Part shown: positions 1 to 63,030 of the stretch, in pieces
How positions within the stretch are numbered: the stretch's first letter is position 1
How the letters are laid out: the number at the start of each line of letters is the position of its first letter
IMG/VR virus record: IMGVR_UViG_3300012667_000266
Coordinates: 1-63,030 of that record
Length of the DNA: 63,030 nt
Origin: a virus
Taxonomy: Duplodnaviria; Caudoviricetes
Reading direction: 5' to 3' (one strand)
Notes under the pieces: generated by a model
What the model was told of the DNA's origin: nothing
The model's database searches: none
What the model saw: only the letters and a program-made list of their open reading frames with translations
Program-made: the position numbers and the translations under genes

Positions 1-217
1 CAGTGCCAACAGGGAAACCGTTTGTAGTGCCGTCAGCACCAGTGGCAGTAGCCACGGCCAGATAGCCATCCGCGTTCACGTACACGGGCGAACCGTTGTA
101 AATGTTCGAGGCTGTGCCTGCTGGGTCGATTACATATAAGCGGGTGCTACCAGCGTATGGTAGGCCACCCAACTCGTTTACGGGTTTCAAGCCGTAGGGA
201 GAAGCTGTAGATGCCAT
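1..217 (-). CDS. Partial virion head protein (capsid decoration/cement-like), truncated by the window edge
   Basis: ATG at 217 with SD TAGGAG; reads MASTASPYGLKPVNELGGLPYAGSTR... open to position 1; lies downstream of the scaffold gene. Confidence 0.7.
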   Translation of the reverse strand, partial: MASTASPYGLKPVNELGGLPYAGSTRLYVIDPAGTASNIYNGSPVYVNADGYLAVATATGADGTTNGFPVGT

Positions 218-232
218 TTAAGGACTCCTAGT

Positions 233-694
233 TTACTTAGAACCTGAACCAAAACCTCCGCCTCTGCTGGTCGTTGACTTGCGGTCGCTGAACAGCGGCA
301 TACGGGGGTCGTTGTTTCGCATGAAGTGGTTGTCCACTGAATCCATCTGGTTCTGCGCTTGCTTGTTGTAATAATCGTCACGGGCTTGCGCTTGTTCGAT
401 AGCCATCTTGCAAAGCATGAGGCCGCCGATTTCCACGTTGCCGGTCTTTTCATTACCAAACAATTGCAGTTCTGGATGGTCTTCTGCTTTCACCGGCTCC
501 CAACCTTCGCGCATCTTGCGAGACACGTTAGTAGGGTCGGCCTGTCCAAGTACATGCGTCGCTACCCAGCGAAACAGGTACCCGGGTTCCGGAGTCGGAT
601 CGGGCAGAGAAGTTGGCGGTACGTATACCGCACGAGCAGATTTTTCGCGTGACATAGTGTCACGGGGATCGCGGGAAGTGTTTTCTTTAGCCAT
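233..694 (-). CDS. Phage head-module hypothetical protein
   Basis: 153-aa ORF with SD GGAGG, between scaffold and head protein genes. Confidence 0.75.
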   Translation of the reverse strand: MAKENTSRDPRDTMSREKSARAVYVPPTSLPDPTPEPGYLFRWVATHVLGQADPTNVSRKMREGWEPVKAEDHPELQLFGNEKTGNVEIGGLMLCKMAIEQAQARDDYYNKQAQNQMDSVDNHFMRNNDPRMPLFSDRKSTTSRGGGFGSGSK

Positions 695-1634
695 TCTGAG
701 CCTCCAATTTAGCTACTTGTGCAGCGTATTGCTGCGGGGTTAATCCAAGTTTCTTTGCCAACGCAACTTGCGTGGTAGTCAACTTGACCTTTCCAGCACC
801 CGTAGAACGAGATGCGGACGCAACAACAGTGGAGGGCCGTGGTTTGGCCTCAGAGCTTCTCTGCTTGTCTTCTGTCTCACCGAATAACTCGGGAAACTTG
901 GACTTCATGCGAGCGTTAATCTGCTCGAAATAGTCATCATTGCGGGGGTCAACGCCACCGTTCACTAGCTTCTGGTGCAGTCCTAGTGCGTAACTGGTGT
1001 ATTCCTCGAACCCGGGGGAACCGAACCACTGGTTTCTAGCTTGCCAGCGCAAGGACTTTTCGTCCGGCTCAACCGCTCGGGTTTGCGGTTGTGCAGTTTG
1101 TACCTCATATTCACGCTCTTGTAAAGGGGTAGCACGAAAATATTTCGCCTGCTCCACTTTCATCTTGGCTTCGGTGAGGGACTCTTGCGCAGCAATGATA
1201 GCGTCTGTGTCAAACGCCTCTTGCGCCTCTTTATATTTACGGCGAGCCATCTCAAGCTCCGTCTCCGCTTCCTTGCGGGCAGAGTGGATGACCGCTTCCT
1301 GACCAGAGTTATAGCTCTTCTTGAGGCTTTTATTTTCCTCGATGAGCTGCTGTGCAAGACGCTCTAGCTCTTGCTTCTCGCGTAATACGGCCTCTTTCAC
1401 ACGGCGCTCGTCGTGGCGTGCGTGTGTCAAGTCCTTGATTCGCTTCTGCACATTGGAGGAGTAAGACTCAATTTCGTCGTCCGTAGGGTCATCGACCTCA
1501 CGGTTCAGGGGCTGACGGCCACGGTCCTTCTCAGGCGTGTCGTCTACGATCTCAATCTCAACATCCGTTTCTCGGTTGTCGGTCGAGTTGTCCTCGATCT
1601 CGTCGGGGAACTTAAAGTCGTCTTTAGGGTCCAT
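687..1634 (-). CDS. Capsid scaffolding protein
   Basis: Acidic N-terminus, long coiled coil, C-terminal LTTTQVALAKKLGLTPQQYA helix; located after the portal gene. Confidence 0.7.
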   Translation of the reverse strand: MDPKDDFKFPDEIEDNSTDNRETDVEIEIVDDTPEKDRGRQPLNREVDDPTDDEIESYSSNVQKRIKDLTHARHDERRVKEAVLREKQELERLAQQLIEENKSLKKSYNSGQEAVIHSARKEAETELEMARRKYKEAQEAFDTDAIIAAQESLTEAKMKVEQAKYFRATPLQEREYEVQTAQPQTRAVEPDEKSLRWQARNQWFGSPGFEEYTSYALGLHQKLVNGGVDPRNDDYFEQINARMKSKFPELFGETEDKQRSSEAKPRPSTVVASASRSTGAGKVKLTTTQVALAKKLGLTPQQYAAQVAKLEAQNG

Positions 1635-1643
1635 ACTTACTCC

Positions 1644-2078
1644 TTATGCGCGGGTTAAGCCGCGAGGGTCTTCCACAACAGCATCCACCTGATCGTCGTT
1701 CAACAGGCGGAACTCTTTTCCGAAAATTTTGAAACGCGTACCGGAATATGTACGCACGAGTACGAAGTCACCTTCTTTGCACCATGCTCCTGTGGGGAAC
1801 TTGGCGGTGTCTTTGTACGCGTCTGGTCCTACGCGAAGTACGAACAACACGGTTGTGGCGTGCTCTTCTTGGCGCATAGTCGCAGTATCACGAACCAAAT
1901 CGAGGGACGTACCGGCAATCTTTTGATCGACTTCTGGTACGACGCAGAGAATCTTCCAGCCCGTGGGGGTCGGCAGAGCGCCTGCTTTGGTTTCGGTTGA
2001 AGCATCTTCTTCTGGTTTTTCCAGAGGTTGGATGTGGTCAGGGAGGGCGATGCCCGGAGGCAAGAGGATTTCACTCAT
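1644..2078 (-). CDS. GroES/Cpn10-like co-chaperonin
   Basis: PTGWKILC...VLRVGPDAY...CKEGDFVLVRTYSGTRFKIFGKEFRLLNDDQVDAVV matches the Cpn10 pattern; start taken at MSEILL (2078). Confidence 0.85.
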   Translation of the reverse strand: MSEILLPPGIALPDHIQPLEKPEEDASTETKAGALPTPTGWKILCVVPEVDQKIAGTSLDLVRDTATMRQEEHATTVLFVLRVGPDAYKDTAKFPTGAWCKEGDFVLVRTYSGTRFKIFGKEFRLLNDDQVDAVVEDPRGLTRA

Positions 2079-2265
2079 GTGCTTTTTCAACTTTCTCTGC
2101 AAGGTCAAGTATGTAACGCTCTGCGGTCGCTAGACCCTGAATAACACCACAGAGCTTTTGGTAATCCTCGAAATTTCGACATGCTCCACCGGCGAGATCG
2201 TCGGCGTAGTTGTTCATGTCAGTGCGTATTTTTTCGCGCAATACGCGTGCGAAGTCTTGGATCAT
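2071..2265 (-). CDS. Small hypothetical protein downstream of portal
   Basis: 64-aa ORF overlapping both neighbours (translational coupling). Confidence 0.7.
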   Translation of the reverse strand: MIQDFARVLREKIRTDMNNYADDLAGGACRNFEDYQKLCGVIQGLATAERYILDLAEKVEKAHE

Positions 2266-4778
2266 TTGGTTTTGTTTCCTTGTTTAAAGGTTTGGATGTG
2301 TTGAAGCGCTTGCTGCTTCTCTTGCAAAGCCTGTTGGGCCTTGTTCTTTGCAATCTCGGAACCCAGCTTGATTCCGGCTTGCTGTTCTTGCGAAGCTCGT
2401 TGGAGCTCGTTGTTTTTGATCTGTGCGCCGACCTTCATGGCGTCGAGCTGCATCTGGCCGGACAGTTTCTGCTGCTCCAGCTCGATCTTGTCTGAGTCGC
2501 GTGCAATTTCGGCCACGACTTTCTGAGCCTTGATCTGGACTTCCTGCTCCTTGACAGCCATTTCGCGTTGCTGCAACTGGAACACTGGGTCTTGGGCTTG
2601 CTGCTGCTGTTGGGCTGCTGCGGCCTGTGCTTGGTTCTGCATCATTACTTGGTTGGCGGCCTGAGCCATCATGCTGGACAAGGCAATCTCCACCTGTGGT
2701 GGCAGCTTTTCGTCTTCTGGAGGCAAGGCCATACCGAGTTGCTGCTCGATCTGCTGACGCATCTTGAAGCCAACGTGCTCTGCGATGTGTGCCGTGATGC
2801 CACCAATGATCTGCTGCGCCTTGGGGTTCTGGCCAATGAACTGCTGGATCGAGGGGTCCTGCAACATCATCATGTGCACTTGGATATGTGACTGGTGATC
2901 TTGGTGCAAGAAAGCCTTCATGGGCTTGGTCTTCAGAGCATTCTGGTTCTCTTGGACAGGGTCGGTCGGCTTCATATCGTCCTCGATTGGGACGAGCTTC
3001 TCAGCGTTCTTGATACCCAAAACCTCCAACATGTTGCGGTGCAACTGTGGCAAGTCGTAGATGTCCGGGGCCATCTGCGCCATCTGGATAACCGCTTGGT
3101 ACTGCACCACGCGCTGCGACATGGTCGCGGCATTGGGGTCCGACACGGGGATCACGTCCACCAAGTCATAGTCACCCTTCTTGGCTTTACGGCTGCCGTA
3201 CTCTGGGTCGTACTGATAGTCTGGGTCTGTGTAGTCGCGGATGATGTTCTTCAGGAGTTTGAGTTCCTGCTTCAATGCGAAGTGCACACGGGCCTGAACA
3301 GCCGTCATCACCTTGAGCTGGCGCTCCAACAAGGCCAGAGTCGTGCCCACTGGGGCCTGACCTGACATGTCGCTGATCTTCATGTCCGCTGTTGCGGCGA
3401 AGCGACGGCCTTCTTCCACGATGTTTTGCAACAACGTGTACAGAACTTGGCTTGGCTCTTTGTAAGGTAAAGGTAAGATTGAATCGCGAATGTTGCCCGA
3501 AGCAACGTCTACATCGCGCCACTCGCCGGGGGCGATCGGTGTGTCATCACCCTTAATGCGAAGGCCACGGGACTTGAGTCCACCGGGAAGGTTTGACAAC
3601 GTGCCTGCATCCACCAGTTGGCGCATGAGAGATGTTGCAGACTTGGCGAAGCCACCGACGAGGTGGAACAGGCCAAAGCCGTAGGCTCCGAAGCCGGGGA
3701 TGTATTGGTAGTGGACGAAATGCTGGCGCTTGAGCTTGAGGTCATCGTCTTCCTTCCAGTTGCGGCGGATTGACAAGACGTCGTTCGTGCCTTTGATTAG
3801 GGTAACTACGTAGGGTAGAGCGATACCTGTGGTCACCAGCTCGCCGTCTTCGTTCTCTTCCGTATCTTCGTACCCTTCGAGGTCCAAGTCAACGTGGCAC
3901 TCCAGCAACGTGTAGCGGTCGTCGTTCAAATCGCTGAAGCCGGTCTCTTTGTCCTTGGCTTTCTGGATGTCCGTCTGCTCGCGAGGTGCGTCAGGCAACT
4001 CGATGTCGAGGTAGAACCCTGACTGCTGGAGCTTGATGATCTCGTTCTTGGTCTTGCGCATGACGTGCGTCACGCGGTGGCAAGTATCCAAATCAGTCGC
4101 GCCGTAGGGCAGGATGATGTCTTCGGCCGGTACGAACATCGACACTTGGCGGCCAAGGTTCGGGTCGTAGTACACCTTCTTGAACGCTGAACCTGTAGCT
4201 GGCAGCGACCACAACATGCGCTCGTGCTCACCGCGGAACTCTTTCATCTCCTCGGTCAACTCAAAGTTCATGTCGTCCTGCACGCGACGAGCAGCTTCTT
4301 GCAACTCAGGCGTGTCTTTGCCGATGAGCTTGGTGCGCACGGGGCCTTGGGCGGGGAACGTCTCGGTGATCGTCTCAGCTTGAAACCGTACAACGGCCTC
4401 GGTAATCATGGGGTGGAATACGCCACAAGCACCCTGCCAAGGCTCGGTACGCTCTTCGATCTGGAGACCCAACAGCTTCAAGCCGTCAACGTAGGCTTTC
4501 TCCCACTCTTTGCGAGACTGCTTGTCGTTGTCGATGTCTGAGTCCAAGTCACCGGCCATCTGGGCCATAGCACCATCGTCCATGTACTCGGCCAAGTTGT
4601 CACCGAAGCCTTCTTCGTCCTCGTCCTTGCCGGGCATAAGACTGATCTCCATGCCGTCCAAGCCAATCGTGACTTCTTCGGGATCAACGATCTCGATTTC
4701 CAGCGGGGATTCTTGTTCGGCTAAGGCGTCGATGCCCACGGGCTGTTGGTACAGAGCCTTGTCAATGTTGGTTGCCAT
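2262..4778 (-). CDS. Portal protein
   Basis: 838 aa directly after TerL; HPMITEAVVRFQAE, GSAFKKVYYD, Q-rich C-terminal coiled coil typical of P22-like portals. Confidence 0.9.
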   Translation of the reverse strand: MATNIDKALYQQPVGIDALAEQESPLEIEIVDPEEVTIGLDGMEISLMPGKDEDEEGFGDNLAEYMDDGAMAQMAGDLDSDIDNDKQSRKEWEKAYVDGLKLLGLQIEERTEPWQGACGVFHPMITEAVVRFQAETITETFPAQGPVRTKLIGKDTPELQEAARRVQDDMNFELTEEMKEFRGEHERMLWSLPATGSAFKKVYYDPNLGRQVSMFVPAEDIILPYGATDLDTCHRVTHVMRKTKNEIIKLQQSGFYLDIELPDAPREQTDIQKAKDKETGFSDLNDDRYTLLECHVDLDLEGYEDTEENEDGELVTTGIALPYVVTLIKGTNDVLSIRRNWKEDDDLKLKRQHFVHYQYIPGFGAYGFGLFHLVGGFAKSATSLMRQLVDAGTLSNLPGGLKSRGLRIKGDDTPIAPGEWRDVDVASGNIRDSILPLPYKEPSQVLYTLLQNIVEEGRRFAATADMKISDMSGQAPVGTTLALLERQLKVMTAVQARVHFALKQELKLLKNIIRDYTDPDYQYDPEYGSRKAKKGDYDLVDVIPVSDPNAATMSQRVVQYQAVIQMAQMAPDIYDLPQLHRNMLEVLGIKNAEKLVPIEDDMKPTDPVQENQNALKTKPMKAFLHQDHQSHIQVHMMMLQDPSIQQFIGQNPKAQQIIGGITAHIAEHVGFKMRQQIEQQLGMALPPEDEKLPPQVEIALSSMMAQAANQVMMQNQAQAAAAQQQQQAQDPVFQLQQREMAVKEQEVQIKAQKVVAEIARDSDKIELEQQKLSGQMQLDAMKVGAQIKNNELQRASQEQQAGIKLGSEIAKNKAQQALQEKQQALQHIQTFKQGNKTK

Positions 4779-4786
4779 GTGTGTTC

Positions 4787-6328
4787 CTAATAGTATGCAG
4801 CGTTACGGCGGCGGAAAAACGACGGGTCGTCGCGCTCATCCGAGTCCAGTGAAATGAAGCCGCCTTGCCTGAAGCGAAGCAGCGCTTGTGATGTCGTATC
4901 CACGTAGTCATCGTTCTCTCCGTTGGGGAAAGACGCGACTTCCTCAATGACTTCCCGTGCCCAGCGGGTGTCTGGACACCAGACTTTACCCGATGCGAAC
5001 AAGTCCGCCACCGCGTTCAATCGTACCGTTTTATCGTTCCCGCGTGAAGGGGAGAACTCTTGGACAGGGATTCCCATGTTTCGGAGCTCTTGAATAAGAG
5101 GGGCACCTGCGGCTTTCTTTTCAACAATGAACCCGTCTGGCTCCCACTCCTTGTAGTGTTTGAGGGCGACGGTCTTGAGTTCTGGGAACTCCATTCGGTC
5201 CTTGAAAGCGTCAAGCAAGATGACTTGTGGGGCATTGGCCTCCTCCTCGTTGTAGAACACACCCCATGTCGTGCACGCCGAATAGTCGGCGGTGGTCTTG
5301 GCTTCAAACGCCGTATCCCACGACTGGATGATGTACTCACAATTTGGCGGAGTGTCCGACGGCCAGATGCGCCAAGACTTACGACTGATGATCGCCGCGT
5401 TGTTGGAGGTAGGCTGCTGCATGTACTGGGCGTTCCAGTACTGCGGGTCCATGTTGGCCTTCTTGTTCTTCAACTGGTCCAGCGGCCACTGCTCGGGCCA
5501 CAAGGATTTCTCGTTTTCTGTGTCTTCGTTCAGGATGGCAGGCAGCTCCACCACCTCCCACTGATCCGAGTCTGGGTTCTTGGTCTGGTAGTCCAGTAAG
5601 CGGCCAGTAAGGTCGAGCTTACCCCAGCGGGTCATGATGACGATGATCGCACCGCCCGGCATCAAGCGCTGGAGAGGGCCAGTTTGGAACCAAGACCACG
5701 CCGTGTCAAACGCTAGACGTGAGTTACTTTTGACGTCCTGCTCCGAGTGAGGATCGTCGATAACGAACAGGTCAGCACCACGGCCAGCAAGAGCACCGCC
5801 AACACCAGCAGCATAGTACTGACCGCCAACGCTTGTGCTCCACTTACCAGCGGCCTTGGCGTCATCAGCCACTTGGGTCTTGGGGAAGACTTCTGCATAC
5901 TCATCGCTCCCGATCAAGTTACGGATACGGCGGCCGAAGTCTTCGGACAAACCAGCGGTGTGGGTGCCCATGATGATCTTCTTGTCGGGGTAGCGCCCCA
6001 GAAAGAACGCCGGAAACAGGTAGGAACTGAACTCAGACTTACCCATACGGGGTGCAATGTTGATGATTACACGCTTTTTCTTGCCGTCGAGCACGTCCGA
6101 GAACACCTTGGCCAGCTTTCGGTGGTGCGGACCGACCTTAAAACCGGGGTAGACGCTTTGCGCAAAGGCAATCATGTCCGTACGCCCAGCGTTTAATAGG
6201 AGGCGTTGCTCCCGAACGTCCAGCATCTCCAACAATTCCAGCTTTTCAGCGGTCGTCATAGTAGGCAGCGCCAGTTGAATGGCGTCGGCCTCTTGTTTGC
6301 TGAGGGTTTTAAGCTGACTCAGGTCCAT
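4787..6328 (-). CDS. terL: Terminase large subunit
   Basis: Walker A NIAPRMGKS, Walker B FVIDDP, nuclease motifs QSWDTA, IVEKKAAG and NDDYVD. Confidence 0.96.
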   Translation of the reverse strand: MDLSQLKTLSKQEADAIQLALPTMTTAEKLELLEMLDVREQRLLLNAGRTDMIAFAQSVYPGFKVGPHHRKLAKVFSDVLDGKKKRVIINIAPRMGKSEFSSYLFPAFFLGRYPDKKIIMGTHTAGLSEDFGRRIRNLIGSDEYAEVFPKTQVADDAKAAGKWSTSVGGQYYAAGVGGALAGRGADLFVIDDPHSEQDVKSNSRLAFDTAWSWFQTGPLQRLMPGGAIIVIMTRWGKLDLTGRLLDYQTKNPDSDQWEVVELPAILNEDTENEKSLWPEQWPLDQLKNKKANMDPQYWNAQYMQQPTSNNAAIISRKSWRIWPSDTPPNCEYIIQSWDTAFEAKTTADYSACTTWGVFYNEEEANAPQVILLDAFKDRMEFPELKTVALKHYKEWEPDGFIVEKKAAGAPLIQELRNMGIPVQEFSPSRGNDKTVRLNAVADLFASGKVWCPDTRWAREVIEEVASFPNGENDDYVDTTSQALLRFRQGGFISLDSDERDDPSFFRRRNAAYY

Positions 6329-6923
6329 CAGCGGGCTTTTCTGCGGGGTTGGTGATATTTGGCGTCACATCTGTGATCTCCTGCACGTCTGTCACGCCCA
6401 TGAACTTGGACAACTTGTCCTTAATCTTCTGGTTCAGCTCGTCGTCGCTGATTTCGTCCTTCTTGATCTCGATCTTCTCGGTGAACAGGCCCACTTCCGT
6501 GACCTTGCCCAGCAAAGCCAGCGCTTTCAAGCGGATGTTGGCGCTTGGGTTCTCAACTTCTTCGAGGATCTTGGCTACGGCGTAGCCGCGCAGCTTCTGC
6601 GCTTGGGTCACGAACTCCCAGTCATAGGCAGACAGCATGCCAACGAGGTGCTGCACCGCTTGGGGCGTAGTGACTCCTGCCAAGGAGGCTTGTGTAATCT
6701 CTGTTGACTTCGCCGCCACGATGTTGGCGAACGACTCCCGCGCTGCCTGAGCCTGCGCTTGATCTACTGCGGTACTTTCGTCCACAGCTCCGAGACTCTT
6801 GAGCCACTCTGCCGTACTGGCCTTGGCGTCAACCGTCTCAGTGATGCCTGCTTTTTCAAGCGGCACGAACCCCGTGGCTTTGTCTTCCACTTCCGGCTCG
6901 AAGTCTATTAAATGGTCCAGCAT
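6309..6923 (-). CDS. Putative terminase small subunit
   Basis: Immediately upstream of terL; RLKALALLGK helix; start at MLDHLIDF (6923) with SD AAGGA. Confidence 0.65.
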   Translation of the reverse strand: MLDHLIDFEPEVEDKATGFVPLEKAGITETVDAKASTAEWLKSLGAVDESTAVDQAQAQAARESFANIVAAKSTEITQASLAGVTTPQAVQHLVGMLSAYDWEFVTQAQKLRGYAVAKILEEVENPSANIRLKALALLGKVTEVGLFTEKIEIKKDEISDDELNQKIKDKLSKFMGVTDVQEITDVTPNITNPAEKPADGPESA

Positions 6924-6942
6924 TTGTTCCTTACGGTGCGGG

Positions 6943-6991
6943 TTGCGTTCCCGATGCGCGGAGTGTACACTAACTTCCGGTAAGTGTGCAA
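6943..6991. promoter_or_regulatory. Bidirectional sigma70-like promoter with overlapping -10 boxes
   Basis: Palindrome AGTGTACACT (6962-6971) gives TACACT on both strands. + strand: TTGCGT(6943-48)-N17-TACACT. - strand: TTGCAC(6991-86)-N18-TACACT toward terS. Confidence 0.6.
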
Positions 6992-7090
6992 CTTTGGGTC
7001 GGGAGATCCCAGCCGCTGTTGTCCATTTGCTTCTCCTCTGGGGGCTTTTTCCGGGCCTTCTTTTAATCCCGCCTCGTGCGGGATTTTTTT
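6978..7090 (+). ncRNA. Candidate small RNA with anti-Shine-Dalgarno/anti-start-codon segment
   Basis: Bounded by a predicted promoter and an intrinsic terminator, with no credible + ORF; contains CCATTTGCTTCTCCT (7023-7037), complementary to early-gene translation starts. The 5' end is estimated. Confidence 0.5.
7065..7090 (+). terminator. Rho-independent terminator
   Basis: AATCCCGC-CTCGT-GCGGGATT hairpin followed by a T run. Confidence 0.75.
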
Positions 7091-7132
7091 CGCCTCGAGG
7101 TTTTTCCAAATTTTTTATAAAATTTTTGGGCC

Positions 7133-7150
7133 TTGTCAAAGTTTAGACAA
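7133..7150. promoter_or_regulatory. Operator-like palindrome TGTC-N8-GACA, copy 1
   Basis: TTGTCAAAGTTTAGACAA; related sites at 13096 and 25757. Confidence 0.55.
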
Positions 7151-7283
7151 GGGGGTGGGTTCGGATTTTTGAAATTACTGAGTGTCGATGCGAAACAGTG
7201 TTTATGGGCGGCATGGACCATGACGGCTTAAAGGGGTTGTGGGGGAGTGGTGGGGTCAAAGGTTCTCGGTTTTCGGGTCTGAA

Positions 7284-7312
7284 TTACGACGGAATACCTC
7301 GCTTCATACAAT
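7284..7312 (+). promoter_or_regulatory. Putative early sigma70 promoter
   Basis: TTACGA-N17-TACAAT upstream of the first + strand gene, followed by a leader hairpin GCGATGCA...TGTATCGC. Confidence 0.5.
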
Positions 7313-7362
7313 AGAGTTAGCGATGCAGAGGTTGTATCGCATAACCAAACGGAGTAAACACC

Positions 7363-7740
7363 ATGACAACAGTAAACAAGACCAAAGCATTTAAAGCACT
7401 CGACGCCTTCGCATCAAGCCGCGTTAAGTTAATCGAATCCATGCAGGCCGCAGGCTACACAACAGTCGAGGCGTGCAGGCCCATCGTGATTGAGTGGGCG
7501 TGTGTCAAGACTGGCGCGGCGTTCAACGTAAGCAAGGGCGGCAAGGTAATGCTCGACTCAAGCCATGCACGCTATGAGGCGGCCAAGACCACAGTGCGCG
7601 ACGTCATGCTCATGTTGCAGGGCACGACACGCCACGCCACGCAAGGTAGCAACAAGACCGACCCAGTCGAGGCCGTGATTAAAGCCATGCTCAAGCTGAC
7701 ACCCGCGCAACGCGCCGCAGTGATTAAAGCAGTGGCCTGA
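7363..7740 (+). CDS. First early gene, hypothetical protein
   Basis: 125 aa, SD GGAG, followed by a hairpin and T tract. Confidence 0.8.
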   Translation: MTTVNKTKAFKALDAFASSRVKLIESMQAAGYTTVEACRPIVIEWACVKTGAAFNVSKGGKVMLDSSHARYEAAKTTVRDVMLMLQGTTRHATQGSNKTDPVEAVIKAMLKLTPAQRAAVIKAVA

Positions 7741-7744
7741 TTTC

Positions 7745-7765
7745 GGGTCAGCCTGACCCTTTTTT
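7745..7765 (+). terminator. Palindrome GGGTCAG-C-CTGACCC plus T tract (terminator and/or operator, repeat copy 1)
   Basis: 7-bp arms with a 1-nt centre followed by TTTTTT; the same motif recurs at 8138, 9555 and 12026. Confidence 0.55.
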
Positions 7766-7851
7766 ATCTGAGAGTTTTTTCCCCGAACCCTGCGAGCGTG
7801 GCTCTTGCGGTGTTTCGTTTCTTGTCAAGCCACATCCGAACTGGAATCATC

Positions 7852-7995
7852 ATGACTAAAACACAATCCATCATCGTTGCGCTCATCGGCTCCGCATACC
7901 TTGCGCTGGCCTTCAACATCGAGGGCGCATCGTCAACCATCATCGGCTTCTTCGCAGGCTTGCACATCTGCGCGGCCTTCACCATCAAGGAGTAA
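7852..7995 (+). CDS. Small membrane protein
   Basis: MTKTQSIIVALIG..., two hydrophobic segments. Confidence 0.55.
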   Translation: MTKTQSIIVALIGSAYLALAFNIEGASSTIIGFFAGLHICAAFTIKE

Positions 7996-7999
7996 CGCC

Positions 8000-8176
8000 A
8001 TGACCAACCGCAACAACATCTACCGCCTCAAGCTCCGCGCCTTGCGCGAGGAGTTCGCCGAGCGTGCCAAGCACGACACACGCAAGGCCAAAGCGCTGGC
8101 CAATGCTGAGCGCATAGAGACAGAGGCCGAACTAAAACGGGTCAGCCTGACCCGAACTTATCCAAAATGCGTGTAG
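8000..8176 (+). CDS. Small basic hypothetical protein
   Basis: SD AAGGAG, MTNRNNIYRLKL... Confidence 0.6.
   Translation: MTNRNNIYRLKLRALREEFAERAKHDTRKAKALANAERIETEAELKRVSLTRTYPKCV
8138..8154. repeat. Palindromic repeat CGGGTCAG-N-CTGACCCG, copy 2
   Basis: CGGGTCAGCCTGACCCG, a perfect 8-bp inverted repeat. Confidence 0.8.
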
Positions 8177-8200
8177 TCTCTTTAATCTTGCCCAATTTTT

Positions 8201-8499
8201 TGGTGTCCTGTGACTACTCGTTTCTGTCAGCAAATCGGACAGCCCGCAAGCCTTGTGTGGCGGGCGTTTCAAAAAATTCTGTCACTACTATCTATATCTT
8301 TATTTATATATATGTATAGTATGGCCCCTCTGTATGGGCATCCTCTTTGGCTGGCGGTCTGGCGTTAGCTCTTTCTAAAAAACACAGATACCATAGCACT
8401 AAAACCGAGAGCAACACAACAAACCCAGTAACCATGCGGGTTGCGAGAGGAAAAAAAATGTCCGCTTTGCTGGCAGAATCGAGTACACTTGGGACACCA
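8201..8499. repeat. Long imperfect inverted repeat flanking an AT-rich core (origin-like)
   Basis: 8215-8241 matches the reverse complement of 8459-8485 at 24/27 positions; TGGTGTCC/GGACACCA extends the arms; TA-rich core at about 8288-8322. Confidence 0.65.
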
Positions 8500-8521
8500 C
8501 TTTTTCAAGGTCTTTTTAATC

Positions 8522-9265
8522 ATGGATTATCACTTTACACACCTCGTCTCACTGAAACCTAAGCAGCTTCAGAACTATCTGGTCGAGCACATCCCAAGTC
8601 AGGTGCATCGCAACCGCTTGCGTGCAGAGATTAAAGAATATAAAGAACAGCTACGGGCCGAGCGCATATCGAAGCACCAGCACAACAAACTTTGGGGCGC
8701 GTTGTTGCGAGACCTCAAGTACGAGCGTAGCAATGCAACAGTTGGCCGAGCGTACAAAGCCAAGCAACCCACACCTGAGCGAGACACGGCCTTCGATGCG
8801 TACATCAAGGTGCTTGACCGCTTGCTCACACTACTGCAAGACAACTACCGACAGACGGGGCAAACGCCTAGCGAACTAGCCCGTGAGAAGAACGTGCCCA
8901 ACAACGGCTCGCATTGGACTGACTGGGTGCCTGAGACCGTGAAGATTAAAACGCAAACGCTATTCGATGGCATCCCTTATCAAGCAAAGGCAAAGCGCAA
9001 GACCCCTTTCGCTCGCAAGCAACGCCCCGATGTGAAGAAGACCAACAAGGACGGCGAGAAAGTATCCGCACTCGATGCCATGCGTCAGCAGGTAGAGGAG
9101 GAGTTGGGATTCAAGCGGCGTGAGAACCTCATACTAGAGGACGACAAGATTAAAAACAAAATTCACGACCTCATGCGTGTGCAAGCATGGCTTGAGGCGG
9201 CGACAACATCAACCGCACTGCCGAACACATGGCATGGCGTGTTACGTCTTTTGAAAGGGGAATGA
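8522..9265 (+). CDS. Hypothetical protein
   Basis: Long ORF, basic and helical; start taken at MDYHF. Confidence 0.7.
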   Translation: MDYHFTHLVSLKPKQLQNYLVEHIPSQVHRNRLRAEIKEYKEQLRAERISKHQHNKLWGALLRDLKYERSNATVGRAYKAKQPTPERDTAFDAYIKVLDRLLTLLQDNYRQTGQTPSELAREKNVPNNGSHWTDWVPETVKIKTQTLFDGIPYQAKAKRKTPFARKQRPDVKKTNKDGEKVSALDAMRQQVEEELGFKRRENLILEDDKIKNKIHDLMRVQAWLEAATTSTALPNTWHGVLRLLKGE

Positions 9266-9266
9266 T

Positions 9267-9551
9267 ATGTTGAAGATTGACGCAATGAAAGAAGCGGCCT
9301 TCGCTGACGACGCACGCGACAAGTTGCGTGAAGTGTTGTGGCACGACAGCAACACAGGCAAGTTCTATTACAAGGACACAGGCACAGAGGCAGGATGCCT
9401 CGACCCTGCCAAGGGCATACGCATCAAGGTAGGAAAACGCCATTACTGGGCACATCGCTTGGCTTGGTTGTTCGCATGGGGTCGATGGCCTAGCCGCTTA
9501 CGGCACATGGATGGGGACAAGACAAACAATCGCTTGTCCAACTTGTATTGA
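9267..9551 (+). CDS. HNH endonuclease-like protein (short)
   Basis: YWAHRLAW...RHMDGDKTNNRLSNL is a typical phage HNH motif. Confidence 0.75.
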   Translation: MLKIDAMKEAAFADDARDKLREVLWHDSNTGKFYYKDTGTEAGCLDPAKGIRIKVGKRHYWAHRLAWLFAWGRWPSRLRHMDGDKTNNRLSNLY

Positions 9552-9554
9552 AAA

Positions 9555-9571
9555 CGGGTCGGACTGACCCG
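9555..9571. repeat. Palindromic repeat, copy 3
   Basis: CGGGTCGGACTGACCCG, intergenic. Confidence 0.75.
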
Positions 9572-9618
9572 AAAAGGTTAGCGGTGTGCCTTCTCACACC
9601 GCATCAAAGGAGAGAGTA

Positions 9619-9825
9619 ATGAAATCATGTAGAAATTGCGCCCATTCACGCCATGATGGGTCAGCGTATCGCCCCGCCCTGATATGCAGGCTTTGGGCAG
9701 GCACTCCAGTCGAAGTTGTTGCGGCGTTCTCTACCTCGATACAAGAGAACCAAAGCAATGACAAGAAAGCACAAGGCAGGGCACAGAGTTGCAGAGATTA
9801 CACAACAGAAGGAGAAACAGTATGA
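9619..9825 (+). CDS. Small Cys-containing hypothetical protein
   Basis: MKSCRNCAHS...C...C, SD AAGGAG. Confidence 0.6.
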   Translation: MKSCRNCAHSRHDGSAYRPALICRLWAGTPVEVVAAFSTSIQENQSNDKKAQGRAQSCRDYTTEGETV

Positions 9826-10022
9826 AGACAGTATCAATCGGAACCATGCGTGATGACGGCGACTTCGCAATCATCGCTACGCTCAACAACAACGATGAGC
9901 ACATGACAGACAAGGACTTCGACGAACTCAAGATGGCACTCGTCCTGACCATCGCTAACTACACAGACAAGCAAATCATGGTGCTCGAACGCCAAGATGC
10001 GCCTGACTACGTAACCATTTAA
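9822..10022 (+). CDS. Hypothetical protein
   Basis: SD AGGAG, ATGA overlap with the upstream gene. Confidence 0.6.
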   Translation: MKTVSIGTMRDDGDFAIIATLNNNDEHMTDKDFDELKMALVLTIANYTDKQIMVLERQDAPDYVTI

Positions 10023-10039
10023 CAACAAGGAGAAAGCAA

Positions 10040-11470
10040 ATGACATACGACAGCAAACTCGATGCGCTCAACGTAGCGACCAACATCCATGTAGCTTTGC
10101 GCTTATTGCGTAGCGGTAACAGTGCCGAGGTATGCACACCCGTTGTGTACCCTCGTGCAGACGGCGGCTTCGACGTAGCTAACCGATTCAGGCACGTAAC
10201 TACCCTCGCATCCAACCCGTGGCATCGTGCACTTCAATCACGCTGGCAACTACATCCCGCCATCGACAAGTTGATTCAGTACTACCGACCACACGACTGG
10301 CAACTGTTAGTCATGGAGTACCCACATCAAGCTGAGACAGACCGTTCACGCATCGCATACACCCAGTCAGTGCGTAAGGGCGAGGCGGATATACAGACCG
10401 TTACTAGCTTAGGCAAGTACATACGCAGACACTTCCCTCAAGTCAGTGACCACGTCATCCGTGACACGGTCGCGGCGTATAGCGTTGTCGGTTGCAAGAT
10501 TGTGCGTACCACTGCCGAGATGATTTACCACATACATCGTGGCCCTCAGTCATGTATGCAGAAAGCTGACTGGGATGTCAACACACATCCGTATCGTGCG
10601 TACTGTCCGACCCTTGGTTGGGGCTTGGCCGTGCGTGAGGCTGGCGGTGACACTGTCGGTCGTGCCTTGGTCAATGAGCGTAGCAAGACGTATGTGCGTA
10701 CCTACCTCAAGCGTGATTCGTTTTCACACAGCGACCACGAGTTAGAGGCATGGTTGCAACAGCAGGGCTACGGCAAGGCATCCGACTGGGAAGACTTGCA
10801 TCTCTTGTACATCGAGCATCGTGGTTCTTTCCTTGCACCATACATCGACGGCGACATCAAGGACGTAGACGTAGCGTATGAGGGTGACGTGCAAGTGCTC
10901 AACGTGGTAGAGGATGGCGCGTATCGTTGCGACCAGACCGATGGCACAGCGCAAGACAATGACGGCACTACGTGCGAGGACTGCGGCGAGCGTTGCTCTG
11001 AGGGTGACGGCTACTGGGTAGGACGTAGCGAAGACCGATTCGTGTGTGACAACTGTTGCGACAACGACTACACCTATGCGTACTCACGCAACGGCTATCA
11101 GAAATACATCGACAGCAGCGACACGACATACGTCAACGGCGAGCACTACGACACGGAATATCTGTCAGACAACGGCATCGTCGAGCTTGACAACGGCGAC
11201 TACGAGCACAGTGACAACGCTGTGTACGTCGAGAGCCGCGATGCGTACTACCACTGCGATGACGAAGACATCTGCTACGACGACTACAACAACCAGTACG
11301 AGATGCGTAGTGACTGTGTCGAGTTAGCTGACGGCGGTATGTGCCACGAAGACAACGCATGGCAATGCGAGCACACCAAAGAATGGTATAGCGACAGCGA
11401 CGACTACGTCGAGGTAGACGGCAAACGCTATCACCCCGACCATGCACCCGAAACAACAGAAGGAGAATGA
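10040..11470 (+). CDS. Hypothetical protein with acidic Cys/Asp/Tyr-rich repeated C-terminal region
   Basis: 476 aa; SCM and PYID motifs; CEDC...CDNC zinc-ribbon-like segment followed by D/Y-rich repeats. Confidence 0.8.
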   Translation: MTYDSKLDALNVATNIHVALRLLRSGNSAEVCTPVVYPRADGGFDVANRFRHVTTLASNPWHRALQSRWQLHPAIDKLIQYYRPHDWQLLVMEYPHQAETDRSRIAYTQSVRKGEADIQTVTSLGKYIRRHFPQVSDHVIRDTVAAYSVVGCKIVRTTAEMIYHIHRGPQSCMQKADWDVNTHPYRAYCPTLGWGLAVREAGGDTVGRALVNERSKTYVRTYLKRDSFSHSDHELEAWLQQQGYGKASDWEDLHLLYIEHRGSFLAPYIDGDIKDVDVAYEGDVQVLNVVEDGAYRCDQTDGTAQDNDGTTCEDCGERCSEGDGYWVGRSEDRFVCDNCCDNDYTYAYSRNGYQKYIDSSDTTYVNGEHYDTEYLSDNGIVELDNGDYEHSDNAVYVESRDAYYHCDDEDICYDDYNNQYEMRSDCVELADGGMCHEDNAWQCEHTKEWYSDSDDYVEVDGKRYHPDHAPETTEGE

Positions 11471-12552
11471 ACATGAAAGCAACATCAATCTTGGCCAAGA
11501 CATTGGCACGCGGCTTATCGCTCAAGCGCCCACACAACGGCGTAGGTGTCGAGGCATTTACTGAATGGCTATGGGACAACGTGCCTGCTGAGTTACATCA
11601 GTACGTATGGCGTGACGCATCGGGCAACCTACACGTAGACAATCGCACACGACCCGAGCATCGCACGTTATTCGTAGCACACGTTGACACCGTGCATCGT
11701 GAGGATGGGGCTAACAAGATACGCAAGACCAAGGGTATGTGGTATGCCGACGGTGCGTGCTTAGGTGCGGATGACGGCGCAGGTGTAGCGATGCTCATGC
11801 ACATGATGCACAACAACGTAGCAGGGTATTACGTGTTCACGCAGGGCGAGGAGTGCGGCGGTATCGGCGCTAAGTTCTTGGCCAAGTATCAGCCTGAGTT
11901 GCTCGACCAGTTCGACCGTGCTATTGCGTTCGACCGCCGTGGTACAGACAGCGTCATCACGCATCAAGGGTATGGCCGCTGCTGCTCCGATGCGTTTGGC
12001 CAAGCGTTAGCCGATGCTTTGAATTCGGGTCAGTCTGACCTGATGTACTCGCCCGACAACACGGGGGTGTATACCGATACTGCCGAGTTCACCGACAACA
12101 TCCCTGAATGTACCAACCTGAGCATCGGGTATTACAGCGAGCATGGCGACCAAGAGCGTCTTGACATCTTTCACTATCAACATCTTTCTGTTGCTGTGTT
12201 GGCCGTGAACTGGGATGGTTTGCCAACCGAGCGCGACCCGAAGGTTCAAGAGTCGATGCTCAGTTATGGGAAATCCTACGGCGGCGTGTATGCGTGGCCA
12301 GAAGATGATGACATGGACTTCGAGAAGGAAGATGTGCTGTGGGCGTTGTATGACGCCAAGCTAGGCTATGTGGACGACCTGCTTGACCTAGTGGCTATGA
12401 GCGTGTACCCCGAAGACCCTGACCTTGCACTGCGACACCTCAACGCCAAGCGTTTGACCGAGAAGCTATGTGACGAGTTCAAAGAGATGGCCAAGTCGTT
12501 TGACGCACCGACTGTACTGGCTACTGTGTTCGATGCGTTGTATCAAGAGTAA
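11467..12552 (+). CDS. Zn-dependent exopeptidase (M20/M28-like)
   Basis: AHVDTVH, LGADDGAG, GEECGGIG, AFDRRG and a C-terminal His form the co-catalytic zinc ligand set. Confidence 0.85.
   Translation: MNMKATSILAKTLARGLSLKRPHNGVGVEAFTEWLWDNVPAELHQYVWRDASGNLHVDNRTRPEHRTLFVAHVDTVHREDGANKIRKTKGMWYADGACLGADDGAGVAMLMHMMHNNVAGYYVFTQGEECGGIGAKFLAKYQPELLDQFDRAIAFDRRGTDSVITHQGYGRCCSDAFGQALADALNSGQSDLMYSPDNTGVYTDTAEFTDNIPECTNLSIGYYSEHGDQERLDIFHYQHLSVAVLAVNWDGLPTERDPKVQESMLSYGKSYGGVYAWPEDDDMDFEKEDVLWALYDAKLGYVDDLLDLVAMSVYPEDPDLALRHLNAKRLTEKLCDEFKEMAKSFDAPTVLATVFDALYQE
12026..12042. repeat. Palindromic repeat, copy 4 (inside CDS)
   Basis: CGGGTCAGTCTGACCTG. Confidence 0.65.
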
Positions 12553-12562
12553 GGAGAAAGCA

Positions 12563-12877
12563 ATGAAGACAAGTGAAGTATTCAAGCGGGTGAAGATACA
12601 CCTATGCGATGGACATTACACGCACGCTCACAAGCGGTATATCTGCTCCGCGTTGCACTACCTATATCTGATGGGGGCAATCGGCGACAGAGACAGAACG
12701 AGATGTAAGCGCCTGATATGCACACACCTTGGCGACACGCACTCGCTTGAGCATTGGCTAATGCAAAACCACGGCATAAGGTTCAGACACTCACTCGAGT
12801 ACACAAAGAAAATCATGGCCACACGCAAGGCATGGCTCGACCACCTGATTACCCACTACGAAACCAAAGGAGATTGA
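12563..12877 (+). CDS. Hypothetical protein
   Basis: SD AAGGAG, MKTSEVFKRV...RKAWLDHLI. Confidence 0.7.
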   Translation: MKTSEVFKRVKIHLCDGHYTHAHKRYICSALHYLYLMGAIGDRDRTRCKRLICTHLGDTHSLEHWLMQNHGIRFRHSLEYTKKIMATRKAWLDHLITHYETKGD

Positions 12878-12878
12878 C

Positions 12879-13085
12879 ATGAGAATATTTGCACTTTTTG
12901 GAGACATTGAATTCTTAGATGACTACGAGAACACAGCGCTTGTTCGTAAGACGCATAGCTGTGCGTTCATGGATGAGGCTGAGGTCGAAGACCACGCGGT
13001 CAAACACGGGTGGGACTACGTCACGCCGCACTACTACAACGGGCGAATCACGTTCGTTCAGTTCCATAAGGAGAGTGACCACTAA
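12879..13085 (+). CDS. Hypothetical protein
   Basis: SD AAGGAG, 68 aa. Confidence 0.6.
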   Translation: MRIFALFGDIEFLDDYENTALVRKTHSCAFMDEAEVEDHAVKHGWDYVTPHYYNGRITFVQFHKESDH

Positions 13086-13095
13086 CCAAATATTT

Positions 13096-13113
13096 TTGTC
13101 TAGCGATGGACAA
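13096..13113. promoter_or_regulatory. Operator-like palindrome TGTC-N8-GACA, copy 2
   Basis: TTGTCTAGCGATGGACAA in an AT-rich intergenic gap upstream of 13145. Confidence 0.55.
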
Positions 13114-13144
13114 TTCGAGTATCATTTAAACAAAGGAGAAGGAA

Positions 13145-13735
13145 ATGACAGACATGAAATCTGCGCTTAGTAATGTCCTTAATGAATGGGACAAGCATGA
13201 AGAAACGATTCGTACACAACCACAGGAGAAACAAACAATGAAAACTAAAATCATTGCACACCGATTCAAACCAACCAACAACGCATCACGCGAAACATTC
13301 AACGCAGTCAGGGACTTTCCCAATCAGAAGGCAGCGTTCTATATTGAGATGCTTGCGAAGAAAGGTTTTAAGCAAACAACCGTACAAGCACTGCTCTATC
13401 AGATGGTCAGGTTCGGACAGATGGTCAAGGCCAAAGACGGATGCTTAGTTACTGTGGGTAGCGCATACACACCGATCAAGATGAAACGCAAAGGTAAAGA
13501 GATAAAGCCCGATGCCAAGGTCGTGCAAGCACTCATCGCAGAAGCAGACAAGCCAAGCAAGTCACTGACTGTGAACGTAGGCATTGCCGCGCTCAAGTCC
13601 GATGCTGCCCCCGCACCACGCAAGAACTCACTCATTCTCAACCGCGACTGGACACCATACAAGGCCATCGAGAACCTCAATGTGTTCCAAGCACGTGCGT
13701 TGTACGATGAACTCAAGAAAATGTTTGGAGAATAA
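13145..13735 (+). CDS. Hypothetical, possible winged-helix DNA-binding protein
   Basis: Basic; GFKQTTVQALLYQMVRFGQMVK resembles a wHTH recognition helix plus wing. Confidence 0.55.
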   Translation: MTDMKSALSNVLNEWDKHEETIRTQPQEKQTMKTKIIAHRFKPTNNASRETFNAVRDFPNQKAAFYIEMLAKKGFKQTTVQALLYQMVRFGQMVKAKDGCLVTVGSAYTPIKMKRKGKEIKPDAKVVQALIAEADKPSKSLTVNVGIAALKSDAAPAPRKNSLILNRDWTPYKAIENLNVFQARALYDELKKMFGE

Positions 13736-13736
13736 T

Positions 13737-14063
13737 ATGTTTGATTCACTATTCGGAACGTGCCGCACTGGTGGCGGTGACATATCTAACAAAGCACATC
13801 AAGACTCGCGACTTATACCCAAAGAAGTTCAAGAAAAGCTAGAGCTGCACCGACAAGTCCAAGACATCCAAAAGATTGTCGATGCGATGTGCAAGGTGTA
13901 CGTAGCAGCACACGCCAAGGACATCGAGGCACGCAACTACGCAGACAAGTACTTCCAAACTGACCAACCCATCGTTGACCGAGCCAAGTTGCTCGAACTG
14001 CAACGCAAAATCAAAATTGCAGAGATGGAACTAAGCGAACTGAAACGAGGACGAGGACTATGA
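13737..14063 (+). CDS. Hypothetical protein
   Basis: SD GGAG, MFDSLFG... Confidence 0.6.
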   Translation: MFDSLFGTCRTGGGDISNKAHQDSRLIPKEVQEKLELHRQVQDIQKIVDAMCKVYVAAHAKDIEARNYADKYFQTDQPIVDRAKLLELQRKIKIAEMELSELKRGRGL

Positions 14064-14287
14064 GAAAACTTTTAATTCAAGTGCGACGTATGTACGCGCA
14101 GATGTTCTATGTACCAAGCGCTGAGGTGTTAGCCCTGCGTGAGTTGGAAGAGGCTAAGCGTGAGCTGCTTGCTATGCAGACAGCCAAGGACTACTCAGGC
14201 CGCATGGTCGAGTACAACATGGACCGCATCCGACGACTGACGATGTACCTCAACAAAGCAATGGAAAACAAAGGAGACACACTATGA
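14060..14287 (+). CDS. Hypothetical protein
   Basis: 75 aa, coupled by ATGA overlaps. Confidence 0.65.
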   Translation: MRKLLIQVRRMYAQMFYVPSAEVLALRELEEAKRELLAMQTAKDYSGRMVEYNMDRIRRLTMYLNKAMENKGDTL

Positions 14288-14766
14288 AAATCGGAAAATG
14301 GGACAAAGAAGCAATCGTCAACGCAATCATGGCCGACGTGCCAAAGGTTGATAAGAAAAAGCGCAAGGAAGAAATCCAAGCTGCTATCGTCAAGGCTATG
14401 TCACCCGAGGCACGTAAGCTGTACAAGACTTGCCCCGACGCGTTGCGTACCTACTGCATTGGGGAATTGACTTACGACGGGTGCACTTGGAGTAGCCGTG
14501 ACGTCATCATCGGCGATGTAGGCGACGCTAAGCGTAAAGAAATCACCAAGCCGTATGAGGAAGAAGACAACAAACGACACGAGGCGCGGTACGCACTCAA
14601 GGCCGCAATCATGGCGTGTACTACCTTGAAGCAACTCAAAGACCGACTGCCTGAGTTTGACAAGTACTACCCAACCGCAGAGAAACCAATCACCACGCTG
14701 CCTGCACTGGCTAACGTCGTGTCGGACTTGAGCAAGCTGGGCTGGCCAAAGGGAGAGAAGAAATGA
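14284..14766 (+). CDS. Nmad5-like (nucleotide-modification-associated domain 5) protein
   Basis: KEAIVNAIMADVP...CTTLKQLKDRLPEFDKYYP resembles the Nmad5 family. Confidence 0.55.
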   Translation: MKIGKWDKEAIVNAIMADVPKVDKKKRKEEIQAAIVKAMSPEARKLYKTCPDALRTYCIGELTYDGCTWSSRDVIIGDVGDAKRKEITKPYEEEDNKRHEARYALKAAIMACTTLKQLKDRLPEFDKYYPTAEKPITTLPALANVVSDLSKLGWPKGEKK

Positions 14767-16071
14767 CCTACGCACTCAAGATCGCATCCATCATCACGCC
14801 CATAGCTGTGGCGTGGTTCATGTCCTACTTGCTTGGCGCGTTCGTATCCGCAAGCTGGAACCTTATTGACTGGACAGCACAGGCACGTATGCTCACTGCC
14901 CTTTGGGGTTGCATCTTTGCTTTCGCTGTGTGGTATCGGATGGAGCAAAGCCATGACTGACTTCCTAGAAAACGTGGCGCTAATGTTTGCGCTCATGGCG
15001 TCAGGTGCAGGTGTTACTGTTTTAGTGCTTGCGCTGTTTATCAAGTTACTTGACTACCTCGACAGCCGTGACAGATCGTAAACCCATAGGACTCAGCGTC
15101 CCATATCGCAAGATACCAACTCCAACGCTCGATGCGTTGGAGAAACAAGTCAAAGAACTGCACGAACGTGTGCAACGACTAGAGAAACTTTTAAAGGAAC
15201 TACGCAATGACTAAAGATGAATTGATAACGGTGCTCGGCATCGCAGGGGTAGACCCCAAAACCATTGAAGCCATGACACAGTCATACGAGATGGGCTTCG
15301 ACCACGGCGCTAAGGTAGGCGAGCAAATGCGTGAGGCTTTGGTTGAAGCTGCGTGCGTATGCACCGAGTACGACGCTGGGCATGAACCTGAGACTACTGC
15401 GTTTTGGGCTGCGTACAACCACCTAGGAACAATGCAATGACTTCACTATCAACATTCTCTTCTGACCTTGGTTGCCAAGTTTTGAACCCCGATGCGTTCA
15501 AGCCCGAAGTCATTAATGCGTTTCACCCCGACTACGTGAAGACGTACATGCCTGAGTTCATGGCCACGATTCGTTTAGAGGCTACGCAAAAAGCCAACGG
15601 CGTTATCAACGGCGGCAAGTCCAAAGCCAAGCGTGAGTCAGTGCATGGCAAGACAGTGAACTCAATCAACGTCTTCCCTAAGACGCAGTCAGTGCAACGC
15701 ACGATAGAGAAGCGCTTGACCAAAGCACAGCTCGATGCCAAGAAGAAAGAACTGTTGGATGTAAAGCACTTCTTTACATTCGCAAAGGCAGGTATGCCCA
15801 AAGGAGTTAAGTAATGACCTTAGATGAAAAAGACTGGATCATCATGCGCTTGTTGCGCGTGTTGCTTGAGAGTGGCCAGCACTCAGCACACCCCGATGTA
15901 ATACGCTCGATTGATTGGATGGCGGACACCGTACGTGACGCAGGCTACATCAAGGAAGACGACAAGTACAAGTCTTACGGCTTGGCCACGAACTACCTCT
16001 TGTACCTGATGAACGACCTCGCTAAAGAGTTCGACCCTAAACCACTACCTAAACACTGGAGAAGAACATGA
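14763..16071 (+). CDS. Run of small coupled hypothetical genes (14763-14960 and 14953-15081 membrane; about 15029-15214; 15207-15440; 15437-15814; 15814-16071)
   Basis: Contiguous + ORFs with overlapping stop/start codons; no recognisable domains. Confidence 0.6.
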
Positions 16072-16373
16072 CACACGAAGCAGGCAAGGGCGACAAGACA
16101 CGCCCAACAAACTGGGACCACTTCTCAGAGAACTTCGACCGCATCTTTGGTAAGAAAGAAACAACACTCGACACCAACCCAGAGACACGGGCGTGGTACA
16201 CGATAGATGAGTTGAATGAGAAGTTCGGCGGTGACGACGAAGTCGTCGAGGACGACGAAGATGAAATTTGTTCAGGATGCAGCGGCTCAGGCGAAGGTAT
16301 GTGGGACGGAGCCACATGCAACAAGTGCCACGGCAGTGGCGTAGAACCTTGCGAGAAGGAGGACGACATATGA
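16068..16373 (+). CDS. Small protein with DnaJ-type Cys-rich zinc finger
   Basis: CSGCSGSG...CNKCHGSG (CxxCxGxG twice) after an acidic linker. Confidence 0.65.
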   Translation: MTHEAGKGDKTRPTNWDHFSENFDRIFGKKETTLDTNPETRAWYTIDELNEKFGGDDEVVEDDEDEICSGCSGSGEGMWDGATCNKCHGSGVEPCEKEDDI

Positions 16374-17318
16374 CACCGACACCAAGACTGCGCTTTGTTG
16401 AGCGTTTAAAGATTACGCACATAGATAACGCAGGCAATTCCACGGGAGTGGCAATTCGTATCCTCCAGCAATGGTGGACTGTGACAGGGACAGAGCCAGA
16501 GTTTCAAGACCACTTTGGTGAATGGCGAGACGTACCACTGGAGAAAGAAAATGAAGATACACACAAGTAAAGAAGAGATGCTCGAAGCACTGGTGCGTGA
16601 CCTGACAGACATGTTGCGTGCAACGCCGAGTCGCAATGACACACTAGAAGAAGTTGCCAAGGAGTTCGACAGCATGAAAGTCTTCGGTGACACAGCGGCC
16701 AGCTTCGCTATCTTTGTACGGGGGATGAAGTCATGACTGACATTTACGCAAGCGAAGAAGAATCAAACGCATTGATTCAACCTGATACAAGAACACCAGA
16801 GCAAAAGAAAGCAGATAAGCTGGCTGACAAAAACTGGATGAACGAGCAAGGCGTAGAGCCACAGCGCACATGGGTTGGGCTGACGGACGAGGAGCTGGCT
16901 GAGTTTTCAGATGCAAAACTTGGCTCGTATGACTTATGTCTTGAAGTCGAAGCAAAACTCAAGGAGAAGAACACATGACTGAATGGGTGCTAATCACAAT
17001 GCTTTGTATGCGCACTTGCCAACCTCAATACGCAGAGGTAATGCCTGATAAGGCAACGTGTGAAAAGTACATCTCTGAAAAGGGTGGGGCACTGACGCGT
17101 CCATCGCACTACTGTGTGGCAAAAATAAAGGAGAAGAACACATGAGCCTCATCACTGCACAAAAAATGGCAGAAGACATTCTGAAAATAATGAATGACGT
17201 TGCCTCTGAATACCCCAAAGAAGAGCGTGAAGAGTTAAAGGCTGTCTTGCTTGGGCAGTTGGGTCTAGCGTTATTTAATGGCCCTGCTGTAACTGATGAG
17301 GAGAAGAACGATGCGTAA
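16370..17318 (+). CDS. Run of small cassette-like genes (16370-16570, 16551-16736, 16733-16978, 16975-17145, 17142-17318)
   Basis: Coupled ORFs; two end in KEKNT* through an identical 18-bp junction. The last two are under 60 aa and were read by eye. Confidence 0.6.
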
Positions 17319-17787
17319 GCGTAGCAAGTACAAGCCCAAGCCCATACGTGTGGACGTGATGGACTACGTGAAGTCAGGGCTGATGAAGTTCGACGACGTG
17401 AGCGTAGCTGTTGACCTGCGTATCAAGAACCACCAAGCGATGGAAGCGCTACGCTTAGGCCAAGCCACCAAGGATGACATTGACGTGCTCATCGGCACGT
17501 TCAACATGGTCGAAGGCTTTGCGCGGCTGCGTCCCGAACTTGGAGCGGACTGGCAAGCAGAGATCAAGGCTGGCCAAGATGCGCTGTACCACATGGGCCG
17601 TCGGGGTTCAACCACTGGCAAGTTTGTCTGCAAGGCTGACGAGTTGGTGGCCATGAACTTAGTCATGGAGATACACGACGCTCAACTTGACCAAGCAACA
17701 GTCAAAGACTTAGAGCTTGCGATGGACATCGTGAAAGAAGACTTCCGCAACAAGCGGATGCGACAAGTAAAGGAGAAGCAAGCATGA
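17311..17787 (+). CDS. Hypothetical protein
   Basis: SD AGGAG, MRKRSKYKPKPI... Confidence 0.75.
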   Translation: MRKRSKYKPKPIRVDVMDYVKSGLMKFDDVSVAVDLRIKNHQAMEALRLGQATKDDIDVLIGTFNMVEGFARLRPELGADWQAEIKAGQDALYHMGRRGSTTGKFVCKADELVAMNLVMEIHDAQLDQATVKDLELAMDIVKEDFRNKRMRQVKEKQA

Positions 17788-17978
17788 GTATCTTTAAAGT
17801 CCTAGTGTTGATCTTCGTGATCGCGCTAGTCACACCACTGACGACCACCATCTTTGATGCACTGTGTTGGTTTTATTCTGGCAGCACTTGCACGGGACTT
17901 ACATATGACAGTGTACGTATCACGATGCTGTTCATCACAACGATGTCAGCAATGATGCTGATGATCGCAATAATTTAA
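17784..17978 (+). CDS. Small membrane protein
   Basis: Two hydrophobic segments. Confidence 0.55.
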   Translation: MSIFKVLVLIFVIALVTPLTTTIFDALCWFYSGSTCTGLTYDSVRITMLFITTMSAMMLMIAII

Positions 17979-17990
17979 CAAGGAGAAAGC

Positions 17991-18257
17991 ATGAACCCCC
18001 ACGCAGTACACGCAGATTCATACGTAATAAGAACCATGAGAGGACACTATGTCAAAGACGACAACGGAATCTACCGACAATTTAAAACCAAAAGCCACGC
18101 GCAAGCGTTCGCAGAAAGCAACCTCACTGAAGACGTCTACGTCGTCCCAGTTCGTATCGCCATCACTCCCTCTTTCACAGGCCGACCTCGCCATGTGGTG
18201 GCCATTCACAAGGCTGGACCCAAAGAAGTTTCCAAAACCAATTACACCTATCTATGA
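17991..18257 (+). CDS. Hypothetical protein
   Basis: SD AAGGAG, 88 aa. Confidence 0.6.
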   Translation: MNPHAVHADSYVIRTMRGHYVKDDNGIYRQFKTKSHAQAFAESNLTEDVYVVPVRIAITPSFTGRPRHVVAIHKAGPKEVSKTNYTYL

Positions 18258-18269
18258 GGATGCACTACT

Positions 18270-18581
18270 ATGATTTCAAATGATAAACAAATCGGTATGA
18301 AGTTCGACGCAGGCAAGCTCGACTACACGCTCGTCCCTTGGGATGGGTTGGAAGAGATCGTCAAGGTCTTGGCCTTCGGCGCTCAGAAGTATGACCGTGA
18401 CAACTGGCGCAAGGTTGAGTTCGCGCAGACACGCTACCTCGCTGCTGCCTTCCGACACTTGGCCGCATACAACATGGGCGAGAAGACTGACTCAGAGACA
18501 GACATCTCTCACCTCGCACACGCAGGCTGCTGCATCTTGTTCTTACTAGCATTGGAGAAACGCAATGGCAGCAACACCTGA
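18270..18581 (+). CDS. dATP/dGTP diphosphohydrolase-like (DUF5664) protein
   Basis: GMKFDAGKLDYTLVP...VLAFGAQKYDRDNWRK...RH...GEKTDSETDISHLAHA. Confidence 0.85.
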   Translation: MISNDKQIGMKFDAGKLDYTLVPWDGLEEIVKVLAFGAQKYDRDNWRKVEFAQTRYLAAAFRHLAAYNMGEKTDSETDISHLAHAGCCILFLLALEKRNGSNT

Positions 18582-18618
18582 AACGTGGTAAAATTTTAAC
18601 TCCCACAAAGGAGTTGAC

Positions 18619-19095
18619 ATGACACCAGAACAGTACGAAGCATGGATGGCTACCCGTTACAAACACGGAGGCTATCTAGGCGGAAAAGAAAAGGCCGAGC
18701 ACTACGTGTGGCGCACAATGATGAATCGTTGCGGTAACCCCAATGACGCAGCGTATAAATACTACGGAGCTAAAGGCATCAAGGTATGTAAACGCTGGCA
18801 CAAGTATGAAAACTTCTTGGCCGACATGGGGGAGCGACCCTCAGCAGACTACAGCATTGAACGCAACAACGTGGCAGGGGACTACAAGCCTAGCAACTGT
18901 CGTTGGGCTACACGCAGTGAACAACAGAAGAACAAAACAACAACACGCTTATACACAGACGGAAAGTTTGTTGGTACGTTGGTTGAGTGCGCAGCAAAGA
19001 TCGGTATCGGTAAAGAGCTTGCACACTGGCGTATGAAAAACTGGAAAACATTTATAAAGGAATCATCATGGCGAGAACTCCAGAAGGCGCGGTAA
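18619..19095 (+). CDS. HNH homing-type endonuclease
   Basis: WRTMMNRC...YGAKGIKVCKRW...FLADMGERP...SIERNNVAGDYKPSNCRWAT. Confidence 0.85.
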   Translation: MTPEQYEAWMATRYKHGGYLGGKEKAEHYVWRTMMNRCGNPNDAAYKYYGAKGIKVCKRWHKYENFLADMGERPSADYSIERNNVAGDYKPSNCRWATRSEQQKNKTTTRLYTDGKFVGTLVECAAKIGIGKELAHWRMKNWKTFIKESSWRELQKAR

Positions 19096-19373
19096 AAGAA
19101 AAGCTACGCAAGTATCTGTCGCAGTTGGGCATCTACCACTTCATGCCAGCAGCTAACGGCTTTGGCCGTGCAGGTATCCCAGACATCATCGGCTGCTTCA
19201 ACGGGCAGTTCGTGGCGTTCGAGTGCAAGGCAGGCAAGGGCAAGACAACAGCGCTGCAAGAGCGAGAGATCGCTGCCATCCAAGGCGCTAAGGGTTGGGC
19301 ATTCGTCATCAACGAAGCCAACGTGGACAACATCGAAGAGCTGCTGCGTTTAGAGAAAGGGAAACAAGTATGA
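19068..19373 (+). CDS. VRR-NUC domain nuclease (resolvase-like)
   Basis: TPEGAVK...GIPDIIGC...FECKAGKGKTTALQ. Confidence 0.85.
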   Translation: MARTPEGAVKEKLRKYLSQLGIYHFMPAANGFGRAGIPDIIGCFNGQFVAFECKAGKGKTTALQEREIAAIQGAKGWAFVINEANVDNIEELLRLEKGKQV

Positions 19374-20332
19374 AACTACCAAGCCACAAAGCGGGGCTGT
19401 ACTTAACGCACAACCAACACAAAGACTACTACGAAACCGTGGAAGAGCACGTACAAGAGTACCCCGGTTTTGATGACGACAACTTCGTATCGAAAGAAGA
19501 CTACCAAAAGTGCATCGACACAGATTCGCTTTGGGAGTTGCAGTGGTATCCAGACACCCCCATTGGTTCCTACAAAGTGTGCGGGTCCACACTGGAGATT
19601 GTGCTGCAACGGGCCGCCGAGATCGACAAAGAGTTACAGGAGAGAAACAAATGCGAGACACGCTAGGTCAAACAAAAGAAGCACTGGAGTTCATGGTCAA
19701 GATCGACCAGCTAACAAAGGAGCAGCGCAACCACATGCGCGTCATCATCGAGGCGTTGATTGACTGCTGCCTTGAAGACGATACGCGTGCCGTAGTTGTA
19801 GTAGGAAAGGACAGTGACGACTACGCCGCTGTGCTAACCGTTAATAGCACGGACATAGAGACATCCGTCTTGCTGTCCAAAGTAGACCAAGCGTTCATGT
19901 TGAAACACATGAGAGACCAACCACCCAAGGAGCAGATGAATTGAACATAGAAGATGTAGAGGCAGCGATACGGGCGTTAGTTTCCGATGACACGGTGCAA
20001 GTAAAGCCGACACAACTGCTTGTGCCGCGCACCATGTTCACACTAGCGAGACGCATCGTGTTCCCGCACCACATACTCAAGCGCCGTAAGGGTGCACGAG
20101 GTAGAGCACTAACACTTAAATGGAGAAGAAAATGATGGACACATCAGAACTAGCACGGTCCTTAGACCACACAACTGTCGAAGGCTTGGCGGAGGCAATC
20201 ATGATTGCAATCGCTGGTCTGAAAGATAGAGAAGGCAAATACGTTCGTGTGCAAATTGGAAACAACTTCGAGGACCACATCGAGTTCTCAATACAAGTGG
20301 CAGAGACCCTGCTCGGAAAGCAAAGAACATGA
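19370..20332 (+). CDS. Four small hypothetical genes (19370-19666, 19651-19944, 19941-20135, 20132-20332)
   Basis: Coupled + ORFs leading into the polymerase gene. Confidence 0.6.
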
Positions 20333-22344
20333 GCGCACCATTTAAACAAATCGTAACGATCGACTTCGAGACCTACTGGGACACGAAGATCGGATTCACC
20401 CTAACCAAGATGACAACTGAGGAGTACATACGTGACCCAAGATTCAAAGCATTCGGAGCCTGCATCCACATCTACGGAACCAACGGCATCACACAGTGGT
20501 ACAGAGGCAACGAACTGGCGCGGATACTTGCTACTTTCGATTGGAGTACTACTGCTGTTCTCGCTCATAACGCTCAGTTTGACGTATCCATCCTTAGCTG
20601 GGTCTACGGAGTTCGGCCTTGTTTTATCCTTGACAGTCTTTCTATGGCTCGTGCTCTTAGAGGGGTCGAAGTCGGCAACTCCCTTGCCCGTCTCGCAGAA
20701 GACTTCGGGCTACCAGCGAAGGGCACGGCCGTGCATACCACGAACGGGCTCACGGATCTCACGCCGGAGATTGAAAAAGAACTTGCGGAGTACTGCCAGC
20801 ACGACGTGTATCTGTGCGAAGAAATCTTCAAGCGTCTTGTTGATGGCTACCCGTCTAAGGAACTACGCCTTATCGACATGACCCTGAAGATGTACACGAA
20901 CCCAGTGTTGCAGCTTGACGCCCTCATGCTAGGCAACGCCATTGAAACAGAAAAGGAAAACCGTGAAGCCCTTCTTAAAAAGCTCGACGTGGAAGAAAGT
21001 GATCTTGCATCGAACCCAAAGTTCGCGAAGATTCTCGAAGCTCTTGGAACTCCTGCGCCGTATAAGACGAGCAAGACCACTGGCAAGCCAGCTCTTGCGC
21101 TCGCAAAGAGTGATGCGCACTTCCAGCAACTACTCAACGGCGAGAACGAAGACGTTGCCCTACTTTGTGAGGCACGCCTTAAAGTTAAATCGACGACTGA
21201 ACGAACACGAGCGCAACGCTTTCTTGACATCTCCCGTCGCGGCACGCTACCTGTCCCCTTGTCGTACTACGGTGCGCAAACTGGGCGCTGGACTGCGTCC
21301 AAAGGCAGCGCCATCAACATGCAAAACCTCAAGCGAGGTTCGTTCCTACGCAAAGCGATTATGGCTCCCCAAGGACACCAGCTCGTCGTTGGCGACCTTT
21401 CGCAGATTGAACCGCGAGTGCTTGCGTGGTTGGCGGATTACCAAGATATGCTCTCGATCTTCCGTGCGGGTGGTGACCCTTACGCCGCGTTCGGTGCGCA
21501 AATGTTTAACATACCCGGCCTTAATAAAAACACTCACCCCGACCTTCGGCAGTCTGCGAAGAGCGCGCTCCTTGGTTGCGGGTATGGCCTTGGTTGGGCC
21601 TCGTTTGCTGCGCAACTCTTGGTGGGTTTCCTTGGGGCACCGCCTCAGCGCTATGACAAAGACTTCGCGAAGAAGCTCGGCGTTGACAAGGAGTACATCG
21701 ACCGCTTCACGGACTACGAGGACAACGTCAAGAAGATGATGGACATCCCGCACATCTGCACGACCAAGGAGTTGTTGATTCACTGCGTGGCAGCCAAGAA
21801 GATCATCGACATCTACCGCTCAACAGCGTACCCAGTTGTTGGTTTTTGGGAAATGTGTTCAGGTTTGTTGGTGTCCGCCCTTGCAGGTGGCAAGGAATTC
21901 AGGTATAAATGTCTCACATTTAAAAAGGGTGAGATTGTTCTGCCAAACGGCATGAGCCTTCTATACCCGAACCTACGACAAGAAGCTGAGAAAGATGCTG
22001 CGGGGAAACCCATCAAGGACAAGCAAGGCAAGACCAAGATGAACTGGGTCTACGGTGAGGAAGGCAAGCTGCCTACCAAACTGTACGCTGGGAAGATAAC
22101 GAACAACGTGACGCAAGCTGTGGCTCGCATCGTGATGACTGACGGCATGTTGCGGGTAGCAAAGAAGTACCCCATCGTGGGAACAGTGCATGATGAATTG
22201 ATTGCAGTGGTGCCTGACGCAGAGGTAGAGAGTGCTAAGACTTGGGTCTTGGCGCAGATGACTATGGAGCCAAGCTATTTGCAAGGTGTTCCATTGGATG
22301 CTGACGGTGGTGCACATCGTCGCTATGGGTTAGCGAAGAACTGA
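20329..22344 (+). CDS. DNA polymerase, family A, with 3'-5' exonuclease
   Basis: DFETY, HNAQFD, YCQHD; motif A DLSQIEPR, motif B RQSAKSALLGCGYG, motif C VHDE. Confidence 0.95.
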   Translation: MSAPFKQIVTIDFETYWDTKIGFTLTKMTTEEYIRDPRFKAFGACIHIYGTNGITQWYRGNELARILATFDWSTTAVLAHNAQFDVSILSWVYGVRPCFILDSLSMARALRGVEVGNSLARLAEDFGLPAKGTAVHTTNGLTDLTPEIEKELAEYCQHDVYLCEEIFKRLVDGYPSKELRLIDMTLKMYTNPVLQLDALMLGNAIETEKENREALLKKLDVEESDLASNPKFAKILEALGTPAPYKTSKTTGKPALALAKSDAHFQQLLNGENEDVALLCEARLKVKSTTERTRAQRFLDISRRGTLPVPLSYYGAQTGRWTASKGSAINMQNLKRGSFLRKAIMAPQGHQLVVGDLSQIEPRVLAWLADYQDMLSIFRAGGDPYAAFGAQMFNIPGLNKNTHPDLRQSAKSALLGCGYGLGWASFAAQLLVGFLGAPPQRYDKDFAKKLGVDKEYIDRFTDYEDNVKKMMDIPHICTTKELLIHCVAAKKIIDIYRSTAYPVVGFWEMCSGLLVSALAGGKEFRYKCLTFKKGEIVLPNGMSLLYPNLRQEAEKDAAGKPIKDKQGKTKMNWVYGEEGKLPTKLYAGKITNNVTQAVARIVMTDGMLRVAKKYPIVGTVHDELIAVVPDAEVESAKTWVLAQMTMEPSYLQGVPLDADGGAHRRYGLAKN

Positions 22345-22354
22345 CGGAGGTTCT

Positions 22355-22570
22355 ATGGCCAGATACACAACGTGCAAAGACATGGACCGTGTAGTTGGTG
22401 CGCTGGTGAAAGACGGATGGATGCTCACAAAGAATGGGCATGGCCGTCTCACCCACCCAAGCGGCAAGTACATCACGTTCAGCGTGACGCCAAGCGACAA
22501 GTACGCGTTCAAGCAACTAGAGCGAGACGTGAAGAGATTGTTACAACAACTGGAGAAGCAAGATGGATAA
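22355..22570 (+). CDS. HicA-like (dsRBD-fold) protein
   Basis: ALVKDGWMLTKNGHGRLTHPSGKYITFSVTPSD pattern. Confidence 0.55.
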   Translation: MARYTTCKDMDRVVGALVKDGWMLTKNGHGRLTHPSGKYITFSVTPSDKYAFKQLERDVKRLLQQLEKQDG

Positions 22571-22745
22571 TTTTTATGAAGAGGTTGAAGTCGTATTCAC
22601 CGCCAAGGTGGTGCGCTTGAAAGACAGCAACAGCAACTGGGTCGGCGACCTGTACGGGCAACTGGACTACCTGCTGCGCAGTGACAAGCACATGCTAGTC
22701 GGCTGGTCACAGATAGACATAAACGAAAAAGGAGAAAGCAAATGA
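22563..22745 (+). CDS. Hypothetical protein
   Basis: 60 aa, SD GGAG. Confidence 0.55.
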   Translation: MDNFYEEVEVVFTAKVVRLKDSNSNWVGDLYGQLDYLLRSDKHMLVGWSQIDINEKGESK

Positions 22746-23041
22746 ACATACCTAAGAAGATCAAAGTCGGTGACAAGTGGTACAGCGTTGACGTGGTTGA
22801 GTCCATGCAGCGCAAAGGTACTATGGGGCACATCAACTACGACGCCAAGACCATAGAGGTCGGACGCAAAAGTACATCAGGGCGTGCGTACAAAGAGTGC
22901 GACATTCGCGATTCGTTCTGGCATGAGTTGGTTCACGCCATACTCAAGGACATGGGGCATGAGCGCCTCAACAGGAACGAACAGTTCGTCACACGGTTTG
23001 CCAACCGCCTTTCATCAGCAATAGATTCAGCGAAGTTCTAA
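22742..23041 (+). CDS. Small zincin-like metallopeptidase
   Basis: FWHELVHAIL (HExxH) with a downstream NE. Confidence 0.7.
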   Translation: MNIPKKIKVGDKWYSVDVVESMQRKGTMGHINYDAKTIEVGRKSTSGRAYKECDIRDSFWHELVHAILKDMGHERLNRNEQFVTRFANRLSSAIDSAKF

Positions 23042-23042
23042 C

Positions 23043-23231
23043 ATGACAGAAGATGACATCAAAGAAGTGGTTAGCAACATGAGCTACGAAGCGTTGCTGT
23101 ATGGAACATCCATCATGTCGGTGCAGTTAGAAAACCAGCAACTGGTGGCCAAAGTTATTCCTCGTGAAGACTGGGATGCTTTGGCAAGAGACTTAGTGAA
23201 CGCGCCCGAAGTAAAGAAAGAAAACCAATGA
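23043..23231 (+). CDS. Hypothetical protein
   Basis: 62 aa, coupled to neighbours. Confidence 0.5.
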   Translation: MTEDDIKEVVSNMSYEALLYGTSIMSVQLENQQLVAKVIPREDWDALARDLVNAPEVKKENQ

Positions 23232-23899
23232 CAACACACAAAGTAGTATGGAGCCACAGTGCTCTCAAAGATTACGAGAGCTGCGCTCTCAAGTACAAAG
23301 AGGTGCGTGTCCTGAAGAACTACAAGTTCACTGAGACACAAGCCACCAAGTACGGTACGTTGCTGCACGAAGCTGCGGAGTTCTACATCAAGGACGGCAC
23401 ACCACTACCGCAAGAGTTTGAGTTCATCAAAGAGACGCTCGATGCTTTGAACAAGAAGCCCGGCCGTAAGTTGTGCGAACACAAGATGGCGCTGACTACT
23501 GACCTTCAACCTTGCGGTTGGGTTGGTCCTGAAGTGTGGGTACGCGGTATCGCAGACTTGCTGATCTTAGATGACGACAACCTTACAGCATGGGTTGTTG
23601 ACTACAAGACGGGCAACAACAAGTACCCTGATCGTGAGCAGTTGAAACTCATGGCGCTCATGGTGTTCAAGCACTTCCCGCATATCAGAAAGGTCAACGC
23701 AGCGTTGCTGTTTGTGGTCAAGAATGATATGGTTAAGACCAGCATGACGGTTGACCAAGCCGATGCTGAATGGTGGCACTACCGTCAACGCATTGCTCGT
23801 ATCGAGCAGGCGCACGACACCGACGTGTGGAACGCCAAACCCTCCCCTCTATGCCCGTGGTGCCCAGTCACTACGTGCGTTCATCATCCCAAACACTAG
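23228..23899 (+). CDS. PD-(D/E)xK / Cas4-like exonuclease
   Basis: WSHSAL..C, GTLLH, RGIADL, VVDYKTG, CPWCP...C. Confidence 0.9.
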   Translation: MTTHKVVWSHSALKDYESCALKYKEVRVLKNYKFTETQATKYGTLLHEAAEFYIKDGTPLPQEFEFIKETLDALNKKPGRKLCEHKMALTTDLQPCGWVGPEVWVRGIADLLILDDDNLTAWVVDYKTGNNKYPDREQLKLMALMVFKHFPHIRKVNAALLFVVKNDMVKTSMTVDQADAEWWHYRQRIARIEQAHDTDVWNAKPSPLCPWCPVTTCVHHPKH

Positions 23900-23907
23900 G
23901 ATAAATC

Positions 23908-24144
23908 ATGGCTACTAAACCACGCGACTACAAAAAAGAATACACCGAATACCAAGGCAAGCCCGAGCAGATCGCCAATCGTGCAGAGCGTGTGAAAGCA
24001 CGACGCATTATGGAGAAGACGGGCGCTGCTAAGAAGGGTGACGGCAAAGACGTTGACCACATCAAGCCGTTGAAGAGCGGCGGCACATCAGCCAAGAGCA
24101 ACCTACGTATGCGAAGCAAGTCAGCTAATCGCGGCGACAAATAA
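23908..24144 (+). CDS. Small HNH-motif protein
   Basis: GDGKDVDHIKPLKSGG...SNLR...N. Confidence 0.75.
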   Translation: MATKPRDYKKEYTEYQGKPEQIANRAERVKARRIMEKTGAAKKGDGKDVDHIKPLKSGGTSAKSNLRMRSKSANRGDK

Positions 24145-24161
24145 AAATAACGGAGAAGTAA

Positions 24162-25724
24162 ATGGAAATCGTGGAAGACAAAGCGCTCATGTTTAGAACG
24201 CGCAATCCACACAAGTACAGCATCATCCCCAAGCACAAGATCGTCAGCGATGACGGCAAAGGCGGTTTTGAAATCGCAGTGTATTGGGGTCTCGATGAAG
24301 TACGGGTGTTGAAAAACTTAGGCGTCAAAGACGTACCCTCGCCGATTACTCGGCGCTATAACTGGCCCGGCAAATACAAACCTATGGCGCATCAGATCGA
24401 GACGGCAGCGTTCTTGACTATGCACCGCAAAGCGTTCGTGTTCTCCGAGCCGGGCACGGGCAAGACACTCTCTGCTCTGTGGGCTGCCGACTACCTAATG
24501 CAGCGCGGCGAAGTCAAGCGTTGTTTGATTCTGTGTCCTCTCTCCATCATGCACAGCGCGTGGCTCGGGGACTTGAACAACAGCATCATCCATCGCTCTG
24601 CCGTTGTCGCGCACCATGCGCAGGCTAGTCGCCGCATCGAGATGGTTCAACAAGACTACGACTTTGTCATCGCAAACTACGACGGGTTGAACTTGATCGC
24701 CAGTGAGATTGCAAACGATGGCCGCTTCGACTTAGTGATCGTGGACGAGGCCAACGCATACAAGACCATGACGACCAAGCGTTGGAAAGCGCTGAAGTCT
24801 ATCGTCGGTCCGAACACCCACCTGTGGATGATGACGGGTACACCAGCATCGCAGTCACCTGCCGATGCGTATGGCTTGGCCAAGCTGGTCAACCCCGACG
24901 GTGTGCCGAAGTTCTTTACAGCGTGGCGTGATGCAGTGATGAACAAGATCACGATGTTCAAGTGGGCACCCAAACCCAACGCACCTGAGTTGGTACACGA
25001 GGCGTTGCAACCAGCGATTCGTTACACCAAGGAACAGTGCTTGGACTTACCGCCCGTCATCACGATGACCCGCGAGGTTCCGCTGACACCACAGCAGGCC
25101 AAGTACTACAACCTGTTGAAAGACCAAATGCTGGTGCAGGCAGCAGGAGAAACCATCACAGCGGTCAACGCTGCGGCTGGCGTATCCAAGTTGTTGCAGA
25201 TCAGTTGTGGCGCTGCCTACACAGACGACCGCGAAGTAGTTGAGTTCGACTCAGCACCACGCTTGCATGTGTTGGAGGAAATCTTGGAAGAGACGAACCG
25301 CAAGGTACTGATCTTCGCTCTGTTCCGCAGCACCATCGACACAGTCGAGCAACACCTCAAGAAGAAGGGCATCGGCGTTGAGTGCATCCACGGCGGTATC
25401 ACGGCAAGCAAACGCGCTGACACCATCCGACGCTTTCAAAACGAACCCGACACTCGCGTGTTGGTGATGCAGCCTCAAGCATCAGCGCATGGCATCACGT
25501 TGACTGCTGCCGATACGGTTGTTTTCTACGGTCCTTTGATGTCGGTTGAGCAGTACGTTCAGTGCATCGCACGCTCCGATCGCAAGGGTCAGGACTCCGA
25601 CAAGGTGACGGTCATCCACATCCAAGGTTCGCCCATCGAGAAGAAAATGTTTAAGGCATTGGAGGGCAAGGTAAGTGACCACTCACTACTGACACAAATG
25701 TTCGACACAGAAATAAATTCTTGA
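24162..25724 (+). CDS. SNF2-family helicase
   Basis: EPGTGKT, IVDEA, MTGTP, HGITLT, QCIARSDRKGQ. Confidence 0.93.
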   Translation: MEIVEDKALMFRTRNPHKYSIIPKHKIVSDDGKGGFEIAVYWGLDEVRVLKNLGVKDVPSPITRRYNWPGKYKPMAHQIETAAFLTMHRKAFVFSEPGTGKTLSALWAADYLMQRGEVKRCLILCPLSIMHSAWLGDLNNSIIHRSAVVAHHAQASRRIEMVQQDYDFVIANYDGLNLIASEIANDGRFDLVIVDEANAYKTMTTKRWKALKSIVGPNTHLWMMTGTPASQSPADAYGLAKLVNPDGVPKFFTAWRDAVMNKITMFKWAPKPNAPELVHEALQPAIRYTKEQCLDLPPVITMTREVPLTPQQAKYYNLLKDQMLVQAAGETITAVNAAAGVSKLLQISCGAAYTDDREVVEFDSAPRLHVLEEILEETNRKVLIFALFRSTIDTVEQHLKKKGIGVECIHGGITASKRADTIRRFQNEPDTRVLVMQPQASAHGITLTAADTVVFYGPLMSVEQYVQCIARSDRKGQDSDKVTVIHIQGSPIEKKMFKALEGKVSDHSLLTQMFDTEINS

Positions 25725-25730
25725 AAGGAG

Positions 25731-25774
25731 TTGCAACCCAGAGTTTTTTATGTACACTGTCCAACCTTAGACAA
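25731..25774 (+). promoter_or_regulatory. Sigma70-like promoter overlapped by operator copy 3
   Basis: TTGCAA-N16-TACACT (25731-25758) followed directly by CTGTCCAACCTTAGACAA (25757-25774). Confidence 0.6.
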
Positions 25775-25792
25775 AATAACAGGAGAAGCACA

Positions 25793-26197
25793 ATGTCTGA
25801 CGAAGTAGTACCCCTCGATAAACTTGCAAAGGTTTATCGCAAAATCAAAACACAGATCGACACCTTGACCCAAGAGTACGACACGCAAGTGGAAGCGCTC
25901 AAGGCACAGCAAGACCAGATCAAGTTCGCAATGAAGGACACGATGAAGACGCTTGGCGTCAGCACGGTCCGCACAGAATTCGGGACGGTTTCCTTGGTGA
26001 CCAAGACCCGCTACTCGACGCAAGACTGGGACTCGTTCAAGAAGTTTATTCTTGAGCACGAAGTCGTAGACCTGCTGGAGAAGCGTATCGCGCAAACCAA
26101 CATGGCAAACTTTCTCGAAGAGAACCCCGGTGTTCTACCACCGGGACTTAACGCGATGACTGAGTACGACATCTCAGTTCGCAAACCCACCAACTAA
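25793..26197 (+). CDS. Phage replication-module coiled-coil protein
   Basis: MSDEVVPLDKL...DWDSFKKFI...LLEKRI; SD AGGAG. Confidence 0.75.
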   Translation: MSDEVVPLDKLAKVYRKIKTQIDTLTQEYDTQVEALKAQQDQIKFAMKDTMKTLGVSTVRTEFGTVSLVTKTRYSTQDWDSFKKFILEHEVVDLLEKRIAQTNMANFLEENPGVLPPGLNAMTEYDISVRKPTN

Positions 26198-26216
26198 GCA
26201 CCTTTAAGGAATTGCT

Positions 26217-26441
26217 ATGACAAAGAAGACTAGCACCGCAGAGATTCTGGAGCCTACTCCTGAACAAGTCGAGGCACATTTCGCAGCACAGGAACAGGAC
26301 ACTGTACGTGCCGCACAGTGGGGACGTGAGTCCGCGCTTGAGAAAGCCCTCGCACACCACAAGATCAACGGCGGCATGTTGACGGTTGCACAACTGATCG
26401 ACAACGCAAAACAATTCCACGCTTACATCTCAGGAGAATAA
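26217..26441 (+). CDS. Hypothetical protein
   Basis: 74 aa, SD AAGGA. Confidence 0.6.
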   Translation: MTKKTSTAEILEPTPEQVEAHFAAQEQDTVRAAQWGRESALEKALAHHKINGGMLTVAQLIDNAKQFHAYISGE

Positions 26442-26443
26442 AC

Positions 26444-27400
26444 ATGAGCAACATCGCACTTTTCAGCCCAGCAAACGTCCCCGCCTTCGCACGTAACAAC
26501 GAACTGTCTGACACCGCCAAAGCCCTGACCGGTGGTGGCGTTAACAACAGCAAGCGTATCTCCATCAAGGGCGGCGTGTTCCGTCTCTTGGCCGGTGGTA
26601 AAGAGATTGCTACTGTGGACGAGCGCTTCTTGGACGTCATCATTGTGAAGGCTGCCCCCAAGGTCAGCCGCGTGTTCTACGCCAAGTCCTACGACAGCGA
26701 GAACGTGACCGGCCCAGATTGCTCAAGCAATGACGGCGAGCGTCCAGACGCACACATCAAGACACCACAGAACAGCGCTTGCCACAACTGCCCACAGAAC
26801 ATTGCTGGCTCAGGTACAGGTAACACACGCGCTTGCCGCTTCAACCAGCGTCTCGCAGTGGTCTTGGAGAACAACCCAGAAGGCGACGTCATGCAGTTGA
26901 CCCTGCCTGCTACGTCAGTTTTCGGTAAGGAAGAAGGCGACAAGCGTCCGTTGCAAGCCTACGCTCGCTACCTCGCAGTGCAGAACCCTCCGATCAACCC
27001 CGAGCAGATCGTCACTCGCATGAAGTTCGACACCAAGTCTGAGTCACCCAAGCTGCACTTCGCACCCACACGCTGGTTGACAGAAGACGAGTACGCGATT
27101 GTGAAGAACCAGTCCGAGAGCGAAGATGCCAAGCGTGCTATCCAGCAGAACGTGGCGCAGATCGACGGCGTGAAGCCTGCCGCTGCCCCCTTGAAGCTCG
27201 AAGGCAAGCCATTGGTTGAGACCGTTGAGGAAGACGAAGCGCCAGCACCCGCTCCTAAAGCGGCAAAGGCAAAAGCCAAGGCAGTCCCAGTGGAAGCTGA
27301 CGACGAGCCAGAAGTCCGCAAGGAACCTGCCAAAGTAAGCGCCGTGCCAGCAGGCAAAGGCAAACTGTCCGACATCGTGTCCGATTGGGACGACGAGTAA
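26444..27400 (+). CDS. Putative ssDNA-binding / annealing protein
   Basis: Located in the replication module; RISIKGGVF, Cys cluster, A/P/E-rich linker and acidic WDDE tail. Confidence 0.6.
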   Translation: MSNIALFSPANVPAFARNNELSDTAKALTGGGVNNSKRISIKGGVFRLLAGGKEIATVDERFLDVIIVKAAPKVSRVFYAKSYDSENVTGPDCSSNDGERPDAHIKTPQNSACHNCPQNIAGSGTGNTRACRFNQRLAVVLENNPEGDVMQLTLPATSVFGKEEGDKRPLQAYARYLAVQNPPINPEQIVTRMKFDTKSESPKLHFAPTRWLTEDEYAIVKNQSESEDAKRAIQQNVAQIDGVKPAAAPLKLEGKPLVETVEEDEAPAPAPKAAKAKAKAVPVEADDEPEVRKEPAKVSAVPAGKGKLSDIVSDWDDE

Positions 27401-27407
27401 TCAACGA

Positions 27408-27423
27408 GGGGGCTTCGGCCCCC
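27408..27423 (+). other. UUCG tetraloop hairpin without U tract
   Basis: GGGGGC-TTCG-GCCCCC just after the stop codon; identical 16-mer on the - strand at 62543-62558. Confidence 0.65.
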
Positions 27424-27433
27424 TTCAAAAACT

Positions 27434-27712
27434 ATGGCCTACTCACAAAAAATCATTGACCTCGTGAAGTCGTCGCCGAAGACGCCGGGCAATCAGCTTG
27501 GGCGTTGGGCGGTTCACTTGGATTTCCCCGTAACCAAGATCGCGTATGCGTTGGGCGTAACCCGCCAGACCGTGTACAACTGGTTCGAGGGCAAGGACGT
27601 GTTCGTCGCGTATCAAAACCGCGTCGATCTACTGGTAAAAATAATGTCCACGTCAAATACGGCGGACGAAGCATGGAGAAAAATATGTCGGGAATACAAC
27701 CTAGAAGCCTGA
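27434..27712 (+). CDS. Cro/XRE-like HTH protein
   Basis: PVTKIAYALGVTRQTVYNWFEG. Confidence 0.85.
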   Translation: MAYSQKIIDLVKSSPKTPGNQLGRWAVHLDFPVTKIAYALGVTRQTVYNWFEGKDVFVAYQNRVDLLVKIMSTSNTADEAWRKICREYNLEA

Positions 27713-27879
27713 GCAACCGTGAGCTGATTACGTATGCCCTCTCAGAGATGCACAACGAAGACGGTATGCCCCTGTCCTACCAGATAGAACTTCTGCGCCG
27801 TTTCAACTTGCTTGCAGAACTGGACGACGCACCCGCCGAAGACCCTGCACAGCTCGAACTCTTTCCCGAAACAAAATAA
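27685..27879 (+). CDS. Hypothetical protein
   Basis: SD GGAG, MSGIQPRSLSNRELI...QLELF. Confidence 0.65.
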   Translation: MSGIQPRSLSNRELITYALSEMHNEDGMPLSYQIELLRRFNLLAELDDAPAEDPAQLELFPETK

Positions 27880-27894
27880 AAACCAAGGACGACT

Positions 27895-30849
27895 ATGGAA
27901 CCGCTTGAGTTTCTAGCGGAGGTTTTGCCGCCACCCGGTAACGGGTACTACTGCGTGGCAGAACTGACCAAGAAGAAGGAGCACGTCTATGTGGAGACGC
28001 TTGAGGAGGCGCAACCCACAATCGACAAATGGAACAAGCTCGGATACGACATCTACTTCGGTCTGGGTACGTTCGGAGAAGCAGGCTCACGCGTAGCCTC
28101 AAATGTCCACATGTGTAAAGTCATCGCTGTGGACGTGGACTGTAACCACCCCAAGGACATCCCCGATGCGGACGGTGTCGTCAAACAGAAGGCATACCCT
28201 TCACCCAAGGCAGCGGCCAACGCTATCGTCAAGTTCTCGGAAGAGTCTGGGCTGGCAGCACTGGGCAGTCCTTGGTTGGTGGCATCAGGCGGCGGGGTAC
28301 ACGCATACTGGCCGCTCAAGGAAGCCGTCTTCATCGAGGAATGGAAGCCTGTGGCCGAAGCGTTCAAGCGCCTGTGCTTTCAGAAGGGCTTGCAGATTGA
28401 CCCAACAGTAACGGGCGATGCGTCACGTGTCTTGCGTGTACCGGCCACTGTGAACAACGGCGTCAAAGGCAAGAACAAGGTGCGCGAACTGACCCACGTC
28501 ACGTTCAAGAACCAAGGCGACGTCTTCGAGCTGGACGACATCCGCGCTGTGCTGGAGCGAGAGCTGGTTGGCACGCCCTACGAGGCGAAGAACCTACCCG
28601 CGCCTAGCCTGAACCTGCCCGGCCAACGCCCATCCCAAGAGCTGTCAGCTACGACGGTCAAGTTGTTTGAGAACAGCGTGACTAAGTTCGGCATCATCTA
28701 CAAGAAGACCAAGGCTGGCGAAGGATGCGAGCAACTGCGCCACTACGTAGAGAACGCATCGGATGACGGCATGGAGCCGCTCTGGCGCGGTCTGTTGAGC
28801 TACGCACAGAAGTGCGAAGACGGCTTGAAAGCTGCGACGTGGTTGAGCGGTTTGCACCCCTACGACACAGATCGTATGAACCAGAAGCTGGCCGAGATCA
28901 AAGGCCCGTACCCTTGCACGAAGATGGACTCGGAGAACCCCGGCGTCTGTGTTGGCTGCAAGCACTGGGGCAAGATCACCAACCCCCTGATTCTCGGACG
29001 TGAGACTGCGGTCGTCACAGAAGAAGTCGTCATCGAGGTTGAGTCAACGCCCGGCCACAAGGAAGATGTCCGACGCCCTGAAGCTCCACGTGGCTACGCC
29101 TACGGCAAACGCGGTGGCGTGTTCATGGAGAAGGAAGACGAAGATGCCGACGGCAACAAGGTGGTCAAGCAGGTGATGCTGCTGCCGTATGACCTGTTCC
29201 CCGTAGACATTCTCAACACCAACGGTGACCACACAATTCACATGCTGGCCCTGCGCCCAACTGGGGTGCAGACAGTAACGCTGCCACAAAAGGCAGTCGT
29301 AACAAAGGACGAGACTATGAAACAACTGGCAAGTCAGAACATCATCGCCTCATTTGGCGGTGGTAACGATGCCAACCTGTTCGGGTACATCCGCGCAGTC
29401 GTGGAGAAAATGTCCACAGAGAAAGCCCCAATCGCTGTTCCAGCAAGCTACGGCTGGCAAGACGACGACAGCTTCGTGTTTGCAGGCGCTGTCTATAAAG
29501 CTGGTCAGGAACCCATCAAGGTTCCAATGGCTGGCCTTGAGAACATCGTCATGAACACGCAGCCTACCGGTACGCTAGAAGCATGGCGCAAGTTCATCAA
29601 CATGCTAGTGGCCAAGAAGATGTGGGATCACCTCGCTGTTATCTTGGCAAGCGCTGGCTCACCGCTGATGCGCTTCACTGGCCTGCATGGTATGACTGTT
29701 CACTGCGCTTCGACCGAGTCAGGTACGGGTAAGACTTTGGCGTTGGACGGCGCAGCTTCTATCTGGGGCCACCCCATCCACTACCGCACGGGCGCTGGCA
29801 CTTCTCCTGTTGCTATGCAACAACGCTTGGGTCTGCTGCACAGCACGCCCCTGATTACCGACGAGATCACATCCAAGAACCGTGAAGGCTTTGAGTGGTT
29901 CCCTTCTTTCCTGCTTAGTATGAGCGAGGGGCGCGGCAAAGAACGTATGGAGTCAGGCTCGAACAAAGAACGCTTGAACCTGTCTACTTGGTCAGCGATG
30001 GCCATCATGTCTTCAAACACACACGCCGTGGACTACATGACTGGCGCACGCAACCACTCCTCAGAAGGTGAACTGCGTCGCTTGATCGAGTACATCATGG
30101 ACGAGAAGCTGTCGTGGACCCCCGACGAGATCGAGATCATCAAGTCCTTGCAAGACAACTACGCGGTGGCCGGTGACGTACTGGTTCGCTTCATGGTCAA
30201 CAACATCAAGGACATCGAGGCTTTGGTCAAGAAGACTGTGCGCCACATGTACGACGAGTACAAGGCTCCCAACGACGAGCGCTTCTGGATGTCTGGCGTA
30301 GGTGCAGCGATTGCCGCTGGCATCATCTTCGGTAAGAACCACGCTGGCATTGCAGAGATCCCCTTGCAGCCAATCATGGACAGCTTTGGTGTTCGCATTG
30401 CCGCGCACCGTCTCGCTATTAGCGGCGGTAAGCGCAAGGCAGAGGACGTCCTCAACGAGTACGTGCAAGAGAACTACGGCCACTTCGTCATCGTCCACTA
30501 CGGCGAGAAGGCTGGTCCACTGGCGCACTTGGGCAACGACGCTGCGGTTGACCGCAACACTACCCGCACGCAGGTGATGGGGCGTATCGAGCACGGTGTG
30601 GCCGCAGGCTACTCGGACTTCTTCATCGAAGAACGCTTGCTCAAGTCTTACTGCTCGCAGCGCAGCTTCGGCTACGCCACCTTGAAGAAGGAACTTGAGG
30701 CGCAGTTCGTGGTGTCGTACCTAGTGCGCAAGGACTTGATGGCCAAGACCAACGGTCCAGCCATGCGTGTGAACGTCATCAAGATCAGCCGCCGTACTGA
30801 TGAGTTTGACGAGGACCGTCTCCGTGCGCTGGCCTTGGAGCAAGGTTAA
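27895..30849 (+). CDS. Primase-helicase (RepB-like primase N-terminus, DUF927/NTPase C-terminus)
   Basis: VDVD, SGGGVHAYW, DASRVLRVP, Cys cluster, YGWQ, SGTGKT, ITDE. Confidence 0.88.
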   Translation: MEPLEFLAEVLPPPGNGYYCVAELTKKKEHVYVETLEEAQPTIDKWNKLGYDIYFGLGTFGEAGSRVASNVHMCKVIAVDVDCNHPKDIPDADGVVKQKAYPSPKAAANAIVKFSEESGLAALGSPWLVASGGGVHAYWPLKEAVFIEEWKPVAEAFKRLCFQKGLQIDPTVTGDASRVLRVPATVNNGVKGKNKVRELTHVTFKNQGDVFELDDIRAVLERELVGTPYEAKNLPAPSLNLPGQRPSQELSATTVKLFENSVTKFGIIYKKTKAGEGCEQLRHYVENASDDGMEPLWRGLLSYAQKCEDGLKAATWLSGLHPYDTDRMNQKLAEIKGPYPCTKMDSENPGVCVGCKHWGKITNPLILGRETAVVTEEVVIEVESTPGHKEDVRRPEAPRGYAYGKRGGVFMEKEDEDADGNKVVKQVMLLPYDLFPVDILNTNGDHTIHMLALRPTGVQTVTLPQKAVVTKDETMKQLASQNIIASFGGGNDANLFGYIRAVVEKMSTEKAPIAVPASYGWQDDDSFVFAGAVYKAGQEPIKVPMAGLENIVMNTQPTGTLEAWRKFINMLVAKKMWDHLAVILASAGSPLMRFTGLHGMTVHCASTESGTGKTLALDGAASIWGHPIHYRTGAGTSPVAMQQRLGLLHSTPLITDEITSKNREGFEWFPSFLLSMSEGRGKERMESGSNKERLNLSTWSAMAIMSSNTHAVDYMTGARNHSSEGELRRLIEYIMDEKLSWTPDEIEIIKSLQDNYAVAGDVLVRFMVNNIKDIEALVKKTVRHMYDEYKAPNDERFWMSGVGAAIAAGIIFGKNHAGIAEIPLQPIMDSFGVRIAAHRLAISGGKRKAEDVLNEYVQENYGHFVIVHYGEKAGPLAHLGNDAAVDRNTTRTQVMGRIEHGVAAGYSDFFIEERLLKSYCSQRSFGYATLKKELEAQFVVSYLVRKDLMAKTNGPAMRVNVIKISRRTDEFDEDRLRALALEQG

Positions 30850-31015
30850 GAACGGGCAGGGGTTCTTTGTCCCCTGCCTAGACACCGAAGCGGTCAAGAA
30901 GAAGGGACTGAGCGAGGCGCTCAGATCCCGTATCTTCAATGCCCAAGCTCAGACCGGAATCTGGCGAGGGCGTATCGGCGTTATTTTTTTCCGAGGGACG
31001 ATTCGGCGGACTTGA
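30800..31015 (+). CDS. Small hypothetical protein, last gene of the + arm
   Basis: WPWSKVKNGQGFFVPCLD...GVIFFR. Confidence 0.6.
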   Translation: MSLTRTVSVRWPWSKVKNGQGFFVPCLDTEAVKKKGLSEALRSRIFNAQAQTGIWRGRIGVIFFRGTIRRT

Positions 31016-34000
31016 TGCGTTGCATGAACTGGGTGGAGAGTTGCTGGCGCACCTCGTCCAGTTTGTCCAAGCGGATGCGCAGCTCGTCAGCGCTAAGGTT
31101 GCCACGGTTACGCAAGGCGTCTTCCTGCTGCTTGAGCTTACCCATGTTGGTCGTGTAGCTGTTGGCCAGAGGGGCCACAGTAACTTCGGCACGGTGCTCG
31201 GCCAAGAAAGATTTAACGTCTTCGACTGTCCCCGTCTTCTTGAGTGCAGCGTAGGACGCAGCCGCTTGCTTGGCTTCGTTGGCCAAACGGTAAACCACGT
31301 CAGCATCCGCACCACCGAACTTGCGCTGGAACATTGAACCAAACACAGGCAGGTCAGAGGCACGGGCTGTGGGCGTATCGGGCTTGCCTTCGCCGCGCAG
31401 CATTTCGTTGGTGGCAGCCGCAACAGCCAACGGCAGGGAGCCGAAGTAGCCACGGGCCAAGTGCTCGATCTGCACAGGTGAGAGGCCGGGAAGCATCTTG
31501 GCCAAAGCCTTGGCAGCTTCCGTTGTGTTCGCTGTGTAGCGGTCTTCTGGCAGCTTGCTCTTCATGGACGCTGACTCAATGTCGTAGCCGTTGAAGAAGT
31601 TCTTGTTGGCCCACACCTCGAACAAAGGCTTAACTGCTTGAGGCGCTGCCATTGAGCTGTAACCGGGCACGGAGCTCAAGAACATGTCGCGCAGTGCAGC
31701 CAACTGCTGCTTGCCGTCGGTCTCTGCTTTCATAGCGTCGGCTGCGGCCACGGCCAAGGAGAAGAACCAGCCGGATTCATACGGCACAGGGATCTTCACA
31801 GGCTCTTCCACACCGGGCAGGTGCAAGAAGAAGTTGCCGTATTTGTCGCGAGGCTTGGCATTCTTGTAGTAGTCGTCATCTTCCATCGCCATCGCGTAGA
31901 TGATGCCCGTACCTGCCAAGAGCATGGCGTTGTTGAAGAACTTGCGCTGAATCTTCAGGCGCTCGTTGAACGGCATGTTGCCGCGCATGGCTTTGGCCAG
32001 CACGTTCAGACCTTGAATCTGCGCGTTAAAGAACGGGATCAGGCGGTTTGCGTACTGGATAGTGGGTGACAGACCGCGGTTGTAGAAGTTCATGGACTCC
32101 ATCACCGCCAGTTCAGCCTCGGTCTCAGACAAGCCGTTGTTGATTGCGTTCTCATACACCAGCGCACGGGTAGCAGAGTCAGCACTCATCGCTGCACGGT
32201 CGGTCATGGCCAACAGCTTGTCAATGGAACTGGCATCCTTGCCGCTGGCCAACTGCAACGCGAAGGCAGACAGATCGTCAGGGTCGCCCGTGAAGATGTT
32301 GCTTTGGACCAAGCCCTTCTTGATGAGTTCAGCGCCTGTCTTGCTTTCGCCGCGCTGCATGGCCACGAACTCTTTCATCGCTTTGCCAGAAGCTGTCAGC
32401 GGGTTGTAGTCCAGACCAGCGGTGAACGATGCGGCCATTGGGTCACGCACCAACTGGCGCAAGATGTATGGAGGCATACGGGTCACGCCCTTGCGGAGCA
32501 AATCGCCGAAGAAGCCGCCGACCTTCAAGAAGCCGGGCAATGTCAGGTGCGTACCTTCAAGGCTGCGAACCACCAGCGCGGACGGGATGCCTTCGAGCGG
32601 TGTGCCCTCAGTCTTAACACGCAACCAGCGCTTGCCGTCGTCCTTGGGGTCCTTTGGGTCAGGCTCTTGGTTAAACGTGATGATGTCGTTACCAGCGGGG
32701 TGCACGCCCTTGTGGATTGGCATGGCGCTAGTCGGCTTACCTTCTTTGCTGACAGGGCCGTGACCTTCGCCAAACGCCTGCATAGAGTAAGCAATTTCTT
32801 TGGCGGCCAAGTTACCCAAGCCCATACGGGTCAGCAACATGGTGTTGCGCATGATCGACTCGTTTAACGGGAGAATCTTGGTCTCGCCGCCTTTGAGTTC
32901 CTGCAAGTACGGCTGATGACGGGCGTCACCAATCGTCAGGGTCTTCTCACCGCCAAGCACCAACTCCGCTGTGCCGTCTTCACGAACGCGGTAGTAAGGG
33001 ACGTAGTCCTCGTCTTTCAACAAGTCTTGCGCCAAGGCTTTAGAAATCTTACCGGTGCTGGCCAAGAACTCAATCATGCCGCGGTTGTATGCGTTGTAGC
33101 GCTCACGTGCTTTGTTGAGTGCAGCTTCCAGCTTAGGGTCGGCTTGCACATCGGCCAAGGCAGCAGCCAGCTTTTCTTCGGTAACGCCAAGAGCGCCCAA
33201 GTCCAGAGCAGACAAGCCTTTGTTCTTGGCGCGGAGTGCTGCCAAGTATGTGGTCAACAAGGCGTAGCGGCCTTGCGAGTTACCCGCAGGGATGTCGGCC
33301 GTAGCTTCAAACACTTCCTTGGCGCTGTCTTTGCCGGAGCTTTCAACGCGGTGCAAACCCTTCTCGTCTGTACGAACGACAGGAGCGCCGGTAGCCAAAG
33401 CAGCCGACACGACGGGCATGTATTGGTCAGACTTCTTCAAGTTGTACATGGCTTGGGTGTACATGTCGTCGTTGCCAAGAGCCTTAGTGCCCAGCTTCAA
33501 CGCTTCGCGCACACCGGCACGCATGTCCACAGTTTCCATCTCAACTTCAAGCGCTGGGTTGTTGCCCTGACGCTCGCGCCAAGTCTTAGGCTGCGCAATG
33601 ATCTGGTCGGCCAGCTTAGTCAACGCGTTCTCGCCGTCGTACTCAGGGCGCTTAGTGCCAAAGATGTTGGCTGCGTCGGCTACGCCTTCGAGCTTGCCGG
33701 ACTGCATGTACAAGCGCTCGATCAAGTTCTGGGCAGCTTGCGTTTGTGTCTGGGCTTTGTTCAGGCCGAGCAGGTGCATGAACGCGTTGTAGATGCGGCG
33801 AAGCATCGTGGCTCCGTACCACTTCTTCTCGCTCATCTTGTCACGCAAGGCAGCGTTGGACTGGACTTCAGACGCAAACTCTTTGACGTCTTCTGCGGCG
33901 TACTCGCCGGTCAGTGTGCCATCTTTCTTGAGCTGGTTGAACATGGCGTTGATCTCGCGCTTGGCGGCCAGTTGGTCAGCGTTGAGCTTCTCTTCTGGGC

Positions 34001-37000
34001 CTTCCAAGGCACGCATCGTGGCAGCGTGGACTGCCTCGTGAATCAAGTTTGCCTCGGTCTCATAGCCGGGGCGAATGCCGATCATGTTCTCTTGAGAGTT
34101 GTAAGCGGCAGGAACCGCGTTGCCTTTGACCGTCAGATCAGGGGAGCTGGAGATTCGGGTACGAGCCACTAGCTTTTGCAGCTTCTTGGCGGTGTCGCGC
34201 AAGAACTCGTGGGGGCTGTCGGTGGCCACTGCTGCCAAGGCATCTAACAAACGGTTGTCGGCAATCGCTTCTTTGGCGTCATCACTCAACATATCTTGCT
34301 GTGCCGATGTGGTCTCGGAAGCTAGGTCGTAGTCAGTTTCTGGCAAGCCTTTGGCCACTGCGTTAGCTGCGCGGCGCAGAGTATTCTCGTCAAAAGCATT
34401 GAGCGGTTTGCCTGCCTTTTGCTTGTCCTTGATGCGGATCAAGTCCTCAGTGCGCTCGGCCAGTGTGTCGCGCTCGTTCTCTTCCTTGGCGATTGGGCCG
34501 ATGCCTTTGCCTTTGAACACAGTGCCCTTGGCCTTAGCTGCCTTGGCTGCTTGCGAACGGGTCAGTGCTTCGCCGGTAGTAGTTGGTGCGTTAGCGCGGG
34601 TAGCGCCTTCTGCTGCCGCAGCCTTGGCTGCTTGCTGGGCCTTGCGTTCTTTGGCAACAGTGCCAGCAACTACAAACGCGGACTTGGGTGCACGTTCTTC
34701 AGTGGTAGCCAGCACGCCTTGGTTGATCTTGTCTTCGATGTAGGCGATCTTGTTGAGGACACCGGCCAGTTGGTTGATGTCGCGACGCATACCAATCCAA
34801 GGACGCACAGGGTCTTTGGAGATGCTGACCAGCTTGTCGGTGTAGGCTTTCTCAGCAGCGGCCAGCTTTGGCTCAATAGCAGAGCGCTGGTCTGCGGACT
34901 TGGCTGCTTTGTACTGGGCCTCAAGGTTGTCGCGCTTGTTTTTAAGATCGTCGGCCGAACGGACGATTGCATCACGGGACTCTTGCTGTGCGTTTTGAAC
35001 GCGCTTGTTCAGCTTTGTCTCGTAGCCACGGAAGCCTGCCAACGAAGCGTTGGGGTTCTCGCGGATGTCGTCCATTTCTTTCTGGCTGAACTTGGGTGCG
35101 TCCATGTCGAACGCCATCTCTTTGGCAACAGCAATAGGGTCGATCGCGGCAAGACGTGCCCAGCGTTGGGCATCCGTCAGCGCATCAAAGCGCTTACCGT
35201 CAAGCGAGTCGGCCATCGCGGTCTCAAGTTGCTTACGCTGTGCGCGGTCAGCTTCGGCACGTTGCTCGGCTTGCTTGAGTTCGGCCATGCCTTCCTCAGC
35301 GCGGCGCTCTGCGGCCACATTAGGAGCGGCAGCTTCACGGGCTTCCTTGCGACCCTTGGCGGCGTAGGGGCTGGTGCGCAAACGCTCGAACTCTTCAGGT
35401 GTGGGCTTCTCTGCGGCCAAGCTCTTGTCGATGGGGAACAAAGACTGTTGGCCAGCGTTATCTTGTGCAACGCCTTCGTACAAACGCACGTACTTTTCCA
35501 ACTCCTGCTGCATGGACAAGGCAGGGGCTTCCATTGCTCGGGTCGATGGGCCGCGCAGTGTAGTGGCGCTCTCTTCGCGAACGCGCTTAGTAACGGGTAC
35601 TTCCTTGGCTTCGCCGGGCACGCCTGTCTTCTGTGCTTCGGTTGGGCGACGGTGCGTCACCTTCATGATGTCCTTCACACCAGCGCGGCTTGGCTCTTGG
35701 GCGAAACCTTCTTGGGGCTGCACAGGGAAGCCTTGGTAGTTCACCTCGCGGCGAGCGGTGGGTTCAGGCATGTAGCCTTCTTCTCCGCTTTCAATCTTGG
35801 CCAGTTGCTGGTCCAGTAGTTCAAAGAAGCTGCCGTTCGACGCAACGTCTTGCTTGGTGTACGAGCCGGGAACCTTGCGGATCTCTTCCAAGTTGGAGTC
35901 GATCTGTGGGAGCACTGACTCGGCACGGCGCAGGAATTCGTAAGCGTCACCACTCAAATCCTTCTGGGCCATTGCACTGGCCAGACGCTGCGACAAGTTG
36001 GCGTAGTCCGATGGGCGCTCAGGCGCATCACGCAGGGTGAACAGACGGAAGCCACCGCCCGGACCTTTCTGGAACTTACGTTCGGCTTCTGGTTTATTCT
36101 CTTCTGCGGTAGGCAACAGCTCTTCGCCGGGCTTAACGCCACGCAAGGCTTGCTCGGTTTGAGCGATAGCAGCGGAGGGGAACTGTGCTTTGGCCACGCC
36201 TTCTGTGCCAAAGCCGGGGAGGCCCATGAGTCCACTATCAACATTCTTCTTTGCAATGCGTTGCAGTGCGTAGGCTTCAGGCGCTATGCGACGTTCGCGT
36301 TCAGCTTCGGTGCGAGCAGCTTCTTCTGCGCGGCGTGCGTCTTCCAACGCGGCCTGCTCTTCGGATTCTGCAAGTTGCGTAGGGATGGCTGGCTGTGGCT
36401 TTGGTGCAGCGGCACGTTGTAGCTTGAGGGCGTCACGCAGCGTAGACAGAACGACGCGGTTCTCTTTGACGGAAAGATTGGGTACAGCCACATTGAACTG
36501 CACCATCTGGCCAGCCATCTTTGGGTCAGCCATCAAGTACTGGACGTAGTCACCAACGCGGTCACCGGGGTCTTTAGCGGCAGTAAGTGCACGCTCATTT
36601 GCCAGATTGATCTGGTTTGCTGCATACTCTTGTACAGGCGCTGCTTTGGGGGCAGGAGTGGCTGTGGCCATCTGTGTGTACGGAGTGCCTTCAGGTGTCT
36701 CTACTTGAGGCTGTGCCGTGGGCGTAACCGATGGTGGCTGTTGGGCCAGCATGGCTTCCATTGGCGTCATCTCAGCGCGAGCTTGCTCGGCTTGTTGCTG
36801 CGCTACAACAGCTTTAAGTTGGCGGTACTCAGGCGTGCGTGACGTGAGCTGCTGGCTCAAGTCCTTGAGCTGTGCTTGCTGCTCTTTGTAGACAGCCTTC
36901 TCTTCAAACGACGCATCTTTGCCAGGCTTTTGCAACTCGGAGCGAACCTTCTTGAACTGGTCGTTCAGGTCGTTGTACTCTTGGACGAATTGTTGCGCGT

Positions 37001-38003
37001 ACTCGGGGGACTGCTTGCGCTCTGCCTCGGCCTGCGCTGCCTGTTGCTGTTGCGCAACAAATTGTTGGCGTGTTTCGGCTTCGGCCTGCTTGCGTTTGTT
37101 TTCTTCCGCGCTACGAGCTTGGCCAATCTCACGGCTGCGTTCGGCGTAGCGGCCGGGGGCGGACAATGTGCCGCCAAGGACTGCGCCACCAATCAAGCTG
37201 TCCCAATATTCGTTACGTGCTTTCTCGTCCGTAAGGTTCAGACCTGCCTGCAAACGCTCGAAGAACTGCTGACCTGCTTCAGTCAAACCTTCTGCGCCTG
37301 CGGCTTTTGCACCGGATGCGGCGTAGTCGCCCATCATCCGCATAGTGCCTTGCTTAGCAATGTCTGCTGCTACTTTTTCAGGCACGTCCTTACCGGCGGC
37401 AGCAAATATGTTGCGGATACCGGGGGCCATCTTGAACGACACCACGTCCAAAGCAGCTTGAGGAATGGCTGCTGCTGCGGCTGAGCCAAGGTTCGTGTCC
37501 TTGAGACTCTTGCCTTCTTCCATCTGACGAGACAGGTTGGAGCCAGTGAACTGCGCCAACGATGCCAGACCCGTAGCGCCAAGAGCGGCAGCACCTGCGG
37601 GGGCCAGCGCACCAGCAGCGATAGGAGCCGCCATGTAAGGCAGCGAACCGCCTAACAGTTCTTTGGTCTTTTGAATTGGGGCTTCAGTCCAGCCTTCTGT
37701 GGTGGGCTTGAATGTCTTGGCGCGGTAGGCTTCGCCTTCTTTGATTGCTTGCTCGGCAGCAGCTTGGTCCATGAGACCGGTACGGCCTGCCAGTGCGGTG
37801 ACATCGCTCTTGAGAGAAGAAGCGCCAGCTTTGAGCGCGGGGATAAAGCCGCCCTTGGGCTGCTCTTGCTCTTTCGGCTGCTCTATCTGGAGACCAAACG
37901 ACGCAGGATACATCTCCTGCGCTCGAATCCATGCCTGTGCCGGGGACTCACCCTCCCGAATGGTTACAGAGTTTCCGTCTGGTAAGGGCAGGTATTTTGG
38001 CAT
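30981..38003 (-). CDS. Large polyvalent / ejected internal virion protein (zincin HExxH plus LPD38-like C-terminus)
   Basis: About 2340 aa from MPKYLPL; LIHEAVHAAT; IPFFNAQIQG...KIPVPYESG near the C-terminus. Confidence 0.75.
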   Translation of the reverse strand: MPKYLPLPDGNSVTIREGESPAQAWIRAQEMYPASFGLQIEQPKEQEQPKGGFIPALKAGASSLKSDVTALAGRTGLMDQAAAEQAIKEGEAYRAKTFKPTTEGWTEAPIQKTKELLGGSLPYMAAPIAAGALAPAGAAALGATGLASLAQFTGSNLSRQMEEGKSLKDTNLGSAAAAAIPQAALDVVSFKMAPGIRNIFAAAGKDVPEKVAADIAKQGTMRMMGDYAASGAKAAGAEGLTEAGQQFFERLQAGLNLTDEKARNEYWDSLIGGAVLGGTLSAPGRYAERSREIGQARSAEENKRKQAEAETRQQFVAQQQQAAQAEAERKQSPEYAQQFVQEYNDLNDQFKKVRSELQKPGKDASFEEKAVYKEQQAQLKDLSQQLTSRTPEYRQLKAVVAQQQAEQARAEMTPMEAMLAQQPPSVTPTAQPQVETPEGTPYTQMATATPAPKAAPVQEYAANQINLANERALTAAKDPGDRVGDYVQYLMADPKMAGQMVQFNVAVPNLSVKENRVVLSTLRDALKLQRAAAPKPQPAIPTQLAESEEQAALEDARRAEEAARTEAERERRIAPEAYALQRIAKKNVDSGLMGLPGFGTEGVAKAQFPSAAIAQTEQALRGVKPGEELLPTAEENKPEAERKFQKGPGGGFRLFTLRDAPERPSDYANLSQRLASAMAQKDLSGDAYEFLRRAESVLPQIDSNLEEIRKVPGSYTKQDVASNGSFFELLDQQLAKIESGEEGYMPEPTARREVNYQGFPVQPQEGFAQEPSRAGVKDIMKVTHRRPTEAQKTGVPGEAKEVPVTKRVREESATTLRGPSTRAMEAPALSMQQELEKYVRLYEGVAQDNAGQQSLFPIDKSLAAEKPTPEEFERLRTSPYAAKGRKEAREAAAPNVAAERRAEEGMAELKQAEQRAEADRAQRKQLETAMADSLDGKRFDALTDAQRWARLAAIDPIAVAKEMAFDMDAPKFSQKEMDDIRENPNASLAGFRGYETKLNKRVQNAQQESRDAIVRSADDLKNKRDNLEAQYKAAKSADQRSAIEPKLAAAEKAYTDKLVSISKDPVRPWIGMRRDINQLAGVLNKIAYIEDKINQGVLATTEERAPKSAFVVAGTVAKERKAQQAAKAAAAEGATRANAPTTTGEALTRSQAAKAAKAKGTVFKGKGIGPIAKEENERDTLAERTEDLIRIKDKQKAGKPLNAFDENTLRRAANAVAKGLPETDYDLASETTSAQQDMLSDDAKEAIADNRLLDALAAVATDSPHEFLRDTAKKLQKLVARTRISSSPDLTVKGNAVPAAYNSQENMIGIRPGYETEANLIHEAVHAATMRALEGPEEKLNADQLAAKREINAMFNQLKKDGTLTGEYAAEDVKEFASEVQSNAALRDKMSEKKWYGATMLRRIYNAFMHLLGLNKAQTQTQAAQNLIERLYMQSGKLEGVADAANIFGTKRPEYDGENALTKLADQIIAQPKTWRERQGNNPALEVEMETVDMRAGVREALKLGTKALGNDDMYTQAMYNLKKSDQYMPVVSAALATGAPVVRTDEKGLHRVESSGKDSAKEVFEATADIPAGNSQGRYALLTTYLAALRAKNKGLSALDLGALGVTEEKLAAALADVQADPKLEAALNKARERYNAYNRGMIEFLASTGKISKALAQDLLKDEDYVPYYRVREDGTAELVLGGEKTLTIGDARHQPYLQELKGGETKILPLNESIMRNTMLLTRMGLGNLAAKEIAYSMQAFGEGHGPVSKEGKPTSAMPIHKGVHPAGNDIITFNQEPDPKDPKDDGKRWLRVKTEGTPLEGIPSALVVRSLEGTHLTLPGFLKVGGFFGDLLRKGVTRMPPYILRQLVRDPMAASFTAGLDYNPLTASGKAMKEFVAMQRGESKTGAELIKKGLVQSNIFTGDPDDLSAFALQLASGKDASSIDKLLAMTDRAAMSADSATRALVYENAINNGLSETEAELAVMESMNFYNRGLSPTIQYANRLIPFFNAQIQGLNVLAKAMRGNMPFNERLKIQRKFFNNAMLLAGTGIIYAMAMEDDDYYKNAKPRDKYGNFFLHLPGVEEPVKIPVPYESGWFFSLAVAAADAMKAETDGKQQLAALRDMFLSSVPGYSSMAAPQAVKPLFEVWANKNFFNGYDIESASMKSKLPEDRYTANTTEAAKALAKMLPGLSPVQIEHLARGYFGSLPLAVAAATNEMLRGEGKPDTPTARASDLPVFGSMFQRKFGGADADVVYRLANEAKQAAASYAALKKTGTVEDVKSFLAEHRAEVTVAPLANSYTTNMGKLKQQEDALRNRGNLSADELRIRLDKLDEVRQQLSTQFMQRIKSAESSLGKK

Positions 38004-38027
38004 GGTGTCTAAATTTTGTCGGCTTAG

Positions 38028-38058
38028 AAAAAACCCCGTCAAGGCCGTCCTGACGGGG
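38028..38058 (-). terminator. Intrinsic terminator upstream of the large polyvalent gene
   Basis: - strand CCCCGTCAGGACGGCCTTGACGGGG followed by TTTTTT. Confidence 0.65.
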
Positions 38059-38081
38059 CGGGTTTCACAGATTTTACTGTG

Positions 38082-39617
38082 TTATGGCAGTACTTGACCA
38101 GTGGCTTTTCCCGTAGCGCTTGGAACATTTCCAAACATCTGGATCTGCTGCATCTGTTGGGCAAACTGCTGAGCAGTCAACGGTGGGTTCAGCGTAGTGT
38201 CTTTGCCAGCGGTGGACTTGAGGTAGTCGCCATACAACTGAGACATGTTCAGCTTGCCTGCTTGGATCGCGGTCATCTTCTCCAGACCCTTAGTCACGTC
38301 GCCCTTACCCAGAGCCATCAGCAACTGCTGCTGTGCACCTGGCATACCGGCGGCTGCAATGTGGGCCTTCGCTGTCTCGTGGCTGCCAGTGAGAGAGGCG
38401 ATGCCTTGCATGGCTGAGTGCTGCCATGCTGCTTGACGGTCCTTGGACTTCTCTGTAAGTTTCTCGTAGGAATCAATATCCCCACGCTTGTAAGCGTACT
38501 GCGCGTTCTCGATGTCGGCACGCATCTTGTCACGTTCACGTGCGGCTTTCTTCAAGTCTTTCAGAGCCTCGTTGTAGTCTGTCACACCGCTCATTGCACC
38601 TTCGCCGATGTTCTGGAACGCATACTGAGACTTGCCTGCCATCATGCCAAGACCTGCCTTGAGCAGCGCCATCTTCAATGCGGATTCTTTGTCACCAGCA
38701 GCGCCAGCTTCTTCCTTCTCCACACGGGCCATCTGCTTTTCAGTAGGGTCCGTACCCAGCGCGGCCTTGCGTTTTGCCAAGTATGTTGCTTGGTCCTCAG
38801 TAGCCTCGGGCTTGAATTGCTCAGCGTACTTAATGAAGCCGGGAACAGGGCTTGCCAAGCTGGGGCGTGCTTGAGGCACATAAGGCGTGTTGCCGCCACC
38901 GGTAGTATCGACGCCGTCAGCAGCATCTTTTTGCATCGCTTGATTGGCCCCTTTACGGGCGTCTCGGTCTGCCATGTACTCGTCGGTAGCTTTCTCGAAA
39001 GCGGTGAAGTCCGTTGCGCCTTTGTCCGAAGTGTCCTTTTTATCGGCTTTGGACTCTTGGTACTTTGAGCGTTCTTCACGACGGCCCTGCAAGTACTTTT
39101 GAATTTTTTGCAAAGTTGTATCGCTAGAACCGTCGCCTGCTTGTGGCATGAACTGCGTTGTGCCGGGGACGTAGCCGGGGATGTCACCAAGAACACCACC
39201 AACAAGACTGCCGTCCGTAGTGTTGCCTTGATAGCGCGGTACGTGGCCACCGCCAGCCATACGCATTACAGGCTCGTTGTTGTATGCCAGTTGTTCAGGG
39301 GTATCTTCGTAGCCAGCAATACCACCGTCAGCCATGCGCTGCATGTTGGGGGCCGACAGAGCGCCAATACCTTGCTGTTCGGGGAGCTGAGGCTGGGGCG
39401 CCATTTCTGCAATATCTTGGTCCGCCACTGTTGGTGGTTTCTGGCCAGCCATCTGCGCCTGTTGGGAAGCGCGGAGTTGCTTACGTGCGTTGCTTTCGGC
39501 AACTGCCAACGACAAAACGTATGGGTCGGTCTTGTGCATTGCAGCGTATTGTTGCAACTGGTTGTCCGGCATGTTGCGCAGGACTGACGTGATTTGATTG
39601 ACGTTTGGGATTGCCAT
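38082..39617 (-). CDS. Putative ejection / internal virion protein
   Basis: A/Q/K-rich and helical; MADGG and MAGGG motifs; located in the ejection cluster. Confidence 0.65.
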   Translation of the reverse strand: MAIPNVNQITSVLRNMPDNQLQQYAAMHKTDPYVLSLAVAESNARKQLRASQQAQMAGQKPPTVADQDIAEMAPQPQLPEQQGIGALSAPNMQRMADGGIAGYEDTPEQLAYNNEPVMRMAGGGHVPRYQGNTTDGSLVGGVLGDIPGYVPGTTQFMPQAGDGSSDTTLQKIQKYLQGRREERSKYQESKADKKDTSDKGATDFTAFEKATDEYMADRDARKGANQAMQKDAADGVDTTGGGNTPYVPQARPSLASPVPGFIKYAEQFKPEATEDQATYLAKRKAALGTDPTEKQMARVEKEEAGAAGDKESALKMALLKAGLGMMAGKSQYAFQNIGEGAMSGVTDYNEALKDLKKAARERDKMRADIENAQYAYKRGDIDSYEKLTEKSKDRQAAWQHSAMQGIASLTGSHETAKAHIAAAGMPGAQQQLLMALGKGDVTKGLEKMTAIQAGKLNMSQLYGDYLKSTAGKDTTLNPPLTAQQFAQQMQQIQMFGNVPSATGKATGQVLP

Positions 39618-39626
39618 GTCGTTTCC

Positions 39627-40598
39627 TTATGCCATCTTAGCCATAGCCAAACCGGCCAGACCGTCGGACTTTTTCTCTTTAATTGCGCCGCCTTCAGCTT
39701 TGCCTATGCCAAGCGCTGCCGCAGACAAGCCCAGACCTGCTACTTGAGACACGGCACTTGGGGGCGCTTGGTACACCTGCGCTGTCTGGTTGGTCATTGG
39801 TAAGCCACGCAGCAAGTTGGACATGAAGCTCAACTGCTGGTACGGGTAGTTCTGCTGGTTCAGGTAGTCTTGGTACTGGTTGTTCAGCACGTTCTGGACT
39901 TGTTGCTGTTGCTGACCACCGAACTGGTTCTGCATGTTCAGGAGGCCCATGTTCTGGTTGTACTGCGTGTTGCCAATATTAGCCAAGTTGCTTGCTGCCG
40001 TGTTGGCTGTTTGCAAACCTTGAAGTCCAAGACCCGCGCCGAACTGTTGCTGCTGAGCGTTTTGCTGGTTTTGTGTGTTGTACTGCTGCTGTGCGCTATT
40101 GAATGCGTTGAACTGGTTTTGGCCCAAGTTACGTTGCAGCTCGGCATTAGCCTGCGCACGCATGATGGCGTCGCGGCCACCGCCAAAAGCACCAGCATTG
40201 GCTGCTTGAGCTTGTTGACCTTGTTGGGCAATCGCAGCGTTACGGCGTGTAGCGTCGTTCATGACATCCAAATAAGGATTCATCATGTCTTTGGCCGTCT
40301 GCCCTGTGAAGTTCGAGGGGTTGAACGTGTACTGGGTGTTCAGTGCGCCAAGACCGGCCATGCCGGACAAAGCCGTTGCATCTTGCAACTGAGGCGCAGT
40401 CTGCATTGTTCCTGCGTTCTGGTATGCCTGCTGCTGGAGGGGCGTGAACTGAGCAACGCGATCCCCTTGGTACTGCATGTAGGGGTTTTGGTTCAGGTCA
40501 GTAACTGCCTGACCTTGGCCTAGCATCGACTCGACGTACGGCTTCGCGTAGTCGGGGATCGTGGTGGTCGTGTTTACTGTTTGGGTTGCGTCAGCCAT
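39627..40598 (-). CDS. Putative DNA ejection/pilot protein
   Basis: Very Q/N-rich, AGAFGGGR, G/A-rich hydrophobic tail. Confidence 0.7.
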   Translation of the reverse strand: MADATQTVNTTTTIPDYAKPYVESMLGQGQAVTDLNQNPYMQYQGDRVAQFTPLQQQAYQNAGTMQTAPQLQDATALSGMAGLGALNTQYTFNPSNFTGQTAKDMMNPYLDVMNDATRRNAAIAQQGQQAQAANAGAFGGGRDAIMRAQANAELQRNLGQNQFNAFNSAQQQYNTQNQQNAQQQQFGAGLGLQGLQTANTAASNLANIGNTQYNQNMGLLNMQNQFGGQQQQQVQNVLNNQYQDYLNQQNYPYQQLSFMSNLLRGLPMTNQTAQVYQAPPSAVSQVAGLGLSAAALGIGKAEGGAIKEKKSDGLAGLAMAKMA

Positions 40599-40607
40599 GT
40601 CGGCTCC

Positions 40608-43493
40608 TTAAACGGGGAGATACTTGTCAGAGCGGCTATTGGCCGCCACCTTACCTTTGCCGGTGGTTTTGCCACGGGCCTTTTGGACACGGTCCATCAT
40701 TGCGTAGAGCTTACGTGCGCCTGCTTCGGTAGAACCGTTGCCGAGTTCCGAGACGATACGGGCAGGAACCACGAACTCGCCGTCAGCCAAACGGGCTGGC
40801 TGCTTGTTGCCAATCGAAGCGGGGATGCTGTCAGACACGCCGTCACCGGGACCGCGCAAGAGGCGACCGCCATCAGAGTAGCCGCCGAGGTTGTAGCCAG
40901 ACATGCCGCCACCGGCCAAGCCCATGAGACCGCCACGTTTAGCTGACGAGCCGTCACCACCATCACCCCCATCACCACCATCACCCCCATCACCACCGTC
41001 ACCATCACCTGAACCGGCAGCACCGCCATCGCCGGAGTCACCACCACCACCGTCGTAGTAGCTTGAGCTTGCCGAGCCTGTTGGTATTTCAGACGCTTTG
41101 TTCACAGGGTAACGCTTCTTAGCTTCAGCCACCGAGATACCCAATGAAGCCGCGAGTTGCTCGTAAGAAATGTTGTTCTGCGCCATCCACACAGGGCGAT
41201 CCAACAAGCCCTCAGTAGCCTGTTTTACAATAGAACCAAGCCACCCAGTAGACGCTGCTGGAACTTCCAAGTTTTTAGGGTCGGCAACAAAAGCAGCCAA
41301 CTCTTGTTGGTTCATACCGCGAGTGGTCTGGCCAGTGTCTTGGTTGAAGTTGAACGCTTTGTAGTCAGGGTTGGCTTCGTACTTGCGTGTGACAGGGTTG
41401 AAGCGTTGAGCGAAACGAGTGTTGTCTGGCTGAACGCCGAGCACGGACTCAGAGTACGGCTTCATGATCTCACCAGTTGGCGTAGACGGAACGGTTGGGT
41501 AAGCGCCCGAACCCATGAGGTAGTCAAACGCTGCGCGGGAACCGCCAGTCTGCGTATCAAACATCTGAGCGTGTTCAGCAGCCGTTTTGGGTGCGTATGG
41601 TGCGTAGCCTAAGCTACCGCCGCCTGTGGTGTACGCATCTTTAACACCGGTCATGCCCGTGAAACCACCATCTGGACGACCGGGGATGTTAGGCGTTACG
41701 GTGGTAGAACCGTCTGTGTTTTTGCGAATGTCGCCGGGAGTTGCCACGGATACGTCTGGACGTGAAGGTGTGTTGTTGATACCGTTGGTTGGAACAATGG
41801 GCTTAGCCACAACCGGTTTCTCTTTAGCGGCGTCGTAGCGGCGCTGTACTTCGGTACTGTTCAAACCTGTAGCACGAGAGATGTCGTCCACGGACATTTT
41901 GTTTGCGTCCATGAAAGCAACCCATTCTTTGTCGGAAGGGGTTACCGCATCGGTCTGCGGATCAAATGCCAGAATCTTGCCTGCTACGTCGTAAGCATGA
42001 GAAACAGTGCCTTGGTTCCAGTAACCTTTACCCCAGTTAGGGTCGTTGGCCTGTGCTGCGGTGGCAAATTCTCCAGCCGTCATACCTTTACCGGTTAAGT
42101 TTTGGTACTGGTTTAAATAGCCGGAACCGTTTTGTCCGGATGTTGGGTCAACATAGCCTTGGGAAAGACCTGCAATGTAGCGATTAACTGCCGCAGGATC
42201 GGCGTTGTTTTGAGCAACAGCATCCGCTATGTTGATGTTTGCGTTCTTGGGGTCAGCAAAGTAACTCCCCATTTGCGCGTCAGTAAACTGGTTATACGCA
42301 GGAGTCGCGGGTGTAGCAGGAGTTGCCGGAGCGGCAGAACCACCAAAGTCCACGCCTGCATTGGAGAAATAACTCCCTACTTGGTCATTGCTGTAACCAG
42401 TGGCACGAGACAGGTCCGCTGCGGAAACACCATACTGCTGTGCAGCCGCCGCAATAGCTGCGGGGTCGTCCATGTGCGCGGACACATATTCTTTAATCTG
42501 AGCGTCAGTCACGCCACCAGCATCGTAATGCTGCACGGCTCCGCCATGAGCTAGAGCCACGATACCGCCATCGGCTGCATTAAAGCTGCGGCTGCCCCAC
42601 TCGTCTGCTTTGACGGGGGTTTGTGCGGTGTAGCGTTGACCAAACGGATCGTAGTTGAATGGGCGGATGTAGCCGGGGGATGCCTTAGCCCCTGCTGCGG
42701 GGTTCTTTTGGCTCATGGCGTCCATACCTAAAGCGCCAGCAGCTGAGTACCCAATCCCGCCCATCATGCTGGAAGGACCGCCCATAGCGGTTGCAGAGTT
42801 AGCGGCCATCTGCGAGTTCAAAGCGCCGATACCGCCGGGGCTTGTCAGACGGTCAAAACCTGCCGTGGCATTACCAAAGTTCTGTGAGAACGTAGGCGCT
42901 TGCGTGACGGTTTGAGGCAGTGCAATCTTGTCTGCCATGATTGGAGAAGGCGCGGGTTGAGCTGCCGCAACAGAAGGGTCAAGCATCTTGACGTCGGGAT
43001 TGAATGTTGAATCCGTGAGCGCTGCTTTTGCATTTTCAGCAGCCACTTTCTCCGCGGCAACATTTTCGGCCCCAGCAAGACGGGCAGTTTCCGCTGCACT
43101 TTCGTTAGCCACCACACTAGATTCCGCACCCATACCAGCCAAGCCAGCGCCGAGACCGTAGCCGCCGTACGCACCCAGACCGGCCATGAGACCTTGCTTC
43201 AAGTTACCTGAAGCCAAAGCGGTAACACCGCCAACCATCGCAGCCGCGCCCATTGCGGATGAGGCAATACCGAAACCAGCGGGGCCAAGCATAGCGCCAG
43301 CAACGACAGGTACGAGGCTCTTCAAACTGAACGCTTCTGGCAAGCCAGTGTGCGGGTTAACTGTCAGAGACGTGCCATGTTTTTCCGCAAGGCTTTGCAA
43401 GCCTGCGACTTCACTGGGGGTCATGTGGACAAGCATCGAGTCGCCGTTGCGACCGTGTGCTGCCATGTGGTTGGCGATAGCTGGAAGGCTCAT
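40608..43493 (-). CDS. Putative ejection / internal virion protein
   Basis: Start MSLPAIAN (SD GAGG); GRNGDSMLVHM...NPHTGLPEAF, G/A-rich hydrophobic segments, C-terminal GPGDGVSDSIPA...LADGEFVVPA. Confidence 0.7.
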   Translation of the reverse strand: MSLPAIANHMAAHGRNGDSMLVHMTPSEVAGLQSLAEKHGTSLTVNPHTGLPEAFSLKSLVPVVAGAMLGPAGFGIASSAMGAAAMVGGVTALASGNLKQGLMAGLGAYGGYGLGAGLAGMGAESSVVANESAAETARLAGAENVAAEKVAAENAKAALTDSTFNPDVKMLDPSVAAAQPAPSPIMADKIALPQTVTQAPTFSQNFGNATAGFDRLTSPGGIGALNSQMAANSATAMGGPSSMMGGIGYSAAGALGMDAMSQKNPAAGAKASPGYIRPFNYDPFGQRYTAQTPVKADEWGSRSFNAADGGIVALAHGGAVQHYDAGGVTDAQIKEYVSAHMDDPAAIAAAAQQYGVSAADLSRATGYSNDQVGSYFSNAGVDFGGSAAPATPATPATPAYNQFTDAQMGSYFADPKNANINIADAVAQNNADPAAVNRYIAGLSQGYVDPTSGQNGSGYLNQYQNLTGKGMTAGEFATAAQANDPNWGKGYWNQGTVSHAYDVAGKILAFDPQTDAVTPSDKEWVAFMDANKMSVDDISRATGLNSTEVQRRYDAAKEKPVVAKPIVPTNGINNTPSRPDVSVATPGDIRKNTDGSTTVTPNIPGRPDGGFTGMTGVKDAYTTGGGSLGYAPYAPKTAAEHAQMFDTQTGGSRAAFDYLMGSGAYPTVPSTPTGEIMKPYSESVLGVQPDNTRFAQRFNPVTRKYEANPDYKAFNFNQDTGQTTRGMNQQELAAFVADPKNLEVPAASTGWLGSIVKQATEGLLDRPVWMAQNNISYEQLAASLGISVAEAKKRYPVNKASEIPTGSASSSYYDGGGGDSGDGGAAGSGDGDGGDGGDGGDGGDGGDGSSAKRGGLMGLAGGGMSGYNLGGYSDGGRLLRGPGDGVSDSIPASIGNKQPARLADGEFVVPARIVSELGNGSTEAGARKLYAMMDRVQKARGKTTGKGKVAANSRSDKYLPV
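40951..41050 (-). repeat. 9-bp tandem repeat encoding (GGD)n
   Basis: ccatcacc(a/c) units giving GDGGDGGDGGDGGDG. Confidence 0.8.
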
Positions 43494-43542
43494 AGCTGCC
43501 TCTTTGTTAGGGGGTTGATCGAGTTTATCATGCTGAAGTCTT

Positions 43543-43872
43543 TTAACCAACTTTCCAGTCGGTCCCATTAAAGAACACAGGCACGGTATTTGAGCCGCCA
43601 CCAGCAACGGTTGAGTTAAATGTCGTGACCGAAGAGTCGGAGACAAACGTTCTTGCCCCCGCCTTGGACGTAACTGCGCTAGGTAGCGTGGCAACGGTGT
43701 GTACGGTAGTCGAAAGAACAACCGAGCTAACCATCGAATTTAACGTACCGTTTAACTGGTTGAAGTACAAACGCAAGACGTTGTTGAGCTGGTCTACGTA
43801 TCTGCGTTCGTATTCCTCCGGCCCAAGGGGTAAGTTGGGTACTGCGGGGTTGATAATCGGATTTGTAGCCAT
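43543..43872 (-). CDS. Small virion/tail protein
   Basis: PNLPLGPEEY...LRLYFNQL...VPVFFNGTDWKVG. Confidence 0.7.
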   Translation of the reverse strand: MATNPIINPAVPNLPLGPEEYERRYVDQLNNVLRLYFNQLNGTLNSMVSSVVLSTTVHTVATLPSAVTSKAGARTFVSDSSVTTFNSTVAGGGSNTVPVFFNGTDWKVG

Positions 43873-45995
43873 TAACGACGTCCGTCAGGGCGAATGTCAA
43901 TACGAGGAGCACCAAGCTGCCAAGTCGTATTGATTTGGTTAGAGGCCATCTTGAAGATTAACTGACGACCGCGCACTCGGGTGTAAACAATGCCGGTGTA
44001 CTCTTCAGTAATGTCGTAGTTGCTGCCCTTAACAACCGTACCAGAAGCCGAAGCACCCGCGCCAGAACCAGAACTAGCCAGCGGATAAAGCGTCATGGTG
44101 ACTCGAGGAGCCACGCCTGCGGGGGTGTTTGCCGAGTTTTCAAACGTCAAGTCTGGCAGCACGCGCCAGATATAGCCAAAATTATGGCCGTCACCGATGT
44201 CAAATTCAGACGAAGAAATGTAAGCGTCAATAGCCGCAGGTGTGCCTGTCTCGTTGTCGTTGATGCCCGACTCATGGTTGACGATGATATGGTTGTACGT
44301 AGTCGCAATAGGGCTGTCGAGCAGGCCGGAGTCAAGCCAAGCAGTGCGTGCTAGCGTGCCGTAATACCAGATTTTTTCTGCATAGTTATAGATTACATAA
44401 CGGTCAACTGTTACGGAATCGGCGGAACAGTAGTACCACCACACCTCATTAAATCCCTCGTTTGTGCCCGAGAACACTTGAGAGTTTTGCTGAAGGTTGA
44501 TGTCATTAAACACGTAGCGACGCAGATCGCAGTTGAGCGTTTGGATGCGGCCGTCGTAGGCATAGAACTTGTCCACACCCATCCAATACACAACGCCCGA
44601 CGCCAAAGAAGCAGCGTTGGGGCCCATAGTGGAGATGTTGTCGCCAAGCAACTGAGACTGCCAAACGTAAGGAGGGCCAAGGTATTGCAAAGAATACGCA
44701 CTGGAGTCCGTCAGAATAAAAATTTCCTGACGTGTCTGAATAGCGGTAATGATCTCTGAGCCGTGCGACAAACGTGCGCTACCTGCCTGATTCGTTGCAT
44801 CTGGTGTCCAGTTGTACGGGTCTTCTTGGTCAGACCAGCGAATCAACATAGGGTCAAGCGTTGCCGAACCGTAGTCATTACAGCCCAGCGCAAGGATAAA
44901 ACGCTTTGAGTCCGACACCGTGATGCCATTCTGCACAGTCGGCACGTCCACCAATAAGGAGATGTAAGCGTCAACAGACGCCGAGCCAGACGTATCCACC
45001 ACAGTACCTGCGGAGTTCAAGAGCTGGAACGTGACACCGTCAGGGCTAAACACAGAATACGTTGTGTCCACAGACATCCCAGTCGGCAAACTACCACCAG
45101 CTTCGACGTTGAACTGGATAAATGCCCCTTCAGTCAGGGCAAAACCTGTAAGAGTGACGATTGCTGGAGAAGCGGCAGTTATGGATACAGCGCCCAAAGT
45201 AGCCCCGGGCGTAGCTAGATTGACCCCGCGAGTGTTAACACCCGCCGTTGCATCCCAGTAATAAATACCACCACCACGAGGGCCAAAGACTAAGTCTTCA
45301 CCAAAGTTGATTTGGCTCCAAAGCCGTAACGGGGTGCTCGATGTTCCGCCTGTACCCCAAGCACCTACGCCCCAACCACCAGCACCCCAACCAGTCAGAG
45401 GGATTTGATACTCAGAGCCGACATTGATTTGGTACGCAGCAACAACAGAAGCCCCGCCACCGGGAGAACCTGCAATAGCCGTAGCGTTGGGCGTGACAGA
45501 AATTGTGATCGTGTACGTGTTAGAGGTGAGTACGGTGACTTGGAACTCTCTATTTAGGACAGCAGCCGTTACGTTTGTGCCACCACCGCCAATATCCGTA
45601 GCCCCGCTAAAGGTAACAAAGTCACCTGTTTCACAACCGTGTGCGGTGTCAGTAACCGTAACTGTCGTAGAAGCAGTCAGGGCAAAGGGGTTGTTGTTAA
45701 TAGTTACTGTAGTGCGGATGGGCGTGATGTCGTAATAGTTACCACCTCGGTTAATATAAAACTTGAGGTTTGTGCCGACACCGATCAGGTTCAGGTATCC
45801 AAGTGTTACCCAATTCCATAGCGAACGGCATACGCCTAAAAACGTGTTACGGGAATACGCAGTCCACCCGCCGATGACTTCGGGGTTGCCTTGACGGAAG
45901 CGCACTTTGTCGCACTCATACCAGCCGCCTTCGGTGGTGTAGCGAGTGTTCTCGCGGTTTACGCCCGGCTTGAACAGGATTTTCTGTAACGGCAT
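43872..45995 (-). CDS. Tail nozzle / packaged-DNA stabilisation protein (P22 gp10-like)
   Basis: 707 aa, beta-rich; LIRWSDQED, WMG, FNEVWW; directly before the ejection genes. Confidence 0.7.
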   Translation of the reverse strand: MPLQKILFKPGVNRENTRYTTEGGWYECDKVRFRQGNPEVIGGWTAYSRNTFLGVCRSLWNWVTLGYLNLIGVGTNLKFYINRGGNYYDITPIRTTVTINNNPFALTASTTVTVTDTAHGCETGDFVTFSGATDIGGGGTNVTAAVLNREFQVTVLTSNTYTITISVTPNATAIAGSPGGGASVVAAYQINVGSEYQIPLTGWGAGGWGVGAWGTGGTSSTPLRLWSQINFGEDLVFGPRGGGIYYWDATAGVNTRGVNLATPGATLGAVSITAASPAIVTLTGFALTEGAFIQFNVEAGGSLPTGMSVDTTYSVFSPDGVTFQLLNSAGTVVDTSGSASVDAYISLLVDVPTVQNGITVSDSKRFILALGCNDYGSATLDPMLIRWSDQEDPYNWTPDATNQAGSARLSHGSEIITAIQTRQEIFILTDSSAYSLQYLGPPYVWQSQLLGDNISTMGPNAASLASGVVYWMGVDKFYAYDGRIQTLNCDLRRYVFNDINLQQNSQVFSGTNEGFNEVWWYYCSADSVTVDRYVIYNYAEKIWYYGTLARTAWLDSGLLDSPIATTYNHIIVNHESGINDNETGTPAAIDAYISSSEFDIGDGHNFGYIWRVLPDLTFENSANTPAGVAPRVTMTLYPLASSGSGAGASASGTVVKGSNYDITEEYTGIVYTRVRGRQLIFKMASNQINTTWQLGAPRIDIRPDGRR

Positions 45996-46003
45996 CTGTG
46001 GTC

Positions 46004-46480
46004 CTACGATAGAAACATGGCGCGTTCGTCAATGCGACGGTTCTGCAAGCCTTTGAGAATTTTACCGCCTGCCATGCAATACTTCAAGAGCTCCTCGGCA
46101 GCACCTTCTTTATCACCCCGAAGCAACTTCTGGCGAAGCGTCGAACGCTGGAGTGTTCCCAAACCGACGTTAAAACTAAAAGACACAAGAGCATCAAACA
46201 TCCCTTGTGTAAGTGGTACAGGACAGAACTGGGCGACGCCACGTTCAAATCGGGCCAAATCTGACTTAAGAATTGCATTCACTTCCTCCATCGACAGCTT
46301 GCGATCCCACCCTTCTGGGATAGGCAGAGCCTTGCGCTCAGCCAGCGGAATCTTGGCATGGTTTGGGTTAATGACGTGTCCGACCCCTACCGTCCACAGC
46401 AGGGCCGGGCATTGATATGGCTTTTGCCGCACGCCTTCGTGGTGTTCGATGACGTGGAGGGCTTTTTCACTGACGTTCAT
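46004..46480 (-). CDS. Endolysin, GH24 phage lysozyme
   Basis: HEG...YQCPALLWTVGVGH (E-x8-C-x5-T), FDALVSFSFNVG, GLQNRR. Confidence 0.93.
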   Translation of the reverse strand: MNVSEKALHVIEHHEGVRQKPYQCPALLWTVGVGHVINPNHAKIPLAERKALPIPEGWDRKLSMEEVNAILKSDLARFERGVAQFCPVPLTQGMFDALVSFSFNVGLGTLQRSTLRQKLLRGDKEGAAEELLKYCMAGGKILKGLQNRRIDERAMFLS

Positions 46481-47004
46481 CAGTTATTACCTTTGCCGAA
46501 TGCACGGCCGCCAAAGTGGAAGGTGATGATGGCAGCAAACATGATACGGGTGTCTTCGTCCCAGAGCTGGTTAGCCATGTCGTTGAAGTCTGCACCGTGC
46601 ACGAAACCGTACCAGAAGGTGCCGATGTCGATCAACAGGAGCAGGAAATAGAAACCTAGCGTCAGGATCGAGCGAGTAGCAGCGCGAATATCAGTAACCC
46701 ACTGAGAAGCACCTTGACCAATAGCAATGTCATGCGCGTAAATCGCTTGCATCTCAGCTTGCTGCGCACCAACAATCGCCTGCGTGGTCTGGGCGTTAGT
46801 CTGGAGTTCAATCTGGTCGGTCTTGATTTCTTCAATTTTGGCTTGGGCGGCATATCCTGCGGCAATCATTTGTAGCTCGCGCTCGGTCTGGAGGCGGGCC
46901 ATCTCCATTTCGTGCTTCTTGTCAGCACGATCTTGGAACATTTCCAGAATCTTGGGCGTACCCGACATCAGGAAAGAGATCAGGGTTGAGATTAGTGTCA
47001 TCAT
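46480..47004 (-). CDS. Holin-like membrane protein
   Basis: Hydrophobic N-terminus and two C-terminal TM segments ending IITFHFGGR; adjacent to the endolysin gene. Confidence 0.65.
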   Translation of the reverse strand: MMTLISTLISFLMSGTPKILEMFQDRADKKHEMEMARLQTERELQMIAAGYAAQAKIEEIKTDQIELQTNAQTTQAIVGAQQAEMQAIYAHDIAIGQGASQWVTDIRAATRSILTLGFYFLLLLIDIGTFWYGFVHGADFNDMANQLWDEDTRIMFAAIITFHFGGRAFGKGNN

Positions 47005-47156
47005 TCTTCAGGTTCCTTTTCTACCTTGGGCGCTTCCTTGAGCTTTTTGTTCTCTTGGAGAATCGCCTCCGCTTTCATCATCAACTTTTCAGACCGTATC
47101 AGCATCATTGCTGAGATCGGCAACGTCAGGGAAGCGATCACCCCGAAGAAAATCAT
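47001..47156 (-). CDS. Small membrane-anchored protein in the lysis module
   Basis: ATG at 47156 overlaps the upstream TGA (ATGA); TM segment plus charged tail. Confidence 0.55.
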   Translation of the reverse strand: MIFFGVIASLTLPISAMMLIRSEKLMMKAEAILQENKKLKEAPKVEKEPEE

Positions 47157-47923
47157 CCCAGCGATCCAGTAAGACTTGCCAGACTCAGCATCATTCCCCA
47201 CAGGATTGCCATTACCCACGCTGTTCCCACGGCCCACATCGCCATTTCGATTCTGAAATTTCGACGTTGCCATTTACTTGCTTCCTTGTACCGACGTGCG
47301 GCTAACTGTTCCATCCGAGCAAACTCTTGCTCATCCTTAATTCTGCCGTACATCTGCAAGAACCGCGAGTACAAATCTTTCAGTTCCTTGGGTGCGTATA
47401 CCATTGTCTCTCGAATCAGCACCGTCATCTCTTCCATTTGCAACTCAACCTCTACGCGCTCAATCGCCTTTACCGCATGGTTCTGGCCTTCTTCGTAGAC
47501 GTGCATCGAGGTTTCCTCTAGCTCCGCGTAGTGGTTGATGATTTGCTGTTGGATGTCAAAGAACTTACCCAGTTGCTGACTGACGTCATGTACAACCTGC
47601 ATCTGGAGAATAGCGGCATCCGGCTCGGGCTCTCGCTTCTTTGCCTTTTTCGCCACAGGCTTGGACGTTGAAACTGAAACAGGGTCGGCTTCAGGCTTTG
47701 TAACTTCGATCCCAAAGAGGCCAGCAAGCTGCGCCCAGATTCCTTGAACCCAAGCCCAAAGCTCTTTAAGTTCGTTAACAGTTTCGGTGACTTGGCCCAC
47801 CACTCCTTCAGCATCGTCTTGGAACTCCTTGACGATTGCTTGGCCCTCTCGCAGCATTTCACAACCTTGCTGGACAAAGCTGACAGCCGCTCGCGCAGCC
47901 ATGAGGAGGGTGAAGGGGTCCAC
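47153..47923 (-). CDS. Coiled-coil protein with C-terminal TM segment
   Basis: GTG start MDPFTLL..., C-terminal hydrophobic helix. Confidence 0.7.
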   Translation of the reverse strand: MDPFTLLMAARAAVSFVQQGCEMLREGQAIVKEFQDDAEGVVGQVTETVNELKELWAWVQGIWAQLAGLFGIEVTKPEADPVSVSTSKPVAKKAKKREPEPDAAILQMQVVHDVSQQLGKFFDIQQQIINHYAELEETSMHVYEEGQNHAVKAIERVEVELQMEEMTVLIRETMVYAPKELKDLYSRFLQMYGRIKDEQEFARMEQLAARRYKEASKWQRRNFRIEMAMWAVGTAWVMAILWGMMLSLASLTGSLG

Positions 47924-47936
47924 ATCACTGGGTTAA

Positions 47937-48050
47937 TCAACCACCAAACGCGGTTGCAGCCATAGGTGCGCCAGAGAAAGTGCCATCATTACCAACAACA
48001 AGATTGCCGCCGTATGAAGCCCCAACAAATGCCAGTACGATTCCACTCAT
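47937..48050 (-). CDS. 37-aa peptide, possible tail adaptor linker
   Basis: MSGIVLAFVGASYGGNLVVGNDGTFSGAPMAATAFGG*; ATG abuts the stop of 48051-48323. Confidence 0.5.
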   Translation of the reverse strand: MSGIVLAFVGASYGGNLVVGNDGTFSGAPMAATAFGG

Positions 48051-48323
48051 TTAAAGCCCCACTGAGATAACGACGATGTTTGCGTCAATAAAAATTGCGT
48101 TTGCCATTCCGCGAGGAGGCAGCTCAATGAACGCCCGTTTTTTGGCGAACGACGAGCGGTAGGAGTTTTCTACCAACGAATGAATTGACATGTACTCGTC
48201 TGTGTTGTTGAAGAAAAGTACGGCATTGCCCTTAGAAAACACACCATCAGGAATGGTGACAACACCGCCTGTGTCTAAACAGACGATGGTGCCGATGTCC
48301 TTTTTCTCTAGGGTGTAGCTCAT
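48051..48323 (-). CDS. Stand-alone paralog of the C-terminal domain of fibre 55078-56088
   Basis: DIGTIV..TGGVVTIPDGVFSKGNAVLFFNNT...RGMANAIFI aligns with DVGKVV..TGGSITIPDSTFAAGDAVLIFNNT...RGMCNILFI. Confidence 0.75.
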   Translation of the reverse strand: MSYTLEKKDIGTIVCLDTGGVVTIPDGVFSKGNAVLFFNNTDEYMSIHSLVENSYRSSFAKKRAFIELPPRGMANAIFIDANIVVISVGL

Positions 48324-48748
48324 GGCTTAGGGTACTTCAGTTTGACCGCAGTGATTTGTGCAGCCATAGCAGTAGCAGCGTCGCCACCCTTCCAGAAGGC
48401 GTCCATCTGGTCAGCAATGGTAGGGTACTCTGCGCGGCGATTGGCGTAGTAGTCTGGGTTGTCGGCGCACACAACTTCGGCCTTGTTGATGTCAACCGTA
48501 ATGGTCTGACCAAATGGGTCAGTGATCTCACGCGTCTTTGGAGTGAGCGCAGCCCACTCAGCTTCCTTGGCGTCGATCTCTGCGTAGATGCGGGACTCTG
48601 ACGACGCAAGGTACTCAGACAAGTCTGCCCCGACGGGGATAAATGTCATCCAGTCGTACGTCTGGGCGTTGTGCTCAACCTTGAGAATGGCAATGGCGCG
48701 TTCTTCACCGCTCACGCCTGATTGCAAACCTTCGAGAGAAATAGTCAT
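48320..48748 (-). CDS. Tail-fibre-associated (assembly/chaperone-like) protein
   Basis: C-terminal YYANRRAEYPTIADQMDAFW...VKLKYPK. Confidence 0.6.
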   Translation of the reverse strand: MTISLEGLQSGVSGEERAIAILKVEHNAQTYDWMTFIPVGADLSEYLASSESRIYAEIDAKEAEWAALTPKTREITDPFGQTITVDINKAEVVCADNPDYYANRRAEYPTIADQMDAFWKGGDAATAMAAQITAVKLKYPKP

Positions 48749-50109
48749 TTAACAGCCTCCAATCTAAAATTCTTACCGGGGTGTTGCCCTGTTACAGGCA
48801 GGATTTGTACATCTTTAAAGCCAACATGCTCTACCAAGCTGGCCAATGTCTTTGGCGTATAACCCCACAGGTGTGGAGATAACGCGCCTTTTTCTTGCGT
48901 TTCAGGGGTCACGTGGTCAACGTAAGCCCCAAACATGCACATAGCGGTTGTGTGTTTTGCTTCGCCATCTTGCTCAATGAAATCACGACACAGAGCTTCC
49001 AGATCGGGCGTCTCAAGAACCAACTTTCCACCGTCTTTGAGCGTAGCGTGCCACTTGCTCAAAACTTCCGGTGCGCGGTGCTGGGGGATATGTTCAATGA
49101 CATGGCTGGCCATGATCTCGTCAGCGCAGGCTTCAGGCATATCCAGCTTCATGATGTCTTGCTTAATGTCAGCGGCCTCGCCGTACATGTCAACGCCCAT
49201 GTAGCCATCAATCTTGTCTTGACCACAGCCCATATTGAACTTGATCTGCTGACCTTCTGCTTGCATCTGAGCGAGGATAGCCTTGTACCCAGCACTGGCT
49301 CCAGTACCTTCAGGCAGACGATCGTGCCAGCGGCGATCGATGAAGTCTTTGTCGTCTAATGTCAGTGGGCGCGTTGGCTTGATGTTGGTGTAGTAGTTCT
49401 TCAGATCGACTGAAGGGTGAGCGGTGTACATGCCTGTGGCCAAGTCCATGTGCAAGCACTGGACGTCTGTGTTAACCAGCAGCTTTGTGCCACGCTTGTG
49501 CAGACGGTGAACAAAGAAGTTGTCTTCGCCGATGAACGGAATAGTGCCCTTTGGCCCTTCGACGTTAGAAGCGATGCACGTAAATGGCAACTCTGGCGCT
49601 TCTTCTTTCATGTTCTTGAGCAGCTCAATCGGGATCATCATGGCATCCATGCCGGTCTGCCACGCATCAATCAATTGGCCGGGGTCTACGTTGGGGATCG
49701 TAATCCAATCACCGTTTTTGACCATAATCATTGCGTCTGAGCACTTGATGTAGTACACGCCTGTAACAATAGCGCCGGGGTTTTCTTCGCATGTTTTATG
49801 CAAAACCTTAAACGCATCGTATGGAACCACGGTGTCTTCACCAATGAAGAAGAGGTACTTAGCGCCGGAATCAAGCGCCTGCTCAATCAAGTAGTTACGC
49901 GCAACGTCAACCTTCTCACCGCCAATGTGAACAAAACCATGAGAGAAGCCCATCATGTCGATATGAAGGCCGTCGTAGCCGTCAAAATTTTGAGCGGCAG
50001 TCTCTTTCAGGTCGCGTCTTGGCTGTGCAATCAACACATAAGGCGCAATCGACTTTGACTCGTCGTAGATTTCCTGCATGACTTCAATGATTTTGTCGCG
50101 GTTGTACAA
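48745..50109 (-). CDS. GT-A glycosyltransferase fused to class I SAM-dependent methyltransferase
   Basis: VDVARN...YLFFIGED...GEDNFF...H (GT2-like); FNMGCG...SHVIEH...LKDGGKL..ETPD (MTase). TTG start with SD AGGAG. Confidence 0.85.
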   Translation of the reverse strand: MYNRDKIIEVMQEIYDESKSIAPYVLIAQPRRDLKETAAQNFDGYDGLHIDMMGFSHGFVHIGGEKVDVARNYLIEQALDSGAKYLFFIGEDTVVPYDAFKVLHKTCEENPGAIVTGVYYIKCSDAMIMVKNGDWITIPNVDPGQLIDAWQTGMDAMMIPIELLKNMKEEAPELPFTCIASNVEGPKGTIPFIGEDNFFVHRLHKRGTKLLVNTDVQCLHMDLATGMYTAHPSVDLKNYYTNIKPTRPLTLDDKDFIDRRWHDRLPEGTGASAGYKAILAQMQAEGQQIKFNMGCGQDKIDGYMGVDMYGEAADIKQDIMKLDMPEACADEIMASHVIEHIPQHRAPEVLSKWHATLKDGGKLVLETPDLEALCRDFIEQDGEAKHTTAMCMFGAYVDHVTPETQEKGALSPHLWGYTPKTLASLVEHVGFKDVQILPVTGQHPGKNFRLEAVK

Positions 50110-50117
50110 GGGCGCTC

Positions 50118-51512
50118 CTAGAATTTGTTGAAAAAGGGACTTAGAGCATAACCGATGTTTACTGGCACTCCAGTGGAGATTTTTTGGCCCACAACCGCGC
50201 TGTACGGAGCAAGGTAAATTTCACCCGTTGCGGCCAACACACCACCAAAAGACAAAACATCTGCGCCCGTTGCATAAGCAAGGGGGTAAGTAGATACCAC
50301 GCCGGTCGCAGATATTTTTTGCCCAACGGTAGCCAACCCCGGAACAAAATGGATGTCACCGTTCGGAGCCAAGACTCCGCCGTAGTAGCCATTAGACTGA
50401 GTGTTCACTAAAGAGTAGGTGCTTACAACTCCCGTAAACGGGTTAATTTTTTGCCCTCTATTTCCTTGCGAGTAGATAAAGTGAATGTCGCCATTGGCTG
50501 CAATAACGCCGCCAATATATGCGTCTGCCGCCGTGTACACCAGTGAATATGTGGATACCACACCTGCTGCCGAGATCTTCTGCCCAACATTTGAGTTACA
50601 GGGGACAAAATGAATATCGCCATTAGGAGCAAGAACACCGCCGTGGTATCCGCTACCCGCGTTTGTCTTTACCAAAGAGTACGTACTCACAACCCCTGCT
50701 GCTGATATTTTTTGGCCCCTGTTTGCCGCTGCGGGTACAAAATGAATATCCCCGTTTGGGGCTAACACGCCGCCTTTGTAAGCCCCGGAGGTGGTGTACA
50801 CCAGTGAATATGTGGAAACAACTCCATTAGCAGAAACTTTTTGCCCAACTTTGGCACTTTGGGGTACAAAGTGAATATCCCCGTTGGGTGCCAATACTCC
50901 GCCAGCAAAAGCGGCTGAGATTGTGGAAGCAATGATGGAGTAAGTGCTGACAACCCCAGTGTACGGGTTAACCTTTTGACCTCTAGGCGCAAAAGACGGT
51001 ATGAAATGTATCTCCCCGTTTGCTGCCAAAACTCCACCCGTGTAAGCGCCAGTCTCCGTGCGTGCCAATGAGTATGTGCTGACAAATCCAGTAGCGTTAT
51101 TGTTGTTGTATGGTGCGCCGTTAATGACGCCGGCGTTCATTGCCTTTTGCAGATTAGTCCACGCCACCAAGTTTGTACCGACAGACGAATCATCTCCGGT
51201 GGGTACCGTGCCTTGTGTGGCATCTGCTGGGAAAGTGACAAACACATCCTTACTACCAGCGCCCCAATCCACGGCATTGTTGCTGTTAGACGATCCAAGA
51301 ATAGTAGTGCGGGTCAACGTGGTTCCGCTGGATGTGTACGTGCCAATACCAATTTCCCAGTCAGTGGCGTTTGTAATGCCGTAATACGTCGTGTTTCCAT
51401 CGCCGATTACAGAAAAGCTCTGGTAGCCGTCTACCGCAGCGCCCAGCGTAAACGTCCCTGTCCCAGTCGTTGTGCTGGTTACTTTGACACGGTCTTTAAC
51501 CACGTATGCCAT
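50118..51512 (-). CDS. Tail fibre / receptor-binding protein with 7 beta-propeller-like repeats (paralog 3)
   Basis: KDRVKVTSTTTGTG anchor; seven GGVLAPNGDIHFVP-type repeats; ends FNKF. Confidence 0.75.
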   Translation of the reverse strand: MAYVVKDRVKVTSTTTGTGTFTLGAAVDGYQSFSVIGDGNTTYYGITNATDWEIGIGTYTSSGTTLTRTTILGSSNSNNAVDWGAGSKDVFVTFPADATQGTVPTGDDSSVGTNLVAWTNLQKAMNAGVINGAPYNNNNATGFVSTYSLARTETGAYTGGVLAANGEIHFIPSFAPRGQKVNPYTGVVSTYSIIASTISAAFAGGVLAPNGDIHFVPQSAKVGQKVSANGVVSTYSLVYTTSGAYKGGVLAPNGDIHFVPAAANRGQKISAAGVVSTYSLVKTNAGSGYHGGVLAPNGDIHFVPCNSNVGQKISAAGVVSTYSLVYTAADAYIGGVIAANGDIHFIYSQGNRGQKINPFTGVVSTYSLVNTQSNGYYGGVLAPNGDIHFVPGLATVGQKISATGVVSTYPLAYATGADVLSFGGVLAATGEIYLAPYSAVVGQKISTGVPVNIGYALSPFFNKF

Positions 51513-51521
51513 GTTGAGTCC

Positions 51522-52907
51522 TTAAAACTTGTTGAGGTAGCTGCTTAGGCAGACGTCAGATGGGAATGGTATTGCAGCACCAGTGGAGATTTTCTGCCCT
51601 CTTCCTGCGGCAAGAGGAATGAAATGAATGTCGCCGTTTGGGGCCAGTATGCCGCCAGAGTAAGCGGTGGCGGCTGTGTAAGCCAACGAGTAGGTAGATA
51701 CCACGCCAGCCGCTGAAATTTTTTGGCCAACTGGCGCAGAACTGGGAACAAAATAAATGTCGCCATTAGGCGCAAGAACGCCCCCTGAATACTGATTTAA
51801 TCCAGTACTCACCAAAGAATAAGTAGATACCACCCCGGCTGTAGAAATCTTTTGACCTCTGTTTGCGCTGTAAGGTACAAAATGGATGTCTCCGTTTGGC
51901 GCCACCACACCGCCAGAGTAGGCTCCGCTGCTTGATGTATAAACCAAAGAGTAAGTTGATACCACGCCAGCCGCAGATATTTTTTGCCCTTTGTTGGCAT
52001 AAGCGGGCACAAAATGGATGTCCCCGTTAGGGGCTAACACGCCACCAGCGTATGCGCCTGATGCCGTGTAAACCAATGAGTACGTAGACACAACGTTGGC
52101 AGAAGATATTTTTTGGCCTCTGTTGGCGTTATATGGAATAAAGTGAATATCACCGTTTGGCGCAAGAACTCCGCCAGCGTATATGTCAGCCCCTGTATAT
52201 ACAAGAGAATATGTTGAGACAACACCACTTGCGTTTATTTTCTGACCTCTGTTTTGCGCAGGGGAAAAAGGGACAAAATGTATGTCACCGTTAGGTGCCA
52301 GAACGCCACCAATAAACTGGCCAGAAGAGATAATCAAAGAATACGTAGAGACAACGCCAGACAAAGAAACTTTTTGTCCTTGAGCATTGTTGTAAGAAAC
52401 AAAATGGATGTCTCCGTTTGCTGCCAGCACCCCGCCGCTATATTGACCTGATGTCAAAACAAGGCTGTATGTACTCACCATCCCACCAACGCCATTGTTT
52501 TTAAATGGCACGCCAGCGTTGATGCTTTTTTGCAGTTTCTTTTGAAAGTTATTCCATGCCACTTGGTCGGTGCCAATCGAGCTGTTGTCAGCCGTAGCGT
52601 CTGACCCTTGCGTATTCACGGCAGGTTGCGGGATGTAGACATTCTTGTCGCCAGCACCGAAGTTCACCAAAGCACCTGAGTTGCTGGACGCCAGCACTTG
52701 ATCTCTGCTCATGGTAGTACCAGAAGACGTGTAAGTGCCTAGCCCAACTTCCCAGTCCGTTCCGCCTGTAATGGTGTAGTAGGTCTGGTTGCCATCACCA
52801 ACGCCAGCAAATGTTTGATACCCCTCGACAGCAGCCCCAAGCGTGAGCGTGCCCGTGCCTGTGGTGGTGGTTGTTACCTGTGCTCGGTCTTTTAGTACAA
52901 ATGTCAT
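51522..52907 (-). CDS. Tail fibre / receptor-binding protein with 7 repeats (paralog 2)
   Basis: Same anchor and repeats; ends YLNKF. Confidence 0.75.
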   Translation of the reverse strand: MTFVLKDRAQVTTTTTGTGTLTLGAAVEGYQTFAGVGDGNQTYYTITGGTDWEVGLGTYTSSGTTMSRDQVLASSNSGALVNFGAGDKNVYIPQPAVNTQGSDATADNSSIGTDQVAWNNFQKKLQKSINAGVPFKNNGVGGMVSTYSLVLTSGQYSGGVLAANGDIHFVSYNNAQGQKVSLSGVVSTYSLIISSGQFIGGVLAPNGDIHFVPFSPAQNRGQKINASGVVSTYSLVYTGADIYAGGVLAPNGDIHFIPYNANRGQKISSANVVSTYSLVYTASGAYAGGVLAPNGDIHFVPAYANKGQKISAAGVVSTYSLVYTSSSGAYSGGVVAPNGDIHFVPYSANRGQKISTAGVVSTYSLVSTGLNQYSGGVLAPNGDIYFVPSSAPVGQKISAAGVVSTYSLAYTAATAYSGGILAPNGDIHFIPLAAGRGQKISTGAAIPFPSDVCLSSYLNKF

Positions 52908-52909
52908 GG

Positions 52910-55078
52910 TTAGAACTTATTCAAAAAAGCGCTGAGACAAACACCGAAGCCCAAAGGCTGGCCAGAGTTGGTGGAGATTTTTTGGCCTATCGCCGAGTCA
53001 TAAGGCACAAAATATACGTCTCCATTTGGCGCAAGAACACCGCCAAGATATCCGTTTGCAGTCGTATCAAGCAAGGTATAAGTAGAAACAATGCCAGCCG
53101 CTGATATTTTTTGCCCGACAGTGGCGTATTGGGGTATGAAATGAATGTCGCCGTTGGGGGCTAAAACACCACCTGTATATGCCCCACTTCCTGGCGCGGT
53201 GGTTGTATACACCAATGAGTATGTTGAAACAACTCCATCTGGCGACACCTTTTGCCCTCGGTTTGCGCCAAGAGGGATAAAGTGAACGTCTCCATTGGAA
53301 GCAATAACACCCCCAGCATACGAACCTGTGTAAACAAGTGAGTATGTAGAGACCACTCCTGCCGCCGAGATTTTTTGGCCCACAGCAGCGACGTATGGAA
53401 CAAAATGGATATCGCCGTTAGGAGCCAAGACGCCGCCAAAATATGCACCAGCCACGGCTGTGTACACCAAGGAGTACGTTGAAACTACCCCATCCGCAGA
53501 AACTTTCTGGCCACGTGCAGCGCGGCTTGGAACAAAGTGAATGTCGCCATTAGGAGCTAAAACACCACCACGGTACGCCTGAGTCGCAGCGTAAACTAAA
53601 GAGTAAGTTGAAACAACGCCCGATAACGATATTTTTTGACCTACACTTGCGTTTACAGGAATAAAGTGAATATCCCCATTTGGAGCCAGCACGCCACCAT
53701 TGTACGGCGCTGCCGTGTAAACCAAAGAATACGTAGAGACAACGCCAGTACCTGTGTTTATTTTTTGCCCTCTCACTCCGCTATATGGAACAAAATGAAT
53801 ATCCCCGTTGGGGCTTAAAACTGCCCCGGCGTATGCGGTGGATCTTGTATAAACCAAGCTAAATGTGCTCACAATACCATTTGTACTGTTGTTGCCATAC
53901 GTAACCCCGCCAGTAACGCCGCTTTGCAATGCAGCTTGGAACGTAGACCAGCCAGATAAGTCTGTACCAACCTCGGAGTCATCAAAGTAAGGGACGCCAC
54001 CCGGAGTGCCGCCTGATGGGTAGCCGCAGAATACCTCTTTGTCTCCTGCACCCCAGTTGACCAAAGCGCCAGAGTTGGACGATCCAAATACTTGCGTGCG
54101 CTCAAGAAATACACCTGACAAGCATGTGCCAAGACCTACTTCCCAGTCAACACCATCGGTGATGCAATAATAGGTTTGAGCTGCGCCGATATAGTATTCA
54201 AATACCGCGTCATAACCCAACCCAGCCACATAAAACTGCGTGCCGTCCGGTTTTATGAATAATCCGTTTGCGCCTGCTTCTCCTGCAAAAGTAGTAAAAG
54301 ACTGCGAATATGATGCTGTAGACAGATTCCAAGCTGAAGAAAGTGTGTACTGAAACACTTTACATGGGGAATTTCTGTCAAGAACATACATGCTTAAACC
54401 GTCAGATTTGAAAGACAGGGCGGCGGGCGCGGTTGCGTATGAAGAGACGGAAAGAGATTGCACAAAAACAGCCGACGACAGATTCCAAGCGGCTCCCAAA
54501 TCGTACTGTGAAATTCTACCGGCAGCAATAGTCCCGCAAATATACATTGTCAGACCATCAGGCTTAAAAAACACACCGGTTAATCCGGTTTCTTCTCCGC
54601 CTACATATTTAGAAGTCCAGTACGACGCCGTGGAAACATTCCATGCGGATGACAATTCGTAAGAGTAAATGTAATCATTGCTTGGGCCAGCAATGTACAT
54701 ATACAGACCGTCCGGGCTAAAAAATACGTCTTCGGGGACGGTTTCTTGTGCTGCCACGGATTTTGTTTGTAGATATGTGGCAGTTGTTACGTCCCAAGCG
54801 ACAGACAAGTTGTACTCATTGACGTCATCTCCAGTGGAGCCGATAACGTACATCTTTAGACCATCAGGCTTGAAGAACAATCCTGTAGGCGTTGTCTCTT
54901 CCGTTCCAAAGCGAAAATTCACTCCAGAATAAGAAGCGGTGGAAATGTTCCAAGCGTTAGACGTTGCGCTGATTGCGCCAAAGTCTTGATAGCCAGTGAC
55001 CGCCGAGCCAAGCTCGAACGTACCCGTCCCAGTGCTGGTGCTGGTGACCTTTACTCGGTTTTTGAGTACGAGAGCCAT
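52910..55078 (-). CDS. Tail fibre / receptor-binding protein with two repeat domains (paralog 1)
   Basis: Anchor interrupted by five AWNxSTA...FxPDG repeats, then seven GGVLAPNG repeats; ends FLNKF. Confidence 0.75.
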   Translation of the reverse strand: MALVLKNRVKVTSTSTGTGTFELGSAVTGYQDFGAISATSNAWNISTASYSGVNFRFGTEETTPTGLFFKPDGLKMYVIGSTGDDVNEYNLSVAWDVTTATYLQTKSVAAQETVPEDVFFSPDGLYMYIAGPSNDYIYSYELSSAWNVSTASYWTSKYVGGEETGLTGVFFKPDGLTMYICGTIAAGRISQYDLGAAWNLSSAVFVQSLSVSSYATAPAALSFKSDGLSMYVLDRNSPCKVFQYTLSSAWNLSTASYSQSFTTFAGEAGANGLFIKPDGTQFYVAGLGYDAVFEYYIGAAQTYYCITDGVDWEVGLGTCLSGVFLERTQVFGSSNSGALVNWGAGDKEVFCGYPSGGTPGGVPYFDDSEVGTDLSGWSTFQAALQSGVTGGVTYGNNSTNGIVSTFSLVYTRSTAYAGAVLSPNGDIHFVPYSGVRGQKINTGTGVVSTYSLVYTAAPYNGGVLAPNGDIHFIPVNASVGQKISLSGVVSTYSLVYAATQAYRGGVLAPNGDIHFVPSRAARGQKVSADGVVSTYSLVYTAVAGAYFGGVLAPNGDIHFVPYVAAVGQKISAAGVVSTYSLVYTGSYAGGVIASNGDVHFIPLGANRGQKVSPDGVVSTYSLVYTTTAPGSGAYTGGVLAPNGDIHFIPQYATVGQKISAAGIVSTYTLLDTTANGYLGGVLAPNGDVYFVPYDSAIGQKISTNSGQPLGFGVCLSAFLNKF

Positions 55079-56088
55079 TACTCAATGTTCCCAGTTAGTA
55101 CGCAGGCTGTGCTGCTAATAAACAAGATGTTGCACATGCCGCGAGTTGCTAAAGTAACCGAGGCCACATCAGCATCTGCGCCAGCAATGTACGCCGTGGT
55201 AACAGAGCAAGTGATGGTGACTGTGCCAGATGTGTTATTGAAGATTAGCACCGCATCACCAGCAGCAAACGTCGAGTCTGGAATGGTGATTGAGCCACCT
55301 GTACCGACGCCCACCACCTTGCCCACGTCAGTGGTTGCAATTTGATACGAAGTCGTCTTGTCTGCTACCGCAGGGATGTTTTTGTAGCCAACGCCGTTTG
55401 TGCCGTCAGCAGTACAGTTGCTTAGGTTGCCAGAAGTTGGCGTACCCAAAACAGGGGTTGTAAAAGATGGAGATGTTGACAGCGCAATGCTTCCAGAGCC
55501 GGTTACGTTTTGACCAAGCGCGGTGGCCACTCCAGTGCCAAACGATGTAATCCCAGTACCGCCGTTAGCAACAGCCAGCGTGCCAGAAACAGTAACTGCG
55601 CCAGATGTGGCGGTGCTAGGCGTCAGGCCGGTAGAACCAAAACTGATTGTGGCCACACCGTCAGTAGAAGTGGAAGCCACCTTTACGTAATCCGTGCCAT
55701 TAAAGTACGCGGAGCAAATTTCACCAACAGCTACAGAGATACCTGTTTGACCGCTGGCCTTTAGGGTTACCGTGCCGCCCGTAGCGGAGTTGTCTACGAT
55801 GTACGTCTTGCTGTGCGAAGGTGCGGTGATGACCTTGGTGGTGGTCAACGTGCCCGTAATTTTTAGCGCGGCGTACTGAGCGGTTGTGCTACCAATGTTT
55901 GTAGACGAGCTGTCGCCGTTTGTGTCGGTCAGCGTTACCGCGCCGTCACCGTTCAAAGTCAGAGTGCCTGCAACAGCAATGTCCAAGTAGTCGGTGATGC
56001 CGTTGTTCACCATGTCGCCCCACGTGCCGGAGAGTTCCCCCTCGACTGGCAGCGCAAGCCCTAAGTTTGTTGAGTATGCCGTTGTCAT
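55078..56088 (-). CDS. Proximal tail fibre protein
   Basis: LGLALPVEGELSGTWG, T/G/S-rich shaft (LAVANGGTG, TPVLGTPTSGNL), C-terminal adaptor-like domain. Confidence 0.75.
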   Translation of the reverse strand: MTTAYSTNLGLALPVEGELSGTWGDMVNNGITDYLDIAVAGTLTLNGDGAVTLTDTNGDSSSTNIGSTTAQYAALKITGTLTTTKVITAPSHSKTYIVDNSATGGTVTLKASGQTGISVAVGEICSAYFNGTDYVKVASTSTDGVATISFGSTGLTPSTATSGAVTVSGTLAVANGGTGITSFGTGVATALGQNVTGSGSIALSTSPSFTTPVLGTPTSGNLSNCTADGTNGVGYKNIPAVADKTTSYQIATTDVGKVVGVGTGGSITIPDSTFAAGDAVLIFNNTSGTVTITCSVTTAYIAGADADVASVTLATRGMCNILFISSTACVLTGNIE

Positions 56089-56097
56089 TTAAAGCTC

Positions 56098-56913
56098 CTA
56101 TTCCGTCCGGATCAAGTCCCAGTCGGCAGTCTGTGTGTTGCTCACATTTTGCCAGTTTGCGGTCTCGCTGTCATCAATAAGACTCCAGTAAAACACACCT
56201 AAATTTCCTACGCTGCCAGAAGCGGAAACACCTGTAAGTGCAACTGACCGTGCGCCGATTGACATTGTGCCAACTGCGCCACTCGCAGCCACGCCGGTGA
56301 GGTCGTCCCCAACAACTGGAACATCTTCGCCAAGCAAGCCCTGTGCGCCAACACCAGTCAAGGCAATAACACGATCGCCCACAACCATTGTGCCAACAAC
56401 ACCGCCAGCCTCAACGCCAGACGCAACCCAGTAGAAAGTTACATCCCCTACTGCTCCCGCAGCAGAGGTGCCGGTCAATGCAATAGACCGATCTCCAACA
56501 GAGACAGCCCCAACCGCGCCAGAGGATTCCACACCAGTCAGGGGTACAGGGTCTTTAGCAAACTCAACACTGCCTACCGCACCAGCCGCCGCAACACCTG
56601 TAATCGCAGCAGAACGAGCCGCCACAGACATTGCGCCTGTATTGCCAGACGCCTCAACTCCAGTGATTGGTATTGACTTAACAGGAACATCCGTCCCAAC
56701 CAAGCCAGAACCGTTGACCCCAGAAAGCGCGGTGACAGCCGAAGCGGTGGCCGTACCAGCCAAACCAGCAGCGGTTACCCCAGTTAACGCAACCGTGACA
56801 GCAACGCCAGAAATACTTCCAACGTCACCGGACGCAGCAACTCCTGTGAGCTCGGTTTGGTAGCCGCCCCAAGTATTACTGCCCCACGCTCCTGCGCCCC
56901 ATGCGGTTGCCAT
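56098..56913 (-). CDS. Tail-associated repeat protein
   Basis: N-terminal WG repeats and many LTGVxAxGxVG repeats. Confidence 0.7.
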   Translation of the reverse strand: MATAWGAGAWGSNTWGGYQTELTGVAASGDVGSISGVAVTVALTGVTAAGLAGTATASAVTALSGVNGSGLVGTDVPVKSIPITGVEASGNTGAMSVAARSAAITGVAAAGAVGSVEFAKDPVPLTGVESSGAVGAVSVGDRSIALTGTSAAGAVGDVTFYWVASGVEAGGVVGTMVVGDRVIALTGVGAQGLLGEDVPVVGDDLTGVAASGAVGTMSIGARSVALTGVSASGSVGNLGVFYWSLIDDSETANWQNVSNTQTADWDLIRTE

Positions 56914-56936
56914 GACCTGCCTTTATGTTAGGCGGA

Positions 56937-57395
56937 TCAGGTTGTTGCCAAGCGGAGTAGCGCGTTTGTCGTGTTGTTTGTTGGCATCGTCAATGTGAAC
57001 GTACCAGCAGTCACTGTCTGTGAACCGAAGGTGTGCACGCTGACAGCCTTGTCGCTTGCTGTAGAGTTATAGATCAACACTGCGTCAAAAGCGGTGGACA
57101 ACGTCACGTTTGTGTACGTCAAGCTGGCCGAAGGAGTCCAATAAGCCACACCAGCCGTAGCAGATGCGTTTGTGGAATCGGGAGCAGTAGCGTTCGTAAC
57201 GTTAATACCGCCAGCCGTGTAGTTTGTACCCGTTACTTCACCGGTAGTGGAGTAAGCAGTGGTGGATGCGTTGACTGTGGCAGAAGCCAAGAACAAGGCA
57301 GCTTTGAATGTGTCGCCGGTAGAGGGGGTGAAGTCGTGCGTGGCCGTCATCAGTTCTTCCATGAACGATGTGCACATTGCTTGAGTATTTGCCAT
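56937..57395 (-). CDS. Virion structural protein (paralog of 57607-58062)
   Basis: TSFMEELM..HDF...DTFKAALF...LIYN..DKAVSV..FG. Confidence 0.75.
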   Translation of the reverse strand: MANTQAMCTSFMEELMTATHDFTPSTGDTFKAALFLASATVNASTTAYSTTGEVTGTNYTAGGINVTNATAPDSTNASATAGVAYWTPSASLTYTNVTLSTAFDAVLIYNSTASDKAVSVHTFGSQTVTAGTFTLTMPTNNTTNALLRLATT

Positions 57396-57405
57396 GATCG
57401 GCTCC

Positions 57406-57597
57406 TTAGAAAGATGCGGCTTCAGCCGACAGAGTTACAGTTTTCTTGAGTGTGACGTGTACAGAACGATGTACAAGTTCGCCTTCCAACCAGTATTCCA
57501 CCCATGTGGTTGTCTCGTTGTCATTATCGACGGAGCCTTCTTTTTTCTCAAGAAGAGATTCGTCCATTTCGCCTTTTGTGGTGTTCACAAGTGCCAT
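57406..57597 (-). CDS. Small hypothetical protein
   Basis: 63 aa, SD AAGGA. Confidence 0.65.
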   Translation of the reverse strand: MALVNTTKGEMDESLLEKKEGSVDNDNETTTWVEYWLEGELVHRSVHVTLKKTVTLSAEAASF

Positions 57598-57606
57598 GAT
57601 GTTCCT

Positions 57607-58062
57607 TTAAGCAATACGCACGATCGCACTGTTGGCGTCGGCTGTTGGGAAAGCGATTGTGAAAGTAGCATCCGTAACGGTCTTGTCTGCGCCGAAGTCC
57701 AGAACTGCCACAGATTTGTTGCCTTCAGTGAAGTTGTAGATCAACGCGCCGCGAGCCGTGAAGCTGGCATTTGGCCAAGTAGCCGTAGCAAACGAGACGT
57801 ACGCGGTGGGGAGACCTGCACTGTTGTTGGCCGCCGTTGGGGTTTGGTTTATCGTCAACGCTTGGCCGCCGGTTGTATAGCCGCTACCATTCTCAACCTG
57901 TCCTACCAACCCTGTGCTATACGCGGTAGTCGTCGCATTAAGCGTAGCCACCGATGTGTATAGGGCGATGTAGAACGTGTCTGGCGAAGTGGGGCCAAAG
58001 TTGTGAACCCCTTGAAGGAGCTCCACTTTGAAGCTCGTAGTGACTGTCTGCTGAAGCGCCAT
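57607..58062 (-). CDS. Virion structural protein
   Basis: TSFKVELLQGVHNF...DTFYIALY...GALIYN...VAVLDFG. Confidence 0.75.
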   Translation of the reverse strand: MALQQTVTTSFKVELLQGVHNFGPTSPDTFYIALYTSVATLNATTTAYSTGLVGQVENGSGYTTGGQALTINQTPTAANNSAGLPTAYVSFATATWPNASFTARGALIYNFTEGNKSVAVLDFGADKTVTDATFTIAFPTADANSAIVRIA

Positions 58063-58063
58063 A

Positions 58064-58735
58064 TCAAGTCACCTTCTGACGGAACTGGCCTGAGCGGTAG
58101 GCGTCTTGACGCTCCATACCATCACCCAGACGTTTAGCCAGTGCAAGAGCTTCCATGAACTTCTGGTTGTACAGCGTCATCATGTCGGTCTCGCCCTTCA
58201 TGTAGGTGTATGCTTCAACAAGCGATCCATACAACAGAACGGAGTCAAAGTTGTTACCTAACCAAGTCTCGCCATCTGCCGCAACAGTGATGGACTCGGG
58301 GTAGTAGTAATAGTGCAGCTCAACGGTGTAGTTGGCATCAGGCTTTGGACCCACCATAAAGGACAGGTTGTCCGAAATTGTTGAGCCGCTCACCGTAGGA
58401 CCAAAGATGGCGTAATACCGTGGCAGTCCGATGTCGGACGCGCTTGGGTAAGCCTGACGGATGAAGTTCACATCCTTGTTTAGCAAGTACTCGTAGTTAC
58501 CGTCGGCATCGACAACCGCCAAGGAGTACGTGGCCAGATAGTCTGGCGGAGCACTCAGATACGGCGTTGTGGTGGAGACCACGCCCGTCATGTTCTTGCG
58601 AATAGACGGGAACTGTACCGAGTTATAAATCCGCTGCTCCGCCTGCTGGACGAAGACAGGGATATTCGCTATGAAAGAAGTTTCATAGTTCTCTGTGTAG
58701 TCCTCGATGGCTTGCGTAAGTGCAGCGTAATCCAT
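58064..58735 (-). CDS. Head-tail adaptor/connector protein
   Basis: FVQQAEQRI...PRYYA...GPKPD...LLYGSLVEA. Confidence 0.7.
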   Translation of the reverse strand: MDYAALTQAIEDYTENYETSFIANIPVFVQQAEQRIYNSVQFPSIRKNMTGVVSTTTPYLSAPPDYLATYSLAVVDADGNYEYLLNKDVNFIRQAYPSASDIGLPRYYAIFGPTVSGSTISDNLSFMVGPKPDANYTVELHYYYYPESITVAADGETWLGNNFDSVLLYGSLVEAYTYMKGETDMMTLYNQKFMEALALAKRLGDGMERQDAYRSGQFRQKVT

Positions 58736-58736
58736 A

Positions 58737-58982
58737 TCAGGCCATTGGTCCTCGGGCCATTAGGCCCTTAGTAGCTGCGCCAGTACCGCGGATCTTGATG
58801 CCGTCAGTCTTGGTGCCCTTGTAGTCGTTGCTGTGGCTGTTGGCCACGGAGACGTTCATCTCGCGCATGTACTGTTTGTTGTCGCACTCGCCAGCCGCAA
58901 CACTTTTCGCAGTCACGGTCTTGCCGGACATTGTGTGTGGCTTTGCGTATGCAGAAGCAGGTTTGTTGTTGATCTTAGCCAT
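58737..58982 (-). CDS. Small basic protein
   Basis: Ends GIKIRGTGAATKG. Confidence 0.65.
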   Translation of the reverse strand: MAKINNKPASAYAKPHTMSGKTVTAKSVAAGECDNKQYMREMNVSVANSHSNDYKGTKTDGIKIRGTGAATKGLMARGPMA

Positions 58983-58984
58983 GA

Positions 58985-59167
58985 TTAGCCTTTCGACTTT
59001 TGATTGGCGATCTTGGCGCGGTTGCGGCCAAGTGTCAGCATCTCGCTATTGGTCTTACCGCCAGCGCGAAGTTTGGTAGGCTTCTTGCCGGGGTGCATGT
59101 TTTTCTCATGCTTGCCAACAGCAGCCTTAATCATCTTCTTGTCCTGAGCTAAATCTTTCTTGTCCAT
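58985..59167 (-). CDS. Small basic protein
   Basis: K-rich, KLRAGG motif, SD AAGGAG. Confidence 0.65.
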   Translation of the reverse strand: MDKKDLAQDKKMIKAAVGKHEKNMHPGKKPTKLRAGGKTNSEMLTLGRNRAKIANQKSKG

Positions 59168-59177
59168 GTGGGACTCC

Positions 59178-59567
59178 TTACGTCGTTGTAACCGTTACTG
59201 TACCAACTTCTGCTGCCATCACCAAGTTATTTGGTGTTAATACAGCATCAAAAAATCTAGCGCCCCCGACTGGATTCCAGCCCCATTGGAACACTCGACT
59301 ACCGCCACCGTACGAGCCGTCAGCTAAAAGCCCAGACTGGTAGTAAGTGGTGTCAGGTCGCGGATCACGCACCCCTTGCGGGTCGTCCACTGGGTACATG
59401 CCCAACTGGAGCTGCGGTTGATCGGGGTCCCAACACATACGGCAGACCAAGATATTGTAGTTCTTGGTCTTGATAATTTCTTTGCGAAGTTCGTGCAGCT
59501 TGAACTGAAATCCACAGCGATCGCATTCCGCGATACTGTTCTTGCCGGACGAAAATCTGTTTCCCAT
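59178..59567 (-). CDS. Zinc-finger neck-region protein
   Basis: CDRCG...CRMCWDPDQPQL. Confidence 0.7.
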   Translation of the reverse strand: MGNRFSSGKNSIAECDRCGFQFKLHELRKEIIKTKNYNILVCRMCWDPDQPQLQLGMYPVDDPQGVRDPRPDTTYYQSGLLADGSYGGGSRVFQWGWNPVGGARFFDAVLTPNNLVMAAEVGTVTVTTT

Positions 59568-60517
59568 TACGTACCGCTACCGATGAACATTTGACGTGGG
59601 ACGAAGCGAACCGCAGCGCGGTCTTGGTCTTCGTTGGCAGCATTTTGCCAAGCATCGTCGTATTGTTGTTTCAGGATGTCCAAGCGTGCAAGGCCATCAG
59701 GTACTTTGAGCGCCACGTAGTACGACAGGCCGGCCACCATACAAGGGACGAAACGGAAGGGCACGTCCATGACGTTCACACCACCGCCAGCATCCTGCAC
59801 TCGGCGCATACGCCAGTACACGAACTGGTACGTCTGTGAGCCATCAGGTGTGGGCCACACGGTGATGTTCTGCTTCTGAGAAATGTTGATCGCATCGCCC
59901 GCTGTGTGGGCTGCTGCGGTTGTCTCGCCTTGGCCACGGGTGCAGTTCAGCAAGTAAGCCGGGTTGCCGTTGGCCGCCACGCTAGTCTCGTTGAACCCGA
60001 TCAGTTCTGTACCAATCGTGATGAAGCCTGCTGTGGGGAAGCCGTCCAGCGTAGTCACTGGGATTGACGTTGTTGTCGCAGTAATAGCCGCTTGTAGAAC
60101 GGCATCGCTGACGTAGCTCTGTGCGTTCAAACGCGACACCAAGACTTGAATGGGGCGACCTTGCGTCAGTTTGTTTGGAATCGTTGCATACGTGGGCATG
60201 GCGATTCGCGTGATCGTAAGGTCGGATTGGTTGTTTGGCAGGTTTGCTTGGGTACGGATAACGTGATCCAACAAATCCACCGTGTCGTCTGGCAAAGCGT
60301 ATGTCGGCTGGCCTTGGACCAACGTAATCGTCTTTTGCTCAAACGTCCACATGTTGACGCCACGGTTCGCCCAGTCAGCAAACAGCAGGTTCAGGGACCG
60401 ACGAGCCGTGCGCAGGTCGTAACCCGTGCGCAGCTCAGAACCGGCACGCTCGAACGCCTCTTCGACGATCTCGGAGAGGTCAAGGTTAAAACCGGAGGTT
60501 CCTGATGTGACTGCCAT
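59567..60517 (-). CDS. Head completion / adaptor protein (P22 gp4-like)
   Basis: IVEEAFERAG...ARRSLNLLFADWANRG...VWPTPD...GLSYYVA. Confidence 0.65.
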   Translation of the reverse strand: MAVTSGTSGFNLDLSEIVEEAFERAGSELRTGYDLRTARRSLNLLFADWANRGVNMWTFEQKTITLVQGQPTYALPDDTVDLLDHVIRTQANLPNNQSDLTITRIAMPTYATIPNKLTQGRPIQVLVSRLNAQSYVSDAVLQAAITATTTSIPVTTLDGFPTAGFITIGTELIGFNETSVAANGNPAYLLNCTRGQGETTAAAHTAGDAINISQKQNITVWPTPDGSQTYQFVYWRMRRVQDAGGGVNVMDVPFRFVPCMVAGLSYYVALKVPDGLARLDILKQQYDDAWQNAANEDQDRAAVRFVPRQMFIGSGT

Positions 60518-60519
60518 GA

Positions 60520-60882
60520 TTAGTACATTTTCGCTTTACGTGCACCGCGAGCAATGCCCCAGCCTTTGACGGAGCCACCTTTTTTCTTGCCCTCGACGTC
60601 TTTGTCTTTCTTGGACGTCTTAGCTTCAGCTTCTTTTTCCGCATCTTTCTTGCGTACTTCGTCGTAAGCGTTTTGCTGGTCGTTGATCTTTTTAATGCCT
60701 GCGCCTGCACCCACCGTCAAAAACGGGATGCCTAAACCTGTTTTGAGCGTGTTCATGGCATCCTTGTCGGGATCAAACGCCTTCTTGCCTGACGACGTGT
60801 AACGGCCGCCTGCGCCGCCCATGCCTCCGGCTCCGCCTTCAAGAACCTGCTCGTCTAATCCGCGATTGAATTTTGGTGGCAT
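60520..60882 (-). CDS. Basic hypothetical protein
   Basis: Ends KKGGSVKGWGIARGAR. Confidence 0.65.
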   Translation of the reverse strand: MPPKFNRGLDEQVLEGGAGGMGGAGGRYTSSGKKAFDPDKDAMNTLKTGLGIPFLTVGAGAGIKKINDQQNAYDEVRKKDAEKEAEAKTSKKDKDVEGKKKGGSVKGWGIARGARKAKMY

Positions 60883-60890
60883 TTTTTACC

Positions 60891-61256
60891 TCAACACTTC
60901 CATGCCCGAAGGCTTTTGTTGATGCGGCTGTTCGGGTCTTTTTTGGCCTTCTCGCCGGTCAACTTTTTCTTCATCCCTTCCATGCGTGCACAGAAGGAGT
61001 CTCGACGGCTGCCGCCTTCGGGCTGTGGGGCCTTCAGACCGGGCTTGCCGGGGTTCGCTTTGTTGTAGGATGCACGTCCCTTGGCGTTCAAGCCGCCCTT
61101 CTCAGACTTGCCTTCCTTGCGCTGCCAAGCCGGAGACTTGACTTTGCCGCCGTCGGCAAACACCTCGACCTTGTTCGGATCGTCCTTGCGGTTGATCGTA
61201 CGGGCCTTCGGCATTTTGCTGGGGGAAATATCCCCCATACCGCGACTTGGGCGCAT
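60891..61256 (-). CDS. Basic protein with DUF6321-like C-terminal domain
   Basis: KSPAWQRKEGK..GGLNAKGR...SFCARM...SRINKSLRAWKC. Confidence 0.7.
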   Translation of the reverse strand: MRPSRGMGDISPSKMPKARTINRKDDPNKVEVFADGGKVKSPAWQRKEGKSEKGGLNAKGRASYNKANPGKPGLKAPQPEGGSRRDSFCARMEGMKKKLTGEKAKKDPNSRINKSLRAWKC

Positions 61257-61258
61257 GA

Positions 61259-61456
61259 TTACTTCTTGCCTTTGGCCATGCCGCCGCCGCACATGCCTTT
61301 GCCTGAGCCGACTTTAGTGCCGAGCACTTTGCCGCCAGCCATGCTAATCATTGTGCCTTTGGTCTTGCCCTTAGTAGCAATACCGTCACGGCTTGGAGCC
61401 GCAGTTTTAACTTTACCCATTTTGGCAGTCGTGATGCCGTTGTTCTTTGTAGCCAT
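61259..61456 (-). CDS. Small basic protein
   Basis: MATKNNG...RDGIATKGKTKG...MAGGK...MCGGGM. Confidence 0.65.
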   Translation of the reverse strand: MATKNNGITTAKMGKVKTAAPSRDGIATKGKTKGTMISMAGGKVLGTKVGSGKGMCGGGMAKGKK

Positions 61457-61505
61457 GATTTTCACCTTTGGTGGTTTTGTGGCTTTCGCCACGGTTGGGG
61501 AATCT

Positions 61506-61754
61506 TTACTTACCGAGGACGTGCTTGTTTTCCATAAGCCTGTCCAGTTTCTCATCCAGTCGATCAAGCCGGTCCAAGACGCGGTTAATGTCAGCGTGGA
61601 CTTCGGTTTTGGTGACGTACTCTTTCGCGACCTCTTCACGGGTGCGGTTGAGGAGGATCGTGACGCGCTTGAGTTCATCTGCTTTGTCCTTCAAAACCCA
61701 ACTCAACAGGCCGAAGCCTGCTGTGAGTACGATATTCCAGATCGTGTTGTCCAT
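61506..61754 (-). CDS. Small TM plus coiled-coil protein
   Basis: N-terminal TM, LLNRTREEVAKEYVTK...RLDEKLDRL. Confidence 0.7.
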   Translation of the reverse strand: MDNTIWNIVLTAGFGLLSWVLKDKADELKRVTILLNRTREEVAKEYVTKTEVHADINRVLDRLDRLDEKLDRLMENKHVLGK

Positions 61755-61755
61755 G

Positions 61756-62523
61756 TTAGGCATGGCCTGCGTCGTAGCTGTTGGCGATCAAGAAGCCTTC
61801 AGCAGCGATTGACACTGCGTACGTGTTCGCACTTGTCTTTGCTTGCAACTGGATGTCTGTCTTCTCTGCGAAAGGACGTGGCATCACGCGCTGAGCGTGG
61901 TAAGTGTTTGTGAACGGGGCTTGCTGTGTGTACGAGGTAACGCCAGCGGCGTTTGTGTTCTGGTTGCGGTACTGAACCCAGTCAGCGGAAGAACCGTTGG
62001 CAGATGTGTACGCGTCAACACGGCTCAGATAGAACGTGTAGCCCGCAGGGACCGTGTAGATCGCCATTTGCGTGCGGCCAATCGTAGGGTTGATCTGCGC
62101 GTAGGTAACACTGTTTGCGGTGTTCTTCAACGTGATGGTGCCAGTAGGGGTACCAGCCGTCACAAGCATACTGTTGATTCGCAAATAGGACTTGGTGGTA
62201 ACTGCAACAGTCGTACCGGTCAACGCAAGCGTCTCGGAAATCACGTTGTAGCTGGAGTCCAAACCGTTAATCAGAATCGTGGTGCCGGACAGGTCATCAC
62301 CTGTGTTCACGCTACTAGCCAAGTGCATGGTCGTAGCAGAACCGGGGTACGCATACGCACCAACAACTTCCCAAATAGGGATGTTTGTGGTTGTCACAGA
62401 CGCCTGAAAGCCGTAAATGTTGACCGTGCTGTGCTGACCAATCTGGCCGCGAGCGACTTGCAACTCGAACGGTTCGTAGGTTCCTTTTTGTGTCACCGAG
62501 GACACTTTGCCGTAATTGGCCAT
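61756..62523 (-). CDS. Virion structural protein
   Basis: T/S-rich beta protein, YTVPAGYTFYL; SD AAGGAG. Confidence 0.7.
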   Translation of the reverse strand: MANYGKVSSVTQKGTYEPFELQVARGQIGQHSTVNIYGFQASVTTTNIPIWEVVGAYAYPGSATTMHLASSVNTGDDLSGTTILINGLDSSYNVISETLALTGTTVAVTTKSYLRINSMLVTAGTPTGTITLKNTANSVTYAQINPTIGRTQMAIYTVPAGYTFYLSRVDAYTSANGSSADWVQYRNQNTNAAGVTSYTQQAPFTNTYHAQRVMPRPFAEKTDIQLQAKTSANTYAVSIAAEGFLIANSYDAGHA

Positions 62524-62542
62524 ATCAATCTCCTTGTTTAGT

Positions 62543-62558
62543 GGGGGCCGAAGCCCCC
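62543..62558 (-). other. UUCG tetraloop hairpin without U tract
   Basis: GGGGGC-TTCG-GCCCCC on the - strand. Confidence 0.65.
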
Positions 62559-62566
62559 GAGATCAA

Positions 62567-62968
62567 TTAAGCTGCAACAGCGCCGTTCAAAGCAACGATT
62601 GCCCAACCAGCAGCGGTGTAAACCAAGGTAGCTGACTCACCAACGCCAGTGAAGGTGATGGTAGAGAAACCGATTTTTGTGGTTGGTGTCAACACAGCGG
62701 AGCCGCCGTCAACAGTGTGCACAATGGTTTTCAATTGGCCAGCAGTACCGTTAGCCAAGGTCAAAGCCTGTGCGGAGCCGGTAGAGGTCAAAGAGGTAAT
62801 CATGTTGGTCACATCAACTGCGCCTGCGCCAGACAAAGCCTGAACGCCGCCAACGAGTGTGTTGCCAACAGAAGAAGTAACAGTGGTAACGCCAGTAGTA
62901 GCGTTAATCGAAATGGTTTGGAAGCCGTTTTGCGAACGTACGGGTCCGTTGAATGTTGTATTTGCCAT
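62567..62968 (-). CDS. Head-associated structural (decoration/fibre) protein
   Basis: MANTTFNGPVRSQNGF, T/G/A-rich; expected position just downstream of the missing capsid gene. Confidence 0.7.
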   Translation of the reverse strand: MANTTFNGPVRSQNGFQTISINATTGVTTVTSSVGNTLVGGVQALSGAGAVDVTNMITSLTSTGSAQALTLANGTAGQLKTIVHTVDGGSAVLTPTTKIGFSTITFTGVGESATLVYTAAGWAIVALNGAVAA

Positions 62969-63030
62969 GATATGTTCCTTACATGCAAGTTGAGGGCGTA
63001 GTCTGCATGTCGTCTGCTCGGTCAGTCATA

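Follow-up and report, generated by a model that had tools for sequence, protein, structure and literature searches.

A conserved small RNA gene of uncultured freshwater phages with predicted pairing to the ribosome-binding sites of replication and middle genes

The stretch of DNA analysed here (the window; 63,030 nucleotides of an uncultured freshwater phage) carries a conserved non-coding RNA gene at 6978-7091 on the plus strand, at a locus with packaging genes on one side and replication genes on the other. An earlier note on this DNA had put forward a small RNA (sRNA) at this position that pairs with the ribosome-binding sites (RBSs) of early genes, and the comparative sequence evidence strengthens that first observation. 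The comparisons below establish that the gene is conserved, on which strand it lies and how it folds, as well as the geometry of its promoter and terminator, its complementarity to phage gene starts and the covariation of seed and targets. In the reading that we favor and hold to be reasonably probable, the gene encodes a trans-acting sRNA of ~110 nt that pairs with the ribosome sites of replication and middle genes and lowers their translation. The phage's own replication-gene translation would then probably be shut off by this sRNA. The plan of the gene consists of a sigma-70-like promoter (TTGCGT-17-TACACT) and three hairpins, with an intrinsic terminator as the last, and UCUCCUCU stays single-stranded beside CAUUUGCU:

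6943-6948, plus strand: -35 hexamer TTGCGT of the putative sRNA promoter, by sequence; TTGNNN lies 17 nt before the -10 in 56/56 relatives
6966-6971, plus strand: -10 hexamer TACACT of the putative sRNA promoter, inside the palindrome AGTGTACACT
6978-7091, plus strand: predicted small RNA of ~110-114 nt, its 5' end placed from the -10 and its 3' end from the U-run
6979-7031, plus strand: stem-loop 1, in which the 5'-terminal GGUAAGUG is paired to the 3' arm CAUUUGCU, also the seed extension; apex variable
7024-7039, plus strand: anti-RBS seed, made up of a single-stranded part, 7032-7039 (UCUCCUCU), and of 7024-7031 (CAUUUGCU), which belongs to the weak 3' arm of stem-loop 1
7040-7060, plus strand: stem-loop 2, with 8 pairs, including 4 G·U pairs in the window
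7065-7090, plus strand: stem-loop 3, an intrinsic terminator with an 8-bp stem, a 5-nt loop and a U-run at 7084-7090; one-directional

The promoter, the stretch CCATTTGCTTCTCCT (located at 7023-7037), the terminator and the absence of a credible open reading frame (ORF), all reported in the earlier note, check out in the sequence. The promoter spans 6943-6971 and is the sole TTG-N20-TACAYT match within the window. A terminator scan of 6300-8500 yielded 14 terminator-like sites against 2.5 expected, and the hairpin at 7065-7085 with its T-run was the top-scoring site. The window RNA folds at -44.0 kcal/mol (z -3.17), compared with -28.4 kcal/mol (z -1.09) for the opposite strand, and the seed at 7024-7039 as a whole complements AGAGGAGAAGCAAAUG. 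As in the generic class of trans-encoded base-pairing sRNAs, the locus has its own promoter and its own Rho-independent terminator and is without a conserved ORF.

The upstream regions of genes related to terS, the small terminase subunit gene that lies beside the locus, were compared in two sets. The first, drawn from 78 terS-related loci and the window, comprised 56 distinct regions, with L079 (match beginning at residue 31) and L004 (67 nt upstream) left out; the second comprised 31 further distinct regions, with 22 loci on contigs already included and L126 (too short) left out. The terS-related stretches total at least 313, from which 87 distinct upstream regions were compared. The plan of TTGNNN-17-TAnAnT, three hairpins, unpaired CUCC and U-run was present in 56/56 regions of the first set, and the plan was likewise kept in 31/31 of the second. 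An anti-Shine-Dalgarno (anti-SD) segment followed by a terminator, for which the earlier note had proposed to look upstream of terS in related phages, is conserved in all 87 distinct regions. CUCC was unpaired in all 56 minimum-energy folds of the first set, in which TTGCTT(T)CTCC was also present throughout (56/56), and CUC[CU] was fully unpaired in 25/31 of the second. The sRNA family would be distributed across a large clade of uncultured freshwater phages.

The sense strand folded better than the antisense strand in 87/87 regions, with means of -45.9 vs -34.0 kcal/mol in the first set and -37.4 vs -30.1 kcal/mol in the second. In a 50-sequence MAFFT alignment, 95.7% of stem cells were paired, compared with 86.2% in shuffled alignments (0/500 as high) and 43-60% when the structure was slid; compensatory change was found at 9 of the 14 consensus pairs, and 227/696 stem cells were G·U pairs, whose opposite-strand counterparts would be mismatched C·A. 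The closing stem of stem-loop 1 was paired in 99.2% of cases across the 50 sequences, with many G·U pairs, and its apex carries indels in relatives, including a 21-nt deletion in a metagenome contig. Its 5' arm changes in step with the seed extension. Stem-loop 2 showed compensatory changes at all 6 consensus pairs. In all relatives the terminator consists of a GC-rich stem of 8-11 bp and 7-8 U; its stems diverge between clades yet stay paired, and the T-run always lies 3' of the hairpin on the plus strand. A covariation-backed conserved fold on the transcribed strand, as in the generic sRNA class, is part of what was found. Covariance model R1 matches 6978-7091 on the plus strand at 58.4 bits (E 4e-14), and it gave exactly one match at E <= 7e-5 in each of 16/16 genomes, ten of them outside the model's building set.

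Predicted targets of the seed in the window are sites that join an RBS to its AUG on the plus arm, the early arm of the genome:

24152-24165, plus strand: helicase, GGAGAAGTAAATGG; best predicted target, seed duplex -25.0 kcal/mol
22552-22566, plus strand: 60-aa ORF, GGAGAAGCAAGATGG; predicted target, -23.7 kcal/mol
10028-10042, plus strand: 476-aa protein, AGGAGAAAGCAAATG; predicted target, -20.6 kcal/mol
13134-13147, plus strand: 196-aa ORF, AGGAGAAGGAAATG; predicted target, -20.3 kcal/mol
22730-22744, plus strand: 99-aa ORF, AGGAGAAAGCAAATG; predicted target, -19.6 kcal/mol
25781-25795, plus strand: 134-aa protein, AGGAGAAGCACAATG; predicted target, -19.0 kcal/mol
17771-17786, plus strand: 64-aa ORF, AGGAGAAGCAAGCATG; predicted target, -18.7 kcal/mol

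Ten plus-arm ribosome sites had been named as near matches, and all are present before called starts (10040, 12563, 13145, 17784, 17991, 20132, 22563, 22742, 24162 and 25793). With up to 2 mismatches, AGGAGAAGCAAATG occurs 5 times against 0.46 expected (0/100 shuffles reach 5); with up to 1 mismatch, GGAGAAGCAA occurs 18 times against 4.76 expected (0/100 shuffles). The helicase matches phrog_62 at 3e-108, and the RBS of its ortholog in G001 and G002 is GGAGAAAGC, in step with the seed of those genomes. Orthologs of the 476-aa protein are the top target in G001, G002 and G004; the protein itself gave no Pfam or PHROG match, and its ESM Atlas neighbors are unnamed viral clusters. The 134-aa protein (start 25793) has a Pfam DUF7307/Pam3 gp33-like match, and its ortholog RBS in G001 and G002 is GGAGAAAGCACA. 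The predicted regulon amounts to at least 8 dispersed genes. The suggestion that early, plus-arm genes as a whole are targets did not hold, as the first ~2.5 kb of the arm (7363-9600) is without the RBS motif. Because of this gap, the target class is better termed middle/replication genes.

Specificity was compared between early and late gene starts, taken from a crude gene caller, with genes of <50 codons and minority-strand genes of the neighborhood excluded from the RBS sets. GGAGAA[GA]N sites were found at 13/43 called starts of the plus arm and at 0/34 starts of the minus arm. For the seed, ~200 composition-matched controls were made in which the CUCCU core was fixed and the extension shuffled. 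The real seed had 8 early targets at <= -17 kcal/mol, compared with 0.66 for the shuffled-extension controls (1/200). Across genomes, the extension was specific for the early sets in 5/5 and the late sets were non-specific in 4/5. At the seed level, pairing is thus specific to early and not to late starts, the distinction on which the earlier note had staked its proposal.

The same comparison failed for whole molecules. When the whole RNA was cofolded with 60 nt of mRNA and unfolding costs were included, the two arms were not separated (early mean -6.82, late -6.23, p = 0.30), and the best single value belonged to a minus-arm start, 47437. Early and late starts differed only modestly in plain seed duplex energy within the window (p = 0.056); G001 showed no difference (p = 0.29), and in other genomes part of the difference reflects stronger SD cores. 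Whole-molecule cofolding and mean duplex energies are poor discriminators, and the claim of specificity relies on the seed-level shuffled control. A conserved accessible seed complementary to distant targets, the remaining hallmark of the generic sRNA class, was found, with whole-length cofolding (p = 0.30) as the counter-result.

The earlier note had also anticipated covariation of the anti-SD segment with the early RBS consensus of each genome, and this was found. Genomes with a UUUCUCC seed have 5, 6 and 2 GGAGAAAG sites vs 1, 0 and 0 GGAGAAGC sites. GGAGAAGC predominates over GGAGAAAG in 5/6 genomes with a UUCUCC seed, the exception being the window itself (3 GGAGAAGC vs 4 GGAGAAAG). The association of seed variant with RBS variant has a Fisher value of 3.9e-5 with kinship ignored, and about three lineage events underlie the covariation. 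Between the sister genomes G006 and G007 the seed has changed at a single base, and in four orthologous early genes the matching RBS base is different too; the sites of the 476-aa protein orthologs, for example, switch between GGAGAAAC and GGAGAAGC. The seed of G008 reads UUUCUCUCUCUU; this genome contains 5 GAGAGA sites, and its own seed came first of 15 in a swap test. The own seed was not at the top of that test in G006 (rank 8), G007 (7), G011 (15) and G012 (10). The test is uninformative for G009, G011, G012 and G013, as their contigs reach no further than the opening few kb of the early arm, a part that is motif-free in the window too. Judged from these sequences, the seed variants follow each phage's own early sites. 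Of the proposal of an sRNA directed against early-class RBSs, the conserved anti-SD segment, the seed specificity and the covariation have stood, while the whole plus arm as target and the support from whole-length cofolding have not.

Rfam searches at gathering thresholds returned nothing in the whole window, and the window holds no tRNA or tmRNA genes. Matches below threshold, in E-value mode, were all on the plus strand and all to CU-seed sRNA families. These candidates were rejected: RF02345 ar15 (AbcR-type) scored 20.3 bits vs a cut-off of 40, with no match at E <= 1 in 18 relatives; RF02278, the Betaproteobacteria toxic sRNA, scored 18.1 bits in the window and 25-27 in 3/18 relatives vs a cut-off of 50; and RF02837 anti-hemB scored 15-23 bits vs a cut-off of 49.5. 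Over its full length the ar15 model can be aligned to the window RNA, with the single-stranded UUCCCCUCUG of ar15 placed on UUCUCCUCUG. The window RNA resembles the Burkholderia toxic small RNA, anti-hemB and the alphaproteobacterial ar15/AbcR RNAs as a CU-rich anti-SD sRNA. Those families are chromosomal and regulate host metabolism. The window RNA, by contrast, is carried by a phage, is syntenic with terS and is matched to genes of that phage.

This likeness bears on the possibility, which we regard as unlikely, that the RNA is real but acts mainly on host mRNAs, or by titrating an RNA-binding protein such as Hfq, and fits phage early sites only secondarily. Any strong SD is a potential partner for an exposed CUCCU, and many host mRNAs are regulated by the bacterial CU-seed sRNAs to which the RNA bears its weak Rfam resemblance; for Burkholderia, the RBS is covered by 55-80% of the predicted sRNA interactions, according to the portion of that study consulted (PMC5688073). 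However, the extension beyond the SD core fits phage early sites specifically and changes with them. Host targets alone are insufficient for this reason.

An attenuator is, in our estimate, quite unlikely to be the whole account. Here the plus-strand unit would be a terminated 5' leader of early-arm transcription and the short RNA a mere by-product: transcripts from 6978 would normally end at 7090, with read-through to 7363 and onward under antitermination only, like the lambda PR' 6S RNA. The unit indeed points the same way as the early arm and immediately precedes it, and hairpin 2 with its UUUU is also terminator-like. The terminator is strong in all relatives, however, and many of them have, by eye, a separate strong promoter-like block and a palindromic operator between the terminator and the first early gene. 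Attenuation alone would also leave unexplained a single-stranded stretch that tracks the RBS variants of genes 3-20 kb away. The attenuator and sRNA roles are not mutually exclusive. Assignment to the lambdoid late leader RNAs (PR' 6S-type, with Q antitermination) was rejected, the unit being on the strand opposite to terS and terL.

Coding potential was considered on both strands, and no conserved ORF covers the locus on either. Plus-strand ORFs cross the region with indels of 21-35 nt in relatives. On the minus strand, an 18-codon ORF (7026-6970) follows a perfect AGGAGAAGCAAATG, and the conserved motif might be the RBS of this mini-ORF, which would encode a leader peptide ahead of terS; the motif would then resemble early sites just as any typical phage RBS does. 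A minus-strand TTGACA-18-AAAAAT at 7139-7110 could supply the transcript, and an ATG lies 6-7 nt after GGAG in 24/56 relatives, which are all of the UUCUCC-seed clades. This explanation, which the earlier note had itself named as a way to be wrong, fails because the other 32/56 relatives keep the motif with no ATG, GTG or TTG 4-10 nt past GGAG, and we consider it very improbable. The start and frame of a leader peptide are not conserved: peptides range from 8 to >26 residues and are unrelated in length and sequence between clades. The motif lies upstream of the conserved terS-proximal promoter, and the upstream minus-strand promoter is not evident, by eye, in relatives. The G·U pairs of the stems favor the plus strand, the minus-strand RNA folds no better than shuffles, and hairpin plus 3' U-run reads as a terminator on the plus strand only. 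It is scarcely credible that a minus-strand RNA is instead the functional molecule, an RBS mimic that serves as a decoy for a phage protein like RegA or RegB of T4, either a translational repressor or a nuclease cutting at the SD: the element does equal the early-RBS consensus on that strand, and T4 has proteins that recognize early RBSs (PMC3014915, in the part consulted), but the same evidence from fold and G·U pairs stands against it and no conserved promoter was seen for such an RNA.

Returning to a plus-strand sRNA, its promoter faces that of terS, with which the following elements are associated:

6962-6967, minus strand: putative -10 hexamer TACACT of the divergent terS/late promoter, with a 2-bp overlap with the plus-strand -10
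6986-6991, minus strand: putative terS-sense -35, TTGCAC (spacer 18) or TGCACA (spacer 17), inside the sRNA 5' stem
6309-6923, minus strand: terS, small terminase subunit, so named from its position immediately before terL, which it overlaps; first late-arm gene, divergent from the sRNA

The terS start at 6923 is backed by 80 relatives, mostly aligning from residue 1, and terS gave no PHROG family match; terL (4787-6328) matches phrog_38 at 9e-101. In the first set, the spacer between -35 and -10 of the sRNA promoter varies in sequence between clades while TTGNNN-17 is kept in 56/56 distinct relatives, with six rows listed as CTTGCA-18 read as TTGCAG-17. The plus-strand -10 is TACACT in 45 of the 56, TATACT in 7, TATATT in 3 and TATAGT in 1, and the terS-sense -35 is TTGCGC in 36, TGCACA in 15, TTGCCA in 4 and TTGCGT in 1. 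A bidirectional geometry, with both -10s in one symmetric element and -35s at 16-18 nt, was found in the window and in 56/56 relatives. As read from this arrangement, the sRNA promoter is the bidirectional partner of the terS promoter, and because the two -10 hexamers overlap by 2 bp, polymerase can occupy one direction at a time. The predicted start sites, ~6978 (plus) and ~6955 (minus), are 23 bp apart. Since they diverge, the sRNA and the terS transcript do not overlap, and a cis-antisense RNA was rejected, unless the minus-strand promoter upstream of 7090 is active. The motif GTGTACAY occurs 12 times against 3.9 expected in the window, and all the other occurrences fall inside genes.

Bacterial bidirectional promoters likewise place opposite-strand -10 hexamers in a palindrome. 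In the portion of one study consulted, their common start-site spacings are 18, 10 and 23 bp, the last being the spacing seen here; polymerase bound in one direction shuts out the other, and when one direction is strongly activated the other declines (PMC12825309). Unlike those promoters, one arm here is predicted from sequence to be a regulatory RNA and the other the phage's whole late operon.

The proposed mechanism runs as follows. Host sigma-70 polymerase would transcribe the sRNA from one side of the bidirectional promoter, the other side leading to terS and the late arm, and transcription would stop at the sRNA's own intrinsic terminator. Between hairpins 1 and 2, the folded sRNA would expose the CU-rich anti-SD stretch UCUCCUCU; the adjoining CAUUUGCU would be the G·U-rich, readily opened arm of hairpin 1. 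The exposed stretch would nucleate on the GGAG of phage mRNAs, and the duplex would then grow through the spacer to the AUG in genes with the class-specific extension GGAGAA(G/A)CAA. Such pairing would occlude the 30S binding site and may trigger decay, with less translation of the replication/middle class, while late genes, with (T)AAGGAG(C/T) sites, would escape. That the sRNA is produced, that it represses by pairing and when it acts are inferred. A sigma-70-type promoter could act from the first minute of infection, and a simple late shut-off fits poorly with this.

Silencing of early genes in T4 is due to proteins, the translational repressor RegA and the SD-cutting endoribonuclease RegB (PMC3014915, as far as the consulted part describes). 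As proposed here, the phage would share with T4 a post-transcriptional shut-off of a lytic phage's own temporal mRNA class at translation-initiation regions, in which sequence at or beside the SD tells early from late messages. In contrast to RegA and RegB, the proposed effector is a base-pairing RNA with no sequence or structural relation to them. The c4 RNA of P1/P7 is a phage RNA that blocks translation by pairing around a phage mRNA RBS (PMC12197685, part consulted); it acts on one operon (ant) in a temperate immunity circuit, whereas the regulon predicted here consists of dispersed genes of a temporal class, and no lysogeny genes have been seen so far in this phage. Trans-acting, base-pairing RNAs of phage or satellite are also represented by a lambda-encoded sRNA that acts on host replication (bioRxiv 10.1101/2024.10.31.621285) and by an sRNA reported for PLE/ICP1 (bioRxiv 10.1101/2022.04.08.487710). 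In the consulted portions of these two reports, the sRNAs have host-gene targets or act between phage and satellite, and neither is described as an anti-SD RNA for its own early class. The excerpts of the phage-sRNA literature consulted, including a 2025 review, likewise contain no RNA that silences a whole temporal class via a class-specific RBS extension.

It is possible, though we put this forward tentatively and with more doubt than belief, that the RBS serves as a temporal address label that co-evolves with its sRNA reader, and that the sRNA from the bidirectional promoter switches the replication/middle class off as the late operon launches. If so, replication/middle genes would carry the extended GGAGAA(G/A)CAA site and late genes would not, and the orientation of polymerase at one 10-bp palindrome would couple the start of packaging to the stop of replication proteins. 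As label and reader would co-evolve per lineage, related phages would each have a shut-off code of their own, incompatible with the others, and this could matter for interference when they co-infect. The system would be a compact, portable regulatory module of one ~110-nt gene and a short RBS tag, and a clear case of a regulator co-evolving with many dispersed targets. Because natural variants (G006/G007) supply compensatory pairs, the reading is testable with reporters in a heterologous host. The new RNA family would be useful for annotating abundant freshwater phages.

Public phage records gave no DNA match for 6300-7400. No RNA sequencing run on record contains the locus. In two RNA-labelled and two DNA runs, no piece lay over 6978-7091; three short pieces of relatives, from RNA run X24, lay inside terS and the first early gene, a result that weighs neither for nor against expression. 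The sRNA-like element was absent from two intergenic stretches of the nearest cultured phages, and R1 had no match in three ~7-kb terL loci. These nearest phages by terL, DSL-LC04, 023Pt_psg01 and HTVC027P, have ~45-53% identity and a different gene order near terL.

The window is a nearly complete phage record of 63 kb (CheckV 98%), and its terL shares only ~45-53% identity with those of the nearest cultured phages. The small-RNA locus lies within the 440 nt that separate terS from the divergent plus arm, whose first ORF starts at 7363, and the terS start at 6923 is backed by 80 relatives, mostly aligned from residue 1 (best 80 of 130).

1-6923 and 30981-63030, minus strand: minus arm, with terS, terL (phrog_38, 9e-101), portal and structural genes
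7363-30849, plus strand: plus arm, with DNA polymerase, helicase, primase-helicase and many small ORFs
6978-7091, plus strand: predicted small RNA of ~110 nt, with three hairpins, the last a terminator

A 2353-aa ORF (30981-38042, minus strand) has an LPD38 domain (large polyvalent protein associated domain 38, 1.8e-29) at its C-terminus and likely encodes a giant protein that is ejected or part of the virion.

On rechecking in the window, all coordinates and strings listed by the earlier note were correct, and no terminator-like site in the scan scored better than the hairpin at 7065-7085 with its T-run. terS-related loci were retrieved from IMG/VR with two queries (best 80 of 130 relatives, and best 80 of 313), giving a first set of 56 distinct sequences from 78 loci plus the window and a second set that added 31 distinct sequences (from 58 loci, one of them too short). 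Upstream of terS, on the opposite strand, a fixed order opens with TTGNNN-17-TA(C/T)A(C/T/G)T and ~7 nt to the inferred start, followed by hairpin 1, an unpaired CU-rich stretch, hairpin 2, a GC-rich hairpin and 5-8 T. This plan, an RNA unit with terminator as the earlier note had anticipated, was kept in 56/56 sequences of the first set and 31/31 of the second. Spacer sequences, hairpin apices and terminator stems vary between clades while the plan is constant, and clade-specific inserts in hairpin 1 are hairpins themselves.

The small-RNA strand was more stable than the terS strand in 87/87 folded sequences, with mean energies of -45.9 vs -34.0 and -37.4 vs -30.1 kcal/mol in the two sets. 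The window RNA folds at -44.0 kcal/mol (z -3.17, MFE frequency 0.23) and its complement at -28.4 kcal/mol (z -1.09). In an unsupervised MAFFT alignment of 50 sequences, stems from RNAalifold were 95.7% paired vs 86.2% when shuffled (0/500 as high); pairing dropped to 43-60% when stems were slid by 1-3 columns, and 9/14 stem pairs had changes on both sides. On the opposite strand, the G·U or U·G cells (227/696 stem cells) would be mismatches, so the structure is confined to the plus strand. A covariance model built from this alignment gave one match per genome in 16/16 genomes (E 3e-26 to 7e-5), 10 of them outside the training set, and only two other, marginal matches in 667 kb (E 0.29, 0.66). 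Collectively, these data argue strongly that a conserved, previously undescribed phage sRNA family is real.

A metagenome contig of a close variant (DNA sequencing run X1) lacks 21 nt (7+6+6+2) in the hairpin 1 apex (window 6992-7017) and retains the seed and hairpin 2. The apex is thus dispensable, as likewise seen in the relative locus L001. No transcript of the small RNA was recovered from the sequencing runs searched.

No DNA match to the small-RNA region was found in public phage records, and no Rfam family matched the small RNA at threshold. The weak, sub-threshold Rfam matches were all on the small RNA's strand and were all CU-seed sRNAs: ar15 (20.3 of 40 bits), Burkholderia toxic sRNA and anti-hemB. 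In the ar15 match, the seed lined up with the family's single-stranded CU stretch. The nearest functional analogue is T4 RegA/RegB (PMC3014915), and P1/P7 c4 is nearest among phage RNAs (PMC12197685). Within the literature searched, which was limited in reach, no published phage sRNA aimed at one temporal class among the phage's own genes was found.

The earlier note had itself raised another reading, in which the motif is the RBS of a translated 18-codon ORF on the terS strand, and in the window it does form a perfect RBS there, followed by such an ORF. Among relatives, however, a start codon lies 4-10 nt after GGAG in only 24/56, and the remaining 32/56 lack one yet retain AAGGAGAAAGCAAGCG or similar. 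The peptides are unrelated between clades, and the motif lies upstream of the conserved terS-proximal promoter. This reading was therefore rejected for the whole family; some clades may show incidental translation. Also on the minus strand, a promoter-like site (7139-7110, TTGACA-18-AAAAAT, 10 of 12) would, if active, drive antisense transcription across the entire small RNA; no clear counterpart was seen in relatives.

In the plus-strand small RNA, the seed consists of 7032-7039 (UCUCCUCU), single-stranded in the window fold, and an adjoining extension, 7024-7031 (CAUUUGCU), which is the 3' side of hairpin 1, where 3/8 pairs are G·U. CUCC was unpaired in 56/56 folds of the first set, and CUC[CU] fully unpaired in 25/31 of the second. 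The extension varies between clades (UUUGCUU, UUGCUUU, UUUACUU, UUUGUUU), and the 5' arm of hairpin 1 co-varies. Strings like AGGAGAAGCAAATG are enriched in the window (5 vs 0.46 expected), as is their 10-mer version (18 vs 4.76 expected).

Starts were called with a simple gene caller that is blind to the seed and picks them by their complementarity to the 16S 3' end, and the ribosome sites of the two arms differed. In the window, GGAGAA followed by G or A occurred at 13/43 plus-arm vs 0/34 minus-arm starts; late starts in the other genomes almost never had it. Two RBS dialects were apparent. Replication genes carry AAGGAGAA(G/A)… and purine-rich spacers, and structural genes carry (T)AAGGAG(C/T)…. 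Neither RBS extension is used in the opening ~2.5 kb of the plus arm (7363-9600); thus, the early genes proposed as targets narrow to replication/middle genes, and the immediate-early genes drop out.

24162, plus strand: helicase start, top predicted target (-25.0)
22563, 10040 (476-aa gene), 13145, 22742, 25793 (134-aa gene) and 17784, plus strand: further best predicted targets by seed duplex prediction

An early-arm 359-aa protein (11473-12552, plus strand) has weak M28/M20 peptidase matches (2.5e-07, 1.7e-05). In relatives it is conserved beside the 476-aa top target (G004 49863, 59% identity).

Equal pairing to early and late starts had been named as evidence against the proposal. When the CUCCU core was kept and the extension alone shuffled (~200 composition-matched controls), the real seed paired with window early starts at a mean of -11.85 vs -8.98 ± 0.73 kcal/mol (1/200 as good), with 8 strong targets vs 0.66 (1/200). 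Early sets were also specific in the relatives G001, G002, G003 and G004, making 5/5 genomes, and late sets were non-specific in 4/5. In the window late set, the mean stood at 2/199 and the strong-target count at 20/199. Whole-RNA cofolding with 60-nt mRNA pieces, however, did not separate the arms (means -6.82 vs -6.23, p = 0.30), and its best value fell at a minus-arm start, 47437. This start region (…GTTGCAAATGGAA) pairs well with the seed extension, not the SD core, and the start call is uncertain. Plain seed duplex energies differed modestly between early and late starts, with p = 0.056 in the window and p = 0.29 in G001. SD strength also differs between the arms of G002 and G004.

Covariation of the seed with each genome's early RBS, which the earlier note had proposed as a check, was observed. 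Genomes with seed UUGCUUUCUCC (G001, G002, G004) have GGAGAAAG at 5, 6 and 2 early starts and GGAGAAGC at 1, 0 and 0. Those with seed UUGCUUCUCC (window, G003, G010, G014, G015, G007) have GGAGAAGC at 3, 3, 2, 3, 5 and 5 and GGAGAAAG at 4, 1, 1, 1, 0 and 0 (Fisher's exact test, 3.9e-5, uncorrected for shared ancestry). Against this, one-bulge (GGAGAAAG) sites in the window are as many as perfect ones. From the window to G001, the helicase and 134-aa genes change in step with the seed and the 476-aa gene does not. The exact seed complement was the commonest 6-mer neighbourhood after GGAG on the whole plus strand (rank 1) in G001 and G002. In G008, where the seed is the odd UUUGUUUCUCUCUCUU, 5 early starts carry GAGAGA, one of them as GAGAGAGAAAC ahead of a 524-aa gene; in a seed swap test, the seed of G008 itself ranked 1 of 15. 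The close relatives G006 and G007 have seeds one base apart (GUUUCUCC vs GCUUCUCC); among orthologous early genes, 4 switch GGAGAAA to GGAGAAG in step, 4 are unchanged and none is clearly opposite. The swap test counts against the match here, the own seeds of G006 and G007 ranking 8 and 7 of 15. On balance, these sequence comparisons favor, with moderate confidence, a small RNA that would most likely repress translation of the replication/middle gene class by occluding the RBS and AUG.

The plus-strand -10 (6966-6971) and the minus-strand -10 (6962-6967) overlap by 2 bp in a common palindrome, AGTGTACACT. A -35-like hexamer precedes each by 17-18 nt, and both promoters are conserved; no other promoter of this type occurs in the window. 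Their inferred start sites are 23 bp apart. In E. coli bidirectional promoters, according to a 2026 study (PMC12825309), common start spacings are 18, 10 and 23 bp, binding of one polymerase excludes the other, and strong activation one way depresses the other. Given the overlapping -10s and this mutual exclusion, the small RNA and late operon are predicted to be under one control point, and may either rise together or alternate.

Just downstream of the small-RNA terminator lies an operator-like inverted repeat (7133-7150, plus strand), TTGTCAAAGTTTAGACAA, with counterparts in relatives (loci L007, L017, L066 and others), many of which read TGTCTAACGTTAGACA. In relatives, the repeat and the -35 of a strong promoter-like block (…TAGACA-N18-TATAAA) facing the early genes overlap; together they are probably the early promoter and a repressor site. 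Two further elements, at 7106-7129 and 7150-7159, are a near-palindrome rich in A/T, CCAAATTTTTTATAAAATTTTTGG, and a box rich in G, GGGGGTGGG. Many relatives have this box again downstream of their early promoter block. Palindrome and A/T block are ordered differently in the window/L001 clade and in the others.
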